Assembly (NCBI GenBank): GCA_050697275.1
Contig: JBOGZI010000160.1
Coordinates: 1 to 42,845, forward strand
DNA: 42,845 nucleotides
Reading direction: 5' to 3'
Origin: Solirubrobacterales bacterium
GTDB taxonomy: Bacteria > Actinomycetota > Thermoleophilia > Solirubrobacterales > 70-9
Shown: in pieces, positions 1 to 42,845 of the stretch
Layout of the letters: each line of letters begins with the position of its first letter
Position numbering within the stretch: position 1 is the first letter of the stretch
Made by a program: the position numbers and the translations under genes
The notes under the pieces: generated by a model
Database searches by the model: none
What the model saw: only the letters and a program-made list of their open reading frames with translations
What the model was told of the DNA's origin: nothing

Positions 1-1
1 G

Positions 2-691
2 CTCACGGCGCTCGCCCTGTTCGCGCTCGGACGGCGGCTGCGGCGGGGGCGGGACGGCGAGCCGAGCGAGGAGGGCCGGATCCTCGGATACGCCCTCGCC
101 TTCGCCTGGCTGGCCTATCCCTTCACCCTGTACACGCTCGGCTCGAGCTTCAACGACTCGCTGGTCGCGTTGCTGGTGGTGTGCTGCCTGCTGGTGCTCT
201 CCTCATCCCCCGCGCGGGGGGCGCTGGCCGCGCTGGCGGGGCTGACCAAGTTCGGCCCGCTCGGTCTCGCTCCGCTGCTCGCCGCCGGCACGGGGGAGCG
301 CCGGCCGCGCCCACTGATCGTCTTCTCGGTCGCCTTCCTGGCGACCGCCGCGATCGTCACCGTTCCGCTGCTCCCCGACGGAGGCCTCTCCGAGCTGTAT
401 GACCGCTCGCTCGGCTACCAGGCCTCGCGGGGGTCCCCCTTCAGCATCTGGGGACAGGACCCCTCGCTGGAGCCGCTGCAGACGGCGGCCAAGGTGTTCG
501 CCGTCGGGCTCGGGCTGGCGCTCTTCTTCTGGCCACGTCGGCGCAGCCCGGCGCAGGTGGCGGCGCTCGCCGCGGCGATCCTGATCGCGGTGCAGGTCGC
601 CGCCAGCCACTGGTTCTATCCCTATGCGGTCTGGTTCGCGCCCCTGCTGCTGGCGGCGCTGTTCGCAGAGCGGCGCGGCAGCCCTCCCTAG
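2..691 (+). CDS. Polytopic membrane protein, C-terminal part (5' end outside window); GT-C/DUF2029-like membrane glycosyltransferase candidate
   Basis: Frame 2 is open from base 2 to the TAG at 689-691. The listed ORF 170..691 is only its internal part. Translation is strongly hydrophobic and multi-TM (YPFTLYTLGSSFNDSLVALLVVCCLLVL ... AASHWFYPYAVWFAPLLLAALF). Family assignment is by resemblance only. Confidence 0.5.
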   Translation, partial: LTALALFALGRRLRRGRDGEPSEEGRILGYALAFAWLAYPFTLYTLGSSFNDSLVALLVVCCLLVLSSSPARGALAALAGLTKFGPLGLAPLLAAGTGERRPRPLIVFSVAFLATAAIVTVPLLPDGGLSELYDRSLGYQASRGSPFSIWGQDPSLEPLQTAAKVFAVGLGLALFFWPRRRSPAQVAALAAAILIAVQVAASHWFYPYAVWFAPLLLAALFAERRGSPP

Positions 692-1221
692 AGAGCTCCG
701 CCGGCGGGCGGGGGAGCGGTCGGGTCGTCGCCCTGGCCGCCCATCTGCTCGCGGGCGAGGAACTCCTCGGCCTGCAGCGGGGTGTCCTTGGCACGTTCGA
801 CCACGTTGAGCAAGTCGGTCATCGAGGAGACCTCCTCGACCTGTTCCTTGACGAACCACTGCAGGAACTGCTCGGCCTGGAAGTCGCTCTGCTCGCGGGC
901 CAGCTTGAACAGCGCGTTGATCTCGTCGGTGACGCGCCTCTCCTGCTCGAGCGCCATCTTCACCGGCCCGATCACGTCGTCGTACTTCGTCTGCTGGGAC
1001 TTGATGTCGGGGATGCGGACCTCCTCGCCGGCGTCGAGCAGGTACTGGACCATGATCATCGCGTGGTTTCGCTCCTCGACCGCCTGGCGGTAGAAGAAGG
1101 CGGCGAGGCGCGGCAGGGTCTCGGAGTCGTAGTAGACGGCGGCCCCGATGTACTGCTGGGAGGCGGCGAGCTCGTTGGAGATCTGCTCGTTGAGGGCGTC
1201 GGCGAAGCTCTGATCTGGCAA
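688..1221 (-). CDS. bfrB: Non-heme ferritin (BfrB-like)
   Basis: 177 aa. Ferritin di-iron motifs are present: NELAASQQY, QAVEERNHAM, EQERRVT, QWFVKEQVEE. It aligns by eye with mycobacterial BfrB along its whole length. Confidence 0.9.
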   Translation of the reverse strand: MPDQSFADALNEQISNELAASQQYIGAAVYYDSETLPRLAAFFYRQAVEERNHAMIMVQYLLDAGEEVRIPDIKSQQTKYDDVIGPVKMALEQERRVTDEINALFKLAREQSDFQAEQFLQWFVKEQVEEVSSMTDLLNVVERAKDTPLQAEEFLAREQMGGQGDDPTAPPPAGGAL

Positions 1222-1279
1222 GTCGTCCCTTTCCTGGTCGTTTCGCCGAAGGCTAGGCGAGATCGCGAATTCGGCTTGC

Positions 1280-1305
1280 CTTAGCGCGCTTCGGGGCGCC
1301 TAAGC
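1280..1305 (-). terminator. Stem-loop immediately after the stop of the 1307..2383 gene
   Basis: cttagcgcgc-ttcg-gggcgcctaag imperfect inverted repeat starting 2 nt downstream of the stop. No clear U-tract. Confidence 0.3.
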
Positions 1306-1306
1306 C

Positions 1307-2383
1307 TCAGGCCGTCCAGCGGAAGCCCGTCTCCGCCAGACGCGGCTCCAGAGGGCTCTCGGGGTGCCCGGGCTCGGTCGGCGCCGTGTTGTATCCGGAC
1401 GGGGCGACGTCGTTGGGGGTGTCGGGATGGAAGACGGAGGCCAGATACTGGATCTGGCCGCGGCCGGGGCCGAGCTCCCACTGGCCGCCGCCGTAGGCGC
1501 CGATCCCGTTCTCGTCGCAGTGGTCGTAGGCGGCGAACAGCTCCTGGATCGGCCCGAACCGCGAGGGCTTGACATTGACCATCTTCGGGGGCCAGACCCG
1601 ATCCTCGATGTCGGCGACCGAGTGGATCGGTGCGTCCCAGGTGACCCGGTCGGCGACCGGCTCGAGGATCGGCTGGGTCACCTCGGTGACGTCGGGATCC
1701 TCCAGCCAGGCCTCGGGAAACGCCTCGACCAGCTTCCGGTAGAGCTCGGGGTCTGTCTCCACGTCGACCGGCGTGCCCTTGTAGAAGCCCTTCAGGTCGA
1801 GCGAGTCGACCGCGCCGGTCTCAACCAGCTGCGCGATCAGCTCGTCGGTCCAGTCATTGGTCGGGTCGAGCTTGAAGCGGAGATCGGGGTAGACCTCCAG
1901 CCGCTCCCGCACCGGCTCGATCGTCGAGGGCTGAGGTTCCTCCCCTTCGCGCGGAAGCGGCGCGAGCCGCATCGAGACGACGAAGTTGACGGGTCGGGGT
2001 TCGCGCTCCAGCACCTCGTGCAGCGGCTTCCCGGCCTGCCGCAGCGCCAGGTCGAGAGCGGCGCTCTCGAACGCCCAGCGACGGTAGTTCTCCGAGACCT
2101 CCCGCTCTGGGGGGGTGGGAAAGAGGTCCGCGTCCTCGAGCAGCTTGGAGAATGAGGCGATCGTGTGCTCGCCGGCCAGCTCGAGGATCGGGCCCGCGTC
2201 CTGCTGGGCGACGTGGTCGAGCGCGTCGTAGACGACGTCCTCGCCGACGCCCTCCTCCCCGCCGCCCTTGAGGTGGATCACGGTGGTGAGCCGCTCGAAG
2301 TCGCTCGCCTTGTGGCCGAGCCCCTCGAGCTCGTAGGAGTCGATCTTGAGGGGCAGGTCGGCGATTCGCTCGTAGCTGCTCAC
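1307..2383 (-). CDS. Enolase-superfamily-like protein (mandelate racemase / o-succinylbenzoate synthase-like), specific function unknown
   Basis: 358 aa with good codon bias. Spacing of acidic motifs (RFKLDPTNDW, SLDLKGF, WLEDPD) resembles the metal ligands of the enolase-superfamily barrel. Not verified by search. Confidence 0.55.
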   Translation of the reverse strand: MSSYERIADLPLKIDSYELEGLGHKASDFERLTTVIHLKGGGEEGVGEDVVYDALDHVAQQDAGPILELAGEHTIASFSKLLEDADLFPTPPEREVSENYRRWAFESAALDLALRQAGKPLHEVLEREPRPVNFVVSMRLAPLPREGEEPQPSTIEPVRERLEVYPDLRFKLDPTNDWTDELIAQLVETGAVDSLDLKGFYKGTPVDVETDPELYRKLVEAFPEAWLEDPDVTEVTQPILEPVADRVTWDAPIHSVADIEDRVWPPKMVNVKPSRFGPIQELFAAYDHCDENGIGAYGGGQWELGPGRGQIQYLASVFHPDTPNDVAPSGYNTAPTEPGHPESPLEPRLAETGFRWTA

Positions 2384-2510
2384 GGTCGGGGCAATCTAAC
2401 GACCGGCTCGACTCGACCGGCTGGTGCTCCTTACCGGCTGCTTAGAGCGCCGGATAAGGTGCGCGCGAAAACCGTCGGCGCTTCTGGACGGCGAAGACGA
2501 AGGGAGAGAG

Positions 2511-3194
2511 ATGGCCCAATCACTCGAAGCGGACGCCGGGAAGGGCCTGAAGGCGCTCGGCGTCAACTGCACCTTGAAGAAGTCCCCCGAGACCTCGAAC
2601 ACCGAGGCCCTCATGAACCGGGTCCTCGGGCTGCTCGCCGAGCACGGGGTGGAGACGGAGATCCTGCGCCCAGTCGACTATGACATCAGGTTCGGGGTCA
2701 GCTCGGACGAGGGTGACGGGGACGAGTGGCCGCAGATCCTGGAGAAGATCAAGGCAGCCGACATCCTGTTGATGGGCATGTCGATCTGGTTCGGGGTGCG
2801 CTCCTCGGTGATGCAGATGGTGATCGAGCGCCTCGACGGCACCTACGACGAGACCAACGAGGTCGGCCAGTACCCGCTCTACAACAAGGTCGCCGGCGTG
2901 GTCGTCACCGGCAACGAGGACGGGGCGCACGCCAGCGCCGAGACCACCCTGTTCAACATGACCCACCTCGGCTGCGTCGTGCCCCCCAACGCCGACACCT
3001 ACTGGGTGGGCGAGGCCGGGCCCGGGCCCTCCTACCTGGAGGCGGGCGGCGAGAGCCATCCCTACACCCAGCGGACCAGCTCCTGGTGCGCCCACAACCT
3101 GCTGCACATGGCCCGCATCCTGCGCGACCACCCGATCCCGCCGATCGGCAACACGGTCGAGGAGCACGGCGGCGACGCCGTGCACGTCGGCTAG
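2511..3194 (+). CDS. Flavodoxin-like fold NAD(P)H-dependent FMN reductase family protein
   Basis: ATG at 2511 follows gaagggagagag (RBS); the track ORF start at 2424 is probably over-extended. Family pattern: NCTLKKSPETSNT ... ADILLMGMSIWFG ... VVVTGNEDGAH. Confidence 0.7.
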   Translation: MAQSLEADAGKGLKALGVNCTLKKSPETSNTEALMNRVLGLLAEHGVETEILRPVDYDIRFGVSSDEGDGDEWPQILEKIKAADILLMGMSIWFGVRSSVMQMVIERLDGTYDETNEVGQYPLYNKVAGVVVTGNEDGAHASAETTLFNMTHLGCVVPPNADTYWVGEAGPGPSYLEAGGESHPYTQRTSSWCAHNLLHMARILRDHPIPPIGNTVEEHGGDAVHVG

Positions 3195-3240
3195 CGCCCG
3201 CCCTGCGCGAGCGGGCCGCCGCCCGAGTCGGACGGCGTCG

Positions 3241-4410
3241 CTAGGTGGTCGGCGGCCGCAGGTTGCCGATCACGGTCTCCTGCAGCAGCACCCGCATCGA
3301 CTCGGAGGACGCGAAGAAGAAGAAGGCGCCCCCCTTCTGCTTCAGCCCTGCCAGCGCGCAGAGCGCCGCGGTCGAGGCGGAGGTCCGGGTGATCGCCATG
3401 CCGCCGTTGACGCTGGGGGTGTTGCTGAACGAGATCTGCAGCGACAGATTGGAGAAGTTCGGCCTGCCCTTCTTCTTGATCTTGCGCCGCTTGGTGATCG
3501 TCTTCTTGATCACCTTGTTGCCCTTGCGCCGCTTCACCTTCTTGCGTTTGAACTTGTACACGTACTGCAGGCGGAGATCCTTGGCGCGGGCCCCGAAGCC
3601 CGCCGGGCCCCCCTCGGCGCAGGAGTCCTGGGTCTGCACGCTCAGCGGCCCGAGATGCCGGCCCCCGACCCGGCGGTTCTTCTTGTCCAGGTCCTGAGCG
3701 ATCGCGCCGTAGCTCCATTCCTCGTCGTCGAGCGGAACGAGGCCGGTCCGCTTGCCGGTGGCCACCGAGTTGGAGGTCATCGTCTCGGTCATCAGACGGT
3801 CCCAGGACTTGATCCTGGGGAAGGCCTTCCTGTAGTTCTGGGTCCAGGGCGGCCGCGATGGGTCGCTGAGCCGCCCGGCGTTCCAATCCATCGGCTCGAA
3901 GTCGGTCAGCAGCGCGTAGATCGCCGGATGGTCGTAGAGCGTGAAGGCGTAGCCGGGCTGGGTGAAGTCGTAGTTCATCCCGGTCAGGGCGATGATCCGG
4001 TTGCAGGGGAAGGCGGCGCGCAGATTGGTGGCGAGCTCGGCCGCCACCGAGGGAGTCATCGCGGGCGCCCCGTTGGATCCGGTGAAGCGGGTGTTGAGCA
4101 CGAAGATGTCCTGCGATCGGATCCGGCCGCCTAGGCCGCCCTTCGCCTCGTTGAAGTTGGCGTAGTCATCGATGTTCCCCTGCGTGTTGATCCGGATCAG
4201 CATCGTGAACCGGGTCGGCCCGGGTCCCGGGGGGCTGAGGCCCACCGGCTGCGGCGGGCAGCTGACCTGCGCCTCGGCCGGGGCGGGGGCGCCGCCCGCG
4301 CCGATCAGCAGCAGGGCCAGCGCGAGCAGGGCCGCGCCGACCGCCGCCGGGAGCAGCCGGTGAGCGCACAGGGTCGTGCGACTCCGGGTGTCGGTACCGA
4401 TTCCTGCCAT
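3241..4410 (-). CDS. Secreted hypothetical protein with an internal Lys/Arg-rich tract
   Basis: ATG at 4410. N-terminal signal peptide (LLPAAVGAALLALALLLIGAGGAPAPAEA|QV). 389 aa, and I recognise no family. Residues ~285-319 are YKFKRKKVKRRKGNKVIKKTITKRRKIKKKGRPNF. Confidence 0.65.
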   Translation of the reverse strand: MAGIGTDTRSRTTLCAHRLLPAAVGAALLALALLLIGAGGAPAPAEAQVSCPPQPVGLSPPGPGPTRFTMLIRINTQGNIDDYANFNEAKGGLGGRIRSQDIFVLNTRFTGSNGAPAMTPSVAAELATNLRAAFPCNRIIALTGMNYDFTQPGYAFTLYDHPAIYALLTDFEPMDWNAGRLSDPSRPPWTQNYRKAFPRIKSWDRLMTETMTSNSVATGKRTGLVPLDDEEWSYGAIAQDLDKKNRRVGGRHLGPLSVQTQDSCAEGGPAGFGARAKDLRLQYVYKFKRKKVKRRKGNKVIKKTITKRRKIKKKGRPNFSNLSLQISFSNTPSVNGGMAITRTSASTAALCALAGLKQKGGAFFFFASSESMRVLLQETVIGNLRPPTT

Positions 4411-4587
4411 CGAACGAGCCAGCCCGTGAAGCTAGCGGCGGCACCACCCGGAACACGCCAGGTGCCTTGCAGGTTGCGGTCCGCGGCGGTCAGGCTGCTG
4501 ACTCTCGGACCGGAGGCGCAGCCGAAGCGACTTGTGGTGGGCGGCCGCCACCGCGGCGGTCCTATGGCGAAGCCATCCTCCGGCGCG

Positions 4588-5529
4588 TTATTCCGAAGCA
4601 CTCCTCCGCTGCGCGACCAGCGCCAGCATCGCGTAGGCGACGTTGGCCGCGAGCAGCGAGGTGGGCTGACCCGGTCCGTCGTAGGGCGGCGAGACCTCGA
4701 CCACGTCGAAGCCCCGGAAGTCGATCCCGGTGAGCGCCCTGACCAGGTCGAGCGCTTCGCCGGATGTTGGGCCGCCCACCTCGGGGGTTCCGGTCGCCGG
4801 GGCGAAGGCCGGGTCCACGAAGTCGATGTCGAAGCTGAGGAAGGCGGGGCCGTCGCCGACCCGGGCGCGCACCCGCTCGGCGTACTGGTCGGGGCTGAGC
4901 CCGCGCAGCTCCCTCCACGGGAGCAGCTCGAAGCCGAGCCCGCCCGGGTCCTCGATGTCCTGCTTCGAATAGACCGAGCCCCTCATCCCCGCCATCAGGG
5001 AGCGCGAGGGGTCGACCACGCCCTCCTCCACCGCTCGGCGAAAGGGGGTGCCGTGGAAGTACCGCTGCCCGCCGTAGGAGTCCCAGGTGTCGGGGTGTGA
5101 ATCCAGCAGCACCAGTGCGGGCGGACCGTGGGCGGCCGCCAGCGCGCGAAGCTCGGCCAGCGCGATCAGGTGATCCCCCCCGAGCACCAGGGGCACCACC
5201 CCGGCGGCCGCGACCGGCTCCAGGCCGGCGGCGATCTCGCCGACGCCGCGCTCGGCGTCGCCCGGAGGGGAGACGACGTCGCCGCGGTCGACGATCGAGA
5301 GGGAGCCGAGCACGTCTACGTCGATCACCGGGTCGTAGTCGCGCAGCAGCACCGAGGCGGAGCGGATCGCCTCCGGCCCGAAGCGGGCGCCGGGCCGGAA
5401 GCTGGTTCCCGTGTCGAAGGGGACCCCGACCACGGCCACGTCCGCCCCCTCGAGCTCGGTCCGGTGCGGCTGCCGGGCGAAGGTGCGGATGCCGCTGAAG
5501 CGCGGCGGGGATTCCTCGGGCGAGGTCAC
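4588..5529 (-). CDS. speB: Agmatinase (ureohydrolase/arginase family)
   Basis: 313 aa. Mn-binding signature motifs are present: LGGDH, LDSHPD, SFDIDFVDPAFAPATGTPEVGG. The start overlaps the upstream decarboxylase stop by 4 nt. Confidence 0.9.
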   Translation of the reverse strand: MTSPEESPPRFSGIRTFARQPHRTELEGADVAVVGVPFDTGTSFRPGARFGPEAIRSASVLLRDYDPVIDVDVLGSLSIVDRGDVVSPPGDAERGVGEIAAGLEPVAAAGVVPLVLGGDHLIALAELRALAAAHGPPALVLLDSHPDTWDSYGGQRYFHGTPFRRAVEEGVVDPSRSLMAGMRGSVYSKQDIEDPGGLGFELLPWRELRGLSPDQYAERVRARVGDGPAFLSFDIDFVDPAFAPATGTPEVGGPTSGEALDLVRALTGIDFRGFDVVEVSPPYDGPGQPTSLLAANVAYAMLALVAQRRSASE

Positions 5530-7016
5530 TCGCGCACCACCCTCACCGTCCTCAGGGTGCGGTCGCTCGCTCCCCGCACCAGGCCGCCATGGGCGAGCGA
5601 GTCGGCGATGTAGGCGAGGGTGGGCTGGGTCAGCCGCTCGCCGGGCAGCACGTTGGGCACCCCGGGCGGATATGCCGCCAGGGACTCCGCGGCGATCCTG
5701 CCCTCGGCCCGCTCGAACGGCACCACCTCCTGGGCCCCGAGGAAGGCGTCGCGCGGCGCCAGCTCGAGCTTCCCCCAGGGCGGTGGCTCCGCGAAGGCGC
5801 GTCGCTGCTCGAGGTCGCCCGGGCCGATCGCCTCGGTCACATGGCGCAGCGCCTCCACCAGGCGGGCGGCCCCCGGCGCGGCCCGCTCGCCGATCCCGAA
5901 CACGGCCACGATCACGTTCTCGGAGAAGAGCTCGAGGTTGATGTCGTCGCGCTCCCTCATCAGCGAGGCGATCCTATGCCCGGTGGCGCCGGTGCCGCGG
6001 ACGTCGATCGAGAGGCGGAGGGGATCCCAGGCGGCGACGCTGGTGCGCCCGGCGAGGCGCTCGTCGAGCACGTCGAGGCCGGGTATCTCCCGGATCCGCT
6101 CCCGGGTCTCGCGCAGCGTCGCCAGCGTCTCGGAGAGCAGCTCCTGGCCGCGGGTGACGGCGAAGCGGCGGGCGGCGTCGAGCGAAGCGGTCAGAAGGGC
6201 GTTCGGGCTGGTCGACTCGACCAGGGTCACCGAGCGGTCGACCAGGCCATCGTCGACCAGGTCGCCGGCCCCCAGGTGCAGGATCGCCGACTGGGTCAGG
6301 CTGCCGACGATCTTGTGGGTGCTCGACAGCACCAGGTCGGCGCCGCCCCGCAGCGCACCCGGCGGCAGCTCGTCGTGGAAGTAGAGGTGCGAGCCCCAGG
6401 CCTCGTCCACGACCAGCGGGACGCCGTGATCGTGGGCCACCTCGGCCAGCTCCGCGACCCGCGCCACCGCGCCGAAGTAGGTGGGGGAGACGACCATCGC
6501 CGCCTCCGCCTCCGGGGCGGCGTCGAGCGCCGTGGCGAGCGCCTCGGGGGTGACGCAGTGGGCGACCCCCAGGTCGGGATCGATCTCCGGCGCGGCGAAT
6601 GAGGGCCGCAGGCCGGAGAGCACCATCCCGTCGACGGTCGAGGAGTGGACGTTGCGCTGGACGACGTGGCCGCGGTCGGGGGGCCCGGCGCGAGTCTTCT
6701 CCCGGGCGTGCGCGAAGGTCATGCAGATCGCGTGGTTGCCTCCGGAGGCTCCGTTCAGCAGGAACCAGCTGCGGCGGGCACCCCACGCCTCGGCGGCGAG
6801 CTGCTGCGCGCGCTGGAAGGGGGTGGGCTCCGGGCCGACGTCTATTCCCTCGAGCCCGCCCGGCACGTCGTGGGCGAGCGCCGCCGCGCCGAGCACCTCG
6901 ATCAGGCCGGGGTCCGCCCCGGTGCCCTTGTGGCCGGGGATGTGGAAGCGGCCGGGCTCTCGCGCTACGTATGCGGCGAGGGCGTCGAGGTAGGGCGCTT
7001 CGGTCTGATCCGCCAA
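5526..7016 (-). CDS. speA: PLP-dependent Orn/Lys/Arg decarboxylase family enzyme, probably arginine decarboxylase
   Basis: 496 aa with a TTG start at 7016. Motifs: FHIPGHKG N-terminal motif and the PLP-lysine motif SSTHKIVGSLTQSA. Substrate is inferred from translational coupling to agmatinase. Confidence 0.8.
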   Translation of the reverse strand: MADQTEAPYLDALAAYVAREPGRFHIPGHKGTGADPGLIEVLGAAALAHDVPGGLEGIDVGPEPTPFQRAQQLAAEAWGARRSWFLLNGASGGNHAICMTFAHAREKTRAGPPDRGHVVQRNVHSSTVDGMVLSGLRPSFAAPEIDPDLGVAHCVTPEALATALDAAPEAEAAMVVSPTYFGAVARVAELAEVAHDHGVPLVVDEAWGSHLYFHDELPPGALRGGADLVLSSTHKIVGSLTQSAILHLGAGDLVDDGLVDRSVTLVESTSPNALLTASLDAARRFAVTRGQELLSETLATLRETRERIREIPGLDVLDERLAGRTSVAAWDPLRLSIDVRGTGATGHRIASLMRERDDINLELFSENVIVAVFGIGERAAPGAARLVEALRHVTEAIGPGDLEQRRAFAEPPPWGKLELAPRDAFLGAQEVVPFERAEGRIAAESLAAYPPGVPNVLPGERLTQPTLAYIADSLAHGGLVRGASDRTLRTVRVVRE

Positions 7017-7323
7017 CCCGATCCCGTCAAGCCCCGTGGGGCGGCTCGCCGCCGGCGTACTCCGAGTGCGGGTACCGCTCGCCGCCGATCAGGAGGCGGG
7101 TTTCGACATCTGCCATGGCTTCGATCCTACGGCTTCGGGATCGGCTCCCTGGACCGGTGGGCGTGCGGCCAGGGACCGCCTCAGATTGTGCGACCCCTCA
7201 CCGTTTCAGGGCGGCTTTCAGGGCAAGGCGGGGAAGGACGGCCAGGGGGAGAAGGAAACCGGCCGCCCTTTCCGCCCGCCTGCGCCGAGGCTCAAAGCTC
7301 GGCGGAGACGAGGAGTGATATGT

Positions 7324-7362
7324 GGGCGGGCGCCGGAGTAGGGGGTCTCCGAACGCCCGCCC
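7324..7362 (-). terminator. GC-rich stem-loop downstream of the small basic protein gene
   Basis: gggcgggcg (7324-7332) pairs with cgcccgccc (7354-7362). An inner cggag/ctccg pairing extends the stem. No U-tract. Confidence 0.35.
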
Positions 7363-7453
7363 GCTGCCTCGACTCAAGTGCCGCGTACCCTGGCCGTCGG
7401 CCCGCTAAACCTGGACCGTGGCCTTGCGGCCGAATGGGCTTGCCGGGCTGCGC

Positions 7454-7798
7454 TCAGCGCCGCTTCGCCGCCACCGCCCGCTGCAGCTGCGCCTTGCTCA
7501 TGCTCGAGCGGCCGCTGATCCGGAGCCGCCGCGCCTGGTTGTAGAGCTGCTCCTTGGTTTGGCCCTTCGGCCGGTTGGTGCCGGACCGGCGGCCTCCGCG
7601 CCGCGAGGGGGAGGCTCCCTTGGTCGAGCTGCGAGACCGGGTCCTCGACTCGCCCGAGCGGGCGCGGTTCTTCTGCACGGTGCGGGCGGCCAGCTGCTTC
7701 GCCCGGCCCTTGGGCGCGCCGCGCTTGCGGGCGCTGCGCTTGATCTTCTCGTACTGCCGGGCTCGCTTGGTGCCCTTCCGAACGCCACGTGGGGGCAT
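7454..7798 (-). CDS. Small highly basic protein with C-terminal Rho_N/SAP-like helix-extended-helix motif
   Basis: 114 aa, Arg/Lys-rich. The C-terminus KEQLYNQARRLRISGRSSMSKAQLQRAV resembles the Rho termination factor N-terminal domain. Confidence 0.65.
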   Translation of the reverse strand: MPPRGVRKGTKRARQYEKIKRSARKRGAPKGRAKQLAARTVQKNRARSGESRTRSRSSTKGASPSRRGGRRSGTNRPKGQTKEQLYNQARRLRISGRSSMSKAQLQRAVAAKRR

Positions 7799-7888
7799 TG
7801 CTCCTCCTTTTCGGAGCGGTCAGTGTCTGAAAGCCGCGCTACCCGCTCACCCACGAGGCAAACCGGGCGGAGCGTGCCCGCACGGGGC

Positions 7889-7914
7889 GTTTGGGCGCTA
7901 TTAGCCATGGGTAA
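7889..7914 (+). promoter_or_regulatory. Candidate SigB/SigF-type promoter upstream of the sigma factor gene
   Basis: GTTT (7889-7892), 16-nt spacer, GGGTAA (7909-7914). This matches the GTTT-N14-17-GGGTA(T/C) consensus of stress/sporulation-type group 3 sigma factors. Confidence 0.4.
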
Positions 7915-7989
7915 CTAAGTTGGCCAGTGCCGCAAAGCGCGGCAGAGACCGCAAGCGGGAGAAGCGAGGGCGGTTGTAGGGATGCGCAT

Positions 7990-8820
7990 ATGGATGCGCT
8001 GACGTTGAAGACGATGGACCAGTCCGCCTCGAGCTCAAACGAGAGCACCGGAGCCCCCTCCCCGGGACCGAACGAGCAGTTGGCGGGCGAGCGGCAGCTG
8101 CTGCGCCGCTTCGCCGAAGGGGGCTCGCCCCGGGTGCGCGAGGAGCTGGTCGAGCGCTTCATGCCGCTGGCGCGCCGGCTGGCCGCTCGCTACGCCGGCG
8201 GCGCCGAGCCCTTCGACGACCTGGTGCAGGTCGCCAGCGTGGGCCTGGTCAAGGCGATCGACCGCTTCGACCCGGAGCGCGGCACCGCCTTCTCGACCTT
8301 CGCCGTCCCGACCATCCTCGGCGAGCTGAAGCGCCACTTCCGCGACCGCGGCTGGTCGGTCCACGTCCCCCGCGACGTGCAGGAGAGGATCCTCAAGGTG
8401 GAGCGTGCGATCGCCGAGCTGCCCGCGCGGCTTGGCCACCCACCGACCGTGCAGGAGATCGCCAAGCGAGTGGAGGCCTCCGAGGAGGAGGTCCTGGAGG
8501 CGATGCACGCCGCGCAGGGCCATCACGCGATCTCGCTGGACGCCGCCTCGGCCTTCGCCGATGGCGAGGACCCGGCCCCGCTGGGCGAGCGGATCGGGGA
8601 GGAGGACCTGTCCTTCGACACGGTCGAGTACGGCGCAGCGATCGCGCCGGTGCTCGCCGACATCTCCGAGCGGGACCGCCGCGTGCTCCACCTTCGCTTC
8701 GTGGAGGACATGACACAGAGCGAGATCGCCGAGCGCGTCGGCGTCTCCCAGATGCACGTCTCCCGGATCCTCCGCGCCACGATCGAGCGGCTGCGGAACG
8801 AGGTTCCCGAGAACGAGTAG
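7990..8820 (+). CDS. RNA polymerase sigma factor, SigB/SigF/SigG subfamily
   Basis: Regions 2-4 are recognisable: DDLVQVASVGLVKAIDRFDPERGTAFSTFAVPTILGELKRHFRD and the 4.2 HTH TQSEIAERVGVSQMHVSRIL. The start is ambiguous between GTG 7927 (track) and ATG 7990. Confidence 0.85.
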   Translation: MDALTLKTMDQSASSSNESTGAPSPGPNEQLAGERQLLRRFAEGGSPRVREELVERFMPLARRLAARYAGGAEPFDDLVQVASVGLVKAIDRFDPERGTAFSTFAVPTILGELKRHFRDRGWSVHVPRDVQERILKVERAIAELPARLGHPPTVQEIAKRVEASEEEVLEAMHAAQGHHAISLDAASAFADGEDPAPLGERIGEEDLSFDTVEYGAAIAPVLADISERDRRVLHLRFVEDMTQSEIAERVGVSQMHVSRILRATIERLRNEVPENE

Positions 8821-8835
8821 CGCCGCCGCCCCGGG

Positions 8836-9648
8836 TCAGCTGGCGACCTCGACGACGAGGAACTCGGCCTCCTCGCCCTCGGGGGTGCGCTCGCGGATCA
8901 CCTCCATCTTGCGCGCGAGCTTGCGCAGCGACCCGTGGCCGGGGATCTCCATCTCGGCGAGCAGCCGCTCGCCGGCTCCCTCGACCAGGGGGCCGACCCG
9001 CATGTCGAGCGTGCCGTCGCCATCCCGGATCGCGATCCCCAGCTTGCCCCCGGAGAAGTCGACCGCCTTGCCGGCGGAGACGGCATCGCCCAAGAGCACC
9101 GTGTCGGAGAGCCGGTCGACCGAGAGCTCCGCTCTGGCGGCCAGAGCGCGGATCACCCGGGCCAGCACCGGCCGCACCATCTCGCCCGGCGTGATCGCCA
9201 TCTCGAGATCGTCGCTGATCCTTTCCGGCGGGGACTCTCCGTTGTCGCTGCGCTCCCGCTCCGCGTAGGAGAAGCGCACGGTCGTCCGCGTCCCCTCGCC
9301 GGCCCCGCCCGAGATCTCGAAGCTGTCCGAGAGCGATGCGATCAGCGGCAGGCCAAGCCCGAGCGAGGCCTCTCCGGTGGGGTTGGGACGCGGCTCGAAC
9401 CCCTGGCCGTAGTCGCGGATCTCGATCTCCACCTCGTCCCCCTTCGGGGTCGCGGAGACCTCGAGCGGGCCGGCCGCGTCCCGGTAGGCGTGCAGCACGA
9501 CGTTGTTGGCGGCCTCGGTGACCACGGTCTTCAGGTCGGCGACCCTTCCTGGGGAGAGGCCGAGCGCCTCGCCGAGGCCCGCCACCGCCTGGCGGACGAC
9601 GAGCACGTTCTCGGCCCTGGCGGGGAGGGCCAGGCTGAATTCGGTCAT
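8836..9648 (-). CDS. rsbW: Anti-sigma factor serine kinase (RsbW/SpoIIAB-like HATPase_c) with ~135-aa C-terminal extension
   Basis: N-box EAANNVVLHAY, G1 DYGQGF, G2 GLGLPLI lie within the first ~135 aa. Residues 136-270 have no motif I recognise. It overlaps the upstream STAS gene by 4 nt. Confidence 0.8.
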   Translation of the reverse strand: MTEFSLALPARAENVLVVRQAVAGLGEALGLSPGRVADLKTVVTEAANNVVLHAYRDAAGPLEVSATPKGDEVEIEIRDYGQGFEPRPNPTGEASLGLGLPLIASLSDSFEISGGAGEGTRTTVRFSYAERERSDNGESPPERISDDLEMAITPGEMVRPVLARVIRALAARAELSVDRLSDTVLLGDAVSAGKAVDFSGGKLGIAIRDGDGTLDMRVGPLVEGAGERLLAEMEIPGHGSLRKLARKMEVIRERTPEGEEAEFLVVEVAS

Positions 9649-10013
9649 GACGGGCCGGTTCCCGTCCCGTTGGTGACCGCTGCGACGGCCTCGTCGTGGA
9701 CCTCGTAGACGGGCAGGGCGGCCTTCAGCCCCGTCACCTCGAGCACCCTGTGGACCGCCTCAGCGCCACCGGAGTTGACCACCGCGAGCCGCTCGGCCCC
9801 GACGCGGCGCCTCGCGTCGAGGATCGCGCCGAGGATCGAGGAGTCGATGAAGGTGGCCGGGGAAAGATCGACGACGATCGGGGCGCCCTCCCCGATCAGC
9901 TCCTTGAGACGCCTCCCTAACCCAGGCGCCGTGCTGAGGTCGTGCTCGCCGGTGATCATCAGCACTGCCACTCCCGCGTCCGTTCGCTCGAGCGCGATCT
10001 CCCCAGTGCGCAC
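9645..10013 (-). CDS. rsbV: Anti-sigma factor antagonist (STAS domain, RsbV/SpoIIAA-like)
   Basis: 122 aa with a GTG start. STAS pattern with the conserved phospho-acceptor context DLSPATFIDSSILGAIL. Confidence 0.85.
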   Translation of the reverse strand: MRTGEIALERTDAGVAVLMITGEHDLSTAPGLGRRLKELIGEGAPIVVDLSPATFIDSSILGAILDARRRVGAERLAVVNSGGAEAVHRVLEVTGLKAALPVYEVHDEAVAAVTNGTGTGPS

Positions 10014-10021
10014 AACCCGAA

Positions 10022-10049
10022 ACTACCTTGAACCGTTAATGCTCAAACC
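10022..10049 (-). promoter_or_regulatory. Candidate SigB/F-type promoter for rsbV-rsbW, possibly giving a leaderless mRNA
   Basis: Minus strand reads GGTTT-gagcattaacggttcaa-GGTAGT-ttcgggtt-GTG(start). The -10-like element ends 8 nt before the rsbV GTG. The local GC dip is typical of promoters in this genome. Confidence 0.35.
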
Positions 10050-10438
10050 TCCGGCGCGGGAGGCAGCGACGCCGGCTCGGGACGCCGGGCGGCCATTCGC
10101 TCCGCGCGGCGCTGCTGCCAGCGCACCAGGGCGATCGCCAGCACGGTGACCGCGAAGAGCATCGTCGCCACTTGTCGAATCAGGCGCCCGTCGCTTCTCA
10201 GGTTCGGCGACCTTCAGCAGCGAGAGTATGGAACGAAGCAGGCCCGCGGCAAGGGGCGGATGCCAAAAAAGCCGACTCGCTCCTTGTACGATCGGTACAA
10301 GCCGATCTCCAAAGCTTGACCTAAACCTCGCTTGCGGAGAGCGCCATGCATCTCTACGTTTGTTCAACCTGTCGAAGCGAGTCGCCGCGCCGCGCCCGCC
10401 CCGCGCGGGGGCGCAGAAAGAGGAGGAGGTAGGAGGAG

Positions 10439-11836
10439 ATGGCAGCGAGCCCTCAGACGGAGGCCCCGGCGGCCGTCGCCAACCGCGAGGAGCTGCAGGA
10501 GCTCGCCCGCCGCCACCTCTGGATGCACTTCACCCGGATGGGCTCCTTCGGGCCCGAGGTCAAGGTGCCGGTCATCGCCCGGGCCGAGGGCTGCTACGTC
10601 TGGGATGCCGATGGGAACCGCTTGCTCGACGGGCTCTCCGGCCTGTTCTGCGTCAACGTCGGCCACGGCCGTCCGGAGCTTGCGGATGCCGCGGCCACCC
10701 AGGGCCGTGAGCTCGACTACTTCCCACTCTGGAGCTACGCGCACCCGCGCGCGATCGAGCTGGCGGCGCGGATCGCCGGCCTGACGCCGGACGACCTCAA
10801 CCGAGTCTTCTTCACCTCGGGTGGATCGGAGGCGGTGGAGTCCGCGCTGAAGCTGGCGCGCAACTACCACCGCGTGACCGGCAACGGGGCCAAGCACAAG
10901 CTGATCGCCCGGGAGCTCGCCTACCACGGGACCTCGCTCGGGGCGCTCTCCGCCACCGGCATCCCGGCGCTCCGCTCGCAGTTCGAGCCCCACGTCCCGG
11001 GCGGCTGCCACGTGCCCAACACCGACAGCTACCGCTGGCCACCGGACCGCGACCCGCTCTGGGCAGCGGACAAGATCGAGGAGCGCATCCTCTTCGAGGG
11101 GCCGGAGACGGTCGCCGCCGTGATCCTGGAGCCGCTCCAGAACGCCGGCGGCTGCATCCCGCCGCAGGAGGGGTACTTCCAGCGGGTGCGGGAGATCTGC
11201 GACCGGCACAACGTGCTGCTGATCTCCGACGAGGTGATCTGCTCCTGGGGACGGCTCGGCCACTACTGGGGCTGCGAGCGCTACGACTACCTCCCCGACA
11301 TCATCACCACGGCGAAGGCGATGGCCGGCGCCTTCATCCCGATGGGGGCGATGATCGTCTCCGACCGGGTCTACGAGCCCTTCGCGGAGGGCAAGGCGAT
11401 GTTCGCCCACGGATTCACCTTCGCCGCGCATCCGGTCGCCTGTGCGGTGGCGATGGCGAACATCGACATCTTCGAGCGCGAGGACCTGAACGGGCACGTG
11501 CGCGACAAGCAGGGCGAGTTCCGGGCGGCGCTGGAGGGGCTTTACGACATTCCGATCGTCGGCGACGTACGGGGCGATGGCTACTTCCACGCGATCGAGC
11601 TGGTCAAGGACAAGGAGACCAGGGAGACCTTCAACGAGGAGGAATCCGAGGACCTGCTGCGGGGCTTCCTCTCAGGAGAGCTCTATCGCCGCGGGCTGAT
11701 CTGCCGCGCCGACGACCGCGGCGACCCGGTCGTCCAGCTCGCCCCGCCGCTGATCGCCGACACTGAGCAGTTCGAGGAGATCGTGTCGGTGCTGCGCCCT
11801 GTGCTCGAGGAGGCTTCGCAGCGCGTCGGGATCTAG
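10439..11836 (+). CDS. Class-III (omega) aminotransferase, SpuC-like putrescine/diamine:pyruvate aminotransferase candidate
   Basis: 465 aa with RBS aggaggag upstream. It aligns by eye with SpuC-type enzymes: LWMHF, GLFCVNVGHGRPEL, FFTSGGSEA, YHGTS, LISDEVICSWGRLG, PLP-lysine context ITTAKAM. Confidence 0.85.
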   Translation: MAASPQTEAPAAVANREELQELARRHLWMHFTRMGSFGPEVKVPVIARAEGCYVWDADGNRLLDGLSGLFCVNVGHGRPELADAAATQGRELDYFPLWSYAHPRAIELAARIAGLTPDDLNRVFFTSGGSEAVESALKLARNYHRVTGNGAKHKLIARELAYHGTSLGALSATGIPALRSQFEPHVPGGCHVPNTDSYRWPPDRDPLWAADKIEERILFEGPETVAAVILEPLQNAGGCIPPQEGYFQRVREICDRHNVLLISDEVICSWGRLGHYWGCERYDYLPDIITTAKAMAGAFIPMGAMIVSDRVYEPFAEGKAMFAHGFTFAAHPVACAVAMANIDIFEREDLNGHVRDKQGEFRAALEGLYDIPIVGDVRGDGYFHAIELVKDKETRETFNEEESEDLLRGFLSGELYRRGLICRADDRGDPVVQLAPPLIADTEQFEEIVSVLRPVLEEASQRVGI

Positions 11837-11839
11837 GGC

Positions 11840-13390
11840 ATGCTCACGGTTGAGAGCCTCACGTCGGAGCTGGGCCTCGAGATCGCGGCCGGCACCGACG
11901 CGGCCGGCGAGCGCGAGATCCGCTGGGTGCACATCTCCGAGCTCCTCGATCCGACTCCCTGGCTCTCCGGCGGCGAGCTGCTCCTGACCACCGGGATCGC
12001 GCTCGACACGCCCGGACGCCAGCGGAAGTTCATCCGCCTGCTGGCCGACAGCGCGCTGGCGGGACTCGGTCTCGGCACCGGCTTCGACCATCCCGAGCTG
12101 CCCGAGCCGCTGCTGACCGAGGCGGAGAGGGTCGGCTTTCCGCTGTTCGAGGTTCCCTACGAGAAACCGTTCATCGCGATCACCGAGGCGGCCGCGAACC
12201 GGCTCGTCAACGAGCAGTACGACGTGCTCGCCCGCGGCCTCGCCGTCAACGAGCGCCTCGAGAGGCTCGTCCTTAAGGGGGGAGGACTGCAGAAGATCGC
12301 CGCCGAGATCGCGACCGCGATCGGCGGCAGCTCGGTGGTGCTCGGCGCCGCGGGGGAGGCGTTGGCCCACGGCGGCCGGCGCCTCTCCGCCGAGGTCCTG
12401 AACGCGGCGGCGTCCGAGGTCGGATCGCGCGGAGCCCGAGCGGTGCCGTTCGTGCCCGTCCCGGCCCAGCTCGGGGGGCGGGCCCTGGCTCATCCGGTCG
12501 CCCCGCGGGGAGGGCCCGCGGAGGCCTGGCTGGTCGTCGTGCGCCGCGGCGCCGAGCTGGGCGACTTCGAGCGGCTCTGCGTGCAGCAGGCGGCGATCGT
12601 CGTCGCCCTCGAGCTGATGCGCGAGCGGGTGGCGCGTGAGACCGAGCGCCGCCTCTCCGGCGAGGTGCTGGCGGCGACCCTCTCCGGCCGGCTGGCGGCG
12701 GCCGACGTCCGCGACCGCCTGGCGCCCTTCGGGATCGGGGACCGCGCCGCAGTCCTCGCCTTCGAGCTGGCCGACCCGGCGGCCGCGGAGAGCACGCTGG
12801 AGCTGCACCTCTCAGGGGACGGGCGCTCCGCCCTGGTCGCCCCCCACCCGGCGGGGCGCCGCGAGTTGCTCTGCGCGGTGGCCGACGTCGGGGACGAGGA
12901 TCCGATCGAGCTGGCGGCGGGAGCCCGCCGGGCGATCGAGTCAGCCCACGGCCCGACGCGGGCGGCGACCAGTCGCGCGCTTCCGATCGAGCGCCTCCGC
13001 CACGCCTTCCACGAAGCCCGCTGCGCGCTGGAGGCGACCGGCTTCGCGAACGGGTCGACGCCGGAGGTCTCCTCCCACCGTGACCTGGGAGCGTTCACGC
13101 TGCTGCTCTCGGTGCAGGACGACGAGGCGCTTCGCCTCTACTGCGACAGCGTTCTCGGACCGATCGAGGAGTCCGACCAGCGCTACGCCCCCGAGCTGCT
13201 CCGCTCGCTCGAGGCCTATATCGATCGGAACGGGCACTGGGAGCGGGCCGCCGGCGACTGCTACTGCCACCGGCACACCCTGCGCTACCGGATCAAGCGG
13301 GTCGAGGAGCTCACCGGGCGCGACCTGAGCCGCGCGAACGACCGCGTCGAGCTGTGGCTGGCGCTGCGGGCCCGGGAGCTGATCGCGTGA
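11840..13390 (+). CDS. PucR-family transcriptional regulator
   Basis: 516 aa. N-terminal PucR-type domain (IRWVHISELLDPTPWLSGGELLLTTG) and C-terminal HTH (CYCHRHTLRYRIKRVEELTGRDLS). It starts 4 nt after the aminotransferase stop. Confidence 0.85.
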   Translation: MLTVESLTSELGLEIAAGTDAAGEREIRWVHISELLDPTPWLSGGELLLTTGIALDTPGRQRKFIRLLADSALAGLGLGTGFDHPELPEPLLTEAERVGFPLFEVPYEKPFIAITEAAANRLVNEQYDVLARGLAVNERLERLVLKGGGLQKIAAEIATAIGGSSVVLGAAGEALAHGGRRLSAEVLNAAASEVGSRGARAVPFVPVPAQLGGRALAHPVAPRGGPAEAWLVVVRRGAELGDFERLCVQQAAIVVALELMRERVARETERRLSGEVLAATLSGRLAAADVRDRLAPFGIGDRAAVLAFELADPAAAESTLELHLSGDGRSALVAPHPAGRRELLCAVADVGDEDPIELAAGARRAIESAHGPTRAATSRALPIERLRHAFHEARCALEATGFANGSTPEVSSHRDLGAFTLLLSVQDDEALRLYCDSVLGPIEESDQRYAPELLRSLEAYIDRNGHWERAAGDCYCHRHTLRYRIKRVEELTGRDLSRANDRVELWLALRARELIA

Positions 13391-13514
13391 GAAGCGAAGC
13401 GGAGCGGGGTAGCCCGATGAGAGACGCTCAACGCAGAGCCGCCCCCGGAAGCGAAGCCGAGCGGGGTAGCCCGATGAGAGACGCTCAACGCAGAGCCGCC
13501 CCCGGAAGCGAAGC
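13391..13514. repeat. 57-bp tandem direct repeat, 2.2 copies
   Basis: Unit gaagcgaagcSgagcggggtagcccgatgagagacgctcaacgcagagccgcccccg. Copies start at 13391, 13448 and 13505 (the last is only ~10 nt). Copies 1 and 2 differ at one position (g/c at unit position 11). Each unit has an internal gagcg...cgctc inverted repeat. Confidence 0.9.
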
Positions 13515-13532
13515 TGAGGAGGCGGCGTCCTC

Positions 13533-14705
13533 ATGAATGTGGGCGTCCCGACCGAGATCAAGGAGGACGAGTACCGGGTCGCGCTCACGCCGGCGGGGGC
13601 CCGGGAGCTCGCCGAGCACGGCCACGAGGTCCTGATCCAGGGGGGCGCCGGCGAGGGGAGCGCCCTGGCCGACGAGGCCTACGAGGCGCAGGGCGCGCGG
13701 ATCGTCCCCGACGCCGCGGCCGTCTTCGAGCAGGCCGAGATGATCCTCAAGGTCAAGGAGCCGCAGCCCCCCGAGCTGGAGCTGCTGAGGGCCGAGCAGG
13801 CCCTGTTCACCTACCTGCACCTCGCCCCGGCTCCGGAGCTGACCCGCGGGCTGCAGGCGAGCGGCGCGACCTGCGTCGCCTACGAGACGGTCGAGGACGC
13901 GGACGGCAGGCTTCCCCTGCTGGCACCGATGAGCGAGATCGCGGGGAAGATCGCCACCCAGGCCGGCGCCTTCTTCCTCGAGAAGCCGCTCGGGGGGCGC
14001 GGGATCCTGCTCGGCGGCGTCCCCGGCGTGGCGGCGGCAAACGTGATGGTCATCGGCGGGGGCGCGGTCGGCATGAACGCCGCCTTCATTGCGATCGGGA
14101 TGGAGGCGGACGTCTTCATCTACGACGTCTCGATCGATCGGCTGCGCGGGCTCGACATCGCCCTCGGAGGGCGCTGCTCGACGGTCCACTCCTCGACGCT
14201 TGCGATCGAGGAGATGCTGCCGCGGGCCGATCTCGTGATCGGCGCCGTGCTCGTCCACGGGGCGCGCGCGCCCAAGGTGGTCCGCCGCGAGCAGCTCAAG
14301 CTGATGAAGCGGCATGCGGTCCTGGTCGACGTCGCGATCGACCAGGGGGGTTGCTTCGAGACCTCGCGACCGACCACTCACCGGGACCCGACCTTCGAGC
14401 TCGACGGCATCACCCACTACTGCGTCGCCAACATGCCGGGGGCCGTCCCGATCACCTCGACCTTCGCCCTCACCAACGCCACGCTCCCCTATGTGCTGGC
14501 GCTGGCCGACCATGGTGTCGCGGACGCGGCCCGCCGGGATCCCGGTCTCGCCCTCGGTGTCAACGTCGCCGGCGGCAAGGTCACGCATCCGGCCGTCGCG
14601 GAGGCGGTGGGCGAGGAGTATGTGCCGGTCGAGCAGGTGCTCGGCCCCGGACCGGATGGCGCCGTTGACGGCAGGGCGGCCGCGCGGGCGGCGCGGAAGA
14701 CTTAG
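13533..14705 (+). CDS. ald: L-alanine dehydrogenase
   Basis: 390 aa. [21 protein letters not shown]-terminus, NAD-binding [29 protein letters not shown] gaggagg upstream. Confidence 0.95.
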
Positions 14706-14733
14706 AGATACGGAAGGAGGAGGAGGACGACGG

Positions 14734-16194
14734 ATGGCAGCGGCAACGACAAAGAAGACCAAGGTGCTCGAGCTCAAGAACTTCATCGGCGGCGAGTTCA
14801 CAGATCCCGCCGAGGGCGAGATGGAGGACGTGGTCAACCCCGCCACCGGCGAGGTGATCGCCCGAGCGCCGCTGAGCACCAAGGAGGATGTCGACAGGGC
14901 GGCGAAGGCGGCCCGCAAGGCGTTCGAGACCTGGCGGGACACCACTCCCGCGGAGCGCTCGGTGGCGCTGCTCAAGATCGCCGATGCGTTCGAGCAGCGG
15001 GCGGATGAGATCACCGACCTCGAGACGATGGACGCGGGCAAGCCGCGCCAGGCGATGTTCGACGAGGAGATCGGCCCGATGGTGGACCAGCTCCGCTTCT
15101 TCGCCGGGGCCGCCCGCCTGCTCGAGGGGAGGTCCGCGGGCGAGTACATGAAGGGCCACACCTCGTTCATCCGGCGCGAGCCCGTGGGCGCCGTCGGCCA
15201 GATAACGCCCTGGAACTACCCGTTGATGATGGCGGTCTGGAAGATCGGGCCGGCGCTGGCGGCCGGCAACACCCTGGTCCTGAAGCCGGCCGAGACCACG
15301 CCGGTGACCACGCTCAAGGTGCTGGCCGAGATCTGCGCGGAGCATCTCCCGCCCGGGGTTGCCAACTTCATCGGCGGCCACGGCGAACCGGCTGGGTCCG
15401 CGCTGGTCACCCACCCCGAGATCGACATGGTCTCTCTGACCGGCTCCCCGGAGACGGGCAAGTGGATCGCCAAGGCGGCGGCCGACACGCTGAAGCGGGT
15501 CCACCTCGAGCTGGGCGGCAAGGCGCCGGTGGTCGTCTTCGACGACGCGGACATGGAGCTGGCGATGGAGACGATCGCGGGCACCGGCTACTTCAACGCC
15601 GGTCAGGACTGCACCGCCGCGACCCGGGTGCTCGCGTCGAAGGGCGTCTACGACGAGGTGGTCTCCGGGCTCGCCGAGCAGGCGAAGGACTACAAGACGG
15701 GTGACACCTTCGACGAGGACACCGTGCTCGGGCCGCTCAACTCCGAGCGCCAGCGCGACCGGGTCGAGGGCTTCCTCGAGGGCAAGCCGAAGGGCGCCGA
15801 GATCGTGACAGGCGGCAGGCGCCCCGACCTGCCCGGCTACTTCCTCGAGGCGACCGTGGTCTCGGGGCCCGACCAGTCCTCGGAGATGATCCAGCGGGAG
15901 ATCTTCGGCCCGGTGATCACCGTGCAGCCCTTCGACGACGAGGAGAAGGCGATCGAGTGGGCGAATGGCACCCGGTACGGGCTCGCCTCATCGGTCTGGA
16001 CGCGCGACGTGGGCCGCGCCTTCAGGGTCTCGAAGGCGCTTCGCTTCGGCTGCGTCTGGATCAACGACCACATCCCGATCGTCGCCGAGATGCCGCACGG
16101 CGGCTACAAGCAGTCCGGCTACGGCAAGGACCTCTCGATGTATGCGGTGGAGGATTACACCCAGATCAAACACGTAATGGCCAATCACGCGTGA
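14734..16194 (+). CDS. patD: Gamma-aminobutyraldehyde dehydrogenase (PatD/YdcW-like NAD-dependent aldehyde dehydrogenase)
   Basis: ATG at 14734 follows ggaaggaggaggagg. The track ORF start at 14314 overlaps ald and is rejected. It shows near-colinear similarity to E. coli PatD as I recall it: [66 protein letters not shown]. Confidence 0.88.
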
Positions 16195-16207
16195 GCGTCC
16201 TCACTGC

Positions 16208-16513
16208 CTAGATGGCGCGGGCGAGGGCGGTGACCGCGCCGGCGACGAAGACCGCGCCCAGCGGCGAGTCCCGCACCGCCAGCAGTCCGCCCGCCGCCCC
16301 CACCCCGATCGCGCGCTCGTCGAGTACCAGCGAGGAGCCCTCGCCGAAGGTCTCGATCACCACCAGCGCAGCGAGCAGCGCCGGCGCCAGCAACCCGACC
16401 ACGGAGAGCGCCCGCGGCGGCAGCTTCCTGCCCCCGAGCAGGACCGGACCGGAGGCCCGGATCAGGGCGGTGCCGGCGATCAGGGTGACGATCAGGACCG
16501 CGATCTCGCTCAC
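16208..16513 (-). CDS. azlD: AzlD-family branched-chain amino acid export accessory protein
   Basis: 101 aa, 3-4 TM segments. It overlaps the azlC stop by 4 nt, which is the typical azlCD arrangement. Confidence 0.75.
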   Translation of the reverse strand: MSEIAVLIVTLIAGTALIRASGPVLLGGRKLPPRALSVVGLLAPALLAALVVIETFGEGSSLVLDERAIGVGAAGGLLAVRDSPLGAVFVAGAVTALARAI

Positions 16514-17253
16514 GGTCCCTCCTCGGCCTCGACCAGCGGCTCCTTCGCCCGCGGCGGCGGCGGCCTGCGCTCGCGCAACCCGAGCAGGGCGCCCGCGCTC
16601 GCCGCGATAACCGGGACTCCCGGTGGCGTGATCGGGGTCAGGACGAGCGCCAGCGCCGCCCCGACCCCGGCCGGGCCGAGGGCGCGGCGCGCCCGCAGCT
16701 CACCCACCAGCAGGGCGAGGAAGAAGGCCGGGAAGAGGGCGTCGAGGCCGAGCGACTCGGGGTCGCCGATCGCGTCGCCCGCGAAGACACCGACCATCGT
16801 CCCGCCCACCCACGCCGGGTAGGTGGGAAGCGTCGCTCCCACCATGAAATCCGGGTCGAACCGCCCGCCGCCGCGGTTCGCCATCGCCCAGGAGGCGTCG
16901 ATCATCGCCTCGCCGTAGGCGGCGCGCAGCAGCGCGCCGCCGCGGAGGGAGGGCGCCAGCGCGATTCCCATCGGCACGTAGCGCGCGTTGAGCAGGGTCG
17001 CGGCCACCACGGCCGCGGCGACGCCGCCGCCCGAGGCGAGGACCGCGGTGGAGCCGAACTGCGCGGAGCCCGCGAACGCGAACGCTGACATCGCCAGCGC
17101 GCCCCCCGAGCCAAGCACCGGCTCGGCGAGGACGCCGAAGGAGATCGCCAGCAGCGCCGCCGCCAGCGCGATCGGGAGCCCGGCGCGGATGCCGGCACGG
17201 AGGGAACTGCGGCGGGCCGCCTTGGAGGGTGGGGCTTCCGCGGGGGCGCTCAT
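16510..17253 (-). CDS. azlC: AzlC-family branched-chain amino acid permease component
   Basis: 247 aa polytopic protein. Motifs: AFAGSAQF, LLNARYVPMG, IDASWA. Confidence 0.8.
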   Translation of the reverse strand: MSAPAEAPPSKAARRSSLRAGIRAGLPIALAAALLAISFGVLAEPVLGSGGALAMSAFAFAGSAQFGSTAVLASGGGVAAAVVAATLLNARYVPMGIALAPSLRGGALLRAAYGEAMIDASWAMANRGGGRFDPDFMVGATLPTYPAWVGGTMVGVFAGDAIGDPESLGLDALFPAFFLALLVGELRARRALGPAGVGAALALVLTPITPPGVPVIAASAGALLGLRERRPPPPRAKEPLVEAEEGP

Positions 17254-17376
17254 CGGGGAGGCACTCTAGGCGCGGCATCCGTGCCGGCCCAGTCGTGATC
17301 GAGGCAGCGCGCGGGCATCAAACGCCCTGTGGCTGGTGCGCCCACACATCCCCCTGTGGACAAGGATCAAAGGCGC

Positions 17377-17395
17377 TCCCGGGAGATACCCGGGA
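17377..17395 (-). terminator. Putative intrinsic terminator of the first NlpC/P60 gene
   Basis: tcccggg-agata-cccggga hairpin lies 24 nt after the stop. On the minus strand it is followed by GCGCCUUUGAUCCUUGU. Confidence 0.4.
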
Positions 17396-17418
17396 ACCCG
17401 CAAATTAGTCCCCTCGGT

Positions 17419-18009
17419 CTAGAGGCTCGGGTAGTACTTGGCCACGTAGCCCTTGGGCTTACGCTTGGTCTTACGCCAGCGGGGCCCGCTGCCGCGCCGC
17501 ACCGGCTCGCCCACCGCGGAGGTGTCGAAGCGCCGGCCCGCCACCACCATGTAGGTGTGGCCGGCGTTGGCGTAGACCGTGATCCACCGGCCCTTCCCGA
17601 AGGTGCCCCAGCTCGAGGCGAGCGCACCCGAGGGCAGCGGGCCGTCGATCAGCCCGGCGCCGTTGAGCACGTAGCTGACCGCGCCGGAGCAGTCGTAGCC
17701 GGAGTCGAAGAAGCTCGCGTGGCCGCCGCCCCAGCGATAGGGCATCTTGCGGATCTGGTTGCCGGCGTTGATCGCAGCCACCACCTGCCAGGGGGCGCCG
17801 GCCGGCGGGATCGCCTTGCCCTTCTTGGTCACCTTCGCCTTGCTCACCGGCCCGGTGGGCGCGGTGGGCGCGGGGGCCGGCGTGGTGCTGCCCGGGGGAG
17901 GCATGCCGCCCGACTGGGCGTACGCCCCGCTCGCGCCCGCCAGCGCGCAGGCCGCGGAGAGCCCGACTACCGCGAGGCGCGCCTTGGTGGTGAGTGTGGA
18001 TGACGGCAA
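17419..18009 (-). CDS. Secreted NlpC/P60 (C40) peptidoglycan endopeptidase, paralog 1
   Basis: TTG start 7 nt after GAAGGAGA. Signal peptide ...ALAGASGAYA|Q. Catalytic signature PYRWGGGH...GYDCSGAVSYVL and downstream GHTYMV. Confidence 0.85.
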   Translation of the reverse strand: MPSSTLTTKARLAVVGLSAACALAGASGAYAQSGGMPPPGSTTPAPAPTAPTGPVSKAKVTKKGKAIPPAGAPWQVVAAINAGNQIRKMPYRWGGGHASFFDSGYDCSGAVSYVLNGAGLIDGPLPSGALASSWGTFGKGRWITVYANAGHTYMVVAGRRFDTSAVGEPVRRGSGPRWRKTKRKPKGYVAKYYPSL

Positions 18010-18017
18010 GACAAGTT

Positions 18018-18148
18018 CTCCTTCGCAGGCCTACGGGGTTAGCTGTCGGGCTGGCGCTCAAGGAGCCTGCGCCCCCACCTCGGTGGGTTCGCCCCTGTGT
18101 CTGGTTCCCCCGCTCCCGCCCTGCTTGGAGGACGGGACTCGGCGTAAC
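18018..18148 (-). promoter_or_regulatory. ydaO/yuaA-type (cyclic-di-AMP) riboswitch, copy 1
   Basis: Minus-strand RNA: ACGCCGAGUCC...GCGGGGGAACCAG...GGGGCGAACCC...GCCAGCCCGACAGCUAACCCCGUAGGCCUGCGAAGGAGA. It matches the conserved blocks of the ydaO motif (GCGGGGGACCCA / GGGGUGAAUCC / CCCGAACCCGNCAGCUAACCUCGUAAGCG). The 3' end abuts the RBS. Confidence 0.8.
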
Positions 18149-18217
18149 TGGCGCGGCACCGTAGCAAAGGTGAACGATTGCTTGCAAGCACCAACCGCAT
18201 GTACGTGACAGCTGCCA

Positions 18218-18814
18218 CTAGAGCCCCGGGAAGAACTTGGCCTTGTAGCGGCGCGCCGACCGTGCGGTGGAGCGCCAGCGCGGGCCGCTACCGCGTCGCA
18301 GCGACTCGCCGACCGCTGAGGTGTCCCAGCGCAGGCCGGCGATCACCACGTAGGTGTGGCCCTTGTTGGCGTAGACCGTGATCCACTGCCCCGTCCCCCG
18401 GGAGCCCCAGCGCCGCGCCAGGTCCCCGGAGGTCATCGGCCGCTTCTTCAGCAGCCCGGCGGCGTGCAGCACGTAGCTGACCGCGCCCGAGCAGTCATAG
18501 CCCTTCGCCGCCTTCCAGTTGCGGTGCCCCCCGCCCCAGCGATACGGCTTGAAGCGGATCCGGTTGGCGGCGTTGATCGCCTTGCGGACGTTCCGGGGAG
18601 CGTCCGCGGGCGCGACGGCGCTGCCGTCCGCCTGCAACGTGGCGACGCCCATCGTCGTGGAGGTCGGCACGGTGGGCGTCGTGCTCGTTCCCGTGCTGCC
18701 CGGCGCTGCCGCGCCACCCGTCTGTGCCGAGGCGGACGTGGCGCCCGCCAGGGTCCCGGCGAGAAGCAGCCCCGCCAGGCCAAGCTTCTGAGCCCTGCTC
18801 GCTCTGTTGCGCAA
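18218..18814 (-). CDS. Secreted NlpC/P60 (C40) peptidoglycan endopeptidase, paralog 2
   Basis: I place the start at TTG 18814 (GAAGGAGA, 5-nt spacer, UUG; product MRNRASRAQKLGLAGLLLAGTLAGATSASA|Q). The track start 18970 would translate through the riboswitch. Catalytic motifs: PYRWGGGH...GYDCSGAVSYVL...GHTYVV. Confidence 0.8.
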   Translation of the reverse strand: MRNRASRAQKLGLAGLLLAGTLAGATSASAQTGGAAAPGSTGTSTTPTVPTSTTMGVATLQADGSAVAPADAPRNVRKAINAANRIRFKPYRWGGGHRNWKAAKGYDCSGAVSYVLHAAGLLKKRPMTSGDLARRWGSRGTGQWITVYANKGHTYVVIAGLRWDTSAVGESLRRGSGPRWRSTARSARRYKAKFFPGL

Positions 18815-18821
18815 AACCGAT

Positions 18822-18956
18822 CTCCTTCGTCGGCCTACGGGGTTAGCTGACGGGCTGGCGCTAAAGGAGCCTGCGCCCCACCCCTGGGTGGTTCGCCCCG
18901 AACTGGTTGGTTCCCCCGTTCCCGCCCTCCCTGCTTGGGGACGAGATTCGGCGTTT
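18822..18956 (-). promoter_or_regulatory. ydaO/yuaA-type (cyclic-di-AMP) riboswitch, copy 2
   Basis: Minus-strand RNA: AACGCCGAAUCUCG...ACGGGGGAACCAAC...GGGGCGAACCACCCAGGGGUGGGG...GCCAGCCCGUCAGCUAACCCCGUAGGCCGACGAAGGAGA. About 80% identical to copy 1. Differences in one hairpin preserve pairing (CCCACCgagGUGGG vs CCACCCaggGGUGG). Confidence 0.8.
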
Positions 18957-19063
18957 TGCAAGCGCGGCAAGCTAGCAGATGGATGAGCGTTCGCTCACAC
19001 GATGTTCCCTGGCTGACCCCGGCCTCGGCCGGGCTGAGCCCGGCCGCCGTGTAGGTTGCCCGC

Positions 19064-19870
19064 GTGAAGCTCGAGGGGAAGCGCGTGCTGCTGAGCGGCG
19101 CCACCGGAGGACTCGGGCAGGCGATCGCCGCGCAGCTCGCCTCGCAGGGGGCGAACCTCGTGCTCAGCTCGCGGCGGCTCAAGGAGCTGCAGGAGCTGGC
19201 GCGCTCGCTGCCGGGCGGGGCGAGGCGGCACGAGGTTGTCGTCGCCGATCTCGCCGGGTCCGGAGCTGCGGAAGAGCTCGTGCGCCAGTCGGGCGACCTC
19301 GACGGGCTAGTCGCGAACGCCGCGCTTCCCGGCGTCGGAACGATCGATCGGCTCAGCAAGGAGGAGGTGTTGCGCACGCTGCGGGTCAACCTCGAGGCGC
19401 CGATCCTGATGAGTCGCGAGCTGGCGCCGGCGCTGATCGAGAGCGGCGAGGGGCAGATCGTCTTCATCTCCTCGCTGAACGGCAAGGTGGGCACCCCCCG
19501 CACCGCGATCTACTGCACGACGAAGTTCGGGCTGCGCGGCTTCGCGCTCGCGTTGCGCGAGGACCTGCTGCCGAAGGGCGTCGGGGTCTCGATCGTCTCC
19601 CCTGGGTTCATCCGGGAGGCGGGCATGTTCCACGACTCCGGCGTGAAGGCGCCGCCGGGGCTGGGCACGACCACTCCCGAGAGCGTGGGGAAGGCGGTGG
19701 TCCGCGCCATCCGCCGGAACCGCTCCGAGGTCGAGCCGGCGACCCGACGGCTACGCCTCGTCACCGCCTTCGCCCACCGGCATCCCGAGCTCGCCGCGCG
19801 CGTGGGCCGCCGCGGCGGCGCCGAGCGGATCGCCGACGACCTCGTCTCCGGCCACGCGGGGAAGCGCTAG
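19064..19870 (+). CDS. Short-chain dehydrogenase/reductase (SDR) family oxidoreductase
   Basis: GTG start, 268 aa. TGxxxGxG (SGATGGLG), NAA, catalytic S...YxxxK (SSLNG...YCTTK). Confidence 0.85.
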   Translation: MKLEGKRVLLSGATGGLGQAIAAQLASQGANLVLSSRRLKELQELARSLPGGARRHEVVVADLAGSGAAEELVRQSGDLDGLVANAALPGVGTIDRLSKEEVLRTLRVNLEAPILMSRELAPALIESGEGQIVFISSLNGKVGTPRTAIYCTTKFGLRGFALALREDLLPKGVGVSIVSPGFIREAGMFHDSGVKAPPGLGTTTPESVGKAVVRAIRRNRSEVEPATRRLRLVTAFAHRHPELAARVGRRGGAERIADDLVSGHAGKR

Positions 19871-19915
19871 GGCGATGCATGTTTGCCGGCCCTTGGCGCT
19901 GCCTAGACTGAGACT

Positions 19916-22765
<2,850 letters not shown>

Positions 22766-22885
22766 CCAGGCCTGAAGGCCCCGCAGAGGGAGAGGTGGCG
22801 TGGCGGGGCCGCGGGAGGCAGGGGGTCCACGCGGCCCGCGCCACGCCTGCGCGTCGGTAGCCAGGGAGGGATTTCCGACGCGATC

Positions 22886-22934
22886 GTCCCCGGAGGCGGG
22901 ACTGGCCCGGGGACGAGCTTTACGTTTTCGTCCC
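22886..22934. terminator. Overlapping hairpins in the convergent acnA / membrane-protein intergenic region (possible bidirectional terminator)
   Basis: gtccccgg-N13-ccggggac (22886-22914) is followed by gagcuuuacguuuucg. gggacga-N11-tcgtccc (22910-22934) overlaps it. Confidence 0.4.
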
Positions 22935-23015
22935 TGCCCCGGTGATTATCCACCTATTGGTCGCGCGGTGTCAATACCCCGTTTCGGACGAGGGCGCGCC
23001 GCGGTTCGGGCCGGC

Positions 23016-23357
23016 TCAGCGCTGCCGCGCCGCCGGCGCCTCCACTCCCCAGCCGCGGCGCTCGATCAGCTCGACGCCGACCACGCTGCCGAACGGGCCC
23101 ACTGGCGTCAGCGTGGCCGCCAGCAGGGGCCAGGGCGCCTCGCGTCGCAGGATCGCGGCACCGATCAGCAGGCAGAGGCCGATGTAGCCGAGTCCGTGGG
23201 CGAGGCCGGAGATCGAGGTCTGGTGCTCATAGCCGGGGGCGAGCCAGAAGAAGAGCAGGGCGCAGAACAGCCCGCTCTCGAACCAGGAGGCGGCCTTCAC
23301 CCAGCGGAACAGCGGCCCCGGGACCGGGCGCCGCAGCGGCTCGACGGAGGCGTCCAC
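23016..23357 (-). CDS. Small integral membrane protein (DUF3817-like pattern)
   Basis: 113 aa with 3 predicted TM helices. The pattern FRWVKAASWFESGLF...GLAHGLGYIGLCLL...PVGPFGS resembles DUF3817 proteins. Not verified. Confidence 0.5.
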   Translation of the reverse strand: MDASVEPLRRPVPGPLFRWVKAASWFESGLFCALLFFWLAPGYEHQTSISGLAHGLGYIGLCLLIGAAILRREAPWPLLAATLTPVGPFGSVVGVELIERRGWGVEAPAARQR

Positions 23358-23453
23358 GGGCCCAAGCTAGCGCCCCGCCGCCGGCGATCGCGCACGCCTC
23401 GACACCGGTCCAAACACCTGACCCGATCTTTGGACCGCGGGCCATGGGAGGAG

Positions 23454-23669
23454 ATGGCCGCGGCGGGGATGATCGGCGCCATGATCCAGACCAGTAGATC
23501 CACGCGGTCGGGCTCCCGCATGCGGCGGATGATCGGCGTCCAGCGCTCCTACCGGTGCGAGAGCTGCCGGGCGGAGTCGCGAAGCTGGGGCCGACTCAGC
23601 AGGTGCCCGCGGTGCGGCGACTCCCTCTCCGTCGCGGTGATCAGGCGCGCGGCCTTCGCCCGGGCGTAG
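23454..23669 (+). CDS. Candidate small zinc-ribbon protein
   Basis: It is the 3' part of track ORF 22800..23669. ATG 23454 sits directly after gggaggag, so spacing is poor; the alternative ATG is at 23520. It contains CESC-x13-CPRC. Coding status is uncertain. Confidence 0.3.
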   Translation: MAAAGMIGAMIQTSRSTRSGSRMRRMIGVQRSYRCESCRAESRSWGRLSRCPRCGDSLSVAVIRRAAFARA

Positions 23670-26600
23670 TTACGCCGGATCCGCCTTGCCGAGCAGGGAG
23701 GTGAGCACGATCCGCTCCTGCTCCTTGGTGTGGGCGACGGCGTAGCCCTCGCCCGGGCTGGCCCGCGGCGGGCGCCCGACGTAGCCGAGCTCAACTCCCT
23801 CGGGCAGCAGCTCGGGCATCCGCCGCTGCATCACCGACCAGGCGCCCATGTTGCGCGGCTCCTCCTGCACCCAGACGATCTCCTTGAGGTTCGGGTAGTC
23901 GGAGATCAGCTTGGCGATCTGATCCTTGGCGAAGGGATAGAGCAGCTCGACGCGGGCGACGGCGACGTTCTCGGTCTCCTCTCGCTTCGGGGCCGCGTCG
24001 ATGTCGTAGTAGATCTTCCCGCTGCAGAGGACCAGGCGCTCGACCGCGGCCTTGCGGTCCACCGCACGCGGGTCGTCCAGGACGAACCGGAACGAGCCGA
24101 AGGAGAGCTCGGGCAGGGTCGAGGTCGCCCGCGGCAGGCGCAGCAGGCCCTTGGGCGTGGCGACGACCATCGGTCGGGCCTTGGCGATCAGCGCCTGGCG
24201 GCGCAGCAGGTGGAAGTACTGCGCGGCCGTGGTCGGGTTGGCGAGCCTTATGTTCCCCTCGGCCGCGAGCTGGATGAAGCGCTCGATCCGGGCGCTGGAG
24301 TGCTCGGGCCCTGCCCCCTCGTAGCCGTGCGGCAGCAGCAGGGTGAGGCGGGTCATCTGCCCCCACTTCGCCTCCCCCGAGACGATGAAGCTGTCGATCG
24401 CCACCTGCGCGGCGTTGCCGAAGTCCCCGAACTGCGCCTCCCAGAGGACCAGGCTGTCGGGCGAGGCGGCCGAGTAGCCGTACTCGAAGCCGAGGCAGGC
24501 AGCCTCCGAGAGCGGGCTGTTGTGAAGCTCGAAGGGGGCCCTGGCGCCGGATATGTTCTGGATCGGGGCGTAGCGCAGGCCCGTCTTCTCGTCGTGCAGG
24601 ACCAGGTGTCGATGGGAGAAGGTGCCGCGCTCGGTGTCCTGACCGGTGAGGCGGAGGTGGACCCCCTCGGTCAGCAGCGAGGCGAAGGCGAGCGCCTCGG
24701 CGTGGCCGAACTCGATCCCGCCCTCGTCCATCGCGTCGAGCCGCTTGCCGAGCGGCTTGCGGAGCTTGCGGTGGATCGTGAAGCTGTCGGGGACGCGCAG
24801 CAGCTCCTCGTTCAGCTCGCGGATGCGGTCCTCCGAGACGGCCGTCTCGACGTTCGGGCTGCGCCTGCGGTCCAGCTCGCCGGTCCCGGAGGCGGTCGGG
24901 TCCTGGTAGTCCCCCGCCTCGATCTTCTGACGGAGCTCGTCGTGGTCGGCCTTCAGCGTCCCCTGGCGCTTCTCGCGGCGGCCCTCGACCTCGTCGGAGG
25001 TGACGATGCCCTCGCGCACCAGCTCCTCCGCATAGAGCTGGCTGACCGGCGGGTGCTGCTTGATCTTCGCCGCCATCAGCGGCTGGGTATAGGCCGGCTC
25101 GTCCGTCTCGTTGTGACCGAAGCGGCGGTAGCCGATCAGGTCGATCACCACGTCACGGCCCCAGCGCTCCCGGTAGGCCATCGCCAGGCGGATCGCCGCC
25201 ACCGAGGCCTCTGGTGCGTCGGCGTTGACGTGGATGATCGGCACGTTGAACCCCTTCGCCATGTCGGCCGCGTAGGGGGTGGAGCGTCCCTCCTCCGGGT
25301 CGGTGGTGAAGCCGATCTGGTTGTTCTGGATGATGTGGATCGTGCCGCCGGTGCTGTAGCCGGCGAGCGACTGGAGGTTGAGCGTTTCGGCGACCACGCC
25401 TTGGGCCGGGAAGGCGGCGTCGCCGTGGAGGAGCACGGGCACGGCGGCGGCCGGGTCGTGGTCCAGGTGCGAGTTCTCGCGCCGGGTCTGGGAGGCCCGC
25501 GCGGCGCCTTCGACGACCGGATCGACGAACTCGAGGTGGCTGGGATTCGGATAGAGCCGCACCCCGATCTCCTTGCCGTCCCCGGTGGTGAAGGTGCCGT
25601 CGTGCCCGTAGTGGTATTTGACGTCTCCGGTGCCGCCGGTCGGAATCGCCGCCAGCGACTTGACCGCCTCGATCACTTTCGCCCCCTCGAACTCGGCCAG
25701 GATCGCCTCCACCGGCCGGCCGATGTTGTGGGCGAGGACGCTGAGGCGCCCGCGGTGGGCCATCCCGATCACGACGTCCTGCGCGCCCTCGCTGTGGGCC
25801 ATCTCGAACAGCTCGTCGAGCATCGGCACCACCACGTCGAGCCCCTCGATCGAGAACATCTTCTGGCCGAGGTAGGCCCTTTCCAGGTAGCGCTCGAAGC
25901 CGAAGACCTCGATCAGCCGCTCGAGCAGCGCTCGCTTCTCGTCGGGCTCGAGCGGCTTGCGGTGCCAGCCCGTCTCGATCATCTCGCGCAGCCAGACGCG
26001 CTGCTGGTGCGAGGAGAGGTGTTCGACCTGGTAGGTGATCGGGCCGCAGTAGGCCTCCCGCATGCGGGGCAGCGCGTCGAGCAGCGTCTCGCCCTCGACC
26101 CCGATGCGGAGGATCTCCGCGGGGATCTTCGCCATCAGCTCCGGGGTGAGGTTGAGGTTCTCCGGCTCGAGCGCCGGGTCGCCCTTCGGCTCGGAGCCGA
26201 GCGGGTCGAGCCGGGCCGCGAGGTGGCCGTGGGTGCGGTAGGCCTTGAGCAGGGAGGTCGCGGCTTGCACGGCCTGGAGCAGCTCCTGGTCCGCCGCGGC
26301 CACGGCCGAGGGCTCCGCCGCCGGGGCGGTCGCCAGAGCGGCCGCGGACGCCGCCGCCGGATGGGCATTGCTGATCACGGAGGGGTCGACCTCCAGGTCG
26401 GTTGCGACGTTCTCGTAGAAGGAGTCCTCGCCCTGGAGCAGCTCCTCGATCCGCCGCAGGAAGGAGCCCGACTCGGCGCCCTGGATGATGCGGTGGTCGT
26501 AGGTCGAGGTCATCGTCATCACCTTCGAGATGCCGAGCTCCTTGACCCGGTCCTGGGGGGCGTGCGCCCACTCGACCGGATAGGCGAGCGACCCGCAGGC

Positions 26601-28052
26601 GACGATCGTGCCCTGGCCGGTCATCAGCCGCGGCACGGAGGCGACGGTGCCGAGACCGCCGGGGTTGGTGAGGGTGATGTTGGTGCCCTGGAAGTCGTCG
26701 GCGGTGAGGCTGTTCTCCCGCGTCTTGGTGATCAGCTCCTCGTAGTAGCTGTGGAAGGCGCGGAAGTCGAGCGAGTCGGCGCCCTTGATGCAGGGGACCA
26801 TCAGCGACCGCTGGCCCTTGCGCTCGACATCGACCGCGATCCCGAGGTTGATCGAGGCGGGCTCGGCCATGGCGGGCTTGCCGTCCTCCTCCGCGAAGGC
26901 CCGACCCATCACCCGCCACTCCTGCGCGGCCTTGACGATCGCCCAGGCGATCAGGTGGGTGAAGCTGATCTTCATCCCCCGCTCCTTCAGCACCACGTTG
27001 AGCGCCTTTCGCTTGGCGTCGAGGGTGTCCACCGCGAGGGTCCGGAAAGAGGTCGCCGTCGGGATCGAGCGGCTCTCCTCCATCGCCTTGGCGAGCATCG
27101 CCGCGGGCCCCCGCAGCGCCTTGACCTCGCCCGCGGCGGCGGGTGGCGCGCTCGGCGCGGCCTTCCCGTCACCGGCCGAGAGCACGTCGGCCTTGGTGAT
27201 CTTGCCGCCGGGGCCGGTTCCCTTGACGCTCTTCAGGTCCACTCCGTTCGCCTGTGCGGCGCGTCGAGCCACCGGGGTGACGCGCTTGCCGTCCACCGTT
27301 TCCACGGCTTCGCCATCAACGGCCACCTCCTCCGCTTCGCGTCCGGCGGCGGCCGGTTCGGGCGCGTCTGGCTTGGCAACCCTGGTCGCGTCGGAATCCC
27401 CGGAGGGGGCGGCGCCCTTAGTCATCTCCGCCAGCGGCTTGCCGACCTCGATGGTCTCGTCGGGCTGGACGAGGATCTTGTCGATCGCCCCCGAGGCCGG
27501 GGCGGGGACCTCGGCGTCCACCTTGTCGGTGGAGACCTCGACCACGGTCTGCCCCTCCTCGACCGCGTCCCCCTCGGAGACGTGCCACTCGAGCACGGTC
27601 CCCTCGGTCACCGACTCGCCCATCTCGGGCATCGCGATCTCGAGCCGGTCGCCGCCCAGATCTCTCCCGGCGGAGACCGAGGCGTCCTCGGTGGTCGCCT
27701 TCTCGGCGGTGGCGCCCGCGCCGTTACCTGACGAATCCTCAGCCTTGGCGGGCTCCTCGGCGTCGGGAGCCGGCGCCTTCTCCTTCGCTTCCGGAGGCCC
27801 GCCGTTCGGGTCGATCTCGGCCAGCTCCTTGCCGACCTCGACCGTCTCGTCGGGCTGGACCATGATCCTGGTGACGGTTCCCGAGGCCGGCGCCGGTACC
27901 TCGGCGTCGACCTTGTCGGTCGAGACCTCGACCATCGTCTGGCCCTCCTCGACCGCATCCCCTTCCGAGACATGCCACTCGAGCACGGTGCCCTCGGTCA
28001 CCGACTCGCCCATCTCGGGCATCAGAAGCTGGACCCTCTGCTTCGTGGCCAT
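23670..28052 (-). CDS. kgd: Multifunctional 2-oxoglutarate dehydrogenase: 2 lipoyl domains + E3-binding domain + E2o succinyltransferase core + E1o (Kgd/OdhA-type) in one 1460-aa polypeptide
   Basis: Lipoyl 1 is aa ~5-80 and lipoyl 2 aa ~137-210 (both ...VSTDKVDAEVPAPASG...). PSBD is VTPVARRAAQANGVDLKSVKGTGPGGKITKADVL (aa ~258-291). The E2 core ends in TSTYDHRIIQGAESGSFL (aa ~310-545). The E1o/ThDP region follows (GMAHRGRLSVLAH, HGDAAF, LLPHGYEGAGPEHSSARIERF). Confidence 0.9.
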   Translation of the reverse strand: MATKQRVQLLMPEMGESVTEGTVLEWHVSEGDAVEEGQTMVEVSTDKVDAEVPAPASGTVTRIMVQPDETVEVGKELAEIDPNGGPPEAKEKAPAPDAEEPAKAEDSSGNGAGATAEKATTEDASVSAGRDLGGDRLEIAMPEMGESVTEGTVLEWHVSEGDAVEEGQTVVEVSTDKVDAEVPAPASGAIDKILVQPDETIEVGKPLAEMTKGAAPSGDSDATRVAKPDAPEPAAAGREAEEVAVDGEAVETVDGKRVTPVARRAAQANGVDLKSVKGTGPGGKITKADVLSAGDGKAAPSAPPAAAGEVKALRGPAAMLAKAMEESRSIPTATSFRTLAVDTLDAKRKALNVVLKERGMKISFTHLIAWAIVKAAQEWRVMGRAFAEEDGKPAMAEPASINLGIAVDVERKGQRSLMVPCIKGADSLDFRAFHSYYEELITKTRENSLTADDFQGTNITLTNPGGLGTVASVPRLMTGQGTIVACGSLAYPVEWAHAPQDRVKELGISKVMTMTSTYDHRIIQGAESGSFLRRIEELLQGEDSFYENVATDLEVDPSVISNAHPAAASAAALATAPAAEPSAVAAADQELLQAVQAATSLLKAYRTHGHLAARLDPLGSEPKGDPALEPENLNLTPELMAKIPAEILRIGVEGETLLDALPRMREAYCGPITYQVEHLSSHQQRVWLREMIETGWHRKPLEPDEKRALLERLIEVFGFERYLERAYLGQKMFSIEGLDVVVPMLDELFEMAHSEGAQDVVIGMAHRGRLSVLAHNIGRPVEAILAEFEGAKVIEAVKSLAAIPTGGTGDVKYHYGHDGTFTTGDGKEIGVRLYPNPSHLEFVDPVVEGAARASQTRRENSHLDHDPAAAVPVLLHGDAAFPAQGVVAETLNLQSLAGYSTGGTIHIIQNNQIGFTTDPEEGRSTPYAADMAKGFNVPIIHVNADAPEASVAAIRLAMAYRERWGRDVVIDLIGYRRFGHNETDEPAYTQPLMAAKIKQHPPVSQLYAEELVREGIVTSDEVEGRREKRQGTLKADHDELRQKIEAGDYQDPTASGTGELDRRRSPNVETAVSEDRIRELNEELLRVPDSFTIHRKLRKPLGKRLDAMDEGGIEFGHAEALAFASLLTEGVHLRLTGQDTERGTFSHRHLVLHDEKTGLRYAPIQNISGARAPFELHNSPLSEAACLGFEYGYSAASPDSLVLWEAQFGDFGNAAQVAIDSFIVSGEAKWGQMTRLTLLLPHGYEGAGPEHSSARIERFIQLAAEGNIRLANPTTAAQYFHLLRRQALIAKARPMVVATPKGLLRLPRATSTLPELSFGSFRFVLDDPRAVDRKAAVERLVLCSGKIYYDIDAAPKREETENVAVARVELLYPFAKDQIAKLISDYPNLKEIVWVQEEPRNMGAWSVMQRRMPELLPEGVELGYVGRPPRASPGEGYAVAHTKEQERIVLTSLLGKADPA

Positions 28053-28110
28053 TAGCTCCGTCTAACTCTATGAGGTTCCCCAAATGCGGCTGAAGGGAAC
28101 CGTGCTCGGT

Positions 28111-28392
28111 TCAGCCGAGCCGGGCGATCAGCTCCACGCTCGGCCAGCCGTGGCGGTGGATGTAGTGGCGGGTCGGCGCGACCTGCTCGCAGAAGGCGCA
28201 GGCGATCTCCTCGTCCCAGCCCACCGGGGCGCTCAGCGCGATCGGGACCCCGCATTCGGGGCAGGCGAGCGAGCGGGTGCCGAGCCAGGCCGCCCGCTCC
28301 GCGGCGCGCAGCTCGATCTCGGCCCCGTTCGCTCGGAGCTCGTCCTCCCGCTCGGGATCGGGCGAGGACTGGGGATCGAGGTGAAGCGACAC
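28111..28392 (-). CDS. Hypothetical small zinc-ribbon protein immediately upstream of kgd
   Basis: CPEC-x21-CAFC. The start is uncertain between GTG 28392 and the track start 28473. Stop is 58 nt upstream of the kgd start on the same strand. Confidence 0.4.
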   Translation of the reverse strand: MSLHLDPQSSPDPEREDELRANGAEIELRAAERAAWLGTRSLACPECGVPIALSAPVGWDEEIACAFCEQVAPTRHYIHRHGWPSVELIARLG

Positions 28393-28516
28393 ACCTTGAT
28401 TATTGCGCTCGGAGAAGCCGGGGCCCTCCGGGCGGGTCGCCGCTCGGTGTAAGTTCCGCGATGGCCGTCCCACGGACCCGACGCGGAGGAGATGGCGAGC
28501 TTATGTTGGAGGAGAG

Positions 28517-30532
28517 ATGAGCTACTTCGTCACCGGCGCCACCGGCTTCATCGGCCGCAACCTGGTCGAGCAGCTGCTCGAGCGGGAGGGGACGATCTAC
28601 GTGCTCGTGCGCGAGGGCTCCCGGGGGCGGCTGGAGGAGCTGCGCTCGCGATGGGGCGCCCCGGAGGATCGCATCGTCCCGGTGATCGGCGACCTCTCCC
28701 AGGAGAAGCTCGGCTGCACCGACCAGATCTCCGAGCTGAAGGGCGAGATCGACCACTTCTTCCACCTGGCGGCGATCTACGACATGACCGCCGACGCGGA
28801 GAGCCAGCGGGTCGCCAACGTCGAGGGCACCCGGGAGGCGGTGCGGCTCGCCGAGGCGCTCGACGCGAAGCGCTTCCACATGGTCAGTTCGATCGCCGCC
28901 GCCGGCCTCTACAAGGGGACCTTCACCGAGGACATGTTCGAGGAGGCCGAGAAGCTCGAGAACCACCCCTATTTCCAGACCAAGCACGAGTCGGAGGCGG
29001 TGGTGCGGGAGGAGTGCGAGGTCCCCTGGCGCGTCTACCGACCCGGCATCGTCGTCGGTCACTCCGAGACCGGCGAGATGGACAAGATCGACGGGCCCTA
29101 CTACTTCTTCAAGGTGCTGCAGCGAGCACGCAACCTGCTGCCGCAGTGGGTGCCGGGGATCGGGGTCGAGGGGCGCGAGATCAACATCGTCCCGGTCGAC
29201 TTCGTGGCCAAGGCGATGGACCACATCGGCCACCTCGACGGACTCGACGGGGGGGCCTTCCACCTCACCGATCCCAACCCGATGACCGCCGGTCAGATCA
29301 TCAACAGCTTCGCCAAGGCCGCCCACGCCCCGGAGGCGGCGATGAGGATCGACGCGAAGATGTTCGAGTTCATCCCCAAGCAGGTGCGGTCTGGCCTGCA
29401 GATGCTGCCACCGGTGAAGCGCTTCACCGACCAGCTGCTGGCCGACTTCGGCATCCCGCGCTCCGTGCTGGTCTACATCAACTACCCGACCTCCTTCGAC
29501 TCCAGCAAGACGCAGGAGGCACTCGAGGGGACCGGCATCTCGGTCCCGCCGCTGCCGAGCTACGCGGAGCGGCTCTGGGACTACTGGGAGCGCAACCTCG
29601 ATCCCGACCTGTTCAAGGACCGCTCGCTCTCCGGCGCGATCGGCGGCAAGGTCGTGCTGATCACCGGGGCGTCCTCGGGGATCGGCAAGGCGACCGCGAT
29701 CAGGTGCGCGGTCGCCGGCGCCGAGGTGCTGCTCGTCGCCCGCACCGCCGAGAAGCTCGAGGAGACCAAGGCGGAGATCGAGGAGGCGGGCGGCACCGCC
29801 CACATCCACCAGTGCGACCTCTCCGACCTGGACGACGTCGAGCGGATGGCGAACGAGGTGCTGGAGCGGCACGGCCGGGTCGACATCCTGGTCAACAACG
29901 CGGGCCGCTCGATCCGCCGCTCGGTGGAGCTCTCCTACGACCGCTTCCACGACTTCGAGCGCACCATGCAGCTCAACTACTTCGGCGCGCTGCGGCTGAT
30001 CCTCAGCCTGTTGCCGACGATGCGGAAGCGCACCAAGGGCCGCAAGGGAGGGCAGATCATCAACGTCAGCTCGATCGGAGTGCAGACCCACACCCCGCGC
30101 TTCTCCGCCTACGTCGCCTCCAAGGCGGCGCTGGACGCGTGGTCGCGCTGCGTCGGCTCCGAGGTGCTGGATGACGGCGTCCACATCACCACCATCTACA
30201 TGCCGCTGGTCCGCACCCCGATGATCGCCCCGACCAAGATGTACGACGCCTTCCCGACCAGCACCCCGGAGGAGGCCGCGGAGATGATCTGCGACGCGAT
30301 GATCCGCAAGCCCAAGAAGGTCGCCACCCGGCTCGGCACCTTCGGCGAACTGCTCTACAACGTCGCGCCGAAGGCCTCGGACGCGATCCTCAACACCGCC
30401 TACAAGCTGTTCCCGGACTCGAAGGCGGCCAAGGGCAAGAAGGAGAAGGAGGACGGCAAGCCCGCCAAGGACGAGGAGCTCTCAACCGAGGGCGTCGCGT
30501 TCGCCTACCTGATGCGAGGGGTGCACTGGTAG
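28517..30532 (+). CDS. Two-domain fatty acyl-CoA reductase (N-terminal thioester-reductase/NAD_binding_4 domain + C-terminal SDR domain)
   Basis: ATG 28517 follows ggaggagag; the track start 28403 is over-extended. N-domain VTGATGFIGRNLVEQLL...YFQTKHESE. C-domain VVLITGASSGIGKA...NNAG...SSIG...YVASKAAL. This is the same architecture as M. tuberculosis Acr1-type and Marinobacter alcohol-forming FARs. Confidence 0.8.
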   Translation: MSYFVTGATGFIGRNLVEQLLEREGTIYVLVREGSRGRLEELRSRWGAPEDRIVPVIGDLSQEKLGCTDQISELKGEIDHFFHLAAIYDMTADAESQRVANVEGTREAVRLAEALDAKRFHMVSSIAAAGLYKGTFTEDMFEEAEKLENHPYFQTKHESEAVVREECEVPWRVYRPGIVVGHSETGEMDKIDGPYYFFKVLQRARNLLPQWVPGIGVEGREINIVPVDFVAKAMDHIGHLDGLDGGAFHLTDPNPMTAGQIINSFAKAAHAPEAAMRIDAKMFEFIPKQVRSGLQMLPPVKRFTDQLLADFGIPRSVLVYINYPTSFDSSKTQEALEGTGISVPPLPSYAERLWDYWERNLDPDLFKDRSLSGAIGGKVVLITGASSGIGKATAIRCAVAGAEVLLVARTAEKLEETKAEIEEAGGTAHIHQCDLSDLDDVERMANEVLERHGRVDILVNNAGRSIRRSVELSYDRFHDFERTMQLNYFGALRLILSLLPTMRKRTKGRKGGQIINVSSIGVQTHTPRFSAYVASKAALDAWSRCVGSEVLDDGVHITTIYMPLVRTPMIAPTKMYDAFPTSTPEEAAEMICDAMIRKPKKVATRLGTFGELLYNVAPKASDAILNTAYKLFPDSKAAKGKKEKEDGKPAKDEELSTEGVAFAYLMRGVHW

Positions 30533-30570
30533 CGTCGCCCTGCGCCCGTGTCAGCGAGTAGCCTCGGGAC

Positions 30571-32277
30571 GTGGAGGTGGGCACGAGCGAGGGGACGCCC
30601 CAGGCTCCGGCGGCGGCGCCTGCGGGGCCCCGCGCTCCGGGGGGGCCACCGGCCGTGGCCGTGCGGGGGCTGAGCAAGACCTTCCACGTCCCGCCGCAGC
30701 GCTACACGACCCTGAAGGAGCGCCTGGTCGACCGCTTCAGGCCCGAGCCCGCCGCCAGCCTGGAGGCGCTGCGCGACGTCAGCCTCGCGATCTCCAGGGG
30801 CGAGTTCGTGGGGATCGCAGGTCGGAACGGGAGCGGCAAGAGCAGCCTCCTTCGCTGCATCGCGGGGATCTACGACTACGACGAGGGCACCGTCGAGGTG
30901 AGCGGACGGCTGGCGCCCTTCGTCGAGCTGGGAGCGGGCTTCACGCCGGACCTGAGCGCGCGCGAGAACGCGGCCCTCGGCGCCGTGATGCTGGGGCTGA
31001 GCCGCGCCGAGGCGCGCCGGCGCGCCGAGCGCATCCTCGCCTTCGCCGGGCTCTCCGACCTCGCCGAGCTGGAGCTGCGCAACTTCTCCTCCGGGATGAA
31101 CGTCCGCCTGGCCTTCTCCGTCGCGATCCAGGTCGATGCCGAGGTGCTGCTGATCGACGAGGTCCTCACGGCCGGCGACTCCTCCTTCAAGCAGCGCTGC
31201 CACGACGAGCTCGAGCGGCTGCACTCCCGGGGACGGACGATCGTCTTCGTCACCCACTCGATGGAGGACCTGCAGCGCTACTGCACCAGGGCGCTGCTGC
31301 TCGAGCGTGGCGAGCTTCTCGCCGCCGGCCCACCCGAGCGGATCGCCGAGCAGTACGAGGAGGTGAACGCGCGGGAGACCGAGCGGCAGCGCCGGGAAGC
31401 GGAGTCCCCGGCCGCGGCGCGACTGGACCGCGAACCCGCCCCGGCGATCCAGCCGGAGCCCGCGACCTACCGCCCCACCGCCCTCGGGCGAAGTCTGAGG
31501 CGGCTGACGGAGCTGACCGCCAGCATGGCGATAACCGAGTTCCGGCTCAAGTACCACCGCTCGGCCCTGGGCTACCTGTGGTCGGTGATGCGGCCCGCGA
31601 TCTACTTCCTGGTGCTCCTGGTGATCTTCACCAAGGTGGCGAGGCTGGGGGCGTCCGTCTCGCACTACCCCGCCTATCTCGCGACGGCGATCGTCCTTTG
31701 GACGTTCTTCACCGAGACCGTCGCGGGCGGCGTCACCTCGCTGTCTCGGAACGGGCCGCTGCTGCGCAAGGTGCGCTTCCCCCGGCTGGCGATACCGCTG
31801 TCCCTCACGGTCAGCTCGCTGATCAACCTGGCGGCGAACTCGATCCTGGTGGTGGTCGTGCTGGCGGTCAGCGGGGTGGAGCCGCGCCTGAGCTGGCTTC
31901 AAATGCCGGCGCTGCTGGCGCTGCTGGCGCTGCTGGCGCTCGGCACGTCGATGCTGTTCTCGGCCCTTTACGTCCGCTACCGGGACATGCAGCAGGTGTG
32001 GCAGGTACTGAACCAGCTCCTCTTCTTCGGCTCACCGATCATCTACGTGGCCAGGCAGTACCCCGACGCGCTCGAGCCGCTGCTCTCGGCCAACCCGCTG
32101 GCCGCGATCCTCGTGCAGATGCGCCATGCGCTGATCGACCCCTCCGCCCCGACCGCCGCGGAGCAGCTCGGGGGCTGGCCGCAGCTGCTGATCCCCCTGG
32201 GGACGATCACGGCCGTCCTCGGACTCGGCTTCTGGCTCTTCACCCGTGAGGCGCCACGCGTGGCGGAGCGAACGTGA
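30571..32277 (+). CDS. Fused ABC-2 polysaccharide/glycolipid exporter: Wzt/TagH-like ATPase (N) + Wzm/TagG-like ABC-2 permease (C)
   Basis: 568 aa. Walker A GRNGSGKSS, signature FSSGMNVRL, Walker B LLIDEV, H-loop VTHS. A ~45-aa linker follows, then a 6-TM ABC-2 region (EFRLKYHRSALGYLWSVMRP...). Confidence 0.85.
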   Translation: MEVGTSEGTPQAPAAAPAGPRAPGGPPAVAVRGLSKTFHVPPQRYTTLKERLVDRFRPEPAASLEALRDVSLAISRGEFVGIAGRNGSGKSSLLRCIAGIYDYDEGTVEVSGRLAPFVELGAGFTPDLSARENAALGAVMLGLSRAEARRRAERILAFAGLSDLAELELRNFSSGMNVRLAFSVAIQVDAEVLLIDEVLTAGDSSFKQRCHDELERLHSRGRTIVFVTHSMEDLQRYCTRALLLERGELLAAGPPERIAEQYEEVNARETERQRREAESPAAARLDREPAPAIQPEPATYRPTALGRSLRRLTELTASMAITEFRLKYHRSALGYLWSVMRPAIYFLVLLVIFTKVARLGASVSHYPAYLATAIVLWTFFTETVAGGVTSLSRNGPLLRKVRFPRLAIPLSLTVSSLINLAANSILVVVVLAVSGVEPRLSWLQMPALLALLALLALGTSMLFSALYVRYRDMQQVWQVLNQLLFFGSPIIYVARQYPDALEPLLSANPLAAILVQMRHALIDPSAPTAAEQLGGWPQLLIPLGTITAVLGLGFWLFTREAPRVAERT

Positions 32278-32314
32278 TCCTGAGCCGACCCGTCCTCTCG
32301 TACGAGTCGAGTCG

Positions 32315-32674
32315 ATGACCGGGGCGGAGCCGCTGATCGTGAACCTGGCGCCGACGGGCATGGTCCCATCCAAGGAGATGACTCCGCCCCGGGACCAGGC
32401 CGGCGTCCCGACTCACCGCGCCGAGTGCTTCGCGCCGCTGATCGAGGGGATTCGCATGATCGATCGGGAGCTCATCGTCTGCGCGACGTGCAGCGGCAGG
32501 CTGGTCAGCGACGTGGACAGCCGGGCCGAGGTACTCACCCTCCAAGGCGACGCCAAGCCGGACATGGCCTCGCTCACGCTCGGCTCCAACAACTTCAGGA
32601 TGCGGTATGCATTGCCGTTGATCTCGTGCCCGTCTTTGGCAGTTACGACAACAGCTGGGAGGCGTTTGGGGTAG
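32315..32674 (+). pseudogene. Decayed fragment of a BKACE/DUF849 (3-keto-5-aminohexanoate cleavage enzyme family) gene
   Basis: MTGAEPLIVNLAPTGMVPSKEMTP ... IEGIR ... LVICATCSGR ... GDAKPDMASLTLGSNNF matches N-terminal blocks of the family. The segment that should hold the HxH metal site is missing, and the ORF stops ~170 aa short. Confidence 0.55.
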
Positions 32675-32796
32675 GCGTCGGCCTGCTTCTGGTCTTCGCC
32701 CTGCTGGTCGCGAGGGGGTCAGCTCAAGTCGAGAGCGAACGGGCAACTTGGACTGAGCTTTGGGAGCGAGACCGCGGATAGGCTCGTCTCGGGATC

Positions 32797-33651
32797 GTGA
32801 GTGTCAACAGGCGCCAGGATGCCCGCACCAACCCGAGCATCAGTGTGATTGTCCCCGCCTTCAACGAGGCGCAGCACATCGCTCGGTGTCTGAGGTCGCT
32901 CGAGCAACAAACCTGTCCGCCACGAGAAGTGATCGTGGTCGATGACGGCTCAAAGGACCGGACGGGCGTAATCGCGGCCTGGCATCGTGCGCGGGTGGTG
33001 AGAACCAGGCATTGCGGGCCTGCCCAAGCGAGGAATCTAGGAAGCAGCCTCGCCACTGGCGAACTCCTTGTCTTCCTTGACGCGGACATGGCATGTGGCC
33101 CCAGGTTCCTCGAGGAACTCGTCGGGCCTATATCCGATGGCCGAGCGATCGGCAGCTTTAGCAGAGAGCTGCACATCGGAAACCCAGAGAATCGGTGGGC
33201 GCGCGCCTACGCGACGATCCGACGTCACGCGTTTCCCAGAGTCTTGCCTTCGTCTCATCCAGGTGAGTCACCGAACTACCGAGCCATCCGGCGAGACGAT
33301 TTCCTGGCCGTCAACGGCTATGACGATGTTGGCTATGGCGAGGACATGACATTGGCGCCCAAGCTCGGCCGCCTAGCAGTCTGCGCTGATGGGGCTTACT
33401 GTGTGCATTTCAATCCAAGCTCGCTCTGGGAGATCTTCGAGAACGGTCGCTGGATCGGCCGCGGCCACGACATCGGCAACGTGTTCCATCCATGGTTCGA
33501 CAACCTTCCATTGAGGGCCGGGGTCTTGGCCTTTCGAGACCTCAGAAATGGCTGTGGTCCGGCGATCCTCCCAGCGCGCTTCGCCTACCACACGGGTCTC
33601 CTGGTGGGCCTCTGCCGACGGGCAGTGTGGCCCGATCGTCATTGGAAATAG
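32797..33651 (+). CDS. Glycosyltransferase family 2 (lower-GC island gene 1)
   Basis: GTG start, 284 aa. SVIVPAFNE, VIVVDDGSKDRT, FLDADM. GC is visibly lower than the flanks. Confidence 0.85.
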   Translation: MSVNRRQDARTNPSISVIVPAFNEAQHIARCLRSLEQQTCPPREVIVVDDGSKDRTGVIAAWHRARVVRTRHCGPAQARNLGSSLATGELLVFLDADMACGPRFLEELVGPISDGRAIGSFSRELHIGNPENRWARAYATIRRHAFPRVLPSSHPGESPNYRAIRRDDFLAVNGYDDVGYGEDMTLAPKLGRLAVCADGAYCVHFNPSSLWEIFENGRWIGRGHDIGNVFHPWFDNLPLRAGVLAFRDLRNGCGPAILPARFAYHTGLLVGLCRRAVWPDRHWK

Positions 33652-33674
33652 CCCCGATCTCTGAGGCTCCCGAG

Positions 33675-34580
33675 GTGAGCGTGATCATTCCCGCCTACCG
33701 AGCGGAGCACAGGATCTGTGTTGCCCTGGAGTCCCTGAGGCAGCAGGACTTCGAGGGACCTGTCGAGGTGATCGTGGTTGCGTCGGGCGCGGATGGTTCT
33801 GGCTCACTTGTTCGGCGCCTGTATCCCGAGGTCCAGGTCGCCGAGTTCCCGACCCGTGTGTGGCCAGGTTCAGCCCGCAATGTGGGTGTTCGGATGGCCC
33901 GCGGCGACGTAATTGCCTTCATGTCGGCGGACACATGCGCGTCGCGGAGTTGGCTCGCCGATCGTGTGCAGCTACATGCCGCAGGGTTCGACCTCGTGGG
34001 CGGATCGATCCTAAACGGCACTCCTACGCATCTGGTAGGGACGGCCGGCTACCTGCTCGAGTACTCAGGGCTCCTGCCGCTGGACGACTTGCTGCGCGAT
34101 CAGGTCATTCCACACGCCCTGTCATTCCGGAGAGCTGTGTTCGAACGCCTCGGTGAGTACTCCGAAGACACAAGAACGGGAGAGGACACGCTCTTCAACA
34201 AACGATGTCTGGAGTCCGGTATGACGATCGCGTTTGCACCACAGGCCGGGCTCACACACGACAACATCACCTCGGTAAAGGGAATGATCGGTCACGCGAT
34301 CGATCACGGGCGAGGTTTGGCGCAATGTGTGGAGCGGCACGGCTTCGCCTCGAGTATCGGGACGATGGATCAAGGCTTGATTACTGCCGGGTGGCGGATG
34401 CTGGTCGGGTATCCCGTGCTAGGAATGAGCGCGAGGCTTCGACGATTTGCACGGTTCGCGCCTCGCCAGCTGCCGGCGCTGCTGACCCTCATGCCGCTTA
34501 TTTGGATTGCACTGCTCGCGACCGGAGTTGGCGCGTACATCCACTACCTCAAGGTGCGGCAGCGGCACAGCCCTGCGTAG
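33675..34580 (+). CDS. Glycosyltransferase family 2 with C-terminal TM segment (lower-GC island gene 2)
   Basis: VSVIIPAYRAE..., VEVIVVASGADGS, FMSADT, GEDTLF, C-terminal hydrophobic LLTLMPLIWIALLATGVGAYI. Start is GTG 33675 or TTG 33642; the track start 33492 overlaps gene 1 and is rejected. Confidence 0.8.
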   Translation: MSVIIPAYRAEHRICVALESLRQQDFEGPVEVIVVASGADGSGSLVRRLYPEVQVAEFPTRVWPGSARNVGVRMARGDVIAFMSADTCASRSWLADRVQLHAAGFDLVGGSILNGTPTHLVGTAGYLLEYSGLLPLDDLLRDQVIPHALSFRRAVFERLGEYSEDTRTGEDTLFNKRCLESGMTIAFAPQAGLTHDNITSVKGMIGHAIDHGRGLAQCVERHGFASSIGTMDQGLITAGWRMLVGYPVLGMSARLRRFARFAPRQLPALLTLMPLIWIALLATGVGAYIHYLKVRQRHSPA

Positions 34581-34911
34581 GGTGCACCTGCAGCAGCGCC
34601 GCGCACTCGCTCCGGGTGCGCAGGGGGGCCGGGGCTCATGATGCCGCTCACCGCCGGGGCGCCCGCTCGGTGCGCCGCCAGCCGCCCAGCCGCCCAGCCG
34701 CGCTCCGCCCGGCAGTCGGCGGCCAGGAAGGAGACGTAAGGGGCGCTGGTGGCCGCGATTCCCAGGTTCCTGACCGCCCCGGGGAGGAGCCGCGCGGGAT
34801 GGGTGATCACGGGCACGTCGATGCCGGCATCGCGTAGCAGCCGTCCGGGTCGCCGCCTCCGGAGCTGACGACGACGATCTCGAGCGGTACGGCCTGAGGG
34901 AATCCAGCTTC
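34544..34911 (-). pseudogene. Frameshifted, N- and C-terminally truncated GT2 relic, paralogous to 33675..34580
   Basis: Minus frame 3 reads FPQAVPLEIVVVSSGGGDPDG. After a frameshift near 34840-34850 a second frame reads RLLRDAGIDVPVITHPARLLPGAVRNLGIAATSAPYVSFLAADCRAERGWAAGRLAAHRAGAPAVSG. This is colinear with FEGPVEVIVVASGADGSGSLVRRLYPEVQVAEFPTRVWPGSARNVGVRMARGDVIAFMSADTCASRSWLADRVQLHAAGFDLVGG of the neighbouring gene. The SVIIP N-terminal block is absent. Confidence 0.6.
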
Positions 34912-34932
34912 ATCGGGCTAGATTTCAGGCCT

Positions 34933-35655
34933 ATGCGCGGGAACGTCCGCCTGTTCGCTCTGACCGCGGTTCGAAACGAGATGCGCTACCTGCCCGGCTT
35001 CGTGGCCAACCTCGCCGCGCAGGTGGACGGGATCATCGTGCTCGACGATGGCTCGACCGATGGGTCGGCCGAGTATCTCGCCTCCCGGCCGGAGGTGATC
35101 GAGCTGCTTCGCGTCCCCCCCGACCGACCCGAGTGGGCTGAGGTGGAGAACCATCGCGCCCTGGTCGCGGGCTCCCTGCGCCACGGTGCGGAGTGGGTGC
35201 TCTCGGTGGACGCCGACCATCGACTCGAGCGCGAGTTCCGCAAGCGCTGCGAGCGGGTGATCCGAGACGGGGAGCCTTCCGGTCACATGGCCTACTCGGT
35301 CCCGCTGCGGGAGCTCTGGGGGTCGCCGCGCACCTACCGCGTCGACGGGATCTGGGGTCGTAAGAGGAGGGCGCGACTGTTCCAGGCTCGCGCGGACCAT
35401 GAGTTCGACACCAAGCCGCTGCACTCGATCAAGGCGCCGCTGCAGGCCCGCAAGGACGGCGAGATTCCGGTCGCCGACCTCGTCGTCTATCACCTGCGGA
35501 TGATCAGGCCTGAGGACCGGCGGAAGCGCAGGGAGCGCTACCAGGCGCTCGACCCGGAGGCGCGCTACCAACCGGGCCTCGGCTACGACTACCTGACCGA
35601 CGAGCGCGGGATCCGCCTCGAGCGGATCGGGCCGGACCGGGACTACGTCGAATGA
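34933..35655 (+). CDS. Glycosyltransferase family 2-like protein
   Basis: 240 aa. IIVLDDGSTDGS, SVDADH. Its stop overlaps the next start (ATGA at 35652-35655). Confidence 0.75.
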   Translation: MRGNVRLFALTAVRNEMRYLPGFVANLAAQVDGIIVLDDGSTDGSAEYLASRPEVIELLRVPPDRPEWAEVENHRALVAGSLRHGAEWVLSVDADHRLEREFRKRCERVIRDGEPSGHMAYSVPLRELWGSPRTYRVDGIWGRKRRARLFQARADHEFDTKPLHSIKAPLQARKDGEIPVADLVVYHLRMIRPEDRRKRRERYQALDPEARYQPGLGYDYLTDERGIRLERIGPDRDYVE

Positions 35656-36851
35656 GGCCCGAGGAGCCTCGGGTCTCGGTGATAGTTCCGACCTATCAGC
35701 GCCATGAACTGGTGCGGCGCGCCATCGGCAGCGTGGTCGCCCAGACCTATCGCGACTTCGAGCTGATCGTGGTGGACGACGGCTCCACGGACGGCACCGT
35801 CGAGATGCTGAAGTCGGTCGCGGAGGCGGAGCCCAGGTTGCGCTATCGCCGCCAGCCGAACCGCGGTGTCGCCGCGGCTCGCAACGCCGGCGTGCGCATG
35901 GCGAGAGGAGAGATCGTCGCGTTCCTCGACTCGGACGACCGCTGGCTTCCCGACCACCTGGCGTTGGTGACGGACGTCCTCGAGGGCCTGCCGGATGCGG
36001 TGCTCGTCTCCACCTGCCCCAGGTTCATCCTCGCCGGCAGCCAGCGGGCCGCCGACGCCCAGCTCGTGGACCACAGGCGGGGCCTTCTGTCGGAGGCCGC
36101 CTCGGCCGGATTCATGCCCTGCCTCGCGGTCAGGCGGCAGGCCCTGCTCGAGGTGGGGAGATTCGACGAGCGGCTTGGAGCCCTGGAAGACAGCGATCTG
36201 CTGCGCCGGCTCGCCACCACCGGTCCGTTCGCCCTGGTCAGCGGGCGGACGGTGGTCGCTCAGACGACCCCGGGGTCGCTTCGCGGGAGGGCGCGACGTC
36301 CGGGTACCTATCTCACCTCCGCCGAGATCAGCGCCAGGAACCTCGTCCAGGCGGTGGACCGGCTCCCGGAAGGGGAGAGGGCGCCGCTGGCCGCTGAGGC
36401 GATGGGCGTCGTCGACCTCGCTCATGCGATGCTCGCCCTCGATCGCGGGGACGACGCCGCGCTGAGGGCGGCGCTCGATCGGGCCTGCGCGGAGTTGCCG
36501 CTCTCGAGGTCCCCGACGATGATGGTTCACCGGGTGAAGAATCACCTTCGCCGGTGCGAGCAACCGCAGGAGCGCCTGCGGGTGCTGGTGGCGCTCACCT
36601 CGTGCTGGCCGAGTCCGCACTGTCTCACGGCCAGGTACCTCCGTGCCTGGGCGATCGGCCTGGCGCTGCGGCGCCTGCAGCTGCGGCTCGCGGTCCGGCT
36701 CCTAACCGGCTGGCGCCCGCGCGGGACACTCCCCTTCGTCCGCAGGGCCATCCCCTTGCTCCGTCTGAGAGCTCGCCGTTCCCGGCAGGACCGCCGGCAC
36801 CGCGGCCGGGCGGCGAGCCCGCTCGAAGCGGTGGGAGCGCAGCGTGAGTGA
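35652..36851 (+). CDS. Glycosyltransferase family 2 with ~200-aa Arg-rich C-terminal extension
   Basis: VSVIVPTYQRHELVRRAIGSVVAQTYRDFELIVVDDGSTDGT, RNAGVRMARGEIVAFLDSDD. The N-terminal ~110 aa are paralogous to the next gene. It overlaps that gene by 8 nt. Confidence 0.85.
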   Translation: MRPEEPRVSVIVPTYQRHELVRRAIGSVVAQTYRDFELIVVDDGSTDGTVEMLKSVAEAEPRLRYRRQPNRGVAAARNAGVRMARGEIVAFLDSDDRWLPDHLALVTDVLEGLPDAVLVSTCPRFILAGSQRAADAQLVDHRRGLLSEAASAGFMPCLAVRRQALLEVGRFDERLGALEDSDLLRRLATTGPFALVSGRTVVAQTTPGSLRGRARRPGTYLTSAEISARNLVQAVDRLPEGERAPLAAEAMGVVDLAHAMLALDRGDDAALRAALDRACAELPLSRSPTMMVHRVKNHLRRCEQPQERLRVLVALTSCWPSPHCLTARYLRAWAIGLALRRLQLRLAVRLLTGWRPRGTLPFVRRAIPLLRLRARRSRQDRRHRGRAASPLEAVGAQRE

Positions 36852-39618
36852 GGCCCCGTCCGTATCGGTGGTGATCCCCACCCATCAACGCCGCGATCTG
36901 GTGCGCCAGGCGGTGCGCAGCGTCCTCGCTCAGACCTACCGCGACTTCGAGCTGATCGTGGTGGACGACGGCTCCAGCGACGGGACCCGCGAGGCCCTGG
37001 ACGGGCTGGACCCGAGGATCCGCTACCGGTGGCAGCCGAACCGGGGAGCGGGCGCCGCCCGTAACGCCGGCTTGCGGCTGGCCCGGGGCTCGATCGTCGC
37101 CTTCCTGGACTCGGACAACCTCTGGACTCCCGAGCACCTCGAGACGCTGACCCGGGCGCTCGAGGGGCACCCGGAGGCGGACATCGCCTACACGGGGCTG
37201 GGCCGTGCTGGGGGCGAAACCCGAGTCAAGGCCCCGATCGCCGACCTGCTTCATGGAAACATCGTTCCCTTCACCTCGGGAGTGGCGCTGCGCCGGGAGG
37301 TGGCCCTCGGGGCAGATGGCTTCGACGAGCGGTTGGCGGTGGGCGAGGACGCGGACCTCTGGATGCGGCTCGCGCTGCGAGGCTCGCGCTTCGCGATCCC
37401 GCCGCAGCGCACGGTGATTCGCCGCGCGATCCGGAATTCCCTCACCAGTGAGCGGGGAACCGGCGACTACGCGGAGGCCGCCGAGATCGGCGCCCGGCGT
37501 GCGATCGCCGAGCTGGAGGGCGCACGGGGAGAGGAGGCGGCGCGCCGCCTAGCCCTAGCCCGCGGGCGCTACGCGCTGATCGAGGCCGTGCGCGCGCTCG
37601 GCACGGACGACGGGGATGAGCTGAGGCGGAAGCTCCGAGAGGCGTGCAGGCTGCTGCCGGAGCTGGCCGAGCACCCCCGATCGGTGGCCAGTCACATCCG
37701 GTACGACCTGCCGAGCTCGGCCAAGCGCTCCGAAGTCGCGGCCCGATTGGCCGGGGTCGCGCGCGCCTGGCCGCTGCCCCGCTCCGATCCCTCGCGCGTC
37801 TTGGCGGCCGAGGCCCTGGTCGAGGCCGGCCTGAGCGGGCGTCCCCGCGAGATCGCGCGAACCGCTCGCGCCGCGCCCACCGGCCCGGCGCTTCCGTTCA
37901 TCGTCGGTGAGCTGCGGGCCGCCGCCCGCGCTCGGATCCGCGAGGAGCTGCGCGCTCGAATGGACCGGGCCCGAGGATTGCGAGCACGCCCGCAACGGTT
38001 GGATCTCACGGCCCAGCGCCTCCTGGTTCGCATCGCCAACGGGCTCCTGGCCGGGGTGAGCCGGCGCGGCTACGAGGCTCTGGCTCGGGTGGCCGCGTCC
38101 TACCTGGTCGCCGGAACCGGAGCCGCCGCGTATCTCAAGGGCAGCGTCGGCAGGGGCGAGCCGCTCTACGGCGTCTCGGACATCGATCTCGCGATCGTGC
38201 TCCCCGGCGGCGTCGGCGACGAGGCGATCGAGCGCCGGATCAACGATCGCTGGCGCCGCCTCCGCGGTCGCCTGCCGACGCTGTGCCGTGCCCTGTTCGA
38301 ACGGCCGCGCATCTACAGGCGAGAGGAGCTGAGCGCCAGCACGCTCCTCCACGGGCTGAGCGCGGACCGGGACCACTGGCGCCCACGGCCTTCCTCCAGG
38401 GAGCGCCGCCGCGAGCGGGGCGGCTCGGAGCGGCCCGGACTGTACGGGCCCGCCCCTGACTGGCGCCGGATCCGCGGGCGCGAGACGGCCGTGCCGCCGA
38501 GGGCCTGGGCGGATGCGGGCGAGCTCTGGCCGGCCGCCTGGCTGGAGCTCCAGTTCTGGTGGCTTCAGGCTTTCAAGGCATGCGCCAGCCCGGACGCCCT
38601 CTGGAAGCGGTATCTGTGCGCGAAGCTGGTGCTCGAGCCGGCGCGCGTCTGGCTCTGGGTGGCGCACGGTGAGCGGCCGGAGAGCTGGCAGGAGCTCGCT
38701 CGGAGGGCGTCCGCGAGGCTTCCCGAGGAGGCGCCGGCGCTGCGAGGCGCCCTCGCCTTGCGGGACTCGATCAGCCGGTCAGTGCGGGTGCCCCTCGGCG
38801 CCTCGCTTGCGGCGTTGGCGCGCATCTCGGATCGGGTTGCGGCCGAGCTCACTGCGCCCGTCCAGTCGAGCGCGGCCACCCAGGTCCGTCTGCGCTGGGG
38901 CGGTGCCGGTGAGATCGTCACCGACGCCGACACCGACGCAGCGGGGACGGGGGCGGCGCTCGGCTGCGGCCCGGCATCGCCGCCGCTGCCGCTGGTCGAC
39001 TGGAGGGCACGCGTCTGGTCGGGACCGCCCGATGAGGCCCTGAGCCCGATCCCCGGAGATCTCGACCCGGCCCTGCTCGGGGCGGCCGCCCACGAGGGCG
39101 ATGCGGGCGCCTACCCGGCCCTGCGTTGCGGCGGGCTCCTGCTCCTGCCCTCGCTGAAGCGGGCAAGGTTGCGGGCCGTTCAATGTGCCGCCACCGACCC
39201 GGTTTCGTTCGCGCTGCTCGATGGATCCGATTGGGCCGAGTTCCCCGACATCCCAGGATGGTCCGTCCAGGACTCCGCCCGCCGGGCGGTCGCCGAGCAT
39301 CTGGGCGCGCTGGAGCGGCTCGAGGCCGGCGGCGATCCCGATGGGGAGGCTCTGGGCAGGCTGTTCACCGCAGCCCGGGCGGCGAACCTGCTGGAGGGCA
39401 TCCACTCCGGGCAGCCAGAGCTCGACCTGACCGTCGCCGCGATCGCCGCTCGGCTGCGCGGCTCTCCCTCGGTGGGCTCGGGACTCGCCGATCAGGCGCT
39501 GGCGGAGCTGCGACGCTCCAGGATCCACCGCGAGCCTCCCGATGCCGCCCTGGTCGACGCCCTGCGGCGGGGGGTCGCCGCCCTGCCCGCCTTCAAGCTC
39601 GGGCTCGAGCGCCGGTGA
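36844..39618 (+). CDS. Multidomain protein: N-terminal GT2 domain + central Pol-beta-type nucleotidyltransferase motif + ~450-aa uncharacterised C-terminal region
   Basis: 924 aa. GT2: VSVVIPTHQRRDLV...YRDFELIVVDDGSSDGT...FLDSDN (aa ~6-215). NTase signature GSVGRGEPLYGVSDIDLAIV at aa 433-452 (nt 38140-38199). I recognise no family in the remainder. Confidence 0.8.
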   Translation: MSEAPSVSVVIPTHQRRDLVRQAVRSVLAQTYRDFELIVVDDGSSDGTREALDGLDPRIRYRWQPNRGAGAARNAGLRLARGSIVAFLDSDNLWTPEHLETLTRALEGHPEADIAYTGLGRAGGETRVKAPIADLLHGNIVPFTSGVALRREVALGADGFDERLAVGEDADLWMRLALRGSRFAIPPQRTVIRRAIRNSLTSERGTGDYAEAAEIGARRAIAELEGARGEEAARRLALARGRYALIEAVRALGTDDGDELRRKLREACRLLPELAEHPRSVASHIRYDLPSSAKRSEVAARLAGVARAWPLPRSDPSRVLAAEALVEAGLSGRPREIARTARAAPTGPALPFIVGELRAAARARIREELRARMDRARGLRARPQRLDLTAQRLLVRIANGLLAGVSRRGYEALARVAASYLVAGTGAAAYLKGSVGRGEPLYGVSDIDLAIVLPGGVGDEAIERRINDRWRRLRGRLPTLCRALFERPRIYRREELSASTLLHGLSADRDHWRPRPSSRERRRERGGSERPGLYGPAPDWRRIRGRETAVPPRAWADAGELWPAAWLELQFWWLQAFKACASPDALWKRYLCAKLVLEPARVWLWVAHGERPESWQELARRASARLPEEAPALRGALALRDSISRSVRVPLGASLAALARISDRVAAELTAPVQSSAATQVRLRWGGAGEIVTDADTDAAGTGAALGCGPASPPLPLVDWRARVWSGPPDEALSPIPGDLDPALLGAAAHEGDAGAYPALRCGGLLLLPSLKRARLRAVQCAATDPVSFALLDGSDWAEFPDIPGWSVQDSARRAVAEHLGALERLEAGGDPDGEALGRLFTAARAANLLEGIHSGQPELDLTVAAIAARLRGSPSVGSGLADQALAELRRSRIHREPPDAALVDALRRGVAALPAFKLGLERR

Positions 39619-40451
39619 TGCTGCCGAACCTGGTCGTGATCGGCGCCCGGAAGGGCGGCACGACCAGCCTCTATCACTACCTGCGCCATCACCCCGAGGT
39701 CACCATGTCCCGCGAGAAGGAGCTTCGCTTCTTCGTCAGACCCGAGCGGTGGCGACTTGGTCCGGACTGGTACGCCGGGCACTTCGCGGATGCCCGCACC
39801 CCCATTCGAGGCGAGGTCTCCCCCCAGTACACGGCCTACCCACGCGAGCCGAGGGTCGCGGAGCGCATGCACAGCATCCTCCCCGACACCAAGCTGATCT
39901 ACATGGTGCGGGACCCGATCGAGCGAATCGTCTCCGCCTACGTCGCCAGGTACGCCGAACGCGAGGAGCACGAGCCCTTCGCCGAAACGGTGCTTTCCGA
40001 CGGGAAGGGTCTCTACGTCAACGAGAGCTCGTACCACATGCAGCTCGAGCGGTACCTCCGCCACTATTCGCTGGAGCGGATCCTGATCATCAGCCAGGAG
40101 GAGCTGCTCCGGGCACGCCGGCGCACGCTCCGCACGATCTTCCGGTTCCTGGGTGTGAATCCCTCCTTCGACAGCCCGCGCTTCGATCACATGAGCAACC
40201 ACTGGAGCCACCTGCGGCGAGTGAGGGGACCCCGCTGGCTCTCGGTCGGGCCGAACCCGAAGGCGACCGGCCGCCTGCCATGGAAGGTCCGGGCGCGGGT
40301 GAAGCGTGCCCTCTACCGACCGCTGTCGAGGCGAGTTGATCGGCCGGTCATCGATCCGGCCGTACGCGAGGCGCTGGCCGAGCGGCTCTCGCCGGACGTC
40401 GAGCGCCTGCGGCGGCTGACGGGCCGAAGCTTCGAGGAGTGGTCGATCTAG
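39618..40451 (+). CDS. PAPS-dependent sulfotransferase family protein
   Basis: ATG 39618 shares one base with the upstream TGA (gTGATG); the track start 39126 is rejected. 5'-PSB loop VVIGARKGGTTSL and 3'-PB motif YMVRDPIERIVSAY. 277 aa. Confidence 0.85.
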   Translation: MLPNLVVIGARKGGTTSLYHYLRHHPEVTMSREKELRFFVRPERWRLGPDWYAGHFADARTPIRGEVSPQYTAYPREPRVAERMHSILPDTKLIYMVRDPIERIVSAYVARYAEREEHEPFAETVLSDGKGLYVNESSYHMQLERYLRHYSLERILIISQEELLRARRRTLRTIFRFLGVNPSFDSPRFDHMSNHWSHLRRVRGPRWLSVGPNPKATGRLPWKVRARVKRALYRPLSRRVDRPVIDPAVREALAERLSPDVERLRRLTGRSFEEWSI

Positions 40452-40571
40452 TGGCCTCCCACCGATCGCGCCAGGCCGCGCTGCTCCAGCAGTCGGGCGA
40501 AGCCGCCGACGGCTTCCACGACCACGGCTGCGCTCAACTCCGCTCCCGGGTGGCCGCGGAGGCCGGAATGC

Positions 40572-41669
40572 GTGGCAATCAGGCTCCCGGTCGCCTCCAT
40601 CCGGCCCAGCGTAGTCATACTGCCTGCCTTGGGGCCGAGAGCTCGTACAAGCCCGGCCGTCAGCGACGACGCGGTCGGGACGTCGGTCGATCTCGACCTC
40701 TACGGGTTGGGCGCCCGCATCAGCGGGGACTGGCCGGAGGTGGTGGAGAGCCTGCGGCTCGACTTCGCCTGGTTCGCGCGGCCGCTCGCGGTCGCGCCTC
40801 AGCTCGAGGTGGTGATCGAGCGCCGACCGCCGGAGCTCGACTCCATGGGGAACCTGAGCGCGAGCTTCGTCACCCCCCGGAACGTCGTCTACCAGGACGG
40901 CGGCCGGACCGTGATCGACTACTTCGGCCAGGCGGTCTCGGTGCTGGACCGGGCGGCGCAGCGCCTGGTGATCCAGGGCGAGGACGAGGGCGTCCTCCAC
41001 CAGGCCGGCTACCTCTTCCTGCTTTCGCGACTGGGCGAGCATCTCGACGCGCGCGGGCTGCCCAGGCTTCACGGCCTGGGGTTGGCGGGGGCGGACGGCG
41101 GGGTTGTCACCCTCCTGCCCTCGGGCGGGGGCAAGACCTCACTCGCGCTGGAGGCCCTGCGCTCCTCGGGAGTGAAGCTGATCTCGGAGGACAGCCCCCT
41201 GATCGATCGACGTGGCCGGCTCCATCCGCTCCCGCTACGCATCGGCATCCACCCGGACGAGGCGGCGCGGGTCGGCGAGCAGGACCTGCGGAGAATCGAC
41301 CGGATGGAGTTCGGCCCCAAGCTCGCGATCGAGGTGAGCAGCTTTCGGGATCGAATTGCGACCGAGCCGGTGCCGCTGCGCCACCTGGTCATCGGCCAGC
41401 GCCGGCTCGGCACGGAGGCGCGGCTGGAGCAGGTCCCCCGCCGGGTCGCGATCGGGCCGCTGTTTCGCGAGGCGGTCGTCGGCGTCGGCCTCTACCAGGG
41501 GATGGAGTTCGTGCTCCAGCGGGGGATCAGCGACGTCCGCCATCACGCCGGGACGGCGATCATGCGGGCCCTGTGGTGCGCGATCGGACTGGGGCAGGCG
41601 AAGGTGTGGCGCCTGGAGACGGGACGCGACCACGAGCGCAACTGGGCGGCCCTGCGGCGGCTGCTGTGA
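40572..41669 (+). CDS. HPr kinase/phosphorylase C-terminal-domain-like P-loop protein (HprK-related kinase)
   Basis: P-loop LLPSGGGKTSLALEAL followed by LISEDSPLI, the arrangement seen in HprK C-domain relatives. There is no N-terminal HprK domain. The start is uncertain between GTG 40572 (track) and TTG 40629. Confidence 0.7.
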   Translation: MAIRLPVASIRPSVVILPALGPRARTSPAVSDDAVGTSVDLDLYGLGARISGDWPEVVESLRLDFAWFARPLAVAPQLEVVIERRPPELDSMGNLSASFVTPRNVVYQDGGRTVIDYFGQAVSVLDRAAQRLVIQGEDEGVLHQAGYLFLLSRLGEHLDARGLPRLHGLGLAGADGGVVTLLPSGGGKTSLALEALRSSGVKLISEDSPLIDRRGRLHPLPLRIGIHPDEAARVGEQDLRRIDRMEFGPKLAIEVSSFRDRIATEPVPLRHLVIGQRRLGTEARLEQVPRRVAIGPLFREAVVGVGLYQGMEFVLQRGISDVRHHAGTAIMRALWCAIGLGQAKVWRLETGRDHERNWAALRRLL

Positions 41670-41690
41670 GCACGTAGGGTCGGCGGCGAA

Positions 41691-42845
41691 GTGGGCGCCA
41701 CGGATGCATCCGCCCGCCGCCGGAAGTGGTGGGGGTGGGGATACGAGGACCAGCAGGCGGACCGGGCGACGCTCGAGGGGATCGCCGCGGGGGTTCGTGA
41801 CCGTCTCGGCTTCGAGGTCTCGGAGATCGAGGATCCCGTCCCGCTCGAGGCGATCGAGCTGCCCGAGCCGCGGCTGCGCGCGCCGGAGGAGCTGGCCGAC
41901 ATGTTCTCGGCCGGCCGCTACGAGCGCGTCGCCCACGCGCTCGGCAAGGCCTATCGCGACGTGGTGCGCGGCTTTCGCGGAGAGTTCGCCAACCCCCCCG
42001 ATCTGGTCGCATACCCGCGCTCGCCCGAGGACGTCGACGCCGTCCTCAACTACTGCGTCGATGCGGGCGCGGCGGCGATCCCCTATGGCGGCGGCACCAG
42101 CGTCGTCGGAGGGGTCGAGCCGCGGATGCGAGACGAGTACCCCGCGGTGGTCTCAATCGACCTCGGCCGGATGAACCGCGTGCTCGAGGTGGACGCGACC
42201 TCGCAGGCGGCCCGGATCCAGGCGGGGGCCACCGGGCCGGAGCTCGAGGAGCAGCTGCGCGAGCACGGGCTCACCCTGCGCCACTTCCCGCAGTCGTTCG
42301 AGTACTCGACCCTGGGCGGCTGGATCGCGACTCGGGCCGGCGGGCACTTCGCGACGCTCTACACCCACATCGACGACCTGGTGGAGTCGGTGCGGGCGAT
42401 CACCCCGGCCGGGGAGTGGCGCAGCCGGCGGCTGCCCGGCTCCGGCGCCGGCCCCAGCCCCGATCGGATGCTGATCGGCTCCGAGGGGATCCTCGGGGTG
42501 ATCGTCGAGGCCTGGATGCGGGTGCGCGAGCGCCCCACCCACAAGCTCAGCTGCGGGGTCGCCTTCGACGACTTCGCGGCGGGCGCCGAGGCGGTGCGCG
42601 AGATCTCCCAGTCCGATCTGCATCCCTCCAACTGCCGGCTGCTGGACGCGATCGAGTCGGAGACGACCTCGGCCGGCCCGCCCGGGAAGTCCCTGCTCGT
42701 GCTCGGCTTCGAGTCCGCCCACCATCCCGTCGACGGGCCGATGCAGCTCGCTCTCGAGGCGGCGCGCGGCCACGGCGGCGAGCCCGGCGAGCTCAAGGGG
42801 GGCGGCGGCACGGGCGGCGACGCTGACCGGTCCGGTCGCCAGGCC
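41691..42845 (+). CDS. FAD-linked oxidase, alkyl-DHAP synthase (AGPS)-like; 3' end outside window
   Basis: It is not in the ORF track because it has no stop in the window. GTG 41691 is the first start after an in-frame TGA, and the frame is open for 385 codons to base 42845. Motifs: RRKWWGWGYEDQ (cf. the KWNGWGY motif of AGPS), IPYGGGTSVVGG, FPQSFEYSTLGGWIATRAGGHFATLYTHIDDLV, GSEGILGVI. Confidence 0.8.
   Translation, partial: MGATDASARRRKWWGWGYEDQQADRATLEGIAAGVRDRLGFEVSEIEDPVPLEAIELPEPRLRAPEELADMFSAGRYERVAHALGKAYRDVVRGFRGEFANPPDLVAYPRSPEDVDAVLNYCVDAGAAAIPYGGGTSVVGGVEPRMRDEYPAVVSIDLGRMNRVLEVDATSQAARIQAGATGPELEEQLREHGLTLRHFPQSFEYSTLGGWIATRAGGHFATLYTHIDDLVESVRAITPAGEWRSRRLPGSGAGPSPDRMLIGSEGILGVIVEAWMRVRERPTHKLSCGVAFDDFAAGAEAVREISQSDLHPSNCRLLDAIESETTSAGPPGKSLLVLGFESAHHPVDGPMQLALEAARGHGGEPGELKGGGGTGGDADRSGRQA

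Follow-up and report, generated by a model that had tools for sequence, protein, structure and literature searches.

We read the locus described here, with a probability of about 0.55, as a cell-surface or envelope polysaccharide cluster of an uncultured soil actinobacterium, linked to an ABC exporter and directing synthesis of an amino-sugar glycopolymer that is probably sulfated. The reading draws on gene content, family and fold assignments, synteny, gene fusions and scars observed at the locus, which lies in a stretch of 42,845 nt analyzed as a whole (the window). The cluster carries a gene for a sugar sulfotransferase together with a kinase-like and nucleotidyltransferase-like gene pair that is conserved in the host's class, most likely Thermoleophilia. 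The region does not belong to a peptide-antibiotic or ribosomal-peptide pathway, and this copy of the cluster is partly decayed.

By Pfam searches the glycan-type genes of the window are five GT2 genes, one ABC-2 exporter and one sulfotransferase (Table 1); genes for an initiating phosphoglycosyl transferase, for PAPS synthesis and for lipid-carrier enzymes are all absent from the window. Four overlapping plus-strand genes encode, in order, a GT2, a second GT2, a GT2 fused to a nucleotidyltransferase-like module and the sulfotransferase, and the gene of a P-loop protein comes next. This chain had been described earlier in a sequence-only reading; Pfam agrees with it, with a weak match for the first GT2 and an NTP_transf_2 match just above cut-off. 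The junctions reported there were also recovered by direct reading: ATGA at 35652-35655; a GTG start at 36844 inside the end of the preceding gene, whose TGA occupies 36849-36851 (8-nt overlap, 36844-36851); and TGATG at 39616-39620. Stop/start overlaps are commonplace in high-GC operons; thus, taken alone, the overlapping junctions are no more than chance expectation.

Table 1. Genes and gene relics of the locus, with window coordinates
Feature	Coordinates	Strand	Evidence
Fused ABC exporter, 568 aa, N-terminal ATP-binding and C-terminal ABC-2 membrane domain	30571..32277	+	Pfam ABC_tran 1.7e-20, ABC2_membrane 2.2e-13
Truncated beta-keto acid cleavage enzyme (BKACE) gene; rearrangement scar, not a working part	32246..32674	+	Pfam BKACE 4.4e-11
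GT2 glycosyltransferase, 284 aa, low GC3	32797..33651	+	Pfam Glycos_transf_2 4.1e-32
GT2 glycosyltransferase, low GC3	33492..34580	+	Pfam Glycos_transf_2 1.6e-20, domain from aa 63
Small GT2-like glycosyltransferase, 240 aa, Glyco_tranf_2_4 type, first gene of the chain	34933..35655	+	Pfam Glyco_tranf_2_4 5.5e-9 (weak)
GT2 glycosyltransferase (GT2_d), 399 aa	35652..36851	+	Pfam Glycos_transf_2 3.2e-37
924-aa fusion: GT2 (aa 1-~230), helical linker, ~540-aa nucleotidyltransferase-like module	36844..39618	+	Pfam Glycos_transf_2 1.1e-34, NTP_transf_2 1.8e-4
PAPS-type carbohydrate sulfotransferase, 277 aa	39618..40451	+	Pfam Sulfotransfer_1 6.6e-16, Sulfotransfer_3 4.3e-15
Phosphohexomutase relic, 5' end, 56 codons; deletion scar	40448..40621	-	BLASTP against intact PGM_PMM of L005
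P-loop kinase-like protein, PEP-carboxykinase/HprK fold, 346 aa	40629..41669	+	TTG start 40629 (database gene call); Foldseek, AF2 model

On the cytoplasmic side of the membrane, the several GT2 enzymes would assemble the glycan; two of these enzymes resemble the two halves of chondroitin/heparosan-type synthases. The best solved relative of GT2_d is the E. coli K4 chondroitin synthase (4.3e-29, both GT2 domains matched), with heparosan synthase B at 1.4e-14; the GT2 part of the 924-aa fusion (GT2_e) is closest to chondroitin synthase as well (1.3e-22). These likenesses may be just an effect of the small number of solved GT2 structures. Two related proteins, P0122 (1,352 aa) and P0124 (1,252 aa), join the counterpart of GT2_d to the counterpart of the next gene's product, giving GT2-GT2-nucleotidyltransferase as a single polypeptide. 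Homologues of the chain's first gene (51-64% identity) lie ~6 kb or less from a kinase-like gene in loci L013, L021, L040, L044, L045 and L144, and at 10 kb in L037.

Sulfate would then be added to the glycan, probably at an amino sugar, by the sulfotransferase, which has a 5'-phosphosulfate-binding loop GARKGGTTS at about 39642-39668 and whose nearest solved relatives are the animal heparan sulfate glucosamine 3-O-sulfotransferases (3-OST-1/3/5; 2e-24) and the NDST sulfotransferase domain. Its orthologues (52-56% identity) come after the GT2-nucleotidyltransferase gene in L003, L005, L006 and the P0123 contig, and the order of fusion, then sulfotransferase, holds in all contexts with intact flanks.

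Export of the glycan is predicted to occur via the fused ABC-2 transporter, which is 71% identical to its counterpart in the syntenic locus L003. In NCBIfam its ATP-binding domain comes nearest to galactan-export Wzt/RfbE (168.7 bits against a cut-off of 400) and teichoic-acid TagH, and neither match reaches its cut-off. General background on ABC-transporter-dependent glycan assembly can be found in PMC11231755. The exporter gene ends at 32277, 2.66 kb upstream of the GT2 chain; both this spacing and the Pfam domains bear out the earlier placement of a fused ABC-2 exporter 2.7 kb away.

Between exporter and chain lie two GT2 genes of low GC3 and a fragment of a further GT2 gene, besides the truncated BKACE gene. 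The BKACE relic covers only positions 48-116 of the 274 in the Pfam profile, and in L003 an intact BKACE gene stands after the exporter. GC3 of the first GT2 gene (32797..33651), probably a foreign insert, is 0.70 versus 0.87-0.95 in neighbouring genes; GC3 of the second is 0.69-0.72, and its true start is probably near 33650-33670. We read the two together as a GT2 pair of foreign origin that was probably inserted here. A second scar lies between the sulfotransferase and P-loop genes. The 120-nt gap reported there is in fact occupied by the minus-strand phosphohexomutase relic, whose product, aligned from its initiator Met for 56 aa, is 57% identical to the L005 PGM_PMM (E 3e-14). At the same site L003, L005, L006 and L077 carry an intact mutase and a NeuD-type sugar acetyltransferase. 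The deletion took out these amino-sugar precursor genes, and the closeness of the sulfotransferase and kinase-like genes in the window is its product. The P-loop gene, split by this scar from the GT2 chain, abuts an alkyl-DHAP-synthase-like gene: 21 nt separate its stop from the first start codon (41691) of that ORF. Given three gene relics in the locus, the original product may no longer be made.

Could the whole arrangement be an accident of decay, with a deletion placing by the sulfotransferase a P-loop gene that serves the alkyl-DHAP-synthase-like neighbour or nothing, and with the GT2 chain being an ordinary polysaccharide operon? The scar, the truncated BKACE gene and GT2 fragment, the foreign low-GC3 GT2 genes and the 21-nt spacing would suit such an origin, as would the presence of a sulfotransferase within 10 kb of the kinase-like gene (used as the anchor) in only 1 of 69 genome loci. 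We consider it very unlikely, however: the genes shared one cluster already before the deletion, in the order still seen in L005 and L006; the grouping of kinase, nucleotidyltransferase, ABC-2 and GT2 genes is found in dozens of loci; and the core genes are all intact, with coding-type GC3.

Evidence for the pair comes from both of its members. The P-loop gene probably starts at TTG 40629, where the database call begins, with the previously proposed GTG 40572 as an alternative. Its product has a Walker A motif LPSGGGKT at about 41115-41138 and an acidic E-D pair at about 41187-41192; both are invariant in the kinase-like family (P-loop and D188 across 26 sequences). The protein has no match whatever in Pfam, Hpr_kinase_C included, and reaches 13 bits against NCBIfam HprK_rel_B (cut-off 200), so that its former designation as an HprK-C-domain-like protein was not sustained. 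Sub-threshold matches to HprK_rel_B (best 4.5e-6) and HprK_rel_A (best 7.6e-7) are present in 23 and 20, respectively, of the 26 family members. The AF2 model (pLDDT 85.8) has PEP carboxykinases as top PDB matches (Foldseek E 2e-10, query TM 0.57). The relationship to HprK extends no closer than the shared HprK/PEPCK superfamily. Homologue clusters of this protein number >1,084, all unnamed; every member of the kinase-like and nucleotidyltransferase-like families is unnamed and comes from an uncultured organism.

The nucleotidyltransferase-like module of the fusion (about 37990-39615) has the Pol-beta GS…DxD motif at about 38119-38223, and the two aspartates of its DxD, D64 and D66, do not vary across 42 family sequences. 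The family is unannotated; its 543 representatives are for the most part free-standing proteins 520-570 aa long, but the module is repeatedly fused to one or two GT2 domains. The NTP_transf_2 match at aa 426-460 (22.2 bits) just passes the cut-off of 21, as anticipated from the motif; NTP_transf_5, the lasso-type family also considered, gave no match, and we rejected that identity in favour of a separate unannotated family. The family profile matches the minimal nucleotidyltransferase AF0614 (1.3e-3). In Foldseek searches with the AF2 model (pLDDT 87) the top matches are the aminoglycoside nucleotidyltransferases AadA/ANT(9) (probability 0.99, weak E of 0.1, target TM 0.52), while the C-terminal half of the model found no structural match. 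The invariant motifs of the two families and the confident models of both proteins make catalytic activity plausible.

The two genes occur together repeatedly. In 27 of 44 fully flanked genome loci, mostly from class Thermoleophilia, the kinase-like gene has a nucleotidyltransferase-like gene no more than 10 kb away (often adjacent, ≤200 bp in 10 loci); about 40% of the loci have none at this distance, and 24 have ABC-2 homologues within 10 kb. Of 35 metagenome contigs (≥5 kb) selected reciprocally by the nucleotidyltransferase-like gene, 17 also encode the kinase-like protein. Unbiased ORF clustering of 76 loci plus the window placed kinase-like proteins in 67 sources, nucleotidyltransferase-like in 39, GT2 in 38 and ABC-2 in 35; it detected no conserved small ORF or small protein partner near the pair. 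In relatives the pair neighbours Wzt/TagH-like ABC-2 exporters and glycosyltransferases, with extra genes for a GlmM-like mutase, a NeuD/PglB/VioB sugar acetyltransferase (above cut-off), TupA-type ATP-grasp proteins, GT4s, epimerases and AsnB-type amidotransferases. More distant kinase-like genes adjoin ABC-2 transporter genes, a GT2 and an FAD oxidase (L067, Omnitrophota, 32% identity) or a nucleotidyltransferase-like gene (L076, Terriglobia, 34%). The recurrent unit is the kinase and nucleotidyltransferase pair; the synteny expected of the trio with sulfotransferase extends to the pair, and the trio itself is rare.

We infer the substrate, reaction order and chemistry of the pair by analogy with the lasso-peptide enzymes PsmK and PsmN. 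The PEPCK/HprK-fold kinase would phosphorylate a hydroxyl group, either on the glycan or on the residue that ends it; the Pol-beta-type protein, GT2-fused in the window, would extend the phosphorylated site with a nucleotidyl group or a phosphodiester-linked substituent, thus decorating the glycan or capping the chain. In the model system, PsmK, of the HprK family, phosphorylates a hydroxyl, and a hexose is then put on the phosphate by PsmN, an uncharacterised nucleotidyltransferase with modelled likeness to aminoglycoside nucleotidyltransferases (PMC6993621). The sequence-only reading had proposed a glycoconjugate both sulfated and phosphorylated or nucleotidylylated, and such tailoring is consistent with all the evidence.

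It is unlikely that the pair instead makes an activated donor, a small molecule or sugar being phosphorylated and then nucleotidylylated for the GT2s or a phosphotransferase, in the logic of LicA/LicC or of a salvage pair of sugar-1-kinase and pyrophosphorylase, with the polymer untouched. The pair does adjoin precursor-pathway genes (GlmM-like mutase, NeuD-type acetyltransferase) in L005, L006, L026 and L003, and the authors of the PsmN study allow that the product of PsmN may serve a host glycosyltransferase as substrate (PMC6993621). The PEPCK fold is also typical of small-molecule kinases. However, the closest folds to the module, aminoglycoside nucleotidyltransferases, act on hydroxyls of finished sugars, and repeated fusion to GT2 domains is more typical of enzymes sharing an acceptor; known sugar-1-phosphate and CDP-alcohol nucleotidylyltransferases have a fold other than that of Pol-beta-type enzymes.

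A regulatory role, in which the kinase would phosphorylate a serine of an assembly or export protein and its partner nucleotidylylate a protein, tuning glycopolymer output, appears to us quite unlikely. HprK acts on HPr, and tyrosine autokinases tune other polysaccharide pathways; within the HprK branch, all members characterised so far have proteins or peptides as substrates, the HprK_rel_A/B matches are weak but consistent across the family, and the kinase-like gene is often directly beside an ABC-2 exporter (10 loci, ≤200 bp). Still, no conserved small protein partner was found near the pair, fusion to GT2 catalytic domains favours tailoring, and several kinase-like paralogues occur per genome, each in a separate glycan cluster, a better fit to substrate-specific tailoring than to a general regulator.

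Some lasso clusters do carry genes for a kinase, a nucleotidyltransferase and a sulfotransferase (PMC8498205, PMC6993621), as the sequence-only reading had stated, and the window stops inside a gene on a contig that extends no further. Yet lasso or RiPP tailoring, with core genes past the right edge or elsewhere in the genome, is close to refuted. No sizeable ORF of the window encodes a lasso or RiPP protein, and, as already noted from the letters, neither Asn-synthase-like cyclase, transglutaminase-like protease, PqqD nor conserved small ORF was found in the window; the same search was negative around 69 genome loci (20-kb neighbourhoods) and in five professionally called contexts, and about 150 related loci showed no RiPP core. 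The Asn_synthase genes of seven loci have a full glutamine-amidotransferase domain and are thus AsnB-type enzymes. The carbohydrate type of the sulfotransferase also argues against a lasso product, as does the missing match to Hpr_kinase_C or NTP_transf_5; what had looked like the same tailoring trio in a new context is an analogy, not shared family membership.

With PsmK/PadeK and PsmN (pseudomycoidin, paeninodin; PMC6993621, PMC8498205) the window's pair shares the combination of an HprK/PEPCK-superfamily P-loop kinase with a Pol-beta-type, aminoglycoside-nucleotidyltransferase-like enzyme, an acidic pair after the P-loop (DD in PsmK, E-D here), a DxD that is essential in PsmN and invariant in the window's family, a nearby ABC exporter and sometimes a sulfotransferase. 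It differs in lacking precursor, cyclase, protease and RRE, in its glycosyltransferase and sugar-precursor neighbours, in the ~540-aa size of the PsmN-like protein (a large extra C-terminal half, often GT2-fused) and in lineage, Thermoleophilia versus Firmicutes or Proteobacteria. The HprK-related kinases A (TIGR04352) and B (TIGR04355) are matched by most members around the P-loop, although scores stay at about 13-30 bits where the cut-offs are near 200, and no PqqD-type chaperone or ATP-grasp/amphipathic partners are located nearby. AadA, ANT(9) and ANT(4'), which move NMP onto a sugar hydroxyl, are structurally the nearest to the N-terminal ~280 residues of the module, at only 12-18% identity; the window's family is double their size and found in biosynthetic instead of resistance contexts.

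The glycosaminoglycan polymerases KfoC (E. coli K4) and Pasteurella heparosan synthase resemble the window's system in that its two GT2 modules match both KfoC domains best, are fused in relatives and are accompanied there by amino-sugar precursor genes. In contrast, identities are low and the matches of the GT2s are of a generic kind; neither a UDP-glucose dehydrogenase gene nor any Kps-type gene was seen, and K4 and K5 capsules are unsulfated.

The synechan cluster of Synechocystis is reportedly Wzx/Wzy-dependent, unlike the ABC-2-linked locus of the window. This cluster (xss) is a bacterial sulfated exopolysaccharide cluster (PMC8205485), and wps-1 of Actinoplanes missouriensis, described as Wzx/Wzy-dependent, encodes a sulfotransferase of the heparan-sulfate type as well as a kinase-like protein (PMC13390465). 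Both combine glycosyltransferases with PAPS-type sulfotransferases, as the window does; wps-1 is, in addition, actinobacterial, with a kinase-like tailoring protein, though one of protein-kinase-like fold for which no nucleotidyltransferase-fold partner is described.

Finally, the kinase/methyltransferase WbdD of E. coli O9a with Wzm/Wzt, and teichoic-acid export by TagGH, are cases of ABC-dependent glycan assembly with terminal capping. The window departs from them in having no initiating transferase, an exporter that is one fused polypeptide without a recognised carbohydrate-binding module, and a PEPCK/HprK-fold kinase partnered by a nucleotidyltransferase-fold protein, versus the eukaryotic-like kinase fold and methyltransferase of WbdD. 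Like them, it has an exporter of ABC-2 type whose ATP-binding domain is Wzt/TagH-like, in a locus that combines multi-domain glycosyltransferase fusions with a kinase that could cap or decorate the chain.

We derived the gene order of the window (G+C content ∼70%) from frame-specific GC3 combined with Pfam matches. The glycan block and its flanks are listed in the table; the remaining genes are of housekeeping type (ferritin, arginase, decarboxylase, sigma factor, aconitase and a large 2-oxoglutarate dehydrogenase fusion). The three gene junctions reported in the sequence-only reading proved exact on direct reading: ATGA at 35652, GTGAGTGA at 36844-36851 and TGATG at 39616-39620. No initiating glycosyl-phosphate transferase of the WecA/MraY or WbaP type was found among the window ORFs scanned; for this glycan it may be encoded elsewhere. 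Genes of ether-lipid type, the reductase fusion and the flavoenzyme, stand on either side of the glycan block. The 2-oxoglutarate dehydrogenase fusion (23670-28052, minus strand) is a 1,460-aa polypeptide with two lipoyl domains, an E3-binding domain, an E2 acyltransferase core and a complete E1, the latter being 2-oxoglutarate dehydrogenase by its E1_dh, Transket_pyr and OxoGdeHyase_C domains; with E2o and E1o all in one chain, it is a fuller fusion than the corynebacterial OdhA type.

Genes of the glycan block and its flanks in the window.
Feature	Position	Strand	Basis
Fatty-acyl-reductase/SDR fusion	28403-30532	+	NAD_binding_4 + SDR; NCBIfam PRK07201, 974 bits
Fused ABC_tran + ABC2_membrane exporter	30571-32277	+	Pfam
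Truncated beta-keto acid cleavage enzyme (BKACE) gene	32246-32674	+	Pfam
GT2	32797-33651	+	Pfam
GT2	∼33492-34580	+	Pfam
GT2 fragment	34544-34816	-	
Small GT2, Glyco_tranf_2_4 type	34933-35655	+	Pfam
GT2 (GT2_d)	35652-36851	+	Pfam
924-aa protein: N-terminal GT2 (GT2_e) + marginal NTP_transf_2 match, residues 426-460	36844-39618	+	Pfam
Sulfotransferase	39618-40451	+	Pfam
Phosphohexomutase relic, first 56 codons	40448-40621	-	Likeness to the gene of related locus L005
P-loop (kinase-like) protein	40572 or 40629 to 41669	+	
Alkyl-dihydroxyacetone-phosphate-synthase-like flavoenzyme, cut by window end	41691-42845	+	PDB 2uuu, 2.6e-56

The P-loop gene had been read from the sequence as starting at 40572; the database gene call begins at TTG 40629 (346 aa), a start that fits the divergent arrangement of mutase and kinase-like genes in relatives. 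Its earlier label, HprK-C-domain-like, did not hold: the ORF had no Pfam match, and against NCBIfam HprK_rel_B it scored 13.4 bits with a cut-off of 200 (the curated cut-offs for HprK-related kinases A and B are ∼200 bits). Searches of PDB sequences, with the protein alone and as a profile, gave nothing beyond a designed P-loop peptide. When 26 aligned family members (57-70% identity) were scanned one by one, sub-threshold matches appeared to HprK_rel_B in 23 of them (best 4.5e-6) and to HprK_rel_A in 20 (best 7.6e-7), and a single member touched Pfam Hpr_kinase_C, at E 0.12. The Walker A motif P164-S-G-G-G-K169 and Asp188 are invariant in this alignment, as are many other positions, and Glu187 is nearly so; from position, we infer that the E187-D188 pair is the counterpart of the DD in HprK and in the pseudomycoidin (lasso-peptide) kinase PsmK.

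The AlphaFold (AF2) model of this protein (pLDDT 85.8, pTM 0.83) has the two-domain fold with a P-loop nucleotide-binding domain that defines the PEPCK/HprK-like superfamily, and in Foldseek searches both domains matched ATP- and GTP-dependent PEP carboxykinases (E 2e-10 to 5e-8, probability 1.00, TM 0.5-0.57 on the query). Given this confident PEPCK-like model and the sub-threshold HprK_rel matches, we place the product, as a distant relative, in the PEPCK/HprK P-loop kinase superfamily. Membership in HprK, in HprK_rel_A/B or among the lasso kinases was rejected, all scores being far under the family cut-offs. At 90% identity the family falls into at least 1,084 clusters, with most best matches ∼60% identical and all members listed annotated as ‘hypothetical’; the closest homologue (71% identity) lies on a 3-kb contig between a BKACE fragment and a PALP enzyme.

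The second partner is the nucleotidyltransferase-like module formed by residues ∼383-924 of the 924-aa protein (37990-39618), which defines an unnamed family with 543 representatives at 50% clustering (296 under 1e-30). Members mostly stand alone, at 520-570 aa; a minority have one or two GT2 domains fused N-terminally, and only a few proteins, P0122-P0127, share the full 924-aa architecture. The G-S...D-x-D motif by which the Pol-beta-type superfamily is recognized is kept in the 42 aligned members: D64 and D66 are invariant, and G61, S63, D64 and D66 as a set are invariant or nearly so. The module scored 22-23 bits against Pfam NTP_transf_2 (cut-off 21), a family matched by 23 of the 42; none of the 42 matched NTP_transf_5, with E up to 5, which we take to be the family of PsmN, the pseudomycoidin nucleotidyltransferase. 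The family profile found the minimal nucleotidyltransferase AF0614 in the PDB (1.3e-3). In the model of the module (pLDDT 87.3, pTM 0.89) the first ∼280 residues resembled the aminoglycoside nucleotidyltransferases AadA/ANT(9), with a probability of 0.96-0.99 but weak E of 0.1-0.3 (TM 0.5 on the target, 0.28 on the query), and no Foldseek match covered the C-terminal half. A ‘P..DWR’ motif, highly conserved in the family, occurs once per half of the module (residues ∼154-160 and ∼335-339). Internal duplication of the protein was considered and rejected, as hhalign of its two halves was not significant.

Conservation of the pair was assessed in 69 independent genome loci anchored on the kinase-like gene, almost all of them from Thermoleophilia MAGs (Solirubrobacterales, Thermoleophilaceae, Gaiellales), the class to which the window presumably belongs as well. 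Neighbours were counted by tblastn with reference proteins within 10 kb in the 44 fully flanked loci. The nucleotidyltransferase-like gene was present in 27 of the 44, conservation of gene order in relatives being a check that the sequence-only reading had proposed; at 10 loci overall the two genes are no more than 200 bp apart. An ABC-2 exporter was found in 24 (it is also syntenic in related locus L003) and recognisable GT2 genes in 22. Unbiased all-against-all clustering of six-frame stop-to-stop ORFs from 76 loci and the window ranked the neighbours in the same order (kinase 67, nucleotidyltransferase-like 39, GT2 38, ABC-2 35). Reciprocally, of 35 metagenome contigs that were anchored on the nucleotidyltransferase-like gene and span at least 5 kb, 17 also have the kinase-like gene, often adjacent. 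Other recurring neighbours were GT4 enzymes, an epimerase/dehydratase, a PRK07208-type FAD oxidase and AsnB-type amidotransferases with a full GATase domain.

Kinase-like homologues with 32-36% identity occur in Omnitrophota, Planctomycetota and Terriglobia. In an Omnitrophota locus (L067) the gene adjoins ABC-2 transporter genes, a GT2 and an FAD oxidase, and in a Terriglobia locus (L076) it adjoins the nucleotidyltransferase-like gene (32-34% identity in both), so the association extends beyond Actinomycetota. Several genomes carry two paralogous kinase-like copies in different glycan neighbourhoods (L012/L026 on CAWGTC010000006.1, L021/L060, L054/L055), which suggests one copy per polymer.

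Of the trio that the sequence-only reading had put together (nucleotidyltransferase, sulfotransferase and kinase), the kinase/nucleotidyltransferase pair recurs; the sulfotransferase does not, being within 10 kb in only one of the 69 kinase-anchored loci and confined to a sub-clade. There it lies immediately 3′ of the GT2-nucleotidyltransferase gene in the window, in L003 and on the P0123 contigs. L006 has the same arrangement with the GT2 and the nucleotidyltransferase encoded by two genes, and L005 appears to share it, its upstream gene being cut by the contig end; on the P0122 contig a TupA-type ATP-grasp gene is inserted before the sulfotransferase. More distant sulfotransferase-like genes adjoin the pair in four further loci (L091, L102, L123, L124).

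The enzymes around the pair point to the nature of the product. The sulfotransferase matched Sulfotransfer_1 at 58.9 bits (cut-off 22) and has a predicted 5'-phosphosulfate-binding loop, K-G-G-T-T-S, at residues 12-17. Because among solved structures it is closest to heparan-sulfate glucosamine 3-O-sulfotransferases 1, 3 and 5 (2e-24 to 6e-16; the 3-OST-1 match at 2e-24 spans residues 2-190) and the NDST sulfotransferase domain, it is predicted to be a carbohydrate-type enzyme. GT2_d and GT2_e best matched both GT2 domains of the Escherichia coli K4 chondroitin synthase KfoC (4.3e-29 and 1.3e-22), followed by PglI-type transferases and heparosan synthase B; since few GT2 structures exist, we give this likeness modest weight. 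In two relatives of the 924-aa protein, P0122 (1,352 aa) and P0124 (1,252 aa), GT2_d, GT2_e and the nucleotidyltransferase-like module form one polypeptide, which links the three activities. The exporter unites ABC_tran and ABC2_membrane in one protein, as expected of ABC-dependent assembly, and its ATP-binding domain is closest in NCBIfam to the galactan exporter Wzt/RfbE and to TagH, under the equivalog cut-offs.

The copy of the cluster in the window is rearranged and partly eroded, with core genes intact, as indicated by a mutase relic, a truncated BKACE gene, a GT2 pair of low GC3 and a GT2 fragment. The 120-nt gap previously seen before the kinase-like gene is not empty: the minus strand carries the 5′ end of a phosphohexomutase gene. 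Its 56 codons, read from the initiator methionine, share 57% identity with the product of an intact gene at the same position in L005 (E 3e-14). This relic marks a deletion of the mutase and of a NeuD-type acetyltransferase, both intact in L003, L005, L006 and L077. In the closest long relatives, L005 and L006, the sulfotransferase gene is succeeded by at least one lineage-specific gene and then by genes for a NeuD-type acetyltransferase, a GlmM-like mutase, the kinase-like protein, an FAD oxidase, a 489-aa unknown protein and a GT2. The window has lost what stood between sulfotransferase and kinase-like gene, namely the acetyltransferase and most of the mutase, and it differs in the genes downstream of the kinase-like gene. 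The 489-aa protein is conserved and had no Pfam or NCBIfam match (L005:6494-7963 and L006:11147-12613, both plus strand). The BKACE gene after the exporter, truncated in the window, is intact in L003, and the two GT2 genes at 32797-34580 have a GC3 of 0.70 compared with 0.87-0.95 for their neighbours and a genome norm of ∼0.9; the 32246-34816 region looks like a foreign insertion that broke the ancestral exporter-BKACE-GT2 order of L003. There is a small probability that, in this decayed copy, the kinase gene is functionally uncoupled from the rest.

Could the region be a lasso-peptide or other RiPP cluster? The absence of a lasso cyclase, B1/B2 protease, PqqD protein and precursor from the window, noted earlier by eye, was borne out by the Pfam scan of its ORFs, in which no lasso or RiPP protein appeared and no ORF matched Asn_synthase, the domain of an Asn-synthetase-like macrolactam synthetase. 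Nor did gene calls from five related contexts contain a Pfam family for an RRE/PqqD-like B1 protein, B2 protease or precursor. All clusters of conserved small ORFs from the 76 loci and the window showed antisense-type base composition, and none the coding type. Among the profiles proposed for the gene products, NTP_transf_2, Sulfotransfer_1 and GT2 were matched; no above-threshold match was obtained to Hpr_kinase_C, HprK_rel_A/B or NTP_transf_5. Membership of the pair in the lasso families was rejected on the missing NTP_transf_5 match, the single Hpr_kinase_C contact and the sub-threshold HprK_rel_A/B scores. On the DNA of the window, which makes up the whole contig, and of the related loci, we consider a RiPP (lasso) cluster nearly excluded.

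Asn_synthase genes are present in seven related loci (L010:9043-10833, plus strand, and six others; Asn_synthase 2e-97), beside an ABC-2 exporter and the nucleotidyltransferase-like gene, and could pass for lasso cyclases. They carry a full GATase_7 domain (1e-47), which identifies them as AsnB-type amidotransferases; these probably amidate uronic acids.

Every recurring neighbour of the pair is a gene of glycan biosynthesis or glycan export. With such neighbours, a carbohydrate-type sulfotransferase and amino-sugar precursor genes in relatives, we read the region as part of an ABC-exporter-linked cell-envelope glycopolymer cluster predicted to make a sulfated polymer that probably contains an amino sugar. 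Within such a cluster the pair could itself make an activated precursor, which we regard as unlikely, or it could regulate the machinery by modifying a protein, which appears less probable still.

For the role of the pair in tailoring a glycopolymer, the lasso peptide pseudomycoidin supplies the analogy. PsmK, of the HprK family with a DD metal site, phosphorylates the terminal serine hydroxyl (PMC6993621; reviewed in PMC8498205). PsmN, an uncharacterised nucleotidyltransferase with a modelled likeness to aminoglycoside nucleotidyltransferases and an essential DxD (PMC6993621), is required for adding one or two hexoses onto the PsmK-made phosphate (PMC6993621; PMC8498205). By analogy, the kinase would phosphorylate a glycan hydroxyl and the nucleotidyltransferase-fold enzyme would build on the phosphorylated site, as a decoration or as a chain cap. 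Carried furthest, at a probability of roughly one in four, this proposal holds that the pair constitutes an undescribed two-enzyme module which would phosphorylate a sugar hydroxyl of a nascent ABC-exported glycopolymer and then attach a phosphodiester substituent or nucleotidyl cap; its carriers would be Thermoleophilia and, more distantly, Omnitrophota, Planctomycetota and Terriglobia. In the sub-clade of the window the module would be joined to a dual GT2 polymerase resembling chondroitin synthase and to a sulfotransferase of the heparan-sulfate type, and the product would be a sulfated, phosphorylated glycosaminoglycan-like wall polymer of a soil actinobacterium.

Both families of the pair are nameless in Pfam and NCBIfam; the tailoring proposal offers them a testable role, in a pair conserved across an abundant, almost uncultured class of soil actinobacteria. 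Polysaccharides of bacteria are rarely sulfated, and those that are attract interest as replacements for glycosaminoglycans of animal origin; the coupling of a heparan-sulfate-type sulfotransferase to chondroitin-synthase-like GT2 enzymes makes a useful enzyme lead despite any decay of this copy. Experiments are warranted by the conservation of the pair and by the sulfated glycosaminoglycan-like theme; an inferred function, uncultured organisms and a partly eroded locus weigh on the other side.

Polysaccharide clusters with ABC-2 exporters and multi-domain GT2 enzymes are ordinary. Sulfotransferases in such bacterial clusters are uncommon but on record, as in synechan biosynthesis (PMC8205485), and the wps-1 cluster of Actinoplanes combines a heparan-sulfate-type sulfotransferase with a protein-kinase-like gene (PMC13390465). 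In the literature searched we met no glycan cluster in which a PEPCK/HprK-fold kinase is described as the partner of a Pol-beta-type nucleotidyltransferase, nor, among the papers listed, any mention of an HPr kinase in ABC-transporter-dependent glycan pathways. The sulfotransferase and the ABC-2/GT2 parts are of known kinds; the kinase/nucleotidyltransferase pair is the part of the cluster not yet described. To our knowledge, one lasso peptide is the only product for which the logic of a kinase followed by a nucleotidyltransferase-fold transferase has been demonstrated; if our reading is true, this logic would be extended from peptides to polysaccharides and may clarify the actual role of PsmN-type enzymes, the module being the polysaccharide counterpart of the phospho-glycosylation of lasso peptides by PsmK and PsmN.
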